Shown here one piece after another: positions 1 through 39,596 of a stretch of 39,596 nucleotides of DNA. A program made the translations under genes and the position numbers. Within the stretch, counting starts at the first letter, position 1; the number at the start of each line of letters is the position of its first letter. The notes below the pieces were generated by a model. It had not been told where the DNA came from. It did no database searches and saw only the letters and a program-made list of their open reading frames with translations. Source of the stretch: Chrysochromulina tobinii (Eukaryota). The stretch is taken from positions 1 through 39,596 of the forward strand of contig JWZX01003357.1 of the NCBI GenBank assembly GCA_001275005.1. The letters are read 5' to 3'.

Positions 1-3000
1 CTGAGGCCGTACGACAAGCTGCGGTTGAGCAAGTGGCTCAGACCACGCCGCAGCACTGCTTTTGTGCGGGCGAGCTCTGCCGAGGACAGGTACCACGTCG
101 ACCAGCACCGAGACAGCTCCCGGTTGATCAGGTGCTTCAGGACCTTCAATCTCTGACGGGCCTGCGCCGCGCGGAGCTTGGCACCCTCGGTCGCGAACAA
201 CCAACCGGCGAACGCAACCGCCACGTGCCGGTTGATGACAAACCTTGCACCCTTGCGAAGCTTGCGCAGGACCTCGGCGCCCTCAACGGCCCTCTCGACC
301 CACGTTCTCCAGCCACGCGCGAGCTTGAGGTTGAGCAAGTGGCTGAGACCGCGCAGTAGAGCGTGGCGATCGCGCCCGATCTTCGCAACCTCAGCCCACG
401 AATTCCAACCGCGCACAAGCTCGCGGCTGATCAAGTAGCTCAGAGCCCGAGGCATCGGATCATCGCACGAGGCATTCGACGCGCGCCAGCCCGCGAAGCC
501 GAGCGCGAGCGCTCGGCTCATGATGAAGCTCGCGCCTTTGCGCAGCGTGCGAATCACCTCGGCACGCTCCGCGGACATCTCGACCCACGCGCCCCAGGCT
601 TGAGACAGCTCGCGGTTGAGCAGATAGCCCACGCTCTTGCGCATCGACTCGCGCCTCGCACTGAGCACAGCCCACCGCGTGTGCCAGCTCACCCAGCCGC
701 GCGCCATCTCGCGGTTGACAAAGTACAGCAGCGCCTTAGAGGTCGAGTCCTCACGAGGCGCTACCGCTGCTACCCAGCCACCGAAGCCGAGACCAAGCTT
801 CCGGTTTGCGAGCCTGCTCACCACCTTGGCCATATGCATCAGCTGCAGCGATTTCTCCCTCATCATATCAGCCCATGATCGCCACACCCTCGCCAGATGC
901 CGTGTCAGTAGCGCTCGAGCACATACCCGCGTGGCTTCCAGCCTGTCCGCACGGCCAAACGCACGCTCAGACCATGCCCGCCACGCTCGCGCGATCGACT
1001 CACTCATCAGCAACCTGACGACTCTGAGGCCCAGCTCACGTCGACGCACCAACTCGAGCCAAGCTGCCGCCCAGCTTTCAAAGCCGCGACTGGCCGCTCG
1101 GCTCATCAGGCGGCGCACCACAATCGAACACTTCGCCAAGAGATCGACGCAAGACTGTGCGCTGGCAGCGGCATCCCGCCAGCTCGAAAAGCATAGAGCC
1201 ACCTCGCGAGAATGCAGATGAACAACGCCTCTGCGCAGCAGCTGCAGCTGCCGCGAGTGATCATCCTTCTTCTCGGCCCACGCTCGCCACCCACTCCCGA
1301 GGTGCCGCAGCATCCATGCGTGAACACAAACCCTGAGCGCGTGCAGCCTTTGAGCGCGGCTGCGCGCGAACTCATCCAATGACCGCCACGCTCGGACAAT
1401 CGACTGGCTCGTGAGCGACCGAAGACATTCTCGCCCAAGCCTCAACACTCGTGAGACGGAAGCAGCCTCGACCCATCTCGTCATGCACAGAGCCAACTCG
1501 TGCGAGCGCAGGCGAGCCGCGCCCCTGCGCAGCTTCTGCAGAGACGCCGCGTGCTCAGCCGCCTTCTCGGACCACGTTCTGAGGCCGTACGACAAGCTGC
1601 GGTTGAGCAAGTGGCTCAGACCACGCCGCAGCACGGCCTTCTTGCGCGTGAGCGTCAGCGATCTCACATACCACGCCGACCAGGCTCGAGACAGCTCCCA
1701 GTGAAGTAGGCGTAGAAGAGCTTTTGACAATCTTCCTGCCTTCGTTGCAAGAAGCTTTGCATCGCTATTAGAGGACAGCCATCCGGCGAAGCTGTTCGCA
1801 AGCTTACGGTTGCTCATGAAGCTCGCGCCCTTGCATAGCTTGCGAATGACCTCGGCGCGCTCAATCATCAAGTCGGCCCACACGCCCCAGGCTCGAGACA
1901 GCTCACGGTTGAGTAGGTAGCCCACGCTCTTACGCATCGACTCGCGCTTCGCGTCGAGCTGCGAGAATGCCGCGCACCAACAAGTGAAGCCAAGAGCCAA
2001 CTTCCCCTTTGCAAGTCTGCTCACAACCTTGCGTAACAATTTCAGCTGACGTGACTGCTCACTTGCGATCTCGGCCCATATTCGCCACCCGGTCGCCAGA
2101 TGCCGTGTTACCAATGATCGAACACAACGCTGCTCTGCTTCCAGCCTGTCCGCACGGCCAAACGCACGCTCAGACCATGCCCGCCACACTCGCGCGATCG
2201 ACTCACTCATCAGCAACTTGACGACTCTGAGGCCCAGCTTACGTCGACGCACCGACTCGAGCCAAGCTGCCGCCCAGCTTTCAAAGCCGCGACTGACAGC
2301 TTGGTTCACGAGTCGACGCACAAAGATCGCAGCCCTGGAAAAGGCGTCGATGTAAGCGTGGGAACTATCAGAAGCCTCACGCCACTTCTTCACGCAGAGA
2401 GCCAACTCTCGCGACCGCAGTCTAGAAATAACCTTACGCAGCGTCTTCTTAGATGATGCACGCTCAGCCGCAATCTCGAACCACACGCAGATGGCGTGAG
2501 TCAGCTCAAGGTGGAGGAAGTACCCCAAGCTCTTATGGATTGACCTGCGCTTTGCGTCAAGCTGCGCGACCGCTGTGGACCAACCAGCAAAACCGAGCGC
2601 GAGAGTCTGGTTGGTGAGTCTGCTCCCAAACTTGCGCAGAGACTGAAGGAACACTGTGCGTTCCGCAGTCATCTCTGACCACATGCTAAAAGCGAACGAC
2701 AATTCGCGATTCGAAAAGTGGCTCAGACCCCGTCGCAGTAACGTCTTGTAAAGTACGAGCGTCCCAGACATGACGTACAAAGCCGACCAACCCCGGGAAA
2801 GCTCTCGTCTCACCCAGAGTAGCAAAGCCTTAGAAATCTGACAGGCCTGTGCCGAACGGTGCTGCACGTGCTCATTCGAAGACACCCAGAAGGCGAAAGC
2901 GAGCGCCGCACGACGATTGATCATAAAACTAATACGCTTGCGAAGCTCGCGAATGATCACAGCGCGATCCACTGCACTCTTGATCCACACGGACCAGCGA

Positions 3001-3750
3001 AAGGAAAGCACACGAAAGCGCACGTAGCCAAGGCTCTTGTACATCGACTCGCGACGCAATTCAAACTCAACCCAAATCGAAAGCCAAGCTGCCCAAGCTC
3101 GAGAGAGCTCCTGGCTCATCAGACGTGTCAGGGCTATCGACAGTTGGTCGGCTTGCGCCACAAAGCGTTGAGCTTGCTCGACCGACAAGTGCAAACCGGC
3201 GAAGCCGATCGCCAGCTGACGGTACATCATGTACCTCGTGACTTTGCGCACCGTCTGCAGGTACGCCGACCGCTCAGCCACCATCTCCGACCACGCGCCC
3301 CAGCCTGCCGACAGCCCGCGATTCATGAAGTGGTTTTGACCTTGCCGCATATCCGCCTCCGAGCGCACCATTGTTTGCCATTTTGTCCACCCGCGCGATA
3401 GCTCGCGGTTTACCAGGTGGCTGAGGACCTTGTGCATGACCTCGCGTGTCGCCTCGAACTCCGTTTGCCAACGACGCCATCTCACCCAACCGCGCGCCAT
3501 ATCGCGGTTAACAAAGTACTTTTCTATGAAGGTTGCAGCCTTACGAAGCTTGCGCATGAATTCGGCGCGTGCCGCGGATATCTGTATCCAATTCACCCAG
3601 CCACTCAATAGCTCGTAGTTGTGGTTCACCATGAAGCTCATGCTGTTGCGCATCATCTGGATGATAGCAGAGCGCTCAGCCACCATTTGGGACCAAGCGT
3701 TAAAGCCGCGCGACAGGCCGCGGCTGATCAAGTAGCTCAGAGCACGCGAC
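1..3750 (-). repeat. Coding repeat array 2: degenerate ~33-aa Sfi1-like repeats, continues off window
   Basis: Same motif family, e.g. AVLRRGLSHLLNRSLSYGL and MRKSVGYLLNRELSQAWGAWVEMSAER. Shares near-identical nucleotide blocks with array 1. Confidence 0.8.
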
Positions 3751-6700
3751 CTCGGATCTGCACGGCGAGAAGTGGGGAGTGAGCGTTGCGCTGCGTAGCA
3801 GGGTTCGGGCTGCTTTTTGGGCATCGAGTCCGCTCCTTCGCGGAGCAGCTCAGGTGCCTCATTCTCTTCCACTGCCATCGAGGCGGCACTCGTTTCGGGG
3901 CCGCTTTGAGAACGCTCAGCAGATGATGCCTGGGCCGCCGCCGTCGCCGCCATCGCCTGTTGCTGCAGCGCGCGGGCGAAGACTTCGAGTTCGGCAGCGA
4001 GCGCGGTGCGTTCCACTTGCGCGGCGCTCGCGACGGCAGCGCCAGCCTGTGCCACGGCGGCGGCTAAGGACTCCTCACGTGCCGCCGCGACCGCCACCTG
4101 CAGCTGACGCGCTGATGCGTCCGCCGCGACCTCTTTTGCGCGAACAGTTTGGACGAGCGTTTCGATACGCTCCTCGAGGGTCCGCACCTTACCGCGCATC
4201 CGACTTAGCTGATCCTCGCTCGTGCGTCGGATGGCGCTTGTCTCCTCGTCTGCGCCGCGCCGTATGGCACTGGTCTCCTCGTCCGCAACGCGGCGTGCGA
4301 TGCTGAGCTCCTGGCGTGCCGCATGCAACTCCTCATCAGCCACGCGCCGCGCGCCCGCCATCTCATTCTCAAGCGCTCGCATCGTCTCGAGAAGCGTCTC
4401 GAGGGAGCACTGGGCGGCGACCGCCTTGGAGGCGGCAAGGGACTGGTCGCGTCGCCAGCTGCGCAGGCTCCAGATGGTGATCAGTGCAGCGATGGCGAGC
4501 AGGGTGCTCGTGACAACCAAAAGCGCGCGGTCACGGAGCTGCCTGGCCGCCAGCTCGGACGGCACTACCTCGTCCAACGCCTGCTCCAACACCGCCCGTT
4601 CCGCCTCCGCCTTATCGGCCGCCGCCCTTTCTGCCGCCGTAGCCCTCTCGGCTACCGCCTTTTCTGCCACTGCCCTCTCGGCAGCTTTGGTGGCCTCCGC
4701 CAGTGACAGGCGCAACACCACCAAGCTCGCCTCGCTTGCCTCCAGCTTCTGCCGCTGCGTCTCCAGTGCCGTTGCGGCCTTCGCCGCGGCTTCCACCTTG
4801 GCTTCCTCGACAGCGACTTGGACGGCGGATTGGACGGCGCGTTGATGGTCACCGAGGGCCTGCTCGCGCGTTGCAGCCACCGCCGCCGCCACCGCCGCCG
4901 CTTGCGCGACAGCAGCCTCTGCCACTGCTGCTGCCACCGCCGTCGCCTGCGCTTCAGCCCACCTGGCAGCGACGGCTGCGTCCTCCTCGGCTGCGGCGGC
5001 GGCAGCCACCTGGCTTGCCCTGACTGTTGCCGCCGCCACAGCTGCCTCTAACTCGGCCCTCGCTGCCTGCTGCGCCTCCACCACAGCCACCTCGAGCTTC
5101 GCATCTGCCGCTGCCTCAGCGGCCTTGAGCTTCGCAGCCGCTTCTGCCTCAGTGGCCTCAAGCTTCGCAGCCGCTGCTGCTTCAGCGGCCTCAAACTTCG
5201 CAGCCGCTGCTGCCTCAGCCGACGCAAGGCGCTCTGAGAGATTGCGTACAGCCGCCTGCGCCGCATCGAGCCGCTCGCGCGCGACGGCTGAGGCATCCTT
5301 ATGTGCGGCCTCAGCCTCATGGGCGGCCCCGAGCTGGGCGCGCACGTCGGCGAGCTCGCTGATGTGAGCCGCCGAGGCGGCGTCATGGGCTGCCAGCGTG
5401 GCCGCTGCGGTCGCGGCCGTCGTGGCCTCGGCGAGGCCCAAAGCCGACCGTGCGCTAGGCAAGCTATTGGCAACTGAAATGGGGAGGCTCATGTAGCCAA
5501 GCGGCGGCAGAGAAGTCGGCAGGTCTTGTTTAGCGTGTCTTGGAATAAGGGCGAGGGTCACCGCAACGAGCATGAGCATGAGCGCGAAGACGGCGCCCAA
5601 AGTGGTGCGTACGGATACATGCTCGAATGCAGAGCCAACGCCCTCCTGAAGGAGGAGCCGCCGGGCTGGCAATGGCGATGGCGATTGCAGCAGTGGTGAC
5701 GGTGAGAAGGGCAGTGGCGACGGCGAGAATGGCACTGGGCTCCCTGCAGAGGAAGTCTGCTCTAAAACGTTCTGCGCTTCGTGCAGCCACTGGGGCTCCT
5801 CGTCATCAATTCGCATCGTCGCGAGATCAGCCGTTGTATGGCGCCAGGAAGTCAAGCAACGAGCTAATCGACGATGCTCGAAGTGCAGCAGGGCCCGAGA
5901 CATGATACCAAGGCCTTCAGTCAGGCGCGCCGCCCGAGCAGCAGCAGCCTGGACCCACGTGACAAATCTGAACGAACGCTTATGGTTACGCAAGTAAACC
6001 AGGCTCTTAAGCATCAAAGCACTCTGCACCTTGAAATGACCGGAGGCGGCCAACCAACAAGCGAACCCTAGAAGAAGCTTATGGTTGGCGAGCCTGATCA
6101 AAGCCCTGCGCAGCGTCTGTAGGTAAGCCGACCGCCCAGCCGCCATCTCCGACCACGCGCCCCAGCCTACCGACAGCCCGCGATTGAGCATGTGGCTCAG
6201 ACCGCGCCGTATCACTGCCTTGTTGCGCGCGAGGGTCGCTGATGCCGAGTGCCACGCCGACCAGGCGCGAGAGAGCTCCTGGCTCATCAGACGTGTCAGG
6301 GCTATCGACAGCTGGCCGGCTTGCGCCACAAAGCGTTGAGCTTGCTCGACCGACAAGTGCCATGCGGCGAAGCCGATGGCAAGCTGACGGTACCTCATGA
6401 AGCTCGCCTTACGCAGCGCTTGCTCGAGGCAAGCGCGCCACCAGTAATTGTCATCTCGCTGGATCTGCCAACGGTTCCAGCCGTGCTTCATCTTTTGGCC
6501 GCGAAGGTAGCCGAGGCTCTTGCGCATCGACTCGCGCTGAGCTCTGCACAAAGCCCACTGCTTGATCCATGTTATCCAGCCACGCGACAGCCCGCAGTTG
6601 AACAAAAAGCGCAGGCTTTTCCGCATGAACTCGCGCATTGCCCCACAGACAGACGAGCGCGTTTGCCATTTTGTCCACCCGCGCGATAGCTCGCGGTTTA

Positions 6701-9700
6701 CGAGGTGGCTCAGGACCTTGTGCATGAACTCGCGCGTCGCCTCGATCTCCGCTTGCCAACGGCGCCATCTCACCCAACCGCGCACCATATCGCGGTTTAC
6801 GAAGTACACCTCTATGAAGGTTGCAGCTTTTCGAAGCTTGCGCATGAATTCGGCGCGAGCCGCGGACAATTGTACCCAAGCCAACCAACCACTCAAAAGC
6901 TCGTAGTTGTGGTTCACCATGAAGCTCATGCTCTTGCGCAACAGCTGGATAATCGCTGTGCAATCAGCCGCCATCTCCACCCACGCGCAGAAACCGCGCG
7001 ACAGGCTGTGGTTGAGCAGATGGCTCAGGCTCCTGCGGATTGATCTGCGCATCGCCGTGATCTTTTTCCAGTTCTTGTGCCATGTACGCAGACCCCTCAG
7101 CCTGATCAGCGCTGAAACGGAGACAGCTGTCGATCGCTGCCGCATCGTGATATTGACCCAGGTATCCAAAGCGCTGCGCATCGCGCGGCCCTCAGGCTGC
7201 AGCGAGCTCAGAGCGCCGGCCAGCACGCGCGACGCCTCCGCGTGCTCCTCAGCATACGACATCCACGTGTTCAGGCTCGCACGCATGCTCGACTGCAGCA
7301 TCGACGCCGCCGCGCGCCGCATGGCAGCGTCGCGCTCACTTTCGCTGCACACATGCTCGTGCCACGTGCCGAACGCACCTCGTGTTTCGCTCATGCGGAG
7401 AGCAGCTGTGGCGCAGCGCACAGACTGCAGCGCCTCCTTGGCAAACTCGCTCCAGCTCTTGATCGCCTTACGCATGCTGCGCTTCGCAGGAGACAGCGAG
7501 CTTAGAGTTGAGCGCAGTTGCTGCTTCGTCACAGAGACCTCCGTCGCGGACACCCACGACGCGAAGCCGGCGCGCTGAAGACGCAGCGACATACAGTTGA
7601 CGGCCGACGCCATCACCTGCCGATCGTGCAGCAGGCCCAGCCAGCCGTTCCACGCCTTGCGCATACCGTCGCCGCGGAACGCCGACGCAGCTGAGAGCAG
7701 CGCCTGCTGGTTACGCTGGCGAGCCTCTGACATCGCGACCCACGTGTTCATCGCCGCCCGCAAGCTCTGAAGCGACATGCTCTTGATCGCTCGCCGCAGC
7801 GGCTCCTCGACTTCTACCTGATACCTCTGATTGAGCGCCACGTAAGCATACCACACAGTCCATCCCGAGGCGACTGACCGGTTGCTCAAGTACTGCTTCG
7901 AGATCCTCAAGTACGACTTCGAGATCTGGTCGCCGCGAGGTGCGAGCGCTTCACGCCACACAGCGAAGCCGAGCGCAAGCCTTCGGTTGGTCATCACGAT
8001 CAGCCCCTCGCGCAGCTTCTGCACGAGCTCCTGCAGCTCAATCGCCGCCTTGGACCACGCGCCGAGGCCCCGCGACAAGCTACGGCTGAGCACGTGCCCG
8101 AGGCTCTTGCGCGTCATCTCGCAATTTTCCTTGACTGCCTTCCACACGGATCGCCACCGAGCCCATCCACGTGCCAGCCCGCGGAAGTCATGGGCTTGTG
8201 TCTGCCACCATTTGCGCCTATAAGGGATGGTCCTCAACGGCGAGAGCTGTTCCGGGGTTCGAACAGCTGAGAGCGAGCGCTGCGCCGCGAATTGGAGCGC
8301 AGCTTGCTTGTTGAGCACAAAACTGACACCCTTGTTGAGCAGCTGCAAGAATTCCGCATGCTCAGCCGCCCTCTCCTTCCAAGCGCAAAAGCTGAATGAC
8401 AGCTTGCAAAGGGACATGTGGCCCATGCTCGAAAGCATCCTCGCAAGAGTTGCGACCCGATCGGCCCATTTCTCATGCCAGGCGGTCCAGCCGCGCCACG
8501 CGAGCAGTCGGGGCACGTACTCATTCTTGAAGAAAAGCACGGCAGCAGACATGTCTCGAGGGGCGCGAGCCTGGACCCACGAGATGAACCCGAACGCAAG
8601 CTTGCGCTTGAGCCTGATGCGCAGGCCCTCGCGTAGCAGCTGCAGGAACGCCGACCGCTCCACAGCCATCTCGGACCACGCGCCAAAGCCGCGTGAGAAG
8701 CTGCGGCTGAGAAGGTGCTCCAGGCTCTTGCGCATCGCACCGCGCTTGGCCATAAGCTCCTCGCGATTCCACAACCACGCAGTCAAGCCCCTGGCGACTA
8801 AGCGGTTGCTGAGGTACGGCAGCACCTTCGACATGGGGTCGCCGCGCGGCGCGAGCGCTGCACGCCAACCACCGAAGCCGAGCGCAAGCCTTCGGTTGGT
8901 CATCACAATCAGCCCCTCGCGCAGCTTCTGCACGAGCTCCTGCAGCTCGATCGCCGCCTTGGACCACGCGCCGAGGCCCCGCGACAAGCTACGGCTGAGC
9001 ACGTGCCTGTGGCTCTTGCGCGTCATCTCGCAATTCTCCTTGACTGCCTTCCACACGGATCGCCACTGAGCCCATCCACGTGCAAGCTCAAAGTTAATGA
9101 AGATGAGCTCGCGATTCGCCTCGGCTGCTTCCCACGTTGACAACCACTCAGCCCACCCGCGTACCAGGCTGCGCTTCATGGAGTATCTCAGAGCACGAAC
9201 CATCGGCTCGAGCACAACCAACCATCTGCGCCAGGCCACCCAGCCGCGAGCCAACTTGCGGTTGACGAAGTACATCTCCTTGAGTCGTGCACCAAGGCTC
9301 GCCCTGCGAAGCTTGCGCATAAGATTGTTGCGATCCTCGCGCATCTTGACCCACGCGACCCAGCTACGCGATAGCTCGCGGCGCACAGCCACCATCTGCA
9401 TCCACACGCCGAAGCCGCACGACAGGCTGCGGCTGAGCAGGTGGTTCATGCTCAAAAGCATCCTCGCAAGAGCTGCGGCCCGATCGGCCCATGTCTCATG
9501 CCAGGCGGTCCAGCCGCGCCACGTGAGCAGTCGGGGCACGTACTCATTCTTGAAGAAAAGCACGGCAGCAGACATGTCTCGAGGGGCGCGAGCCTGGACC
9601 CACGAGACGAACCCGAACGCAAGCTTGCGCTTGAGCCTGATGCGCAGGCCCTCGCGTAGCAGCTGCAGGAACGCCGACCGCTCCACAGCCATCTCGGACC

Positions 9701-10847
9701 ACGCGCCAAAGCCGCGTGAGAAGCTGCGGCTGAGAAGGTGCTCCAGGCTCTTGCGCATCGCACCGCGCTTGGCCATAAGCTCCTCGCGATTCCACAACCA
9801 CGCAGTCAAGGCCCGGGCGAGCACGCGCCTTAGATCGTGGCCCAAGCTCCTGCGCCTCAACTCACGCTCCACTGCAAGCCAGCGCCAGATCCACGCTGTC
9901 CAGCCCCGAGCGAGCTTGGAGGGAGACATGAAAGTCGCACCCTTGCGTAGCAGCTGCAGTAACAACGCGCGCTCAGCCGCCATCTCAATCCACGTGCCGA
10001 AGCCGCGTGACAGGCTGCGGTTGAGGAGGTGGCTCAGGCCCTTGCGCATCAACTCGCGCATCGCGGAGAGGTACTCCCAGCGCCAAACCCAAGCCGTGCA
10101 GCCCCGAGCGAGCTCACGTCTGAGCAGATGGCCCAGGCCCCTGCGCATCAACTCGCGCTCTGCTTTAAGATCCTCCCAGCGCCAAGTCCACGCCGTCCAG
10201 CCCCGAGCGAGCTCGCTGTTGAATGAGTACAGCAGCGCCTTCGACATCGGGTCGAAAAACAAGTAGCTCAGAGCACTCGTTCTCCCTTGGGCGCGCTCGG
10301 GCGCCCGTGGCGCACTTGATCCCCCCTGGGCACTTTGCGGTCGCAACGGGGTCGCCGCGATATTCTCGCTAAGGTCCGTCTGTTGCAGGGGCGCCCGTGC
10401 GGTGCGATCTTGTACCGGATCCTCCGCAAAAATCCCGGGCGTATCCAACTGCAGCGGCGCATCGTGTGTCACGTAGCTCAGATCGAAAGGGACTTCGAAC
10501 GGAACAAACGAAGGGATATGGTGAGCAAATGCGGAGGCGACGTCGACCAGGACTCGGGCCGTTTCGATTGCATCGAGCCATTCGCGTATTGGGAGCTCTC
10601 CGACCGAACTTCGGAACCACACAGAGCGCTCCACATTTTTCAGCACAAGTACCTCACCAACGATTGATGCCGAGCTGCTTCCATCCAGGAGGAAGTAGCA
10701 CTTGCGTTGCCGCGCCCTCCAGAACAGAAACGCTGCGTTGCCGTTGCACCTCGGAATGAGCGTGATCTGGCGCGCGTTCCACGTTTTGAGATACTCACTG
10801 CGCTTGAGCAATATGCCAGTGAGCATTGGCCCCAAGCCAACCTCCAT
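1..10847 (-). CDS. Giant (>=3,615 aa, 3'-incomplete) PH-domain / Sfi1-like repeat / two-TM scaffold protein
   Basis: Read codon by codon on the minus strand: no in-frame stop from ATG 10847 to the window edge; upstream in-frame TGA at 10875-10877. N-terminus is PH-like (MLTGILLKRSEYLKTWNARQITL...RSVWFRSSVGELPIREWLDAIETAR). Then ~33-aa repeats such as KGLSHLLNRSLSRGFGTWIEMAAER, TM segments at 5544-5600 and 4464-4526, and a second repeat array. Probably omitted from the ORF track because its stop lies outside the window. Confidence 0.9.
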   Translation of the reverse strand, partial: MEVGLGPMLTGILLKRSEYLKTWNARQITLIPRCNGNAAFLFWRARQRKCYFLLDGSSSASIVGEVLVLKNVERSVWFRSSVGELPIREWLDAIETARVLVDVASAFAHHIPSFVPFEVPFDLSYVTHDAPLQLDTPGIFAEDPVQDRTARAPLQQTDLSENIAATPLRPQSAQGGSSAPRAPERAQGRTSALSYLFFDPMSKALLYSFNSELARGWTAWTWRWEDLKAERELMRRGLGHLLRRELARGCTAWVWRWEYLSAMRELMRKGLSHLLNRSLSRGFGTWIEMAAERALLLQLLRKGATFMSPSKLARGWTAWIWRWLAVERELRRRSLGHDLRRVLARALTAWLWNREELMAKRGAMRKSLEHLLSRSFSRGFGAWSEMAVERSAFLQLLREGLRIRLKRKLAFGFVSWVQARAPRDMSAAVLFFKNEYVPRLLTWRGWTAWHETWADRAAALARMLLSMNHLLSRSLSCGFGVWMQMVAVRRELSRSWVAWVKMREDRNNLMRKLRRASLGARLKEMYFVNRKLARGWVAWRRWLVVLEPMVRALRYSMKRSLVRGWAEWLSTWEAAEANRELIFINFELARGWAQWRSVWKAVKENCEMTRKSHRHVLSRSLSRGLGAWSKAAIELQELVQKLREGLIVMTNRRLALGFGGWRAALAPRGDPMSKVLPYLSNRLVARGLTAWLWNREELMAKRGAMRKSLEHLLSRSFSRGFGAWSEMAVERSAFLQLLREGLRIRLKRKLAFGFISWVQARAPRDMSAAVLFFKNEYVPRLLAWRGWTAWHEKWADRVATLARMLSSMGHMSLCKLSFSFCAWKERAAEHAEFLQLLNKGVSFVLNKQAALQFAAQRSLSAVRTPEQLSPLRTIPYRRKWWQTQAHDFRGLARGWARWRSVWKAVKENCEMTRKSLGHVLSRSLSRGLGAWSKAAIELQELVQKLREGLIVMTNRRLALGFAVWREALAPRGDQISKSYLRISKQYLSNRSVASGWTVWYAYVALNQRYQVEVEEPLRRAIKSMSLQSLRAAMNTWVAMSEARQRNQQALLSAASAFRGDGMRKAWNGWLGLLHDRQVMASAVNCMSLRLQRAGFASWVSATEVSVTKQQLRSTLSSLSPAKRSMRKAIKSWSEFAKEALQSVRCATAALRMSETRGAFGTWHEHVCSESERDAAMRRAAASMLQSSMRASLNTWMSYAEEHAEASRVLAGALSSLQPEGRAMRSALDTWVNITMRQRSTAVSVSALIRLRGLRTWHKNWKKITAMRRSIRRSLSHLLNHSLSRGFCAWVEMAADCTAIIQLLRKSMSFMVNHNYELLSGWLAWVQLSAARAEFMRKLRKAATFIEVYFVNRDMVRGWVRWRRWQAEIEATREFMHKVLSHLVNRELSRGWTKWQTRSSVCGAMREFMRKSLRFLFNCGLSRGWITWIKQWALCRAQRESMRKSLGYLRGQKMKHGWNRWQIQRDDNYWWRACLEQALRKASFMRYRQLAIGFAAWHLSVEQAQRFVAQAGQLSIALTRLMSQELSRAWSAWHSASATLARNKAVIRRGLSHMLNRGLSVGWGAWSEMAAGRSAYLQTLRRALIRLANHKLLLGFACWLAASGHFKVQSALMLKSLVYLRNHKRSFRFVTWVQAAAARAARLTEGLGIMSRALLHFEHRRLARCLTSWRHTTADLATMRIDDEEPQWLHEAQNVLEQTSSAGSPVPFSPSPLPFSPSPLLQSPSPLPARRLLLQEGVGSAFEHVSVRTTLGAVFALMLMLVAVTLALIPRHAKQDLPTSLPPLGYMSLPISVANSLPSARSALGLAEATTAATAAATLAAHDAASAAHISELADVRAQLGAAHEAEAAHKDASAVARERLDAAQAAVRNLSERLASAEAAAAAKFEAAEAAAAAKLEATEAEAAAKLKAAEAAADAKLEVAVVEAQQAARAELEAAVAAATVRASQVAAAAAAEEDAAVAARWAEAQATAVAAAVAEAAVAQAAAVAAAVAATREQALGDHQRAVQSAVQVAVEEAKVEAAAKAATALETQRQKLEASEASLVVLRLSLAEATKAAERAVAEKAVAERATAAERAAADKAEAERAVLEQALDEVVPSELAARQLRDRALLVVTSTLLAIAALITIWSLRSWRRDQSLAASKAVAAQCSLETLLETMRALENEMAGARRVADEELHAARQELSIARRVADEETSAIRRGADEETSAIRRTSEDQLSRMRGKVRTLEERIETLVQTVRAKEVAADASARQLQVAVAAAREESLAAAVAQAGAAVASAAQVERTALAAELEVFARALQQQAMAATAAAQASSAERSQSGPETSAASMAVEENEAPELLREGADSMPKKQPEPCYAAQRSLPTSRRADPRSRALSYLISRGLSRGFNAWSQMVAERSAIIQMMRNSMSFMVNHNYELLSGWVNWIQISAARAEFMRKLRKAATFIEKYFVNRDMARGWVRWRRWQTEFEATREVMHKVLSHLVNRELSRGWTKWQTMVRSEADMRQGQNHFMNRGLSAGWGAWSEMVAERSAYLQTVRKVTRYMMYRQLAIGFAGLHLSVEQAQRFVAQADQLSIALTRLMSQELSRAWAAWLSIWVEFELRRESMYKSLGYVRFRVLSFRWSVWIKSAVDRAVIIRELRKRISFMINRRAALAFAFWVSSNEHVQHRSAQACQISKALLLWVRRELSRGWSALYVMSGTLVLYKTLLRRGLSHFSNRELSFAFSMWSEMTAERTVFLQSLRKFGSRLTNQTLALGFAGWSTAVAQLDAKRRSIHKSLGYFLHLELTHAICVWFEIAAERASSKKTLRKVISRLRSRELALCVKKWREASDSSHAYIDAFSRAAIFVRRLVNQAVSRGFESWAAAWLESVRRRKLGLRVVKLLMSESIARVWRAWSERAFGRADRLEAEQRCVRSLVTRHLATGWRIWAEIASEQSRQLKLLRKVVSRLAKGKLALGFTCWCAAFSQLDAKRESMRKSVGYLLNRELSRAWGVWADLMIERAEVIRKLCKGASFMSNRKLANSFAGWLSSNSDAKLLATKAGRLSKALLRLLHWELSRAWSAWYVRSLTLTRKKAVLRRGLSHLLNRSLSYGLRTWSEKAAEHAASLQKLRRGAARLRSHELALCMTRWVEAASVSRVLRLGRECLRSLTSQSIVRAWRSLDEFARSRAQRLHALRVCVHAWMLRHLGSGWRAWAEKKDDHSRQLQLLRRGVVHLHSREVALCFSSWRDAAASAQSCVDLLAKCSIVVRRLMSRAASRGFESWAAAWLELVRRRELGLRVVRLLMSESIARAWRAWSERAFGRADRLEATRVCARALLTRHLARVWRSWADMMREKSLQLMHMAKVVSRLANRKLGLGFGGWVAAVAPREDSTSKALLYFVNREMARGWVSWHTRWAVLSARRESMRKSVGYLLNRELSQAWGAWVEMSAERAEVIRTLRKGASFIMSRALALGFAGWRASNASCDDPMPRALSYLISRELVRGWNSWAEVAKIGRDRHALLRGLSHLLNLKLARGWRTWVERAVEGAEVLRKLRKGARFVINRHVAVAFAGWLFATEGAKLRAAQARQRLKVLKHLINRELSRCWSTWYLSSAELARTKAVLRRGLSHLLNRSLSYGL
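5094..5220 (-). repeat. Four 33-bp coding tandem repeats (11-aa A/E/K-rich units) in the loop between the two TM helices
   Basis: Plus-strand unit approximately (g/a)agcttcgcagccgctgctgcctcagcggcctc repeated about 4 times; encodes EAAAAAK(L/F)EAA-type units. Confidence 0.75.
5830..10250 (-). repeat. Coding repeat array 1: degenerate ~33-aa Sfi1-like repeats
   Basis: Consecutive units LARGWTAWTWRWEDLKAERELMRRGLGHLLRRE / LARGCTAWVWRWEYLSAMRELMRKGLSHLLNRS / LSRGFGTWIEMAAERALLLQLLRKGATFMSPSK are each 33 aa. They resemble the Sfi1 consensus A-x7-LL-x3-F/L-x2-W. Boundaries approximate. Confidence 0.8.
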
Positions 10848-11063
10848 ACCTAATGGGCGGCCGATTGACGAAGGTCAAAGGCCGCCCAGGAGGCCACCGT
10901 CGGACGGTGAGGCGCGCTGAAAGGGGGAAGAGCACAAGTTTCGTGGCAATCACAAGTTTCTGGCTGATATGACGCGCTGCGAAAGCACGAAGGGCGATCT
11001 AGCACGACAGCACAACTCCTTCGGCAGCTAGCTTTAGGAAGCTAATTTAGTACGGTGCAGTAA

Positions 11064-11090
11064 AATGCCGCTTGACCCCAACAGTTAAGC
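11064..11090 (+). repeat. Dispersed hairpin motif, copy 1 (aatgccgcttgaccccaacagttaagc)
   Basis: 16-bp exact core also at 14073-14088 and 18748-18763; 26/27 identity with the 18748 copy. Confidence 0.8.
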
Positions 11091-11447
11091 CATCTATTCA
11101 CTGCATATTCATACTTGCAATTCATACTTGCCACCTCCTGTGTTCGAGGAGGCCGCAAGCGGTGACAGGGCTCGGCAGCGGCGTCCAGCAAGGCAAAGGC
11201 GGGCGCGCTCCGGTACCAATCCAACCCGGCGACAAACGCCTCAACGGCACTGCTGCCCGCACACGCAAAGCCGCCTTGCATCTGCGTCGCGAAACCATGG
11301 CGACAACACAAACCTTATTGCCTTGCTGACATGCTAAAGTCGGACTTGGGTCATGTTGGTGCCCATCGGGGACTTGCGTGTGATCCCTGTCTCGATTCGT
11401 TTATTTCCGAGAGCAGGCCGTGGCATCCGGCAGGGTGTGCCATCAGC

Positions 11448-12446
11448 ATGGCGATCGCTCGCACCGAATCTGCGTGGCTAACACGCGCTTTTCATCAAGT
11501 GAACGACGTGTGGAAGGTCGTCACATTCGGCCTCCCGCTGCATTCGCTCTCGACCAGCCTGCGAGTCGGAGGGCGCGTGCTGCATCTGCGGCAGTGGTCA
11601 GGCAGCAAGGTCGGCTCAGGCGGTTTCCTATGGGGGGCGTCGCGTCGGCTCGTCGGTTACATGGAAGCTCACGGCGACGGCAGCCCGGCGCTTCCACCCT
11701 CCGCCGACGGCAGCTCCCCAGGCGCGCCGGCCGTGGCGTCGCGCCCTCTGTGGGGCTTGAAGCTGCTCGAGCTTGGTTCTGGCACGGGAGGCGCGGGCAT
11801 CGCCGCTGCCGTCCTTGGAGCACACGTCACCATGACAGACCAGGCCAGTTACGTTTATCCCGGCGGCCCCCAGCGAGAGCAGCCGACCGTTACGCTGTTG
11901 GACCTTGCACGCACCAACGTGGAGCTCAATGCCCCGCTGCTACTCGAGTGTGCCCGCGCGGCGGCCTCGGCCGCCGCGGCACACACCACCGCCGCGAGCG
12001 CACCTGCCGCAGCCGATCCCGCCGATCCCGCTGCTGGGACGGGCCTGCGTCAGCACCCTTCGCCGTTGGACATCGTATCGAGCGTCGTATCGAGCGGCTC
12101 ATCGCCCGCGCCGCTGCTGCCGGTGGTGGCGAAGCTGCTCTGGGGCGATGCGGCCGATCTAGCCGGGCTGCCTCATCCCAAGTACGACATCATTGCCGGC
12201 GCGGACGTGCTACTCTTTGTAGACGCGCACGAGGGCCTCTTACGCACGCTCGAGCAGCTGGCGAGCGCGACGACCGTGGTGCTCATCGAGCACACGGACC
12301 GGGGCAAGGAGGCGCACGAGTACCCGTGCGACCTGCTCCTCTTCCTCAAGCGTGTGGCCGCCGAGGGGCGCTGGAAGCCCACGGTCGTGCGCGACAGCGG
12401 TCGTCACATCACCATTCGTATGGTCCACGTGGACGCGCCGTGGTGA
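11448..12446 (+). CDS. METTL21/EFM-like SAM-dependent protein lysine methyltransferase (Methyltransf_16 family)
   Basis: Motifs GGFLWGASRRL, LLELGSGTGGAGIAAAVLGAHVTMTDQ, LLWGD, DIIAGADVL. The track ORF starts at 11331; ATG 11448 is my preferred but unproven start. Confidence 0.85.
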   Translation: MAIARTESAWLTRAFHQVNDVWKVVTFGLPLHSLSTSLRVGGRVLHLRQWSGSKVGSGGFLWGASRRLVGYMEAHGDGSPALPPSADGSSPGAPAVASRPLWGLKLLELGSGTGGAGIAAAVLGAHVTMTDQASYVYPGGPQREQPTVTLLDLARTNVELNAPLLLECARAAASAAAAHTTAASAPAAADPADPAAGTGLRQHPSPLDIVSSVVSSGSSPAPLLPVVAKLLWGDAADLAGLPHPKYDIIAGADVLLFVDAHEGLLRTLEQLASATTVVLIEHTDRGKEAHEYPCDLLLFLKRVAAEGRWKPTVVRDSGRHITIRMVHVDAPW

Positions 12447-12502
12447 GCACTGGCATGCGGGACAGGATTGGTACGTCACATCACCATTCGTATGGTCCAC
12501 GT
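12402..12502 (+). repeat. Exact 29-bp direct repeat (cgtcacatcaccattcgtatggtccacgt)
   Basis: Copies at 12402-12430 (end of the methyltransferase CDS) and 12474-12502 (3' flank). Confidence 0.9.
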
Positions 12503-12911
12503 CTGAAAGCTCGTGCGAGCCCACTTCATGGAACATGCAAAATGATCGGCCACCGCCACCGCCTCTTGTCCGCTCGTCAAGGAGATAAGTCGTCCGTCCG
12601 TCCCGCACGGAAGACCGCAGTCCACCGGTGACAGGGACTCAGTCCGGGGCATGGTCCGGGGTCAGGGACGGAGCACAGGCGAGGTACCGGTGCAGCGCGG
12701 GTCCGGTCTTCCTGCTCGCGCGGATCTCTTAGCAACCCACCGGGGAAAACTCCCGTCCGACTGAGTGAGTCGCCGACTGGCCCAGCGGGTCTCCCCGAGC
12801 GGAGCAGCATCCTGCTAGTGTTGGTACTTCGTTGTTGTTCCCGCTTCCCGGTGGAGCTATCCGATCTGTTAATTCATGTGTTAATTATAGTAACAGTGAC
12901 GGGCGGCCTAG

Positions 12912-13020
12912 GGAGACGGGTGCACTGGAATACACACGGCACCCTTGCACACTTTCCAATAGCAATACGAGCTGCGGAGACGGCTGGTGCAAAATACACA
13001 CGGCACCCTTGCACATTTTC
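12912..13020. repeat. Two-copy direct repeat with ~64-bp period
   Basis: Core aatacacacggcacccttgcaca at 12929-12951 and 12993-13015, each preceded by ggagacgg..tgca. Confidence 0.85.
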
Positions 13021-13143
13021 GAAGCACGAGCTGGCAAAAGGCTACCTGCAGCTCACGCCGCGAGTGCGGTCCCGCGGTCCCGAGCGGTCCCAAGCGCTCA
13101 CGAACGAAGCCATGGAGCTGCCCTCTCAAGTGATGAATCGATA

Positions 13144-13231
13144 ATCGAGGCGCTCGCCACCATCGAGTAGTAGCGGGCGCGCCATCATTCTTCTCGTCCT
13201 CCGGGAAGCCCCAGATGCCATCAGCGTATGC
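13144..13231 (-). pseudogene. Degenerate fragment of the C-terminal SEL1 region of the adjacent U-box gene
   Basis: Aligns to 13310-13392 (AYAGGLCGFPEDEKMARRYYSMVASASI) with substitutions (AYADGIWGFPEDEK) and small indels that break the frame. Confidence 0.8.
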
Positions 13232-13242
13232 CATTCACCAAA

Positions 13243-14022
13243 TCAAGCTGCCGGGTGCTCACGCAGCCATGTGGCTGCTCCCCCTTTGGCGAAGTCGGAG
13301 CAATCATCGATCGAGGCGCTCGCCACCATCGAGTAGTAGCGGCGCGCCATCTTCTCGTCCTCCGGGAAGCCACAGAGGCCACCAGCGTATGCGTTTCCCA
13401 TAAGGTAGCACGCGTTTTTGCTGCCGCGTCCGGCAGCCTCGCTCATCAGCGTAGCGCCACGCGCAAGGCACTTTGGCACGCCAATCCCCTCCAAGTAGCA
13501 CATGGAAAAGCCGGCAGTCGCACATGAATCCCCAGCCTCGTGGCTCTTCTCGAACCACTCGAACGCCTTGGCATCGTCCTTTGCGAGGCCCTTCTGACCA
13601 AGCTTGTACCAAGCTCCCAGGATGTACATCGCCACGCCATCACCAGCCTCGGCCTTACGCCGCACCTCCGCCACCTTCTCCTCCTCCTCCAGCTTCAGCT
13701 TCCACGCGTCCACCTTGTCACCCGTGAGAGCGCCCGAGCTGACCATCGCGCGGATCATGTTCTTGACCCGCAGCGCCGGCAGCAGCTTCGTGCCCATCGC
13801 CAAGTTCGTCACCGGGCTCTTGTGCTGCTTCTCGAGCCACTCCTCGATGGCCGAGCGCTCGTACACGTTGCCGTCCTCCGCCGTGACGGGGTCGACGGGG
13901 AGCGACCAGGTGATGGGGCAGACGAGCTCGGCAAAGGCCTCCTCGGTGGCGCTCTTGTGTCGGCGCAGCTGCACCGTCTCGTCCTCGGCCTCGGCAGCCT
14001 CGCGGCCGCGCTTGGGCGGCAT
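13243..14022 (-). CDS. U-box domain + SEL1-like repeat protein (putative E3 ligase)
   Basis: U-box ELVCPITWSLPVDPVTAEDGNVYERSAIEEWL...SPVTN. SEL1 repeats AMYILGAWYKLGQKGLAKDDAKAFEWFEKS and ACYLMGNAYAGGLCGFPEDEKMARRYY. Confidence 0.92.
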   Translation of the reverse strand: MPPKRGREAAEAEDETVQLRRHKSATEEAFAELVCPITWSLPVDPVTAEDGNVYERSAIEEWLEKQHKSPVTNLAMGTKLLPALRVKNMIRAMVSSGALTGDKVDAWKLKLEEEEKVAEVRRKAEAGDGVAMYILGAWYKLGQKGLAKDDAKAFEWFEKSHEAGDSCATAGFSMCYLEGIGVPKCLARGATLMSEAAGRGSKNACYLMGNAYAGGLCGFPEDEKMARRYYSMVASASIDDCSDFAKGGAATWLREHPAA

Positions 14023-14072
14023 GGCGACGCTGTTACGCGTGGTTGACGGGCCCTTTTCCTCTCGCGGGCTGG

Positions 14073-14094
14073 AATGCCGCTTGACCCCTTCGGT
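14073..14094 (+). repeat. Dispersed hairpin motif, copy 2, interrupted after ...cggt by a retroelement terminus
   Basis: aatgccgcttgaccccttcggt is followed directly by aaaaagacaccggggggagccgggac. Confidence 0.75.
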
Positions 14095-14121
14095 AAAAAG
14101 ACACCGGGGGGAGCCGGGACA
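14095..14121 (-). mobile_element. Short inverted copy of the retroelement terminal motif
   Basis: aaaaagacaccggggggagccgggaca is close to the reverse complement of 15010-15034; the same 19-mer (aagacaccggggggagccg) occurs at 16303-16321. Confidence 0.65.
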
Positions 14122-15041
14122 TCAACGACGCCAACAACACCGCCCGCCACAACTCCACCCTCTACGCCACCTACCACGCCATCAAAGCCGTCATCCCCCC
14201 AGCCGCGCCACCCGCCCCCGTCGTGCTCTGCGACCGCGGCGACGGCTCCCCCGCGTCGAAGGAGACCGCGCGGCAGCGCTGGGCCCACGTGAACGCGGGG
14301 CACGTGCCCGACATCGCCCGCCTCGGCACGCCCCCCCACGCGTACGAGCTCAAGGTGTACACGCCGTACAACCAGACGGTCGCGCTCGGCCTCGGCTCAA
14401 CGCGCAACGGCGGCGCCCCATCCACCGCTGAGGGCCACACCCACGCCTTCGGTTGCACGGAGGAGAACCTCCGCAAGCTCGTGCTCGGCCTCAAGCAGGT
14501 AGGCAGCAGGAGCGACGCGCCCTACGACCGCGCGACCGGCGCCGGCTTCGTCGCCGCGCACAACGGGCAGTACGCCGACGCCCTCTCCAAAGGCGTCGGC
14601 GTCTCCCTACTCGTCGCCGAGACCACAGGTGCGCTCGCAGCCTCATTCATGACCATCCTTCGCCTCCTCGCTCGCCAGACACGCCTCCCCGGCGCCACCG
14701 ACAACACGCGATACGGCGAGGGCCGCGCGTCCCCCCGCAGCTTCCTCACACACCACGTCGCCAACATCTCCACTGCCATCCAAACCGCCGACGCCCAGAC
14801 CATCCTCAACGCCGCCAGTGCGCGCATGCTACGCGTCTCGTTTGGGGTCATGTAAGGTGTGTGTATTCTGAGCGGGCAGTAACAGTGCCGTAACACCGGC
14901 TGTCGCGTCTGTCGTGTTAACGTTCACACACCGCGCGCACGGGCGCACCTGTCCGAACCCGGCAAATCGTGTATCGTCTGTGTGATCCCGCTTGTGTCTG
15001 TCCCGTGTGTGTCGCCGGCTTCCCCGGTGTTTTTGAACGGT
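14121..15041 (+). mobile_element. 5'-truncated non-LTR retrotransposon remnant (restriction-like endonuclease region + 3' UTR)
   Basis: Frame 14121-14855 has no N-terminal start and reads INDANNTARHN...HVPDI...AYELKVYTPY...QYADALSKG..LLVAETTGAL. This shows the RH(N/D), PD..(D/E)xK and ETxG motifs of RLE-clade element C-termini. A TG-rich 3' UTR ends ccggtgtttttgaacggt. Confidence 0.7.
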
Positions 15042-15267
15042 ACCAGCCAACAACACATGTTTTCAATATTTGCATGTTTTTGAATCATCCTACACCGCCG
15101 GTTGAGGAGATTGTAGACTCGAGTGACGCCCGCGGTGCGCGTGTCCGTGAAGCGAGTGTGAACGAGAACGAGGTTTTTCCTTCACGCGTTCGTGATCGCG
15201 TTTGTACGTATTGGTGTGCGGTGACTTGGGATGATACGAGTACATGAACAACTGACGAATCTCACTC

Positions 15268-16116
15268 ATGGAGCCATCACGCGGGCGATTCACGGGCAAA
15301 GGCGGTGGCAAGGTCGGCAGCGGCGGCAAGGGAGGCGGCGGCGGAAAGGGCGGTGGCGGCAAAGGCGGACGTGGCTTTGGGAAAGGCGGTGGTGAAGCTG
15401 CCAGCGGACCGGCCGCCGCTCTGCTTGCGGCGGCCCGTAGCGGTGACGTTGCTGCTGCCAAGTTTGCCATCGAGGAGGACGCTGAAGCTGTGCATGCTGC
15501 GGACCACCTGCAGCGAACGGCGTTGCATCTCGCGGCGTGGTCAGGGTATCTTTCGCTGGTGGAGCTGCTGTGCGAATCAGGCGCACAGGTGCATGCCAAC
15601 GGCATGGACTCAACGCAGCCAATCCACTTTGCTGCGCAAAACGGGCACACCGCTGTGGTCAAGGCGCTTCTCAAGAGGGGTGCACGCGTGAATTCGCGCG
15701 GCACCAAGCGCAACGACACGCCGCTGCACTTGGCCGCGTTCAAGGACCATTGCGAGACCGTCGAGTACTTGCTCAAGAAGTCCGCTGACGTAACGATTCG
15801 CAACAAGGTCGGGAAGCTGGCAGTGGACGTGGCGTCGTCGGAGGAGTGCAGAGCGATGCTCGCGGCTAAGGCGAGGACGGTGCCGCCCAGAGCTGGCGCG
15901 ATGGCGTGCGCGGACGATGGCGATGGCGAGGTCGAAGCCGCGGACGGTAGCTGTGGCGCGAGCAGTGGCAGCAGCAGCAACAAGCGGCCTGCTGCGAGTG
16001 CGCCACTCGCCGCAGGAGAGGATGTCGACGCGTCATCCACGACGGCTTCTCGAGTGGGGGCGGGCCCACCACCGGAGCCAGATGCCAAGAAGGCAAAGCA
16101 CGATGACGCCGAGTAG
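15268..16116 (+). CDS. Ankyrin-repeat protein with G/K/R-rich N-terminus
   Basis: Ankyrin motifs RTALHLAAWSG, TQPIHFAAQNG, DTPLHLAAFKD. GGKGG repeats at the N-terminus; NLS-like PDAKKAKH near the C-terminus. Confidence 0.92.
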   Translation: MEPSRGRFTGKGGGKVGSGGKGGGGGKGGGGKGGRGFGKGGGEAASGPAAALLAAARSGDVAAAKFAIEEDAEAVHAADHLQRTALHLAAWSGYLSLVELLCESGAQVHANGMDSTQPIHFAAQNGHTAVVKALLKRGARVNSRGTKRNDTPLHLAAFKDHCETVEYLLKKSADVTIRNKVGKLAVDVASSEECRAMLAAKARTVPPRAGAMACADDGDGEVEAADGSCGASSGSSSNKRPAASAPLAAGEDVDASSTTASRVGAGPPPEPDAKKAKHDDAE

Positions 16117-16235
16117 GGTCGCCTCCTGATCGCTGATGACCTGACCAGTGTGAAGTGTGAGTCTCACTCACGGATAGCTCACGGACGAGAGGTTTTGCAC
16201 ATTCCTGCCTCTGGGGGCCATGCAACGAAGGTGAA

Positions 16236-16273
16236 GTCCCGGCTCCCCCTATCCCCCGGTGTTTTTGAACGGT
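16236..16273 (+). mobile_element. Short copy of the retroelement terminal motif
   Basis: gtcccggctccccc(tatccccc)ggtgtttttgaacggt matches 15011-15041, including the tail ccccggtgtttttgaacggt. Confidence 0.65.
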
Positions 16274-16299
16274 TTAAAGAGCAATTGTTAAAGAGATCT

Positions 16300-16390
16300 A
16301 ACAAGACACCGGGGGGAGCCGTGATATACACGGTGTGTGACTTCTGACACACGGAGACGGACACACGAGCACACGAATCACACAGACGAG
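16300..16390 (-). mobile_element. ~90-bp inverted 3'-end fragment of the same retroelement family
   Basis: Reverse complement contains tcgtctgtgtgat (also at 14974-14986), then gtgtccgtctccgtgtgt, and ends ggctccccccggtgtctt. Confidence 0.65.
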
Positions 16391-16625
16391 CCTCTTAACC
16401 ATCCCTATTTGGACCCATGAACTTGATATTTTTGAGGAAATTTTGAGGACTTTTGGGGCTGTTTCAAAAAGAAGTTTTGTGTTTTGGCACAAAGCACTTC
16501 TCGTGGGACGACCCCGCGACGACTTCGCATTCACGGGAGTCGGCCTGCAAGCCACACCTCACAGTAAGAGCGCGTTGCAGGCGGCATCGTTCGCGCCGCG
16601 TGTTGCCCGGCAATAGCACGGCCTC

Positions 16626-18139
16626 ATGCCCCCGTCAGCTCCTGAGGGTGGGAAGAAGAAGAAGGCGGCCGCAGAAGCGGACGGCGTTCAGCTCATGCCA
16701 GTTGAGAAGCTGCAGGAGATTGCGGATGCCAAGATCGCCGAGGCATCCGCCGTAGAACTGGCAGCGCAGCACATGTCCACAAGTCTGGAGCTAAAGATTG
16801 GGGTCGCAATTCAAAAGCAAAAGATGAGCGTTGCGGACCTCCTCCGCAAGTGGGACGCCAGCGGTGACGGCGAGATCCAGCCCATTGAGCTTCGGCAGGT
16901 TGTGCGCAACCACCTCAAAATCAAGGCTGACAACAAGGAGATTGACGCCCTCTTCAACAGGCTGGACAGTGACGGCGGCGGCTCGATCGATTTGAAGGAG
17001 ATGGGCGATGCAATGAGGTTTTTCCAGCAGTCGGTGGCGACGGCCGCCGCAGATGAGGCAAAGCAGATGGCAATTGCCAAGGAGTTGCGCGATCAGGCAG
17101 CCATGATCTCTGATTGCGCAAAGAACACAGCCCGCGTGGAGGAGCTTAGGGTTAAGGTGAATGGCATCAAAAGCGGCGTGTGCAGTGGGCCGCTTTTTGA
17201 TAAGATTGCTATGGCAATCGTGGGCTTAGCCACGTCGACGAACGAGAGCGACGCGAAATCAAAGGTGGCGAACTCTCTGGACCCCCAAAAGGCAGGCATC
17301 GTCGAGGCCAAGGAATTCAAGAAGTGGGCCAAGGGATTCATCAATAATCCGGATGGCGTGGCGCCCGATGAGTATGCCACGTGCTACGAGGATTTGCAGG
17401 TGGCGACCGGTACGTCTCCATTGGATGCCAAGATGGGCTTCAGGAAGCTGTGGGATCGCGTCGAAGAGACGATTAAGGAATCGGAGGCTGTAATCAAAGA
17501 GTTCGAGAAGCTTCAGAAGGAGACCAAGAAGGTGCAGAAGGCAATCAAGGAGATGCAGGCTGCGGACAAAGCCATTGCGCAGGAGAAGGAGGCGGCGGCA
17601 CTCAAGGCGGAGGAGGAGAGGCAGCTAGAGGCCGAGGCCAAGAAAGCAGCTAAGGCGGCGGCCAAGGCGGCGGCGCTTGAGGCCAAGAGGAACCATGAGC
17701 AGAGCTTCAACAATCGCGTTGAGATGAAGCGCAAGGCCGCCGCCAAACAAGGGCAATCAGCGTCGGACAAGAAGGCGGCGGAGGCACGGATGCGCAAGGC
17801 CTTTGCCGTCTTCGACGTCGACGGCGACGGCAGCCTGACGGTGGACGAGCTGAAGGCGGTGCTGCTGCGCGGCGACTCGGTGCTCACCGAACAAGACGTT
17901 GAGGATCTCGTCAAGGAGTTCGACGCCAACGGGAACGGCGTGCTCGAGTTTGACGAGGTGATGAGGGCGGTCTCGAACCCAAAGCGTGCCCATTCGCGTC
18001 GCAGTCCAGCCACTGCTGTGTCTGCACCATACCCCTGCCTGCCTCGATTGCTGACTGCTGCGTGGTCCAATCGTGGCAGTTTCAACCGCTCTTCGACGTT
18101 CTTAACGAAGTGGGCTTCGACAATCCGATGGCGTGCTGA
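16626..18139 (+). CDS. Multi-EF-hand Ca2+-binding protein with central coiled coil (exons 16626-17957 and 18080-18139)
   Basis: EF loops DASGDGEIQPIEL, DSDGGGSIDLKEM, DVDGDGSLTVDEL, DANGNGVLEFDE|F. A GT-AG intron at 17958-18079 (with ctgac branch-like site) restores the last EF helix FQPLFDVL...AC*. The track ORF reads through the intron. Confidence 0.85.
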
Positions 18140-18747
18140 GCCACACGCTAGCATGGCCACGCGGTCATATCTCAGCCGTTTGGAGCGCTGGGATCTGGCT
18201 GGGATACGTGAGTGGGGTCGCCGACTGGAATATTGTCGCTGACATGCTCTTCTGGACGCCATCGCTGGTATCAATTAACGTGGTCGTGGCGTGTGTGTGT
18301 CTGTTAAAACGGCGCCTCGTCGTGACGTGTGTGTGTGTCGAAGGCGCCGTGTTAAAAGATGAAACGTTGTACGTTGGGTTGGGGTCGACCGACTCCTCAA
18401 GAGAGAGATTTGTAACTGACCAAGGTCCAAGCTCTAGTAGCTACCCACATAGCTCACATACTTTCGTACTTACGTGTTACGAATCCGGGATGTTGAACAG
18501 TTCTGTGAACAGTCAACGGATCAATACAGCGAACAGCCTAAGCGGCGCCGCTCCGCTTTCATGTAAGCCCAAGGGCCCGGCCCAAGGCCAACGGCCGGCG
18601 CGCCCGCTCGCGGGGACGTGTGTGAATAATCGCATTTAAAGAAACCGCTGAGGAGTTGCGATTTTTGCATTTGGCCCAGAGGCGCAAGAGGCCTGGGGTT
18701 CAGACCCGGGCAAAAACGAGGTGTGAATGATCATGCCATTCCGTCGT

Positions 18748-18777
18748 AATGCCGCTTGACCCCAACGGTTAAGCGGC
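18748..18777 (+). repeat. Dispersed hairpin motif, copy 3 (complete stem-loop gccgcttgac-cccaacg-gttaagcggc)
   Basis: 10-bp stem with one G-T pair and a 7-nt loop; core shared with 11064 and 14073. Confidence 0.8.
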
Positions 18778-18998
18778 CGTGAACCAACGTGTGAAGAGAG
18801 ACAGACAGTCGCCCGGCCAGGGGGAAGGGGTATGCGGGGAGAGGTCTCCCTGCCGTTTGGGGTATTGGGCATACCATGGGGATACATACCTGGGGGAGAT
18901 TCGCAGCGCAATGACGCGCATGATGTCGGTCTCTCTTTCGAGAGTTAAGTGTTCCCGCCCACCCACCGCGATGTAAGCCTGGTCTAGCTTAATTAGCA

Positions 18999-19106
18999 GG
19001 GACCGGGGTTTCGCGCTCACCAGGCTGCTTGTGTAGCTTTGATGATCTGCAATTAACAGTTTCAACGCGCGACCAGGTTTACTGCGGGGTATTTGTTGAA
19101 GTGTGA
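18999..19106 (+). repeat. Dispersed ~85-110 bp element, copy A, just upstream of the DNA methyltransferase ATG
   Basis: 18999-19083 is a close reverse-complement match to 39510-39596; weaker similarity continues to tgtgaa at about 19106. Confidence 0.85.
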
Positions 19107-19118
19107 ACACCAGCCACA

Positions 19119-21041
19119 ATGAAAATGCCTTTGGCCCCGACCGAGACGGACGACGCTGCGAACGACGCTGCGGCCTTGCCGGATGACGCGGCCATCGGCG
19201 CTTCAGCCACAGCAGCCCACGCGGCTGACTGCACTCTGCTTAGCGCTCTATGGCACCCGTCAGCGGGGGTGCCAGTCGGCTGCCTCCTTGTGCCGAGTGC
19301 CCACATGAAGCTAGTGAAAGCGACACTCCATGCTGCAGGAAAGGAGGGCACGCAGTGGCTGCGAAGGGACGGGGTCCAGCGCGCACGCGTTGGCGCTGAT
19401 GGAGCGCCCTCCAGCGGTGCTGACGGTGTCCCCCCTGCAGGCGCCGGCGTGGTCTTTGAGGTGCATTTGAGCCTCGCGGGGGCGGCACGGCTCGAGGCCC
19501 ACCGCAACGTGCCGTGCGCGTTGTCCGAGCTGCTCTTGAGTGGTCAGATCCGATGGATGCCCGGGGTGCGGCTGCGAAGATCGCGGGCCGAACCGCGCTT
19601 GACTGCCACGGCCGCCGCCATGATCCAAACCGCAATCGCCGCCGCCGTCATGCCAGCTGCCGCTGCCGCCGGCGTCCATAGCACGACCACCGCCCTTGAC
19701 CCAAAGCCCGCCGCTGATGCCTCCGAGACCGGCCGTCGTCCCTGCAGCTTTCGATTCGCAGAGCTCTTCGCTGGTATCGGCGGCTTCCGCGTGGCTCTGG
19801 AGGCGCTGGGCGGTGCGTGTGTCTTTGCGTCCGAGATGGATCCCCACGCGGCCGCCACGTACGCGCTCAACTTTGGCGCGCTGCCCGAGGCGGGCGACAT
19901 CACCGAGGTGGAAGCGGCCGATTTGCCTCCCCACGACCTTCTCGTGGGAGGCTTCCCTTGCCAGTGCTTCTCGCTTGCGGGCGAGCAGCTTGGTCTGCGC
20001 GACGACGCTCGTGGTCAGCTGTACCTCGAGTGCTGCCGAATACTGTGTACAGGGCGCCCGGCCGCCTTTTTGTTGGAGAACGTGGTGGGGCTCTTCACCC
20101 TCGATGGCGGTGTATTCCACAGGGAGTACGAGCAGCGCCGTCCTGGGCGCGTGCACGAGCGTATCGTGGCCGACCTTTCCTCGTGTGGCTACGTCGTCCA
20201 GAGCGCCGTCCTGGGCGCACATGCCTTCGGCGTGCCCCAGTTCCGCGACCGACTCTTCCTCGTCGGCTTCCGATCCGCCGACGCCGCAAGCCGCTTTGAG
20301 TGGCCGCACAACCATGCGCACCCTGCCGACTGCTGCGTCGACAGCTGCCGTCCGCTACGCTTGATCCTCGAGCCCGACGACAGTGTGGCAGTGCGTGCTG
20401 CCTCGCTTACCACGGCGCAGTATGCCAAGGTGCGGCGCGGCATGGTGGACGGCAGCCGCGTGGCGAGGCTCGACAGGCCTTCACTCTGCCTCATGTCCTC
20501 TTATCGCTCCGGCTGGACACGTCAGGCATGCAAGCTGTTACGCACTTGTCAAGGAAAGACGGTGCTTCATGACGACAGAGGCATGCACAGAGGCGCCGTG
20601 GTGGGCATGTACGGAGGCGCCGCGCCGGCCGATGCCACTGATGGTGCCGAGAGCAACGGCGACGAGGGCGTCAGCGGCGAGGGCGGTGGCGGCGAGGACG
20701 GCGGCGGCGAGGAATGCGACGACGCGACGAATGGCAAGGTGGCGGGCGGTGCTGGGGGTCATAATGAGGGAGCGGAGCCTGCAGTAGAGGGCGCACGCGG
20801 CGAGGGCGCACGCTTCTACACGGCACGGGAGGCGACGCGCTTGATGGGCTTCCCGGAGAGTTTCCGCATCCCTGGCCACCCGACGCCCGAGCACGGCGGG
20901 CCCGCGTACGAGGCGCATGAGCGTTACTTCCGCCAGATTGGCAATGCCGTGTGCCCGCCCGTCGTCGAGGCGGTGGCGCGCCAGATGCTGCGCGCCCTCA
21001 ATGTACCATTCCAGGTCCACGAGGAAGAGGAGACGCTATGA
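19119..21041 (+). CDS. C5-cytosine DNA methyltransferase, bacterial-like catalytic domain with N-terminal extension
   Basis: Motifs in canonical order: I ELFAGIGGF, IV LVGGFPCQCFS, VI FLLENVVG, VIII PQFRDRLFLVG, IX REATRLMGFPESF, X RQIGNAVCPPVV. Confidence 0.92.
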   Translation: MKMPLAPTETDDAANDAAALPDDAAIGASATAAHAADCTLLSALWHPSAGVPVGCLLVPSAHMKLVKATLHAAGKEGTQWLRRDGVQRARVGADGAPSSGADGVPPAGAGVVFEVHLSLAGAARLEAHRNVPCALSELLLSGQIRWMPGVRLRRSRAEPRLTATAAAMIQTAIAAAVMPAAAAAGVHSTTTALDPKPAADASETGRRPCSFRFAELFAGIGGFRVALEALGGACVFASEMDPHAAATYALNFGALPEAGDITEVEAADLPPHDLLVGGFPCQCFSLAGEQLGLRDDARGQLYLECCRILCTGRPAAFLLENVVGLFTLDGGVFHREYEQRRPGRVHERIVADLSSCGYVVQSAVLGAHAFGVPQFRDRLFLVGFRSADAASRFEWPHNHAHPADCCVDSCRPLRLILEPDDSVAVRAASLTTAQYAKVRRGMVDGSRVARLDRPSLCLMSSYRSGWTRQACKLLRTCQGKTVLHDDRGMHRGAVVGMYGGAAPADATDGAESNGDEGVSGEGGGGEDGGGEECDDATNGKVAGGAGGHNEGAEPAVEGARGEGARFYTAREATRLMGFPESFRIPGHPTPEHGGPAYEAHERYFRQIGNAVCPPVVEAVARQMLRALNVPFQVHEEEETL

Positions 21042-21177
21042 AGGGTCTCAGGAGTCCGTACTCAAGAAGTTCATGAAAGTTTGTGCAGGTGCTTGCGTTT
21101 CCGTGTTTAGTCCATCTTGAAAAAGAGCCGACTGACTGTGAGAGAGGGGTACAGAAAGCTTTGAAGGACAGGGAAAC

Positions 21178-22839
21178 ATGCGGGCCTTCGCGATCGCCAC
21201 GCGGGCCTGGTGCCTTCATGAGGCTTTGAAACTTTGGTACATACCCGCCTCGCCACTATGGAAGACTCTTTCCTGGCTCATCGTCCTTGCGAGCTCAGCA
21301 CGGCCTGCCCCTAAGACGTTTGCTCTCGCACTGGTTGTGCGGCTTGCAGATACGCTGTCTATCATGCCCGTCATGTGGGACAGCTATTACTGGTGCCTCC
21401 AAGTTGATGGTGGGCTGCTCTTGTGCGTAGGCTACCTCGCATTGGTGCGCGGTCTTTCGGCCGACTCGCACGCCGACTCGCTTGCAGCCTGGTGGGCCAC
21501 CACCGCACGACAGCAGCTCGCCATCTTCTACCTCGCGGCAGGCGTGTGGAAGGTCAATACTTCGTTTCTCGACGCCCGCACTTCATGCGCGCCCATTTTT
21601 GTGCTCACGCTGCTCCAAACTCTTGGTTACACGCCGCCGCCGCTTCGCGCCTCGCAGCTTGCGCTGCTCGCGCCAGGCGTGACGATTCTGGGAGAGTTGA
21701 CCATTGGCATTCTCCTACTGCTCCCGTCACGTGCTGCCGTGCGCATCGGCGTGCTATCCGCGCTCTTGCTTCACCTGGGCATCGCTCTCACGCCGCCGCC
21801 CAACAACGCGACGCCCTTCTCCCTGACGTGCGTCGTTCGTCTGCTTATCACGGAGTCCGCCGCCGTCGCGCGTGCATGGAATGAGATGGGTGCGAGTGGC
21901 AGCGGCATTGGCCAGTACCTCGCCACTCCCGCCATCGGCATGCTCCTCGCGAGCCTGTGCATGGGCATCTGCTACCGGCGAGCGCTTGCCTTCCCGCCAA
22001 CGGCCCTCGGAGCGGAGCTCGACTGGTGGGTAGGTACGTACACTTGCCTCGCGGTCCTGATAGCCCGGGCGATGTACAGCGACGTCGCGAACAAGCCGAC
22101 TCCGACTACGAAGTCACTGGCGCGCGGGCTGCGCCCAGCACTCGTGCTACTCGCTCTCGCTTACGCCTTTGGTGGTCCGCTCCTCGGGATTCACGACCTC
22201 GGTGCATGCAACATGTATTCCAACCTCAGAATGTACGCGGGCACCAACCACCTTTTCCTGCCGACGGGGCTGATCGGCCATGTGTGGCCGGAGGCGACGC
22301 AGCTCGTGCGCGTCGAGCAGTCATCGTCGGCATACATCAACTCGATCTACCCCGGGGAGGTCACCTCGCAGATCGCTCCGGGGGAACTCTCGTTGCTCGC
22401 CGATGCTGGCCACTCGGCACATATGTTTAATGCGATGAAGGCGCGAATCCTCGGGCCAGCATTCGCCCCTGCCCATGCCGCATTCCATCGGTACACCGTG
22501 ACCGCGCTTGAGATGAAACGTCTGCTCGCTGAGGCGCGCGCCACTGGCGAGAAGTTCGAGATCACATATACGCTCCTCGACGCCACTGGCGGCGACGAGC
22601 GTTGGCGGCGCGATTCGCTCGGTCGCACCGTGACGCTCAAAGAGGATGGCAAGGGTAAGCGCTCATGCACGGTGGGCTGTGGGCCGCTCGAGCTCATACC
22701 GTGCCCGTGTGCGGCGGATGAACTGCCGCTGCAGCCTCCCCCGTCGTACTGGGCATCCAAGACGCTCATCCAGCAGCCGTACCCGATCGTTGACGACGCG
22801 CACAAGTGGGAGGGCGAACTTGTGTGCTTCGGCCCGTAA
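21178..22839 (+). CDS. Polytopic membrane protein, HTTM-like
   Basis: Multiple hydrophobic helices; AIFYLAAGVWKVN resembles the HTTM YxxAGxxK motif; MYSNLR motif; soluble C-terminal part. Family call is tentative. Confidence 0.6.
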   Translation: MRAFAIATRAWCLHEALKLWYIPASPLWKTLSWLIVLASSARPAPKTFALALVVRLADTLSIMPVMWDSYYWCLQVDGGLLLCVGYLALVRGLSADSHADSLAAWWATTARQQLAIFYLAAGVWKVNTSFLDARTSCAPIFVLTLLQTLGYTPPPLRASQLALLAPGVTILGELTIGILLLLPSRAAVRIGVLSALLLHLGIALTPPPNNATPFSLTCVVRLLITESAAVARAWNEMGASGSGIGQYLATPAIGMLLASLCMGICYRRALAFPPTALGAELDWWVGTYTCLAVLIARAMYSDVANKPTPTTKSLARGLRPALVLLALAYAFGGPLLGIHDLGACNMYSNLRMYAGTNHLFLPTGLIGHVWPEATQLVRVEQSSSAYINSIYPGEVTSQIAPGELSLLADAGHSAHMFNAMKARILGPAFAPAHAAFHRYTVTALEMKRLLAEARATGEKFEITYTLLDATGGDERWRRDSLGRTVTLKEDGKGKRSCTVGCGPLELIPCPCAADELPLQPPPSYWASKTLIQQPYPIVDDAHKWEGELVCFGP

Positions 22840-23414
22840 GTTATGAGTGCTCACCCTCAGGCCTCGCTATGGTCGAGGGGAGGCGTCCGAAGGTTGTGCC
22901 TGATTCCTGAGTTAAGCCCGCGCGCTCCACGAGACGCCGGCTCGACCGCTGTCGTGGCCGCCCGGGAACGCTGCGCGTCACGCTCTTGGCGTGCACTGCG
23001 TAGGGTGGCCCTCGCCGTCGTACTACGGTCTCATGTCCAGTGTGCCCCCTTAGGACTCCGACTCGGAGATCTACTCTCTCGCTACTCTCTCGCTTCTCAC
23101 ACGCGCAGGCGCCCGCCGATCGGCAATCGAATCCTGGAGTCTGGAGAAGGGCTGCGGGTTCGGGGCGTGTGAGCTGCCTCGTCACTCGGCCGGTTTCGGG
23201 ATTCAAGGCGGTGAGTGGATTGTGTGCGAATGATCAGCGATTTATGCCTCCGAGGTGCCCTAGGAGGCCCACAGACGACGGTGGTGTTGATGAGCCTCTA
23301 AAAAAGTGAACGTCCCGGACACTGCACTGACTTCGAGCACCCCGCGCATTGCGTTGCATCCAATCCGCGTGCCCGGGCGTCGTCCGCCGTGCATGTCGCC
23401 GTGGGGCGCGTATG

Positions 23415-24423
23415 CTATCCGAGGAGCACGAAGCTGCTCGCGGCCTCACGCAGCTCTGAGGCGCGCTCCTCCCAGACGGCGGCGGGTACACGCGAGGCGA
23501 ACGTATACAGCGAGCCGCGCGCCGCGCCCACCACGCAGATCGTGTAGCTCGGTGGCTGCGCCTCGCTCGTGTACTCGACTCGGTACTCGAACTGATAGAG
23601 CGGCAGTCCCGAGCGCGCGGAGGGGCGCTCGGCAGCGGCGAGGAGCGTCGTCTGGCGCACGACGGTCTGCTTGCTGATCGTCGCCTCTAGAAGCCGCTGC
23701 GCGCCCTCCCTCGGATCGCCTAGTGCGCCACGCAGAGTGAAGCCCGGCGCGAGCCGCCCCCACGACCACAGAGAGGTTCTCATCGCCCGTGCCGCCCTGC
23801 GGCCCGACGGCGACCGCCACACCCTGCTGCGAACGGCGCGATGGCGTGCGCGACTGCGCGGTGGCCGCGAGCGTCGGGTCCATCATGCGGCGCGACGTTG
23901 CTGCGTCCAGGTTCCGCATGTAGATCGCTTGGTCCTGCACGTACGTTGCCGGGTACCGAAACTCGAATCGCTTGGTCTCGTCCACGTAGCGCTTGAAAGC
24001 GCCCGGTGTGCTGTAGTCGAGGTAGCCCTGGGCGTACGGGTAGAAGCGCCGCTCCGAGATCGGGTAGAAGGTGTCCAGCTGAGCTTCGCGAGCCACATCC
24101 GGTGCCAGCGAGAGCAAGAAACTGCCAATGCCCCACAAATTGGTCGCCGGCGCGATCAGGCCCCAGATGCCTAGGCTCGTGAGGATGCCCCGACGCGGCG
24201 AGGGTCCAAGGAGCCAAAATGAGAGCGGGAGCGGTTCGTCATCTGCAAAGCGGCCCGCCCCAGACCAATTGTCGCTGAACGTCTTCTTGGCAGCAGGAGC
24301 GGCAGATTGCGGCGGCGGCACGTGCGGCTCCGGTGTCGTGCACATGCGCGTGTATGCTCGCGCTCGTGCCACAGGAGGGCTTGTGGCTGGCAAAAGCGCC
24401 GCGAGGGCGAAGGAAGCGAGCAT
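23415..24423 (-). CDS. PsbP-domain protein (PPD7-like), plastid-targeted; one apparent frameshift at ~23757-23761
   Basis: Signal-like MLASFALAALL from ATG 24423; NLWGIGSFLL..LDTFYPI, FEFRYPATYVQDQ, VAVGPQGGTGDENLSVVV. The PsbP C-terminus (LYQFEYRVEY...GSLYTFASRVPAAVWEERASELREAASSFVLL*) lies in another frame, joined by removing one G from a G5 run. Confidence 0.78.
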
Positions 24424-24546
24424 ATGACTGGCTTGGGGCGTCGAATTGAGCGGACTCCTCAGACGCTCAACACGTTCGAGCGCGCTCTCGGGTTTCTGTC
24501 GCGCCAATTGCCTTTTGGATCTCGTCGCCAGATCGCGTTCTGCAGA
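24424..24546. promoter_or_regulatory. Putative compact bidirectional promoter (123 bp between divergent ATGs)
   Basis: Lies between ATG 24423 (minus) and ATG 24547 (plus); positional inference only. Confidence 0.45.
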
Positions 24547-25335
24547 ATGCGTCGTGCCATTCTTTTTAGCGTCGGCGCTGCGTCGGCGCTGCGGCTCCCC
24601 GCAGCCGCCGCCCCGCTGTTGCCGCAGCAGCTGCCATTGCGTGCAACGGTGCGCCTGTGCGCCGATGCTGCTGGGAAACAGCTCACTGTCACGGTGAAGC
24701 GCTCCTCGGATGGCGCCACCGCTTACGCCGCTGCAGCGCCGTCAGTGCAGATGAAAGCAGAAGAAGCAGCTCCAGCGGCTGGCGACGCCCCAGTTGCCAC
24801 GACCGCGCCTCCTGCCGCCGAGTCGGACGGGGAGAGCGCGTTCTCGTTGCTCGACGTGCGCGTAGGCAAGATTGTGGAGGCGTGGGCGCATCCTGACTCG
24901 GAGAAGTTGTGGTGCGAGAAAATCGACGTGGGCGAGGCTGAGCCGCGCCAGATCGCTTCGGGCCTGCGTGCCTACTACCCGAACGCCGAAATGCTCGTCG
25001 GCCGCAAGGTGCTCGTCGTCTGCAACCTCAAGGAGGCGAAGCTCGCGGGCTTCGCGTCCAACGGCATGGTGCTGTGTGCCGCGAGCCCGGACCGCTCGAC
25101 GGTGGCCTTCGTGGAGCCGCCCGAGAGCGCCGCGCCAGGCGAGCGCGTGCTCGAGCAGGGTGCTGCGCTCGTCGAGCCCGCCAGCCCCAATGCGGTCAAG
25201 AAGAAGAAGCTGATGGAGAAGGCGGCTGAGGGGCTGCGCGCCGTCGACACGGTTGCCACCCACGCGGGCAAGACGCTCGTCGTGGCCGGCGGCCCGTGCA
25301 AGAGCCCCACCGTCACGAGCGGCACCATCAATTGA
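24547..25335 (+). CDS. tRNA-binding OB-fold protein (EMAP II/Arc1p/MetRS C-terminal-like) with N-terminal targeting presequence
   Basis: LDVRVGKIVEAWAHPDSEKLWCEKIDVGEAEPRQIASGL, VVCNLKEAKLAGFASNGMVLCA; signal-like MRRAILFSVGAASA-LR. Confidence 0.88.
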   Translation: MRRAILFSVGAASALRLPAAAAPLLPQQLPLRATVRLCADAAGKQLTVTVKRSSDGATAYAAAAPSVQMKAEEAAPAAGDAPVATTAPPAAESDGESAFSLLDVRVGKIVEAWAHPDSEKLWCEKIDVGEAEPRQIASGLRAYYPNAEMLVGRKVLVVCNLKEAKLAGFASNGMVLCAASPDRSTVAFVEPPESAAPGERVLEQGAALVEPASPNAVKKKKLMEKAAEGLRAVDTVATHAGKTLVVAGGPCKSPTVTSGTIN

Positions 25336-25994
25336 GCACGGGAGCAGAGAGGAGTCAGAAGGTGGCGGGTGCTTCTCGAGCCGCCGCCACAAGAAAAGAA
25401 GAGAGACAGAGATGATGGACCCCCCGGCCCCCGCGACTGTCGTTCTCTCCTGTAGCGCCAGGGAACGCATGGGGTTGTCTCTTGAATTTGCTGACCTAGT
25501 TTCCTGTGGAAAGCCCAGCGAGGCTCCGCAGAGCCCACCAGCTGGCTGCAGCGGATGCTCCAGTGGGCGCCGCGCAAGCCCTGGCATTAGCCCAATGCAT
25601 TATGCCTGGCATAAGCCTGGCAATAACGTAAGCCTGGCCAGCTGGCACGTTCGCTCTTAGTTCGCTCGCATTGCCGCATGCGCCACCCACTTCGTCCTCG
25701 TCGTATGATAGCGACGATCTTTGCCAGTTGAGGACGACGGGGGAGCCCTGGATGCATGGCGCTCGAAGCGGGTCCGGCGCGCCAACGACCCAACGTCGGA
25801 ACGTGGGAGGCGACGCACGCAGCCCACCTGCGCCGCCGCTGCCTCAAAAGCGCGGCGTAATTCAATAGACATGAATCTTGGCACAGAGGCACACTGCCGA
25901 TTGAAAACCATGGCTGTGAATGTGAAAGGGTCGCTTTGAAGGAGCTCGAGCTCTCGTCCTGGCTTGCTTTCGGGCTACCTGCTTTTTCATGCGA

Positions 25995-26051
25995 GCTTTC
26001 ATGCATGCGTGCTTTCATGTATGCGTGCTTTCATGCATACGTGCTTTCATG
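25995..26051 (+). repeat. 16-bp tandem repeat (gctttcatgcatgcgt, ~3.5 copies) ending at the RBR-like gene ATG
   Basis: Units at 25995, 26011 and 26027, and a partial unit at 26043 containing ATG 26049. Confidence 0.85.
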
Positions 26052-26975
26052 GACGATAAGTTGGACGACAAGGACTGGTGGCTCACGATGCTTCTCGCGA
26101 TCGGTCTCGCGATGGTCGTTGGGCTGCCCATCCTGCTACAGCGCGACTACTGCCCGATCTGTATGAACCATGTGCTGGCCATGAGAATGTACCCACGCAG
26201 GAACTCCTCGGCCTGCGGCCACCGGTGCTGTGCTCCGTGTTGGCGACTTTTCTTCTCAACGCAGGAACGTTCGCTCATTCACGCGCTCCGCCGCGTGCGC
26301 GCCTCATCGGCGCTCTGCTGCTGGGGGTGCGCCGCCATGCTCGACAGCGGCGTTGTGCGAAAGTTTGCCTCGAGGGCACTTCACACGGTTGCGGCGCAGG
26401 TAGCGAAGCGAGAGGAGTATGAGCAGCGGGCCCAGAGGTTCAACTTCCAGTGCGTTGATTGCCCGGAGTGCTCGATTGGCGTTGGGTACAACGATTACAG
26501 TCAGCGGACAATCATGTGCTTCCTGTGCGAGCACCAGTGGGAGGTGGAGCGCGGTTGGGATTTGGGTGCAATAATCGCCGGATGGGTGAGCGCGTGGTGG
26601 CCGCTGCGCCCAGCTGGACTGGCTGGCAGCCGGCCTTGCCCACACTGCGGTGCCAACATACAAAAGGACGGCGGATGCCCAATGATGTGCGCCGTGCACC
26701 CCGCCAGCCGCGGCGCAGCGCATGCGGCCTCCTCCCTCGCTCCTCCCTCGCTCCTCCCTGTCTCCTCCCTCGCTCCTCCCTGTCTCCTCCCTCGCTCCTC
26801 CCTTGCTCCTCCCTCGCTCCTCCCTGGCTCCTCCCTGGCTCACCTCACGCTCACGCGCCGCAGGCGTTGCGGCATTTGCAACAAGCCCTTCAGATGGGGT
26901 TCCTTTAGCAACAGCACTGAAGATGTGATCATCGAGCACTGCCCGCCGCCGCTGCGCCGGCGCCACGACCGATAG
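26049..26975 (+). CDS. Membrane-anchored RBR-like (RING1-IBR-like-RING2) E3 ligase; intron 26687-26863
   Basis: N-terminal TM WWLTMLLAIGLAMVVGLPILL; CPIC..CGHRCCAPC; CPEC..CFLCEHQW. RING2 CPHCGANIQKDGGCPMM|RCGICNKPFRW is restored by splicing a 177-bp GT-AG intron. Confidence 0.78.
   Translation: MDDKLDDKDWWLTMLLAIGLAMVVGLPILLQRDYCPICMNHVLAMRMYPRRNSSACGHRCCAPCWRLFFSTQERSLIHALRRVRASSALCCWGCAAMLDSGVVRKFASRALHTVAAQVAKREEYEQRAQRFNFQCVDCPECSIGVGYNDYSQRTIMCFLCEHQWEVERGWDLGAIIAGWVSAWWPLRPAGLAGSRPCPHCGANIQKDGGCPMMCAVHPASRGAAHAASSLAPPSLLPVSSLAPPCLLPRSSLAPPSLLPGSSLAHLTLTRRRRCGICNKPFRWGSFSNSTEDVIIEHCPPPLRRRHDR
26729..26838 (+). repeat. 11-bp minisatellite (ctcctccctNN, ~10 copies) inside the RBR intron
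   Basis: Directly visible units ctcctccctcg, ctcctccctgt, ctcctcccttg, ctcctccctgg. Confidence 0.9.
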
Positions 26976-27871
26976 GAGCGATAGGAGCGCAGAGGGAGCG
27001 CTCATGGGCCATGGCGGTGGCGCATGCGGCGATGTGGCGCTGGCCGCGTGTCGGCGTGGGCGCGTGGCTGGCCTCTTGATGAGCCCGATGCGCCTCGGCT
27101 GCACCCCGGCCCCCCGCACCCCCGACCCGCACGCCGCAGGCGCAGCACGCGTAAGCTGGAGCTCGTGTGATAATGTCGCGCGTACCCTGTAAAGCGTTGT
27201 TAGCGCCCGTGGTGTTAGCGCGCGGTCCCCGCCGGCGCCGCGGTCCCGGCGGGTCGCGTCGCAGAACCAGAAGGCGCTCGGGCTGGCGGGCTCGCGGCCA
27301 ACGTGTCATCTCCGCACTCAGTCCTGCGCGCTGTCGTGCGCGGGCACCTGGCCGTATAACTCATCGCACAGAATACATAGATTGAAAGGCAACTGGACAA
27401 CCTCGACCATATGATGATCGGTTACAGACACCCACCACTATTCACACATGAACACGGTTGTGTCAATAGATTAACACAGCAAGCGAACACATCACACCGC
27501 TCAACACCCCCCCCGGACCGGAATGGACTCTGGACACGCATCTGAGCACATTCACCACGCACCCACCGTCGCTCGCTCCGAGCGCGCCCGGCCGCGTTCC
27601 TTCCCTCGCCCAGACTGCCCACGCCCCCACACCACAAATCGACGCGTTCGGGGGCGTAAGTGCTCACGAGCGCGCGAGCGCCTGCCTCCAAACCTCATCC
27701 AATCTCCAGAGGCCGCTCCCTTTGAGATCGCCGAAGCGCCATGGGCGCCTGGCGGGACGCACCGCCCCGGGCGCCTGGCGGAAACGCGCCGCGGGAGCCC
27801 AGCCACCGCCCGCACGCACTCACCTGCCGCTGCTGCACCCGTCTAGTGATTACGAGCCTCTCACATGCCTC

Positions 27872-30800
27872 TCACATGCCCATCGAGGAGGACGAGTTGT
27901 CGAAGATGACGAGGGAGAAGGCGAACGCCTGCATCGCGGAGAATGGGAAGTTGAAGTCAACGTTGAACTTGTTCTCATCGACCTTGCCCATGAGCATCTG
28001 CGCGTCGTTCTCGCCGCCGCCCTTGTAGGTGAGTTGGATGTTCTTGCACGAGGCGTGCGTCGCGCGCCCACGGAAGTCGAGCTGGTAGATCTGCGTCTCC
28101 TCATTCCACTTTGGCTCGCGGTTCTTGAAAATAGTCGCGTCGCTCGGCTTGGGCATTTTGATGCGCTCCTCGAGGGTATCCTTGCCTTCCACTTGGGGCT
28201 GGAAGAGTGCCGCCACGCCGTCGGCGTCGACGGCCGGCATCGCGACCTCCATCGCGCCCGGGTTACGGTTTCGCAGCGAGTTAATGAAGTGTACGTGCAT
28301 GAGCTCGCGCCGCAACTCCTTGCCGGCCGCCTTCTTGTCACCGGGCGCCGCGCCGCCGTCGTACAGCGTGTATTCCATCGCCTTCTTGTCCACCTTGAGA
28401 TTCCCGATGATGTTCTCGCCCGCCTTGGTCCCATCCTGGTCGAGCGAGATGACGTACACACCCGAGGACTTCTTGCCCGTGAAGCAGTACATGTCCTTGG
28501 AGGCCGAGATGGACATGTAGAAATCGAACTTGGAGGAGCCGAGCCGGCTCTTTGTGCGGAGCACGTAGCATTGCACCGGCCGCTGGGTGCACGAGGGCTC
28601 GACGAGCATCGCCTTGAGCTCCGTGTGCCGTGTGCCAAGCAGCTGCTGCAGTCGCGCGCGCACCTGCGCCTCGCCCTGGAGCGGCACGCCGCTGTCCTGT
28701 CGTGCCACGGGGCGCGGGCGGCGCGGGCGCAGCAGCCCTGGGCGCCGGCGGCGGCGCTGTCGGCATCGAGGAGCCAGCACTGGGAGCGCTGGGAGCGCCG
28801 TACTGCTTGGGGTTGAGGATGTCGGCGTCGTGCTCCTGCCCCTTGGCCGCGAGGTACCTCTGCTGGTACGAGTAGTCGAGAGGGTGCTGCCAGAGCACCT
28901 GCTGCGTAATGGTGTGGATGTAGTACATGTCGCCGTTGGGCGACTCGGCCTGGTCCCATCCCTCGGGATCCTCAGCTTGCAGCGCCTCGTCGGCGATCCA
29001 GAGGAAGTCGAGGTCAATATTGAGGTCCATGCCCAGGTAGACTGCGTACTCGAGCACGTCGGACGCCTCCGACTTGAAGGTGATCTTGCGACGCGCAAGC
29101 TCTTTGATCGCGCGAGCGCGCAGCTCCTCCTCGGCCTGGATGGCATTCTGCTCGGCCTGGATGGCCGCCCTCTCCGCCTCCTCCTTCTCCTTCTTGGCCC
29201 TTTCCACCGCCGCCTTGTCTGCGTTCATCAAAGCCGCTTTCTTGTCGGCCTCCGCCTTGGCCTTCGCGTCCGCCTCCGCCTTCGACTCGGCCTTGCGCCG
29301 GTTCTCCTCCTCCTCCTGCCGCTTCTTGCGCTCCTCGGCGAGCCTCTTCTCCTCGGCTGCCTTCTGCTCGGCGGCCATCTTCTTGAGACGCTCCTCCTCT
29401 TCCTTCCGCAGCCGCTCCTCCTCCACTAACTTGGCATGCGCCGTCTGCGCCTTCTGCATCAGCACCGCGTCGACCCCCTTGACTTTGCTCGCCATCGCGA
29501 TCGCCGCCGCGAGCGCCGCCATGTCGAAGCCGGCCATGGCCTTCTCAAGCGCCTGCGTCGCCGCCAAGCGCTCTGCCTCCTCCTGCTTGAGACGAGCGAG
29601 CGTCGCCTCCGCCTTGTCGACGGCGGCCTTGCCCTTGGGCGCCAGGTGCACGCCCGCGCTCTTCGCAGCGGCGATGGCCGCCGCCAGTGCCGGTATGTCG
29701 GTACCCGCCGCGGCCGTCTCCATGGCCTTCTGCGCCTTGAGCCGAATCTCACGCAGCTGGCGAGCCAGTTTTCGCGCCTTCATGGCGCGCGCGCCGGCCT
29801 GCAGCTTGATGACGACCTTGGCCATCCGCTCGGTGCGCTTGGTCTTGAGGCCGTCGAGCACGCCGAGCGCCATGAAGATTCGCTCCCTGCCCAGCTTGTG
29901 CTGCTTGGGCGTCACCTGCATGTTGGCGCAGATGGCGGCTGTCTTCTCCCTGGGCGAGCGCGTGTCGCCGCGCGGGATCTTCGCCACGTCACCAAAGTAC
30001 GAGGCGAACTCGGCGTAGGTCATGCGGTCAGGGTAGCCTGTACGCGCCACGCGAAGCGCGTCGAGCACGCCGGACGTGTGCAGCTGGCGCGAGACCGTCG
30101 ACTCGTCCCACACGTCTGCCGACTTGCGGTCGTTTGGCTTGAAGCAACGGATGAAGTGGAGTTGCGACGCCTGGAGCACGTCGTACAGGCTGGTCAGCTG
30201 CGTGCGGAAGGTGTCGACGACGCCCTTGAACTTGGTCGACTTGAACTTCGCGCCCTTGCCGCCCGCCTCGGGCTTTGAGGTGTCCTCGAAGAGCCGCTTG
30301 AGCACTGAGTTGTTGCTAAACTGCATCAGGATCACGAGGTCACCCGAGAGCGGGTCCTTGTTCTTGTCGAGCCAGTTGGTCGTTTTGTAGGTAACACGAC
30401 CCGCGAAGTGCTCTACCTGGAAGCCGTCAGAGCGGCTTGCGCCCTTGACGATGGAGAGGGCCGAACCCTTGGCCTGCGCGTCGTGCAGCTTCTCGGTGAA
30501 CCCCTTGTCGGAGCCCTTAGGCACCATGCACTCCTCGGAGAGAAGGTTCCACAAGCCCGTGTTCGGCACCTCGAAGATGGCGATGAGTGCCTTGTTGTCG
30601 ACGTAGGTGATCTCGTCTGCGTCGATGCCGTCCGCCTTGTAGGCTTGTAGGGTCTGCTCGAAGACGGTGGCCGTGAAGAGCGCCTGCAGCTTCTCGTTGG
30701 TGAAGTTGATGCAGAGCTGCTCGAGCGAGTTGACCTCGAAGACCTCGAAGCCGAAGATGTCGACGACGCCGATGATCGAGGCCTTCGACTCGTCGATCAC

Positions 30801-32040
30801 CTCTTCACCAGCCGCGAGGGCTTGGTTGATCTGCACGATGAGGTAGTCGAAGAGCTTCGAGTAGATGGCCTTCGAGAGCGCATCGCGACCGTCGTTGGCC
30901 GCATCGAGCTTGAGGTCCTGGTCGACGAACTCGGCGCCCGCCTTGATCTTGCGCTTGGTGAGTGCTTTGCCCACCGAGTCCGGCTGCAGCCCCAGCACCT
31001 GCTCGGCGTCCTTGAGGTACTGCATCGACGACGAGAGGATCTGGGCCGACTCGGTCTTGGCCGGGTCGAATGTGACGTTGCCGAGCAACATGACGCCAGC
31101 CATGAGCTGCCAGTACTCCTTCTGCTCCGCGTCGGACACGTTCTGTGCGGTGAGCGCCTCCTTGAGCTCCGCGAGGCCGTGCGCGTCGTGCTTGGCCGGC
31201 ACCGGGTCGCCATGCTTGAGGTAGCTGTATGACTTACTGTCGCTCGAGCTGAGCTGGATACCCTTGAGCTCGGCAGCGCTCATGCCGCGCAGCAGCTCGT
31301 AGAAGATGTGGTACGCGCGCTCGCCGTTGCCGATGTGCGTGATGCGCGACTTTTCGAGCAGGTAAGTCGAGAGGGAGGCGCCCTGCGCAGCACAAGCCAT
31401 CGAGCCGTGAGCAAGCGAGGGGCACAGGGATTCCAGCGCGCGCGCGGCGCCCGAGACGTGCCCCGCCGGGCTCGGATGGGGGCCGGTGCGCGGGCGGGGA
31501 GGCGCCTGGGCGGGGCGGGGCGCTGGGCGGCAGGCGCGCCTTGATGCGCGCGCTCTTGTCGAAGTAGAGCTTGAGGAACTTGCCGAAGCGCGAGCTGTTG
31601 TCATTGCGCACGGTCTTGGCGCACCCAAAGGCCTCAGTGATCGGCTGCGACTTGTACACCTTCTCCTCGAGCCCGTGCGATGCATTCGACACGTAGCGCA
31701 GGTACTGGAGGATGAAGCGCGCGCTCTCCGTCTTGCCCGCGCCCGACTCGCCCGAGATGACGAGCGCTTGGTTGACACCATTCGAGATCATCGCGCGATG
31801 CGCCGTGGCAGAAACCGCAAAAATGTGAGGCGGTTCGGACTCGAGCGACATGCTCCCCTTGTACTGCGCGAGCTTGCCATCGTCGTAGAGGTGGATCGTC
31901 TTGTACGGGTTGATCGCGATGAGCACGGCGCCGTTCTTAGTGTAGATTTCGTCCTTCTCGTGGCGCGTCTTGAGCGTCGCCATCACGACGCTGTCATCGA
32001 TTGACGACAGCTGTGCGAGATCGTCTACCAACTCCGCCAT
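27872..32040 (-). CDS. Myosin with IQ, charged helix/coiled coil, CEP164-like WW module and C-terminal Tubby domain (~1,335 aa; GC-AG intron 31383-31539; frameshift near 28710)
   Basis: P-loop GESGAGKT, switch I AKTVRNDNSSRFGK, YLLEKSR, switch II DIFGFE, LEQLCINFTNEKLQ, HFIRCFKPN; IQ IKLQAGARAMKARK; WW GWDQAESPNGDMYYIHTITQQVLWQHP; Tubby FKNREPKWNEETQIYQLDFRGRATHASCKNIQL..MGKVDENKFNVDFNFPFSAMQAFAFSL. Confidence 0.82.
31383..31539 (-). other. GC-AG intron (157 bp) in the myosin motor domain
   Basis: Minus strand AAG|gcgcgc...gcgcag|GGC joins DKSARIK to GASLSTYLLEKSR, restoring the conserved myosin segment in frame. Confidence 0.85.
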
Positions 32041-32423
32041 GGGTGCCCGCACTTCTTTCTTGCAAGACTGGTCCGCTAAAGAGGGCACGCGCGGAGGGCC
32101 TGCGAGCGCGCACGGAGGCGCCGGCGAGGTGAGCAAACGGTGTGGGCTCGGGCGAGGTGAGCCAACGGTGCGCGCTGGCTACCTCACAGTCGTCCTCGCA
32201 GGGTGCACTCGCAACTTTGCTGATGCTTCGTTTCTTGGATGAAGAATGTTGCGTCGTCGAGGTTGAGGGAGGTTTACATACTACATGTAGCAACGCGACA
32301 TCTTCAAACCCACTCGGTTCGCATGCTGTGAGCGACTGCTCGGAGAGTTTCGTTTCCTTCGCAATCAACGGACGTGGCGGTTCTCGGTGGTTTCTCGGTG
32401 CGTCTTTTCGCGGTCCACGAGGC

Positions 32424-35400
32424 ATGGACACATGGCGTGGCATTGAGCTCACGTTCAAGCTTATGACGATGCGCCGGCTGCGCCGGCAGCTCGGCGGCAC
32501 GATTACCAACCGGACGACCAAAGGCTTTGCCGTTCTGCTTGCGTTCGGCTGCGTGGCCTTCGGCGTGGTCGATGTGTACTTCGCCGACAAGCCGACACCA
32601 GGTGACAACTTGAGCAGCGCTGAGGCAGCGGTATTGACTCAGAACTCGGGCAACTCCCTCTACATCAGCATCGACCCGTTCGGGCTGCTCGATAATCGAG
32701 TGAATTGGCTGCTCTTCGCGCTCGCGTTCGTGGTGCTCGTGATCGTGTACAAGCTCGCTGATGTGGTCCGGAGCGTCATCGGCTGGATGGTGCTCGGACT
32801 GGCCGCGTACGCGGCGGTCGTGTTCGCGTGCCGCGATTCTAGCGTCCCCGAGTGTGAGCGCGAGAGTTCCTTGTATATTGTGATCGGCATCTTCGCTGGC
32901 GTCGTGCTGAGTGTGGTGGAGTGGTCGGCGCATCACATCGTCTACCCGTACATGGTGCGGCACGGAATTTGCTGCCTCGCGGACTTCGCATGGTGGTGGA
33001 GCGTGCGCCCACTCGGGCCGCACGCCCCCTCGCAGTTTGTCTACCGGTCCAGCTTCGAGCTGCCGTTCCTGCCGTGCACCGATTTCATCAGCAGTTGGCT
33101 GCGTGAGCCGCCGCGCTTCTTTGGCTATGAAGGGTCGCTGGACGCGGAGGGGCGGCCGCACGGGCTGGGCACGTGGAACGACTCGGCGCGCAACGGCGAG
33201 ACGCTGAACGGCGTGTGGGAGCACGGCCAACCGACTGGTCCCTTCCGAGCAACCGAGTACGGGAGTGGCTTCACCTTCCGCTCGCTGCGCGTCGCGTACT
33301 GCCAATGCCGCGCCGAGCCGCTCGACGAGTACTGGTTCCAAACAGTCCGGCATCCCGACGGGGCGCGCTGGGGGGTGTGCTCGGTCGAGTGCTCCTCGGC
33401 CGGCCGCTTCTTTAATCACCTGCCCGAGGTGACGCCGCTCTCGGGCCCCGAGGCCGCCAAGCCCCTCGGCTGCCAGTGGCGCGATCTGGGCGCCGTCACC
33501 GACTTTGAGGGCGCGAAGCCGTGCAACGGCAAGCAGATAGAGAGCGCAGTGCTCGTGGATGCACTGCGCGCCAAGGGCGCCGGCAGCCACGCCTCGAACG
33601 TCCAATTCAGCGTCGACGAGTTTGCGGCGCTCGGCGTGTCCTCGCTGCGTCGCAACGACTACGTGACGGTGTGCGGCCATTACTGGAAGCCGTCGCAGCC
33701 GTCGGCGGCGTGGTGCATCGAGCAGCTCATCAAGCTGGATGATCCGGAATTGGCTGGGAGCAGGTACCCGCCCACGCTCGTCGTTACAGCCGGGCGCGAC
33801 GGCGTTCAGATCTCGGGCTACAACGCCCCCTCCGTATACACCGCCTTCGAGCGCTCGACGGTGTCGATCGAGTTTGTGCCGGCCGCGTCGAATACCTTGC
33901 CTGTGCTGCCCGATCCAGCAGATGAGTCGACGAGCGACGCCGAGATATCTGGCTCGGCATGCCCGATAGTTGGCGCGGCAGGCGGTTCGACAGGCGGCGC
34001 GGCGGCGGCGGGCCCCGTGCAGGTGCCGGTGCAGGTGCCGAGCTCGGCCGCAGAGGTGCCCGAGCGCTACGTCGTCGTCAGCGAGCAGGGCATCCGCAAC
34101 TTTGTGCTGTCGGAGCTCATGAATGAGGGCGAGGCTCGTGAGCTTGCGGCCAAGCAAACCCTCAACTGGGTGCTCTACAAGGTGAAGAACGGCGTGTACA
34201 CGGAGGTGGATGCGGGAGGCATAGGGCTCGCGAGGCCAAGCATCCGGAGGCACATCGAGAGCAAGTTCGGCGCTGTCTCGGCAGTGGTGGAGCCAGGCTC
34301 GACAGGACCAAACGGGGACGACCCGGTGTTGGCAGGTCTTAGCGTGCGTGGACCCGACGGGCGGCGATGGCGTCTCAACTCGGAGGATGGCAACTACGAG
34401 GCCGTCATCTTCATGCATGGCTTCAACAGCCCCACATCGGACGCTCTCAAGCGCATAGCCCAGCTCTGGGCGCTCGGCGACTTCCCGAACCACCTGCATC
34501 CCTTCGTCTTTGGCTGGCCCGGAGGGAAAACGTCGGGCTACTTCAATGCGAAGCACGTGGCCTCGCAGGAGCCAGCGATGGCGCAGGACTTTGTGGACTT
34601 TATTGAGTCTCTCATCGAGGCAGGCTGCCGAACCATCCATATCCTCGCGCACTCGCTCGGGGCGATGCTCCTCTTCACTGCCTTGCCGCTGCTCACCGAC
34701 TTCCTGCTTCCCGCGGCTGACGGCGGCGGCGCCGTCGCCGCCTCAGCTGCGGAAAGTGCGGAGGCCCTTCGTCGTGAGAAGCCCATCAGCCGATCTCCAG
34801 TAGAATGGCTGGCGGAGCAATTGGGCTGGGCCCCACCCCTTTCCGCCCACCCCTCAGTTCGAGGTCACCTCGACCTGAGCGACCTCAGCAAGCACCCGCG
34901 ACAGCCGCCGCGGAGCGGGCCAAAGATGCGACTCGCAACGACGCTCCTGCTGAACCCGGACGCATCTCTGAACCGATTCGTCAAACACGACTTTGCCGCG
35001 CTCCGCAAGCTGTGTGACCACATCACACTATACGCCGACCACGCCGACGGCGCCCTCGCCTATTCTGAATTCTTCAACCGCGAGCACGCTCTCGGCAAGC
35101 ACCCGTTTGACCTCGTCCACTTGACCGACCAGCCGCCCGACTCGCCCATGGGCAGCGCGCCGTCCTCGCCGCGCAGCCATAGCGATGCCGCAAGGCTGAG
35201 CGACGCCGCAAGGCGGCCACCCATGGCCGCGCCCAAGGCTGCGGTGAGGTCCGAGCGACCGACGCACCGGCGCTCAGCATCTGCGCCTACGAGCCCTATG
35301 AAGCGGGCTCTCTCCCCGCTGGCTTTGACCCCCAGGGTGCCGAAGGTGGAGGAGGGGGATGAGGGGGCGGAAATGGAGGAGGGGCGCGCCGCGTCACGTA

Positions 35401-36002
35401 CATCGAAGTCAAGGTCTAAGGCACGGTCTAAGGCGCGATCTAAGGCACGGGATAAGCCGCTGGCGGTGGTGAACGTCGAGCTCAGTCACTTGGAGTCGGT
35501 GACGGCGGAGTCGCCGGGCGGTGGTGCCGTCGAGCTGAATGGGGCGGGCATCAGGGCGGACACAATCGAGGTGGTAGTGACCGACCCGCCGCCAACGCAG
35601 GTGGGGTCGCCTGCCGCCCTGACGGGGTCGCCCGCCGCCCTCGCCCTGTCGCCAAGTGCAGCGCCGATCCGACGCCAGTTCACGCCGCTGCACTTGCAGC
35701 GTAGCCAGGATGACGGGGCCATCCTGCGCCCAAGGCGCGTGGTGCGCGGTGCGCCGCCGATGGCGCCCCGCGGCAAGCGCATCATGCCCCTCGACCTAGA
35801 CGTGATAGACGTCTCGTGGATGGATAACAACGTGCACGAGATGCGGCACAACTTCTTCAACCTCAACCGCTGGATGATTGATGACATCCGCGAGATTGTC
35901 ATGACGCAGCGGCGTGCTCGCCTTCGCACCTCGCGCATGACCCACCGCTTCACTAATGTCTGGTCCTTCCTCGCCGCCCCGAACCACGTCGTCAACCCGT
36001 GA
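32424..36002 (+). CDS. Membrane protein with N-terminal TM helices and C-terminal alpha/beta hydrolase (DUF900-like) domain
   Basis: About 4 hydrophobic helices; MORN-like GRPHGLGTWND...LNGVWEHGQPTGPF; AVIFMHGFN, PFVFGWPG, nucleophile elbow IHILAHSLG; large low-complexity insert before LDLDVIDVSWMDNNVHEMRHNFF. Start chosen at ATG 32424 (track starts 32142). Confidence 0.75.
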   Translation: MDTWRGIELTFKLMTMRRLRRQLGGTITNRTTKGFAVLLAFGCVAFGVVDVYFADKPTPGDNLSSAEAAVLTQNSGNSLYISIDPFGLLDNRVNWLLFALAFVVLVIVYKLADVVRSVIGWMVLGLAAYAAVVFACRDSSVPECERESSLYIVIGIFAGVVLSVVEWSAHHIVYPYMVRHGICCLADFAWWWSVRPLGPHAPSQFVYRSSFELPFLPCTDFISSWLREPPRFFGYEGSLDAEGRPHGLGTWNDSARNGETLNGVWEHGQPTGPFRATEYGSGFTFRSLRVAYCQCRAEPLDEYWFQTVRHPDGARWGVCSVECSSAGRFFNHLPEVTPLSGPEAAKPLGCQWRDLGAVTDFEGAKPCNGKQIESAVLVDALRAKGAGSHASNVQFSVDEFAALGVSSLRRNDYVTVCGHYWKPSQPSAAWCIEQLIKLDDPELAGSRYPPTLVVTAGRDGVQISGYNAPSVYTAFERSTVSIEFVPAASNTLPVLPDPADESTSDAEISGSACPIVGAAGGSTGGAAAAGPVQVPVQVPSSAAEVPERYVVVSEQGIRNFVLSELMNEGEARELAAKQTLNWVLYKVKNGVYTEVDAGGIGLARPSIRRHIESKFGAVSAVVEPGSTGPNGDDPVLAGLSVRGPDGRRWRLNSEDGNYEAVIFMHGFNSPTSDALKRIAQLWALGDFPNHLHPFVFGWPGGKTSGYFNAKHVASQEPAMAQDFVDFIESLIEAGCRTIHILAHSLGAMLLFTALPLLTDFLLPAADGGGAVAASAAESAEALRREKPISRSPVEWLAEQLGWAPPLSAHPSVRGHLDLSDLSKHPRQPPRSGPKMRLATTLLLNPDASLNRFVKHDFAALRKLCDHITLYADHADGALAYSEFFNREHALGKHPFDLVHLTDQPPDSPMGSAPSSPRSHSDAARLSDAARRPPMAAPKAAVRSERPTHRRSASAPTSPMKRALSPLALTPRVPKVEEGDEGAEMEEGRAASRTSKSRSKARSKARSKARDKPLAVVNVELSHLESVTAESPGGGAVELNGAGIRADTIEVVVTDPPPTQVGSPAALTGSPAALALSPSAAPIRRQFTPLHLQRSQDDGAILRPRRVVRGAPPMAPRGKRIMPLDLDVIDVSWMDNNVHEMRHNFFNLNRWMIDDIREIVMTQRRARLRTSRMTHRFTNVWSFLAAPNHVVNP

Positions 36003-36518
36003 ACGTGTGAGTGGCGAGACTGTCGACGCGACGAGGGTGTGAGAGGCAGAGCCCGGGGTATGCCCGCGTTGACTCTGCAGTCTGGATCACGGCCGGGGCT
36101 GAATACATCAATGGTGTGGGCGAGCGTGCACGGTGTGGCAGCACATACCTCACACACGCGGCGCGCGCATGTGGGTCATGCATGGTTCCCTGCAAGCTGC
36201 ATCCTCGCTGATGTGATCGCTGATCCAGGAGATCTGGTCCCGATCTGATCCTGTAGCGACCGCGTCGCGTGTAAATCAGTGCGGCTCGGTGCAAGATTTT
36301 GACCTTGGGGGAGGGTTTCGGCTTTCGCTTTCACTTCATATTACGCTATAATTCCCCTCCGGAGACATCACCCCGCAACACCCCTGCGTGCCTGCGAATT
36401 GGGAGTTTGCGGTCGTGCGCTATACTATCGGCTACACATTCTACGTCTCTACTAGTACTTGTGTAAAGTAGAGCTCGGAGGATCGATCGGGTTTAGGCGG
36501 CGCTCGACGTCGACTCGT

Positions 36519-39452
36519 TCACGTGCGCAGCGCCTCCCACGGTAGCACGGAGGGTCGGTCCTCACCTTGGCCCCCCATACCAAAAGGGACGTACGCCTCG
36601 TTCTCCTCTTCGCCCTCGTTGTAGTCGACGTCGTACTCGTCATAGATGGGGAGCGAGTCGCTCGAGCCCCACCGCTCGGGAACGTCGCCCAGCTGTTGGA
36701 GCTGCTGCCGGAAGATCCCCATCCTTTCGCGTACCTCGTCGAGCGCCTCCTCGAGCGCCGCCACCTCCTCCTGGCACGCGCCCGCCACGATGCGGGCCTC
36801 GAGGGCACTTTCGACCGCTGCGCGCGCCGCCGCCGCCTCAGGGCACTCCTCAGGGCCTATCGAGGACGCCCTCGGCTTGTCTGTGGCCGGCGCACTCCCC
36901 TCGCCGTCCTGCGCTGCGCCGTCGGTGGTCACAATGGCGTCGGTCGCGGCGGCGCGCGGACTCTGGGCAATTTGAAGCACAGCCTCCACCTCGGCACCGG
37001 GCGGCGCCACAAGGGGTGGTGGTGCATCCAGATCTGGCGCATCCAGATCGAGGGCGTGGTCGTTGCTATCATCAAAGGGCAGCAGATGATGTGCTGCTTC
37101 GAATGCGGCGCGGCGCGGAGCGTGGCCGTTGGCGCTGCTGCCTATCATTCTGGTGGGCGAGTCGGCCACTGTGGCGGGCGCTGTGGCGGGCGAGTCGGTC
37201 GCCCCGGCGAAGCTCGTCGCCTCGAAACCGTTAACGAAACCGTTGGACCATGGTTCGTTCGTAAAGCCCGCGACTATGAGCTCCTTGAGGGCGAGCTCGC
37301 GAGATCGCCGTGGGGAGATGCTCGAGTGTGGGGAGATGCTCGAGTGTGGGGCGATGCTCGAGCTGCTCGAGTCGGCCACTGTCGTGGGCGCTGTGGCGGG
37401 CGCTGTGGCGGACGAGGCTCCCACGGTGGCTACTGCGCCCACTGTGCCTCCACTGCCACTCGTCGTTCGTGACGCCGATGGAGACACCGCATCATCGGGT
37501 CCATCGATCATTCGCAGAACCTCCGCACTCCGTTCGGTCACTGCGTCCACAAGGCCAGCGACAGATCTACGGAACCATCCGTGGATGGAGTTGAGCTCAT
37601 CGCTCGCGCACTTGGAAGAGGCGGCCGAGATAGCAACGCGAGTGGTCTTCACAGTGGTCTTCGCATCCTCGGGGCCGTGAATGGCGGCGGCGGCAAGCCC
37701 ACCGGCAGCCGGCTCCTCCGTCATGCGTACCACCAACGCTGAGCGCACCACGGCCGGGCAGATGTCGCTCACGAGGTCGGCGCGTCTCGCCGCCTCAGCC
37801 GCCTCAGCCGCCTCGGCTGCCGGCGCGACCACGTATCCACGTGTCCACGTGTCGAGCGCGTGCGTGACCGCCTCGGCCGCACACGCAGCGCCGAGAAGCG
37901 CAATCGCGAGCACATCCGCTGCACTCGCCGCGCGCGCCGCCTCGGCCGCTGCCTCGGCCGCCGCCTCGAGCTCCGCGACGAGCTCTGCCTCGTGCAGTGC
38001 ACTCTCGTCGAGCGCTTCGCGCAGTTCGACAATGGCCAAACGGCCGAGCGTGCTGCGGAGCGCATCGATCTGGGCCGCGAGGACGTCGTTCTGCTGGCGT
38101 AGCGCCTCCCGTCCACTCAAGCCATCGCCGATGCTATCCTCGCTCTCAGTGCGGCCCAGCGCCACCACCGCTGCACCTGCGGCCGCCGTGTGACTCACAT
38201 CCGCCTTGGCCCCGGCCGCGTGCTCGTGCGCGATCAGGGCGGCAAGCTGGGCCTGGAGGGCGGCGCGCTCGCGCTCGAGCGTCTCGAGCGCCGCACTGCT
38301 TCCCTCGCCGCCGCTGCCGGCGACCTCGCCGCCGCTGCTGCTGCTGCTGCTGGCTGGTCGCCCGGCGGCGGCGGCGCCGACGGTCTGTGTGGCCGTTGGA
38401 GCGGAGCCATCGTCGTCGTACCCATCGAGGTAGGACGCATCGGTGACCTCGGTGCCCTTGGCGCCTTCGGTGCCCTCAGTGGAAATGCGCTCAACGAGCG
38501 GCTCGGCAGTGGGCGCCGCCGCCGTCTGCCACGACACACGCCGCGCAATGCCGCCGCCCGCGCCGCTGCTGCCTCTGCTGCTGCCGCCACGGCCGCCCGT
38601 GGGGCCAGCGGCAAAGACGGAGGCGGAGAGGCCGAGGGCGGTGGCAGCGCGCATCTGCACGCTGCCACCGACGACGCTCGCTGCGATGCCCGTGGGCGGC
38701 TCCGTGGAAGTCACTCCCGCTGTCGCCGAGACGAGGACCTCTGGCTTGGGAACGGCGGCGGCGGCATTGCTCGTGCTCACGTGCAGACCGCCCTCGAGGC
38801 CGTGGACAAGCGCCTCGAGCGAGGCCATAGGTGGCAGGCCGGCGTCCGCGTCAGCGGGCGTGCCGGCGCTGCTCGGTGCAACTGCGAGGCAACTGCTGCT
38901 CGCCGCGGCAATCCTGGCAATCGCGCCTGGCGAGGCCAGCGGAGGGCGAAGGCTCCCCGGGCTGTCGCCTGGCGACGCAAAGTGCGGGCTGCCAAACTGC
39001 GCGATGGGCGAGGTGGGCCTTCCGCCCGCCCGGCTCGTGCGGAGCGCGGCCTCGGCGGCGCTTTCGCCGATTGCGCGTGCCCACTTTTCGCACTCAGAGC
39101 TCCCGCCCGCTGCAAAGAAGTAGTTCCCAGAGCGTGCCTGCACCCAGAAAACGTTCGGAGTGCCGCGCACGAGCTCGCGCGAGGGCACGCAGATAGCACC
39201 GACGAGGGGAATGCGCTCGGTCGCGGCGGGCGGCGGCTCGCGGAGGCTCCAGTCAGCACGGGTGTTCTTGAATGTGCAGAGCACTGGCAGCTGTGAACGG
39301 CGGTCGCGGAAGAGGACGAGCCACCGGGGGCGCCAGAGGCCGAGGTGGCGGCTCTCCTTCTGCGCCCAGCCCTCGTGCAGGATCTCGGCAGTCTCTTGCC
39401 GGTTCAAGCCGCCAAGTTGGCGTTCGACGCCGGCCATTTGCTGCATAGCCAT
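36519..39452 (-). CDS. PH-domain protein with coiled coils and low-complexity regions
   Basis: PH motif ILHEGWAQKESRHLGLWRPRWLVLF...NYFFAAGGSSECEKWARAI; heptad-rich segments; short coding repeats (SSISPH-like x3). Probable start ATG 39452, because the upstream part of the track ORF overlaps a dispersed repeat. Confidence 0.8.
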   Translation of the reverse strand: MAMQQMAGVERQLGGLNRQETAEILHEGWAQKESRHLGLWRPRWLVLFRDRRSQLPVLCTFKNTRADWSLREPPPAATERIPLVGAICVPSRELVRGTPNVFWVQARSGNYFFAAGGSSECEKWARAIGESAAEAALRTSRAGGRPTSPIAQFGSPHFASPGDSPGSLRPPLASPGAIARIAAASSSCLAVAPSSAGTPADADAGLPPMASLEALVHGLEGGLHVSTSNAAAAVPKPEVLVSATAGVTSTEPPTGIAASVVGGSVQMRAATALGLSASVFAAGPTGGRGGSSRGSSGAGGGIARRVSWQTAAAPTAEPLVERISTEGTEGAKGTEVTDASYLDGYDDDGSAPTATQTVGAAAAGRPASSSSSSGGEVAGSGGEGSSAALETLERERAALQAQLAALIAHEHAAGAKADVSHTAAAGAAVVALGRTESEDSIGDGLSGREALRQQNDVLAAQIDALRSTLGRLAIVELREALDESALHEAELVAELEAAAEAAAEAARAASAADVLAIALLGAACAAEAVTHALDTWTRGYVVAPAAEAAEAAEAARRADLVSDICPAVVRSALVVRMTEEPAAGGLAAAAIHGPEDAKTTVKTTRVAISAASSKCASDELNSIHGWFRRSVAGLVDAVTERSAEVLRMIDGPDDAVSPSASRTTSGSGGTVGAVATVGASSATAPATAPTTVADSSSSSIAPHSSISPHSSISPRRSRELALKELIVAGFTNEPWSNGFVNGFEATSFAGATDSPATAPATVADSPTRMIGSSANGHAPRRAAFEAAHHLLPFDDSNDHALDLDAPDLDAPPPLVAPPGAEVEAVLQIAQSPRAAATDAIVTTDGAAQDGEGSAPATDKPRASSIGPEECPEAAAARAAVESALEARIVAGACQEEVAALEEALDEVRERMGIFRQQLQQLGDVPERWGSSDSLPIYDEYDVDYNEGEEENEAYVPFGMGGQGEDRPSVLPWEALRT

Positions 39453-39483
39453 TTGCTCGACGCCATTTGCTCGACGCCGGTCA

Positions 39484-39596
39484 TTCACAGCTCTCACAGT
39501 AGACCGGGTAGTAAACCTGGTCGCGCGTTGAAACGTTGAATTGCGGTTCATCAAAGCTACACAAACGCAGCCTGGTGAGCGCGACAACCCGGTCCC
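39484..39596 (-). repeat. Dispersed element, copy B, upstream of the PH gene; runs to the window end
   Basis: agtaaacctggtcgcgcgttgaaac..ttgc...tcatcaaagctacacaa..gcagcctggtgagcgcga....ccggtccc is the reverse complement of 18999-19083. Confidence 0.85.

What the first reader, a model, noticed from the sequence alone, without database searches (positions are those of the whole stretch)
1..10847. Hidden >10.8-kb uninterrupted ORF: giant PH + Sfi1-like repeat protein
Seen: one stop-free minus frame of >=3,615 codons, unreported by the ORF track, with an N-terminal PH-like domain and ~8 kb of ~33-aa Trp-anchored repeats (roughly 80 by length; an estimate, not a count). Known: Sfi1 repeats (A-x7-LL-x3-F/L-x2-W, 33-aa spacing in human SFI1) each bind a centrin, and giant Sfi1-repeat proteins scaffold Ca2+-driven contractile centrin fibres in ciliates. 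Inference: this is a giant centrin scaffold with a lipid-binding head. If the host is a haptophyte, it is a candidate component of Ca2+-triggered haptonema coiling or basal-body fibres.
Basis: partly seen in the sequence, partly recalled or inferred. Interest (0 to 1): 0.88.

Follow-up and report, generated by a model that had tools for sequence, protein, structure and literature searches.

The report
Giant membrane-anchored centrin scaffold in alga
A haptophyte alga carries an unbroken gene of at least 3,615 codons that likely runs on to about 10,000 residues, built from regular tryptophan-anchored helical repeats that likely bind the calcium sensor centrin and predicted to be pinned in a membrane, so it would be a giant, seemingly overlooked tether for calcium-sensitive fibres.

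Summary
The ORF is real: 3,615 stop-free codons with 75 scored Trp-anchored repeats (null max 1), 42 of 74 spacings being 33 aa. The host is Chrysochromulina, very likely C. tobinii.

(1) Two predicted transmembrane helices flank an Ala-rich helical segment mid-protein. (2) The contig ends inside a collapsed 1,578-bp tandem unit, about 10 passes by depth. (3) The gene continues into 31 more repeats and ankyrin repeats, a link also seen in one independently assembled protein. Estimated length is about 9,400-10,500 aa (~1.1 MDa, ~260 repeats).

The repeats match Sfi1 in period, L-x3-F/W-x2-W triad (62 of 75), low proline and predicted single helix. They lack the first L of LL and the K/R after W, and Pfam and PDB profiles do not find Sfi1. 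Centrin binding is untested. The head is a divergent PH-like domain; lipid binding is untested. A haptonema role is speculative, since published centrin there is only spots near the tip. Earlier scan notes hold nothing on this family.

The parts
3..10847 (-). Giant ORF, 3,615 codons, open at the contig end
   Evidence: RNA contigs of 3 of 3 RNA runs laid cover it in pieces, no joint listed inside it for RNA (19 of 34 joint rows were not shown)
10846..10905 (-). Region where RNA contigs end; weak hint of the transcript 5' end just upstream of the ATG at 10847
   Evidence: RNA contigs end at 10846, 10903 and 10905 while the DNA contig runs on to 13095
10548..10832 (-). Divergent PH-like domain (aa ~6-100)
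   Evidence: no Pfam hit; single-sequence model inconclusive
10321..10326 (-). The only homopolymer run of 6 or more in the ORF (G6), in the linker after the head; two relatives change frame at or near it
   Evidence: P0037, P0038 shift; P0065 stays in frame
5814..10256 (-). N-terminal repeat block, 38 scored 33-aa Sfi1-like repeats, with internal 341-aa and 303-aa duplications
7157..7760 (-). Divergent repeat sub-block shared with many other loci; borders approximate
   Evidence: DNA contig depth about 800-2300 against about 40 elsewhere, RNA about 50-60; related block in P0029
5544..5600 (-). Predicted transmembrane helix 1 (aa 1750-1768)
   Evidence: Kyte-Doolittle 19-mer 2.77
4533..5300 (-). 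Ala/Glu-rich, proline-free helical segment between the two predicted TM helices, with a 33-bp tandem repeat at 5090-5219; inferred luminal or extracellular
   Evidence: 41% Ala, 0% Pro; net charge -16 between the helices
4470..4526 (-). Predicted transmembrane helix 2 (aa 2108-2126), followed by basic residues
   Evidence: Kyte-Doolittle 2.33
3918..4469 (-). Second proline-free helical, coiled-coil-like segment
   Evidence: an 86% identical relative covers aa ~2206-2322
3..3761 (-). C-terminal repeat block, 37 scored repeats inside the window
57..1634 (-). One pass of a 1,578-bp (526-aa, 16-repeat) tandem unit that is collapsed in the assembly; about 10 full passes estimated
   Evidence: junction read through in P0066
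1..56 (-). Start of the second pass (identical to 1579-1634); the contig ends here

Best explanation
The window holds the first 3,615 codons of a gene that likely encodes a roughly 10,000-residue protein whose 33-residue repeats likely each bind one centrin-family EF-hand protein along a predicted single long helix, and whose two predicted transmembrane helices would pin the fibre to a membrane. Shown: the ORF, the repeats and their period, the tandem loop at the contig end, and the link to an ankyrin C-terminus in a related assembly. Predicted: a continuous helix, two TM helices, a PH-like head. Inferred: centrin binding, a cytosolic PH head with a short arm (~38-45 repeats, ~0.2 um if straight), a luminal or extracellular helical loop, and a long cytosolic arm (~220 repeats, ~1.1 um if straight) ending in ankyrin repeats. 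The most likely role is a centrin-coated tether or fibre that links a membrane (ER cisterna, nuclear envelope or plasma membrane) to the basal-body or flagellar-root apparatus. Its length would be set by tandem amplification of repeat blocks. With few prolines it would be more a stiff, calcium-tunable strut than a kinked ciliate-type contractile spring.
For: Period: 42 of 74 spacings are 33 aa, the length that PMC2063913 gives for non-fungal Sfi1 repeats and that suits centrin-centrin contacts (passages). Triad: hydrophobic at W-7, F/L/W at W-3 and W in 62 of 75 repeats; the L8xxxL4xxW1 triad is from the abstract of PMC3871271; raw triad count 65 against a shuffle maximum of 16. A small residue at the 'alanine' position in 51 of 75 (background 27%). 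Charged residues are rare at Li positions 22 and 30 (3% and 8%; published 2.9% and 7.0%); 9 of 33 positions are that low, so this is modest support. The first 12 positions of the published GSBP motif align at one register only, reached by 2 of 5000 shuffles. Proline is 20 of 2,735 residues. AF2 with a 21-row alignment gives one helix over four repeats, pLDDT 81.7. The hydrophobic stripe peaks near 90 degrees, not at the heptad angle, so it winds round the helix and suits a wrapping partner. One relative fuses such repeats to an EF-hand pair and a filamin domain (P0005). Membrane anchor: two segments stand out by hydropathy, and RNA and DNA contigs run from repeats into the first helix and across the second. 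Length. In two other haptophytes centrin lies mainly around basal bodies and root-like arrays (10.1101/2024.10.18.618984, passage).
Against: No hit to any Pfam Sfi1 model for this protein or for 16 relatives, and the repeat profile does not find Sfi1 peptides among PDB sequences. Two consensus positions fail: L at W-8 in 2 of 75, and K/R at W+1 in 13 of 75, equal to background. The seed repeats were chosen on the triad, so triad counts within scored repeats are partly circular; the shuffle-based counts are not. TM calls rest on hydropathy scales only, and no relative covering the helices was found (1 hit, outside them). The copy number rests on contig depth ratios, which the tool says are no copy number. 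The exit from the loop differs between P0066 and L002. The ORF passes through a multi-copy block at ~7157-7760 where an assembly could have joined two paralogues. The RNA evidence is contigs from mixed cultures that may contain DNA and may be one campaign.
Confidence: 0.55

Rival explanations
1. The repeats bind another partner: calmodulin or another EF-hand light chain (as IQ arrays do), or acidic microtubule surfaces through their basic face, giving a membrane-to-microtubule linker without centrin.
For: The repeat blocks are strongly basic (net +155 and +134). Two Sfi1 consensus positions fail. There is no profile hit to Sfi1. A Trp-anchored amphipathic helix is a generic EF-hand target (established knowledge).
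Against: No IQ motif, strict or relaxed, in 3,615 aa. IQ spacing is usually 23-26 aa, and 28-32 in Iqg1p (PMC2173958), while 33 aa is the Sfi1 mode. The GSBP-like front half and the low-charge positions 22 and 30 fit the centrin family.
Confidence: 0.2
2. The protein is the calcium-triggered element of haptonema coiling: a centrin- or spasmin-like coated fibre anchored in the cisterna round the haptonemal microtubules that shortens on calcium entry.
For: Coiling is Ca2+-triggered and motor-independent, its Ca2+-binding proteins are unknown, and the microtubules are wrapped in fenestrated cisternae (PMC6398456, passages). Size (~1.1 MDa) and tandem amplification resemble GSBP1/2 (13,125 and 17,974 aa). 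All species-labelled repeat relatives found are Chrysochromulina.
Against: Centrin is reported only as a dot or spots near the haptonema tip. The repeats lack the regular prolines of contractile ciliate repeats (8 of 68 intervals hold a proline; two per 69 aa in Spirostomum). There are no localisation data. Most hits carry no species label, so the distribution test could not be done.
Confidence: 0.12
3. The domain order is an assembly or strain artefact: two paralogous genes were joined through a shared repeat block, or the gene is a decaying product of repeat shuffling.
For: A multi-copy block lies inside the ORF. Family members share near-identical modules. Two of three relatives of the head change frame near the G6 run. 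No listed contig spans the whole ORF.
Against: There is no stop in 10.8 kb, nor in the 1,314-codon continuation. Single-copy DNA contigs in another run reproduce both flanks and the TM region with no differences. P0065 keeps head and repeats in frame at 90% identity, and P0066 keeps loop and ankyrin end in frame.
Confidence: 0.09
4. The 33-aa basic repeats fold as an alpha-solenoid (ankyrin, TPR or TALE-like) that binds nucleic acid.
For: The period equals that of ankyrin repeats (established knowledge), and the repeats are highly basic.
Against: AF2 gives one unbroken helix. There is no conserved turn or proline. No Pfam solenoid hit falls in the repeats, while true ankyrins in the same family are found at once. 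TM helices argue against a nuclear role.
Confidence: 0.04

Closest known systems
Sfi1/SFI1 of yeasts and humans (PMC2173958, PMC2063913; passages read)
   Same: 33-aa Trp-anchored period, L-x3-F/W-x2-W triad, small residue at W-16, low charge at positions 22 and 30, low proline, continuous helix.
   Different: Sfi1 has 20-24 repeats and no transmembrane domain; in yeast Kar1 anchors it to the nuclear envelope (PMC4477856, abstract start). This protein has 75 repeats in the window and ~260 estimated, W as often as F at W-3, no first L of LL, two predicted TM helices, a PH-like head and an ankyrin tail.
Giant ciliate centrin/spasmin scaffolds: GSBP1/2 of Spirostomum, Stentor Sfi1 family (PMC9946354, 10.1101/2024.11.07.622534, 10.1101/2025.08.11.669701; passages read)
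   Same: Megadalton size, no introns seen, higher-order tandem amplification, an expanded gene family, and a KG-x-x-R/H-x-L-x-R-K-L-A-like front half of the motif.
   Different: GSBP Trp sites are 69 aa apart with prolines that kink the helix and four extra residues before the Trp. Here the period is 33 aa with few prolines. The word 'transmembrane' does not occur in the two Spirostomum papers.
Tetrahymena Sfr1-13 basal-body proteins and human POC5 (PMC5112337; passages read)
   Same: A multi-gene family of Sfi1-repeat proteins in one protist genome.
   Different: Sfr1 is 212 aa with three repeats; nothing of this size or domain set appears in the passages read.
Chrysochromulina tobinii Ctob_013230 (KOO30673.1) and C. 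parva P015970/P014986, labelled hypothetical or by gene ID only
   Same: The same repeat family, about 32-39% identical to this ORF.
   Different: They are paralogues or fragments of 491-1,215 aa without the head, TM region or loop, and no source names a function.

Membership tests
Sfi1-repeat centrin-binding proteins | Tandem Trp-anchored repeats, mostly 33 aa apart outside fungi | tested here: met
   42 of 74 spacings are 33 aa; reference PMC2063913
Sfi1-repeat centrin-binding proteins | Hydrophobic triad L-x3-F/L-x2-W | tested here: met
   62 of 75 when W is allowed at the middle position; F or L there in 35 of 75, W in 47%
Sfi1-repeat centrin-binding proteins | Full consensus A-x7-L-L-x3-F/L-x2-W-K/R | tested here: not met
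   A 15 of 75, first L 2 of 75, K/R 13 of 75. Ciliate members also depart from it, so this lowers 'is Sfi1', not 'works like Sfi1'
Sfi1-repeat centrin-binding proteins | Low proline, continuous alpha helix | tested here: met
   20 Pro in 2,735 aa; AF2 single helix over four repeats, pLDDT 81.7, a prediction
Sfi1-repeat centrin-binding proteins | Match to curated Sfi1 profiles or solved Sfi1 peptides | tested here: not met
   No Pfam Sfi1 hit at E<=1; no Sfi1 chain among 4 PDB hits at E<=10
Sfi1-repeat centrin-binding proteins | One centrin bound per repeat | not testable with these tools
Sfi1-repeat centrin-binding proteins | Localisation to MTOC or centrin fibres | not testable with these tools
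   needs microscopy
Giant contractile spasmin-binding proteins (GSBP type) | 69-aa Trp spacing with helix-breaking prolines | tested here: not met
   Mode 33 aa; proline in 8 of 68 intervals
Giant contractile spasmin-binding proteins (GSBP type) | KG-A/V-M/L-R-x-L-x-K/H-K-L-A front motif | tested here: inconclusive
   Best PSSM register unique, reached by 2 of 5000 shuffles, but no exact regex match
Giant contractile spasmin-binding proteins (GSBP type) | Ca2+-driven compaction or contraction | not testable with these tools
   needs reconstitution
PH domain (Pfam PF00169) | Profile match and PH fold (beta sandwich with C-terminal helix bearing the conserved Trp) | tested here: inconclusive
   No Pfam hit for the domain; weak Akt PH hits; end-to-end alignment with a true PH domain; model pLDDT 53, fold searches uninformative
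PH domain (Pfam PF00169) | Phosphoinositide binding through basic residues of strands 1-2 | not testable with these tools
   K15, R16 and R26 are conserved in the 23-row family alignment; binding needs a lipid assay
Ankyrin repeat domain | Pfam Ank match at the C-terminus of the continuation | tested here: met
   L002 ORF aa 1108-1204, Ank_2 E 3.3e-15; this lies outside the window
IQ-motif calmodulin arrays | IQxxxRGxxxR motif | tested here: not met
   0 matches, strict or relaxed (motif recalled)

The most novel reading that the evidence does not exclude
A ~1.1-MDa, ~260-repeat centrin scaffold with its own two-pass membrane anchor, a lipid-binding head and an ankyrin tail wires a micrometre-long calcium-sensitive fibre directly onto the cisterna that stores the calcium. 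It is the flagship of an undescribed Chrysochromulina gene family that supplies the missing Ca2+-responsive machinery of haptonema coiling or flagellar-root movement.
Probability: 0.15. Interest if true: 0.92.

Novelty: new variant of a known kind. Interest (0 to 1): 0.68.

Why it matters
Giant centrin scaffolds are described from ciliates in the papers read here. Seven literature searches found none described for haptophytes and none with its own membrane anchor; two papers that mention both Sfi1 and haptophytes in passing were not read for it. If right, haptophytes have a large, modular Sfi1-like family (members with PH-like, ankyrin, filamin, EF-hand or TM parts), and this member would join a calcium-sensitive fibre to a membrane in one chain. 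It gives named candidates for the unknown Ca2+-responsive structures of the haptophyte flagellar and haptonemal apparatus. It also shows how a collapsed tandem array can hide a ~30-kb gene: no annotated C. tobinii protein for this ORF turned up in three homologue searches, one profile search and three cluster look-ups, though that is not proof of absence.

Tried and rejected
No whole genome is held for this window.

The ESM Atlas gave no result for this protein or a stored relative.

No centrin sequence could be had. A short centrin motif pattern gave 0, 2 and 33 hits in three scans; the 20 hit contexts printed were all unrelated.

The one complex job used two repeats plus the EF-hand pair of relative P0005 as a stand-in. 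It returned 'no answer' (score 0.00), which is no evidence either way.

The single-sequence model of the head (pLDDT 53) gave no informative Foldseek or VIA match, best Z 7.1 to unrelated folds. The four-repeat helix model gave no Foldseek hit. A PDB sequence search with the whole protein gave only chance hits. BLASTP of the head against the window's PH domain was not significant.

I first read the single-copy branch at 635 as the gene's end, with the short tail of P0027. I dropped this when both branches proved to lie inside the L002 ORF.

I considered an intron after the head, to explain the frameshifts in P0037 and P0038. It is disfavoured because unbroken RNA contigs span 9781 to ~10900 in 3 of 3 RNA runs.

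A collapsed loop at 7157-7760 is disfavoured because the RNA excess (~4x) does not follow the DNA excess (20x or more), unlike at the left end.

Lower RNA depth over 4003-5336 was not interpreted. The synonymous/non-synonymous counts on internal duplications were too few to use. The alanine-rich hydropathy peak at aa 1970 was rejected as a TM helix. PMC2168399 (Paramecium scaffold) is not held. PMC9010356 had nothing relevant in the part held. Earlier scan notes on Ostreococcus Trp-module proteins concern other sequences and were not used.
Full report
OBSERVATION. The minus strand from 10847 to 3 is one frame of 3,615 codons without a stop; the other five frames hold 50-131 stops. Base shuffles give at most 295 stop-free codons in 200 trials. 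GC at third positions is 0.73, against 0.73-0.82 in five neighbouring ORFs. A position matrix built from 65 seed repeats scores 75 repeats against at most 1 in shuffles; 42 of 74 spacings are 33 aa. The consensus read from the counts is R-K-G/S/A-L-S-H-L-L-N-R-x-L-A/S-R-G-W/F-x-x-W.

HOST. The neighbours are eukaryotic: myosin with WW, Tub, DNA methylase, U-box/Sel1, EF-hand and PH genes. Two of 19 repeat homologues are labelled Chrysochromulina parva, and one cluster member is C. tobinii Ctob_013230. A neighbouring gene's cluster holds a C. tobinii protein on a contig of 39,596 bases, the window's length. I infer that the window is a whole C. tobinii contig, so position 1 is a contig end.

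EXPRESSION. Nineteen of 21 listed runs hold at least half of the sampled words, and 6 of these are RNA; they may be one campaign and may include the source culture. In 3 of 3 RNA runs laid, contigs cover the ORF in pieces. No RNA-supported joint inside the ORF is listed, but 19 of 34 joint rows were hidden. RNA contigs stop at 10846-10905 while a DNA contig runs on to 13095, and RNA depth is 0-3 over 16676-18676. This is a fair hint of an unspliced transcript, not proof.

Residues 1680-2362 are not repeats. Two 19-mers stand out by hydropathy (aa 1750-1768, 2.77; aa 2108-2126, 2.33), and a third, poly-alanine peak fails a second scale. Between them lies a proline-free, 41% alanine helical segment; after the second come basic residues and another helical segment. 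The start shows no hydrophobic signal segment, so the simplest topology (inference) has both repeat arms in the cytosol and the middle loop across a membrane. The region is single-copy in DNA, and contigs from other runs link it to the repeats on both sides. The only relative found (86% identical, 117 aa) does not cover the helices, so their conservation is untested. Among the 37 other proteins of 300 aa or more scanned, only P0002 and P0004/P0007 show weaker hydrophobic peaks.

Window 1-56 is identical to 1579-1634. In four runs, a low-depth contig (1605-2166) and a high-depth contig (27-577) both overlap by 30 bases the start of a high-depth contig (1063-1634). This is the graph of a tandem loop of 1,578 bases, or 526 codons and 16 repeats, which keeps the frame. 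Depth ratios of 27-577 to the entry contig are 9.9 and 9.9 in DNA and 9.2 and 9.1 in RNA. That suggests about ten full passes, one of them in the window, transcribed at the level of the unique part. The tool warns that contig depth is no copy number, so this is an estimate.

Locus L002 begins with 127 bases identical to window 674-548, leaves at the branch seen, and stays open for 1,314 codons with 31 repeats and ankyrin repeats before a stop. The second branch, at 635, also lies inside L002. Independently, protein P0066 matches aa 3179-3615 at 98%, reads through the window end into the start of the unit, and ends in the same ankyrin tail, though it leaves the loop at another place. The arithmetic gives 9,439-10,491 aa for 9-11 passes, about 1,137 kDa and ~260 repeats for ten.

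THE REPEATS. For an Sfi1-like, centrin-binding nature: the 33-aa mode; the triad in 62 of 75; a small residue at the alanine position in 51 of 75; low charge at positions 22 and 30 as reported for Sfi1 (9 of 33 positions are that low); few prolines; one long helix in AF2; a hydrophobic stripe that winds round the helix instead of forming a heptad face; a unique, non-random fit of the published GSBP front motif; and a relative that carries an EF-hand pair in the same chain. Against: the first L and the K/R of the yeast consensus are absent, W replaces F in about half of the repeats, and neither Pfam nor a PDB profile search finds Sfi1. PMC9946354 notes that BLAST also failed to link GSBP to Sfi1. 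Binding itself could not be tested. It should therefore not be filed as an Sfi1 orthologue; it most likely works like one.

THE HEAD. A phmmer search of 1.84 billion representatives returned 27 hits. Two are low-complexity junk and two are near-identical relatives. The rest share a G-x-L-x-K-R-S-x-W...W-N-x-R...F-R...E-W-x-x-A-I pattern, sometimes in tandem or next to a canonical PH domain (P0045). None has a Pfam hit over this domain. The family profile hits the first two strands of Akt PH domains weakly (its top row is a repeat artefact) and aligns along 88 columns with the window's own PH domain. I rate it a probable divergent PH fold. P0065 keeps head and repeats in one frame; P0037 and P0038 shift frame near the single G6 run, which may be sequencing error or strain variation.

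THE FAMILY. The homologue searches returned 5 long and 19 shorter proteins with the repeat, some with filamin, ankyrin or EF-hand domains and their own higher-order periods (386, 259, 235, 94 aa). A block inside this ORF (~7157-7760) is present at many other loci. Repeat modules appear to be copied and swapped among paralogues. That block is also the weak point of the assembly, where two paralogues could have been joined.

MECHANISM (inferred). Each 33-aa unit would carry one centrin, C-lobe on the triad and N-lobe near the small residue, with centrin-centrin contacts building a filament, as solved for yeast Sfi1 (PMC2063913, passages; 15 repeats are 60 nm long). The protein would form a short arm (~0.2 um) and a long arm (~1.1 um) rooted in a membrane, with PH-like and ankyrin ends catching lipids or partner proteins. 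Yeast Sfi1 has no TM domain and needs Kar1 as anchor; here anchor and scaffold would be one chain. In two other haptophytes centrin lies mainly round basal bodies and root-like arrays, and in the haptonema only as spots near the tip, so a basal-body, root or cortical tether is likelier than a haptonemal motor. Low proline points to a stiffer rod than the ciliate contractile proteins. Divergent centrins missed by antibodies would leave the haptonema reading open.

PAPERS SEEN. Passages only: PMC2173958, PMC2063913, PMC6398456, 10.1101/322453, 10.1101/2024.11.07.622534, PMC9946354, 10.1101/2025.08.11.669701, PMC5112337, 10.1101/2024.10.18.618984, PMC9010356. Search listing and abstract start only: PMC3871271, PMC4477856. 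No supplements were opened. The ankyrin period, the IQ motif and the promiscuity of EF-hand lobes are recalled.

VERDICT. A real, likely transcribed, seemingly unannotated giant gene; a new architecture for an Sfi1-like scaffold; partner and location untested. Novelty: new variant of a known kind. Interest 0.68.

Noticed in passing
window 27872-32178, minus strand: A myosin head, coiled coil and WW domain (28338-31787, with upstream exon material to ~32178) overlap a Tub-domain ORF in another frame (27872-29224). They may be one spliced myosin-WW-Tubby fusion gene.
   Followed up: no
window 13243-14121 and L002 4008-5069: A multi-copy U-box + Sel1 gene lies 2.4 kb upstream of the giant ORF, and a paralogue lies just after the ankyrin stop in L002, so the reconstructed gene would be flanked by this family on both sides.
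   Followed up: no
window ~14091-14930 and ~18800-19060: High-copy repeat elements with many joints and loose ends in the DNA run (depth up to ~9,000 against ~40); possibly mobile elements.
   Followed up: no
window 10548-10832 and P0039-P0063: A family of divergent PH-like domains, missed by Pfam, occurs in many unrelated proteins, sometimes in tandem or beside PH, PDZ or MORN domains.
   Followed up: partly
window 10321-10326: Two of three relatives change frame near the single G6 run after the head, which would give a head-only product; error or real variation is unresolved.
   Followed up: partly
window 16617-18242, plus strand: A protein with EF-hand pairs joined by coiled coil; the C-terminal pair is calmodulin-like. 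Nothing links it to the giant ORF beyond proximity.
   Followed up: partly
window 32133-36002, plus strand: A 1,289-codon ORF with hydrophobic N-terminal segments and a DUF900 alpha/beta hydrolase domain.
   Followed up: no
window 36519-39596, minus strand: A second long ORF with an N-terminal canonical PH domain followed by low-complexity and coiled-coil-like sequence.
   Followed up: no
P0002, P0005, P0020, P0024, P0030, P0068: Other members of the repeat family carry their own tandem amplifications (386-aa unit in P0002) and varied end domains (filamin, EF-hand, ankyrin); named members are annotated only as hypothetical.
   Followed up: partly

What the first reader, a model, noticed from the sequence alone, without database searches (positions are those of the whole stretch)
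27872..32040. Myosin fused to a CEP164-like WW module and a Tubby domain
Seen: an intact-looking motor, one IQ, an E/K/R-rich helix, then DVLEYAVYLGMDLNIDLDFLWIADEALQAEDPEGWDQ...YYIHTITQQVLWQHPLDYSYQQRY (~28855-29063) and a full Tubby domain (~27875-28620). Known: helix-plus-WW with EYA..lG.D....l.WiA.e.l is the pattern of the CEP164 N-terminal domain (centriole distal appendage). Tubby/TULP domains bind PI(4,5)P2 and act in ciliary membrane trafficking. Inference: an actin motor carrying two cilium/basal-body modules, possibly delivering membrane cargo to the flagellar or haptonemal base. I do not recall this tail in any defined myosin class.
Basis: partly seen in the sequence, partly recalled or inferred. 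Interest (0 to 1): 0.85.

Follow-up and report, generated by a model that had tools for sequence, protein, structure and literature searches.

The report
Haptophyte myosin with Tubby-domain tail
This alga has one intact gene, split in the assembly only by a one-base error, for an actin motor whose tail carries a CEP164-type WW module and a Tubby domain; the design is conserved across haptophyte algae and likely ties actin to PI(4,5)P2-rich membrane, while a role at the flagellar base is untested.

Summary
The minus-strand gene (32040-27872, one GC-AG intron, 1336 aa) encodes a motor, one IQ, two helical repeats, a charged helix, a CEP164-type bundle/WW module and a Tubby domain. The frame break between WW and Tubby is one extra base at 28709, absent in 4 of 4 runs laid. 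The architecture is conserved: 17 of 22 long Tubby hits carry Myosin+WW+Tub, and all named myosins are from haptophytes. It is not wholly undescribed. Emiliania orthologues stand in the block labelled myosin XXXII in Sebe-Pedros 2014, whose text lists WW and Tub tails under class XXI. New here: the WW module has the CEP164 fold (best PDB match by sequence and by fold); it marks at least four paralogous subfamilies (WW-Tub, long WW-Tub, WW-Tub-WD40, WW-PDZ); and their Tubby domains group apart from standalone ones, fitting one fusion. The PI(4,5)P2 pocket is largely kept. The cilium-specific features are not: the TTBK2 XP2 groove is changed and no IFT-A helix was detected. Best reading: a cortical membrane-binding motor or tether. 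A basal-body role stays open at about 20%. The scan's notes held no earlier finding of it.

The parts
31540..32040 (-). Exon 1 (aa 1-167): start of the motor, P-loop GESGAGKT (aa 97) and switch I NDNSSRFGK (aa 146); no N-terminal SH3-like extension
31383..31539 (-). 157-nt GC-AG intron
   Evidence: spliced junction present in P0101, identical to the window's exons; orthologues read ...KIKGASL... across it
29870..31382 (-). Rest of the motor and converter: switch II DIFGFE, relay NEKLQ, strut and SH1 region intact (lower boundary approximate)
29772..29807 (-). Single IQ motif (LQAGARAMKAR), 26 residues after the converter motif in 18 of 18 aligned proteins; no myosin-VI-type insert 2
   Evidence: collinear with scallop S1
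29435..29730 (-). Two tandem helix-loop-helix repeats, a predicted helical-bundle extension of the lever; specific to the compact WW-Tub subfamily
   Evidence: AlphaFold helices H89-101, H108-143, H147-159, H165-218; neck profile; no clear PDB fold match
29090..29432 (-). E/K/R/A-rich segment, a predicted single alpha-helix (SAH)
   Evidence: 115 aa; opposite-charge pairs 39 at i+4 against 13 at i+1 and 13 at i+7; long helices in the model
28850..29075 (-). CEP164-type helical bundle with inserted WW domain; most conserved region of the protein (76% mean pairwise identity against 62% for the motor part scored)
   Evidence: phmmer to CEP164 7nwj E 2.3e-9 over 73 aa; Foldseek top 5 all CEP164; VIA Z 10.3, rmsd 2.5, 82 aligned
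28678..28849 (-). Pro/Ala-rich disordered linker holding the one-base assembly insertion at 28709
   Evidence: (pLDDT under 50)
28622..28677 (-). Conserved helix before the Tubby domain (EAQVRARLQQLLGT)
   Evidence: 59% mean identity; helix in the model
27872..28621 (-). Complete C-terminal Tubby domain and stop codon
   Evidence: Pfam Tub; PDB Tubby/TULP E about 1e-27; Foldseek E 3.5e-17 to TULP1

Best explanation
This is a single, conserved haptophyte myosin gene of the group labelled class XXXII whose tail likely works as a two-part membrane adaptor: the Tubby domain is predicted to bind PI(4,5)P2-rich plasma membrane and the CEP164-type WW module is predicted to grip a proline-rich partner. 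The motor has all catalytic motifs and would walk to, or pull toward, actin plus ends, since it lacks the myosin VI reverse-gear insert (inferred). One IQ, two helical repeats and a charged single helix would form a long lever without a coiled coil, so the protein is probably monomeric unless cargo clusters it (inferred). Requiring both a lipid and a protein partner would confine it to particular cortical sites. There it would tether or move membrane against cortical actin, most plausibly in secretion or uptake such as scale exocytosis or feeding (inferred; no localisation data). Shown: one open frame, the domain order, conservation, folds by prediction, kept and lost residues. Inferred: direction, monomer state, lipid and peptide binding, cellular role.
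For: One frame in reads and orthologues. 17 of 22 hits carry all three domains and one more carries Myosin+Tub. Named sources: Chrysochromulina parva, Haptolina brevifila, Phaeocystis globosa and antarctica, Tisochrysis lutea, Emiliania huxleyi. Tubby pocket over 18 aligned proteins: K330 position K/R in 16, R332 position R/K in 18, R363 position R in 18; two basic residues of the second site K/R in 18. K330, R332 and the 301-305 site are from PMC10445746 (passages); R363 is recalled. WW XP-groove residues: Y73 position Y in 18 of 18, W84 position W in 17 of 18 (roles from PMC8752127, passages). Motor motifs intact. Actin disruption blocks scale and coccolith exocytosis in two haptophytes (PMC5684398, passages); that is context, not evidence on this protein.
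Against: The window's own protein has Asn at the K330 position and Lys at R332, and the N310 position (recalled as a pocket residue) is not kept in the family, so lipid binding may be weak in this species. The second basic patch has two basic residues where Tubby has five. No binding, motility or localisation data exist. Direction and monomer state rest on sequence features only. The myosins found in the Emiliania coccosphere proteome were called class VI and listed without Tub (PMC10290126).
Confidence: 0.55

Rival explanations
1. The motor delivers or anchors membrane cargo at the flagellar or haptonemal base, using two modules taken from ciliary proteins.
For: CEP164 is the only solved structure that matches bundle and WW together. 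TULP3 uses its Tubby domain on PI(4,5)P2 and ciliary cargo near the transition zone (PMC11346432, passages). The two modules stay together in several paralogue subfamilies.
Against: The XP2 groove F75/F77 is not kept (I/M/V/T/E and E/A/Q/T/V/S/P in 18 of 18) and R93 is Q in 18 of 18. The Q11/D10 region needed for TTBK2 binding does not align. No Tub_N or TULP3 N-terminal match was found. The module also occurs 2-4 times in non-myosin proteins with IQ, EF-hand or C2 domains, so it is mobile; those proteins' locations are unknown.
Confidence: 0.2
2. The Tubby barrel serves mainly as a protein-cargo adaptor and has drifted from lipid binding; the motor carries vesicles or complexes inside the cell.
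For: The myosin Tubby domains are divergent (26-28% identity to animal Tubby). The window's K330 position is Asn. The divergent paralogue P0281 has T and V at the two pocket positions, and the pocket pattern was not found in P0268 and P0283. Tubby domains bind cargo at sites apart from the lipid pocket.
Against: R332 and R363 positions are basic in 18 of 18 compact-subfamily proteins. Three of the five long-linker proteins have GKLRA, one GKLRS and one GKLAA.
Confidence: 0.18
3. Myosin and Tubby are separate genes, or this strain carries a real frameshifted allele.
For: The window's frames are broken at 28709. The Emiliania CCMP1516 models 436181, 213306 and 437298 lack an in-frame Tubby. P0101 ends off-frame after residue 1047.
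Against: The extra base is absent in 4 of 4 runs. 15 of 15 listed cluster members are in frame. Five JGI members of the 436181 cluster carry Tubby in frame. Transcriptome-derived full-length orthologues exist (P0011, P0061, P0071).
Confidence: 0.04

Closest known systems
Myosin class XXXII (Sebe-Pedros et al. 2014, PMC3942036), Emiliania huxleyi clade in the 'myosin VI-like' group; left among orphans by Kollmar and Muhlhausen 2017 (PMC5583752)
   Same: Ehux_110275 and Ehux_436181 nest with the window's protein in a motor tree (SH-aLRT 98). 213306 and 415936 cluster with 436181. All four stand in the block labelled XXXII in the supplement's text layer. Ehux_450146 and 426799 in the same block resemble the WW-PDZ subfamily by eye.
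   Different: The main text has no passage on XXXII (0 whole-word hits) and the class was drawn from one species. The CEP164 fold, the spread over Prymnesiophyceae and the four tail subfamilies are not in the passages read. Fig. 1 and Fig. 6 could not be seen.
Myosin class XXI of Sebe-Pedros et al. 2014 (stramenopiles plus one haptophyte sequence)
   Same: Described as having tails with IQ, WW, PX and Tub domains (section 22).
   Different: The only Emiliania entry in the XXI block is 461567, whose head looks unlike this family. Which sequence gave the Tub label could not be determined: motif searches found none of the tail motifs in the supplement's sequences. It is either a separate fusion or a misplaced mention.
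CEP164 N-terminal domain (PDB 7nwj, 7o06, 7o3b)
   Same: Three-helix bundle with inserted WW; Y73, W84, H86, P87 and D89 positions kept.
   Different: No XP2 phenylalanines and no Q11/D10 arm; sits inside a myosin tail instead of heading a centriolar coiled coil.
Tubby/TULP proteins (PDB 1c8z, 1i7e, 3c5n, 8fh3)
   Same: Full barrel with central helix; main pocket residues largely kept.
   Different: No IFT-A-binding N-terminal region or F-box detected; fused to a motor; the myosin-borne copies lie on one side of a branch against 45 standalone Tubby proteins.
Myosin VI (and membrane-binding myosins I and X; recalled)
   Same: One IQ, then a helical bundle and a single alpha-helix, then a lipid- and adaptor-binding tail (analogy recalled).
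   Different: No insert between converter and IQ and a different cargo domain; Kollmar 2017 also rejects class VI for the haptophyte sequences.

Membership tests
Myosin class XXXII (Sebe-Pedros 2014) | Motor domain groups with the Emiliania XXXII sequences (the class is defined by head phylogeny only) | tested here: met
   15-row clade with Ehux_110275 and 436181, SH-aLRT 98, quick tree of 25 haptophyte-type motors without outside classes. Label read from the PDF text layer, not from the drawn figure.
Myosin class XXXII (Sebe-Pedros 2014) | Monophyly against other myosin classes | not testable with these tools
   No reference sequences of classes VI, XXI, XXIII or XXX were held as usable proteins.
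Myosin class XXI (Sebe-Pedros 2014) | Head groups with stramenopile XXI and Ehux_461567 | tested here: inconclusive
   The orthologues are listed in another block of the published tree; no own tree with XXI members.
Myosin VI | Insert 2 between converter and IQ | tested here: not met
   Spacing of 26 residues in 18 of 18; collinear with myosin II. The feature itself is recalled.
Active myosin motor | P-loop, switch I, switch II, relay and SH1 region intact | tested here: met
CEP164 N-terminal domain | WW inserted in a three-helix bundle | tested here: met
CEP164 N-terminal domain | XP groove Y73/W84 | tested here: met
   Y in 18 of 18, W in 17 of 18
CEP164 N-terminal domain | XP2 groove F75/F77 and Q11/D10 arm for TTBK2 | tested here: not met
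   No Phe at either position in 18 of 18; the arm does not align; roles
CEP164 N-terminal domain | Localisation at distal appendages | not testable with these tools
   Needs imaging
Tubby/TULP | Complete Tub barrel | tested here: met
Tubby/TULP | PI(4,5)P2 pocket K330/R332/R363 | tested here: inconclusive
   Met in the family (16, 18 and 18 of 18); the window's protein has N, K, R
Ciliary TULP3/TUB adaptors | N-terminal IFT-A-binding helix | tested here: inconclusive
   No Tub_N hit; the TULP3 match starts at residue 155. A short divergent helix could be missed.

The most novel reading that the evidence does not exclude
An early haptophyte fused a myosin once to a CEP164-type WW module and a Tubby domain, then expanded it into at least four subfamilies. 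These form a phylum-specific motor system that uses parts of the ciliary gate to move membrane at the base of the flagella or haptonema, giving the first candidate actin motor for haptonema-linked feeding and scale secretion.
Probability: 0.18. Interest if true: 0.8.

Novelty: new variant of a known kind. Interest (0 to 1): 0.5.

Why it matters
Haptophytes are major marine primary producers with one of the largest myosin sets known (53 in Emiliania) and, in the papers read, no function assigned to this group. Scale and coccolith secretion depend on actin, but the motor is unknown. This family gives a concrete, conserved candidate with testable lipid and peptide pockets. It also supplies a structural marker for class XXXII, and shows the CEP164 bundle/WW fold as a mobile module that Pfam scores only as a marginal WW.

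Tried and rejected
An intron as the cause of the frame break: many GT/GC-AG pairs could restore the frame, but orthologues and reads show a one-base insertion instead. Programmed frameshifting: not needed, since the base is absent from the reads. No whole genome is held, so paralogues, CEP164, TTBK and IFT-A could not be counted in this organism. The first exon and intron are not covered by any read laying. Finding a stramenopile myosin-Tub: the Tubby region of P0143 among 647-2062 aa proteins gave 5 hits, all of this family type; the word filter makes this weak. Among the best 150 of 6336 profile hits, 28 proteins were scanned with Pfam (26 from that list) and all held proteins with my own profiles. 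Every protein with both motor and Tubby also had the CEP164-type module; WW+Tub proteins without a motor looked like fragments but were not checked one by one. The neck repeats gave no fold match above background (best Z 6.8). The Atlas gave only WW clusters at 0.87 or lower for the Emiliania homologue, a lead only. P0240 first looked like a non-CEP164 carrier of the module but is a near copy of the CEP164 N-terminus, so I dropped it from that argument. No complex prediction was run, because no partner is known. Paper searches: myosin+tubby+haptophyte 0; myosin+'tubby domain' 15, none on a fusion by title among 13 listed; 'myosin XXXII' 1; myosin+tubby+oomycete 1, unrelated. Unseen and possibly relevant: Figs 1 and 6 of PMC3942036, Additional file 1 of PMC5583752 (too large), Supplementary Fig. 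16 of PMC10290126 (picture). The scan's own notes held nothing on it.

Full report
Gene structure. The gene lies on the minus strand from ATG 32040 to the stop at 27872. Exon 1 (167 codons) is followed by a 157-nt GC-AG intron; the two exons match database protein P0101 without mismatch to residue 1047. Pfam finds Myosin_head, WW and Tub above their cutoffs. In the window, motor and WW are in one frame and Tubby in another. Laying four of 18 listed runs on 27700-30400 shows base 28709 left out in all four; in X1 and X11 a single RNA-library contig spans the stretch. These are contigs, may be from the same culture, and had no silent-stretch control. All 15 listed members of the 58-member near-identical cluster read through in frame. 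The corrected protein is 1336 aa. It is nearly identical to a Chrysochromulina parva protein, so the window is most likely from Chrysochromulina (inference).

Conservation. A search with the Tubby domain among longer proteins gave 22 hits: 17 with Myosin+WW+Tub, 1 with Myosin+Tub, 3 WW+Tub pieces and 1 unrelated insect WD40-SOCS-Tub protein. Named sources are all haptophytes: Haptolina, Phaeocystis (two species), Tisochrysis, Emiliania, with fragments from Prymnesium polylepis and Pleurochrysis. Over 18 aligned proteins mean pairwise identity is 76% in the WW module, 63% in Tubby, 62% in the motor part scored, about 42% in the neck and 20% in the linker.

Motor and lever. P-loop, switch I and II, relay and SH1 motifs are intact. 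The IQ follows the converter by 26 residues in 18 of 18, so the myosin VI reverse-gear insert (recalled) is absent and plus-end movement is inferred. Behind the IQ are two helix-loop-helix repeats and a 115-residue E/K/R/A stretch with charge pairs peaking at i+4; the model (mean pLDDT 84.7) shows long helices. I read this as an extended lever without a coiled coil; this is inferred.

WW module. Its best PDB match is the CEP164 N-terminal domain by sequence (E 2.3e-9 over 73 residues, bundle and WW together), by Foldseek (the only five hits under E 0.001) and by VIA-align (Z 10.3, rmsd 2.5, 82 aligned; next Z 6.8). In CEP164, Y73 and W84 form the XP groove, F75 and F77 the XP2 groove, and Q11/D10 add contacts to TTBK2 (PMC8752127, passages). 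The myosins keep Y73 (18 of 18) and W84 (17 of 18) but have no Phe at 75 or 77. A proline-rich ligand is therefore likely, but not a TTBK2-like one. The module also occurs two to four times in non-myosin proteins (P0145, P0160 from Apiculatamorpha, P0190, P0197, P0241 from Cyanophora).

Tubby domain. The barrel is complete. Mapping on mouse Tubby by hand, the K330 position is K/R in 16 of 18, R332 is R/K in 18 and R363 is R in 18. The window's protein is one of the two exceptions, with Asn at 330. K330/R332 and the second site 301-305 are from PMC10445746 (passages); N310 and R363 are recalled. [quoted passage not shown]

A larger family. A profile search of 1.84 billion representatives and a third homologue search brought up paralogues: long-linker WW-Tub, some with N-terminal EF hands (P0274, P0292-P0294; an Isochrysis fragment P0291), WW-Tub-WD40 (P0169, P0283), WW-PDZ (Calcidiscus, P0122) and divergent compact forms. 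A quick motor tree of 25 rows separates these groups (no outside classes). In a Tubby tree, 25 myosin-borne domains lie on one side of a branch (SH-aLRT 97) against 45 standalone proteins, taken as the first 45 of every second one of 98 eligible. That fits a single fusion, but long branches and limited sampling leave it unproven.

What is in print. Sebe-Pedros et al. 2014 (PMC3942036; abstract, passages, sections 22 and 25, supplement part 1 of 34 and searches) state that myosin XXI tails include IQ, WW, PX and Tub. In their supplementary tree, Ehux_110275, 436181, 213306 and 415936 stand in the block labelled XXXII. The first two nest with the window's protein; the other two share a cluster with 436181. 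The main text does not discuss XXXII. Kollmar and Muhlhausen 2017 (PMC5583752; passages, section 7, one supplement searched) leave Emiliania and Prymnesium myosins largely as orphans. No paper in the searches named under Tried and rejected describes the fusion or its CEP164 fold; three figures or files that could bear on this were not visible.

Verdict. The gene belongs to a numbered but undescribed class, and a myosin-Tub pairing has had a one-line mention, so it is a new variant of a known kind. The most likely job is coupling cortical actin to PI(4,5)P2 membrane through a lipid-plus-peptide tail (0.55); actin dependence of scale secretion (PMC5684398, passages) offers a setting. The ciliary reading remains possible (0.2) but rests on domain ancestry alone.

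Noticed in passing
P0107, P0355, P0357 (EMIHUDRAFT_436181, 213306, 437298): These public Emiliania gene models lose the Tubby domain, while five JGI members of the same cluster carry it in frame; annotation errors probably hide the architecture.
   Followed up: partly
P0032 (Chrysochromulina parva EukProt model): The model lacks 24 residues including switch I, apparently from a wrong splice donor at the GC-AG intron.
   Followed up: partly
P0169, P0283 (unnamed): Myosin with CEP164-type module, a divergent Tubby domain and a C-terminal WD40 propeller.
   Followed up: partly
P0292, P0293 (unnamed): Myosins with N-terminal EF hands, a long linker, CEP164-type module and Tubby domain.
   Followed up: partly
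P0122, P0326 (Calcidiscus leptoporus): Myosin with the CEP164-type module followed by PDZ domains; Sebe-Pedros 2014 counted PDZ as a metazoan innovation among amorphean myosins.
   Followed up: partly
P0145, P0160, P0190, P0197, P0241: Non-myosin proteins with two to four tandem CEP164-type bundle/WW modules, with IQ repeats, EF hands or C2; an apparently unnamed module family.
   Followed up: partly
P0240, P0327 (Pelmatolapia mariae): Fish proteins named 'NEDD4-like' that consist of three near copies of the CEP164 N-terminal domain; misannotation or tandem duplication.
   Followed up: no
window 32133-36002 (+): Large head-to-head neighbour with a DUF900 alpha/beta-hydrolase hit; unrelated to the myosin as far as seen.
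   Followed up: no
window 11166-25335: Ordinary neighbours: Methyltransf_16, U-box/Sel1, ankyrin, EF-hand, C5 DNA methylase (19107-21041) and tRNA-binding domain genes; no ciliary gene among 22 frames scanned.
   Followed up: no
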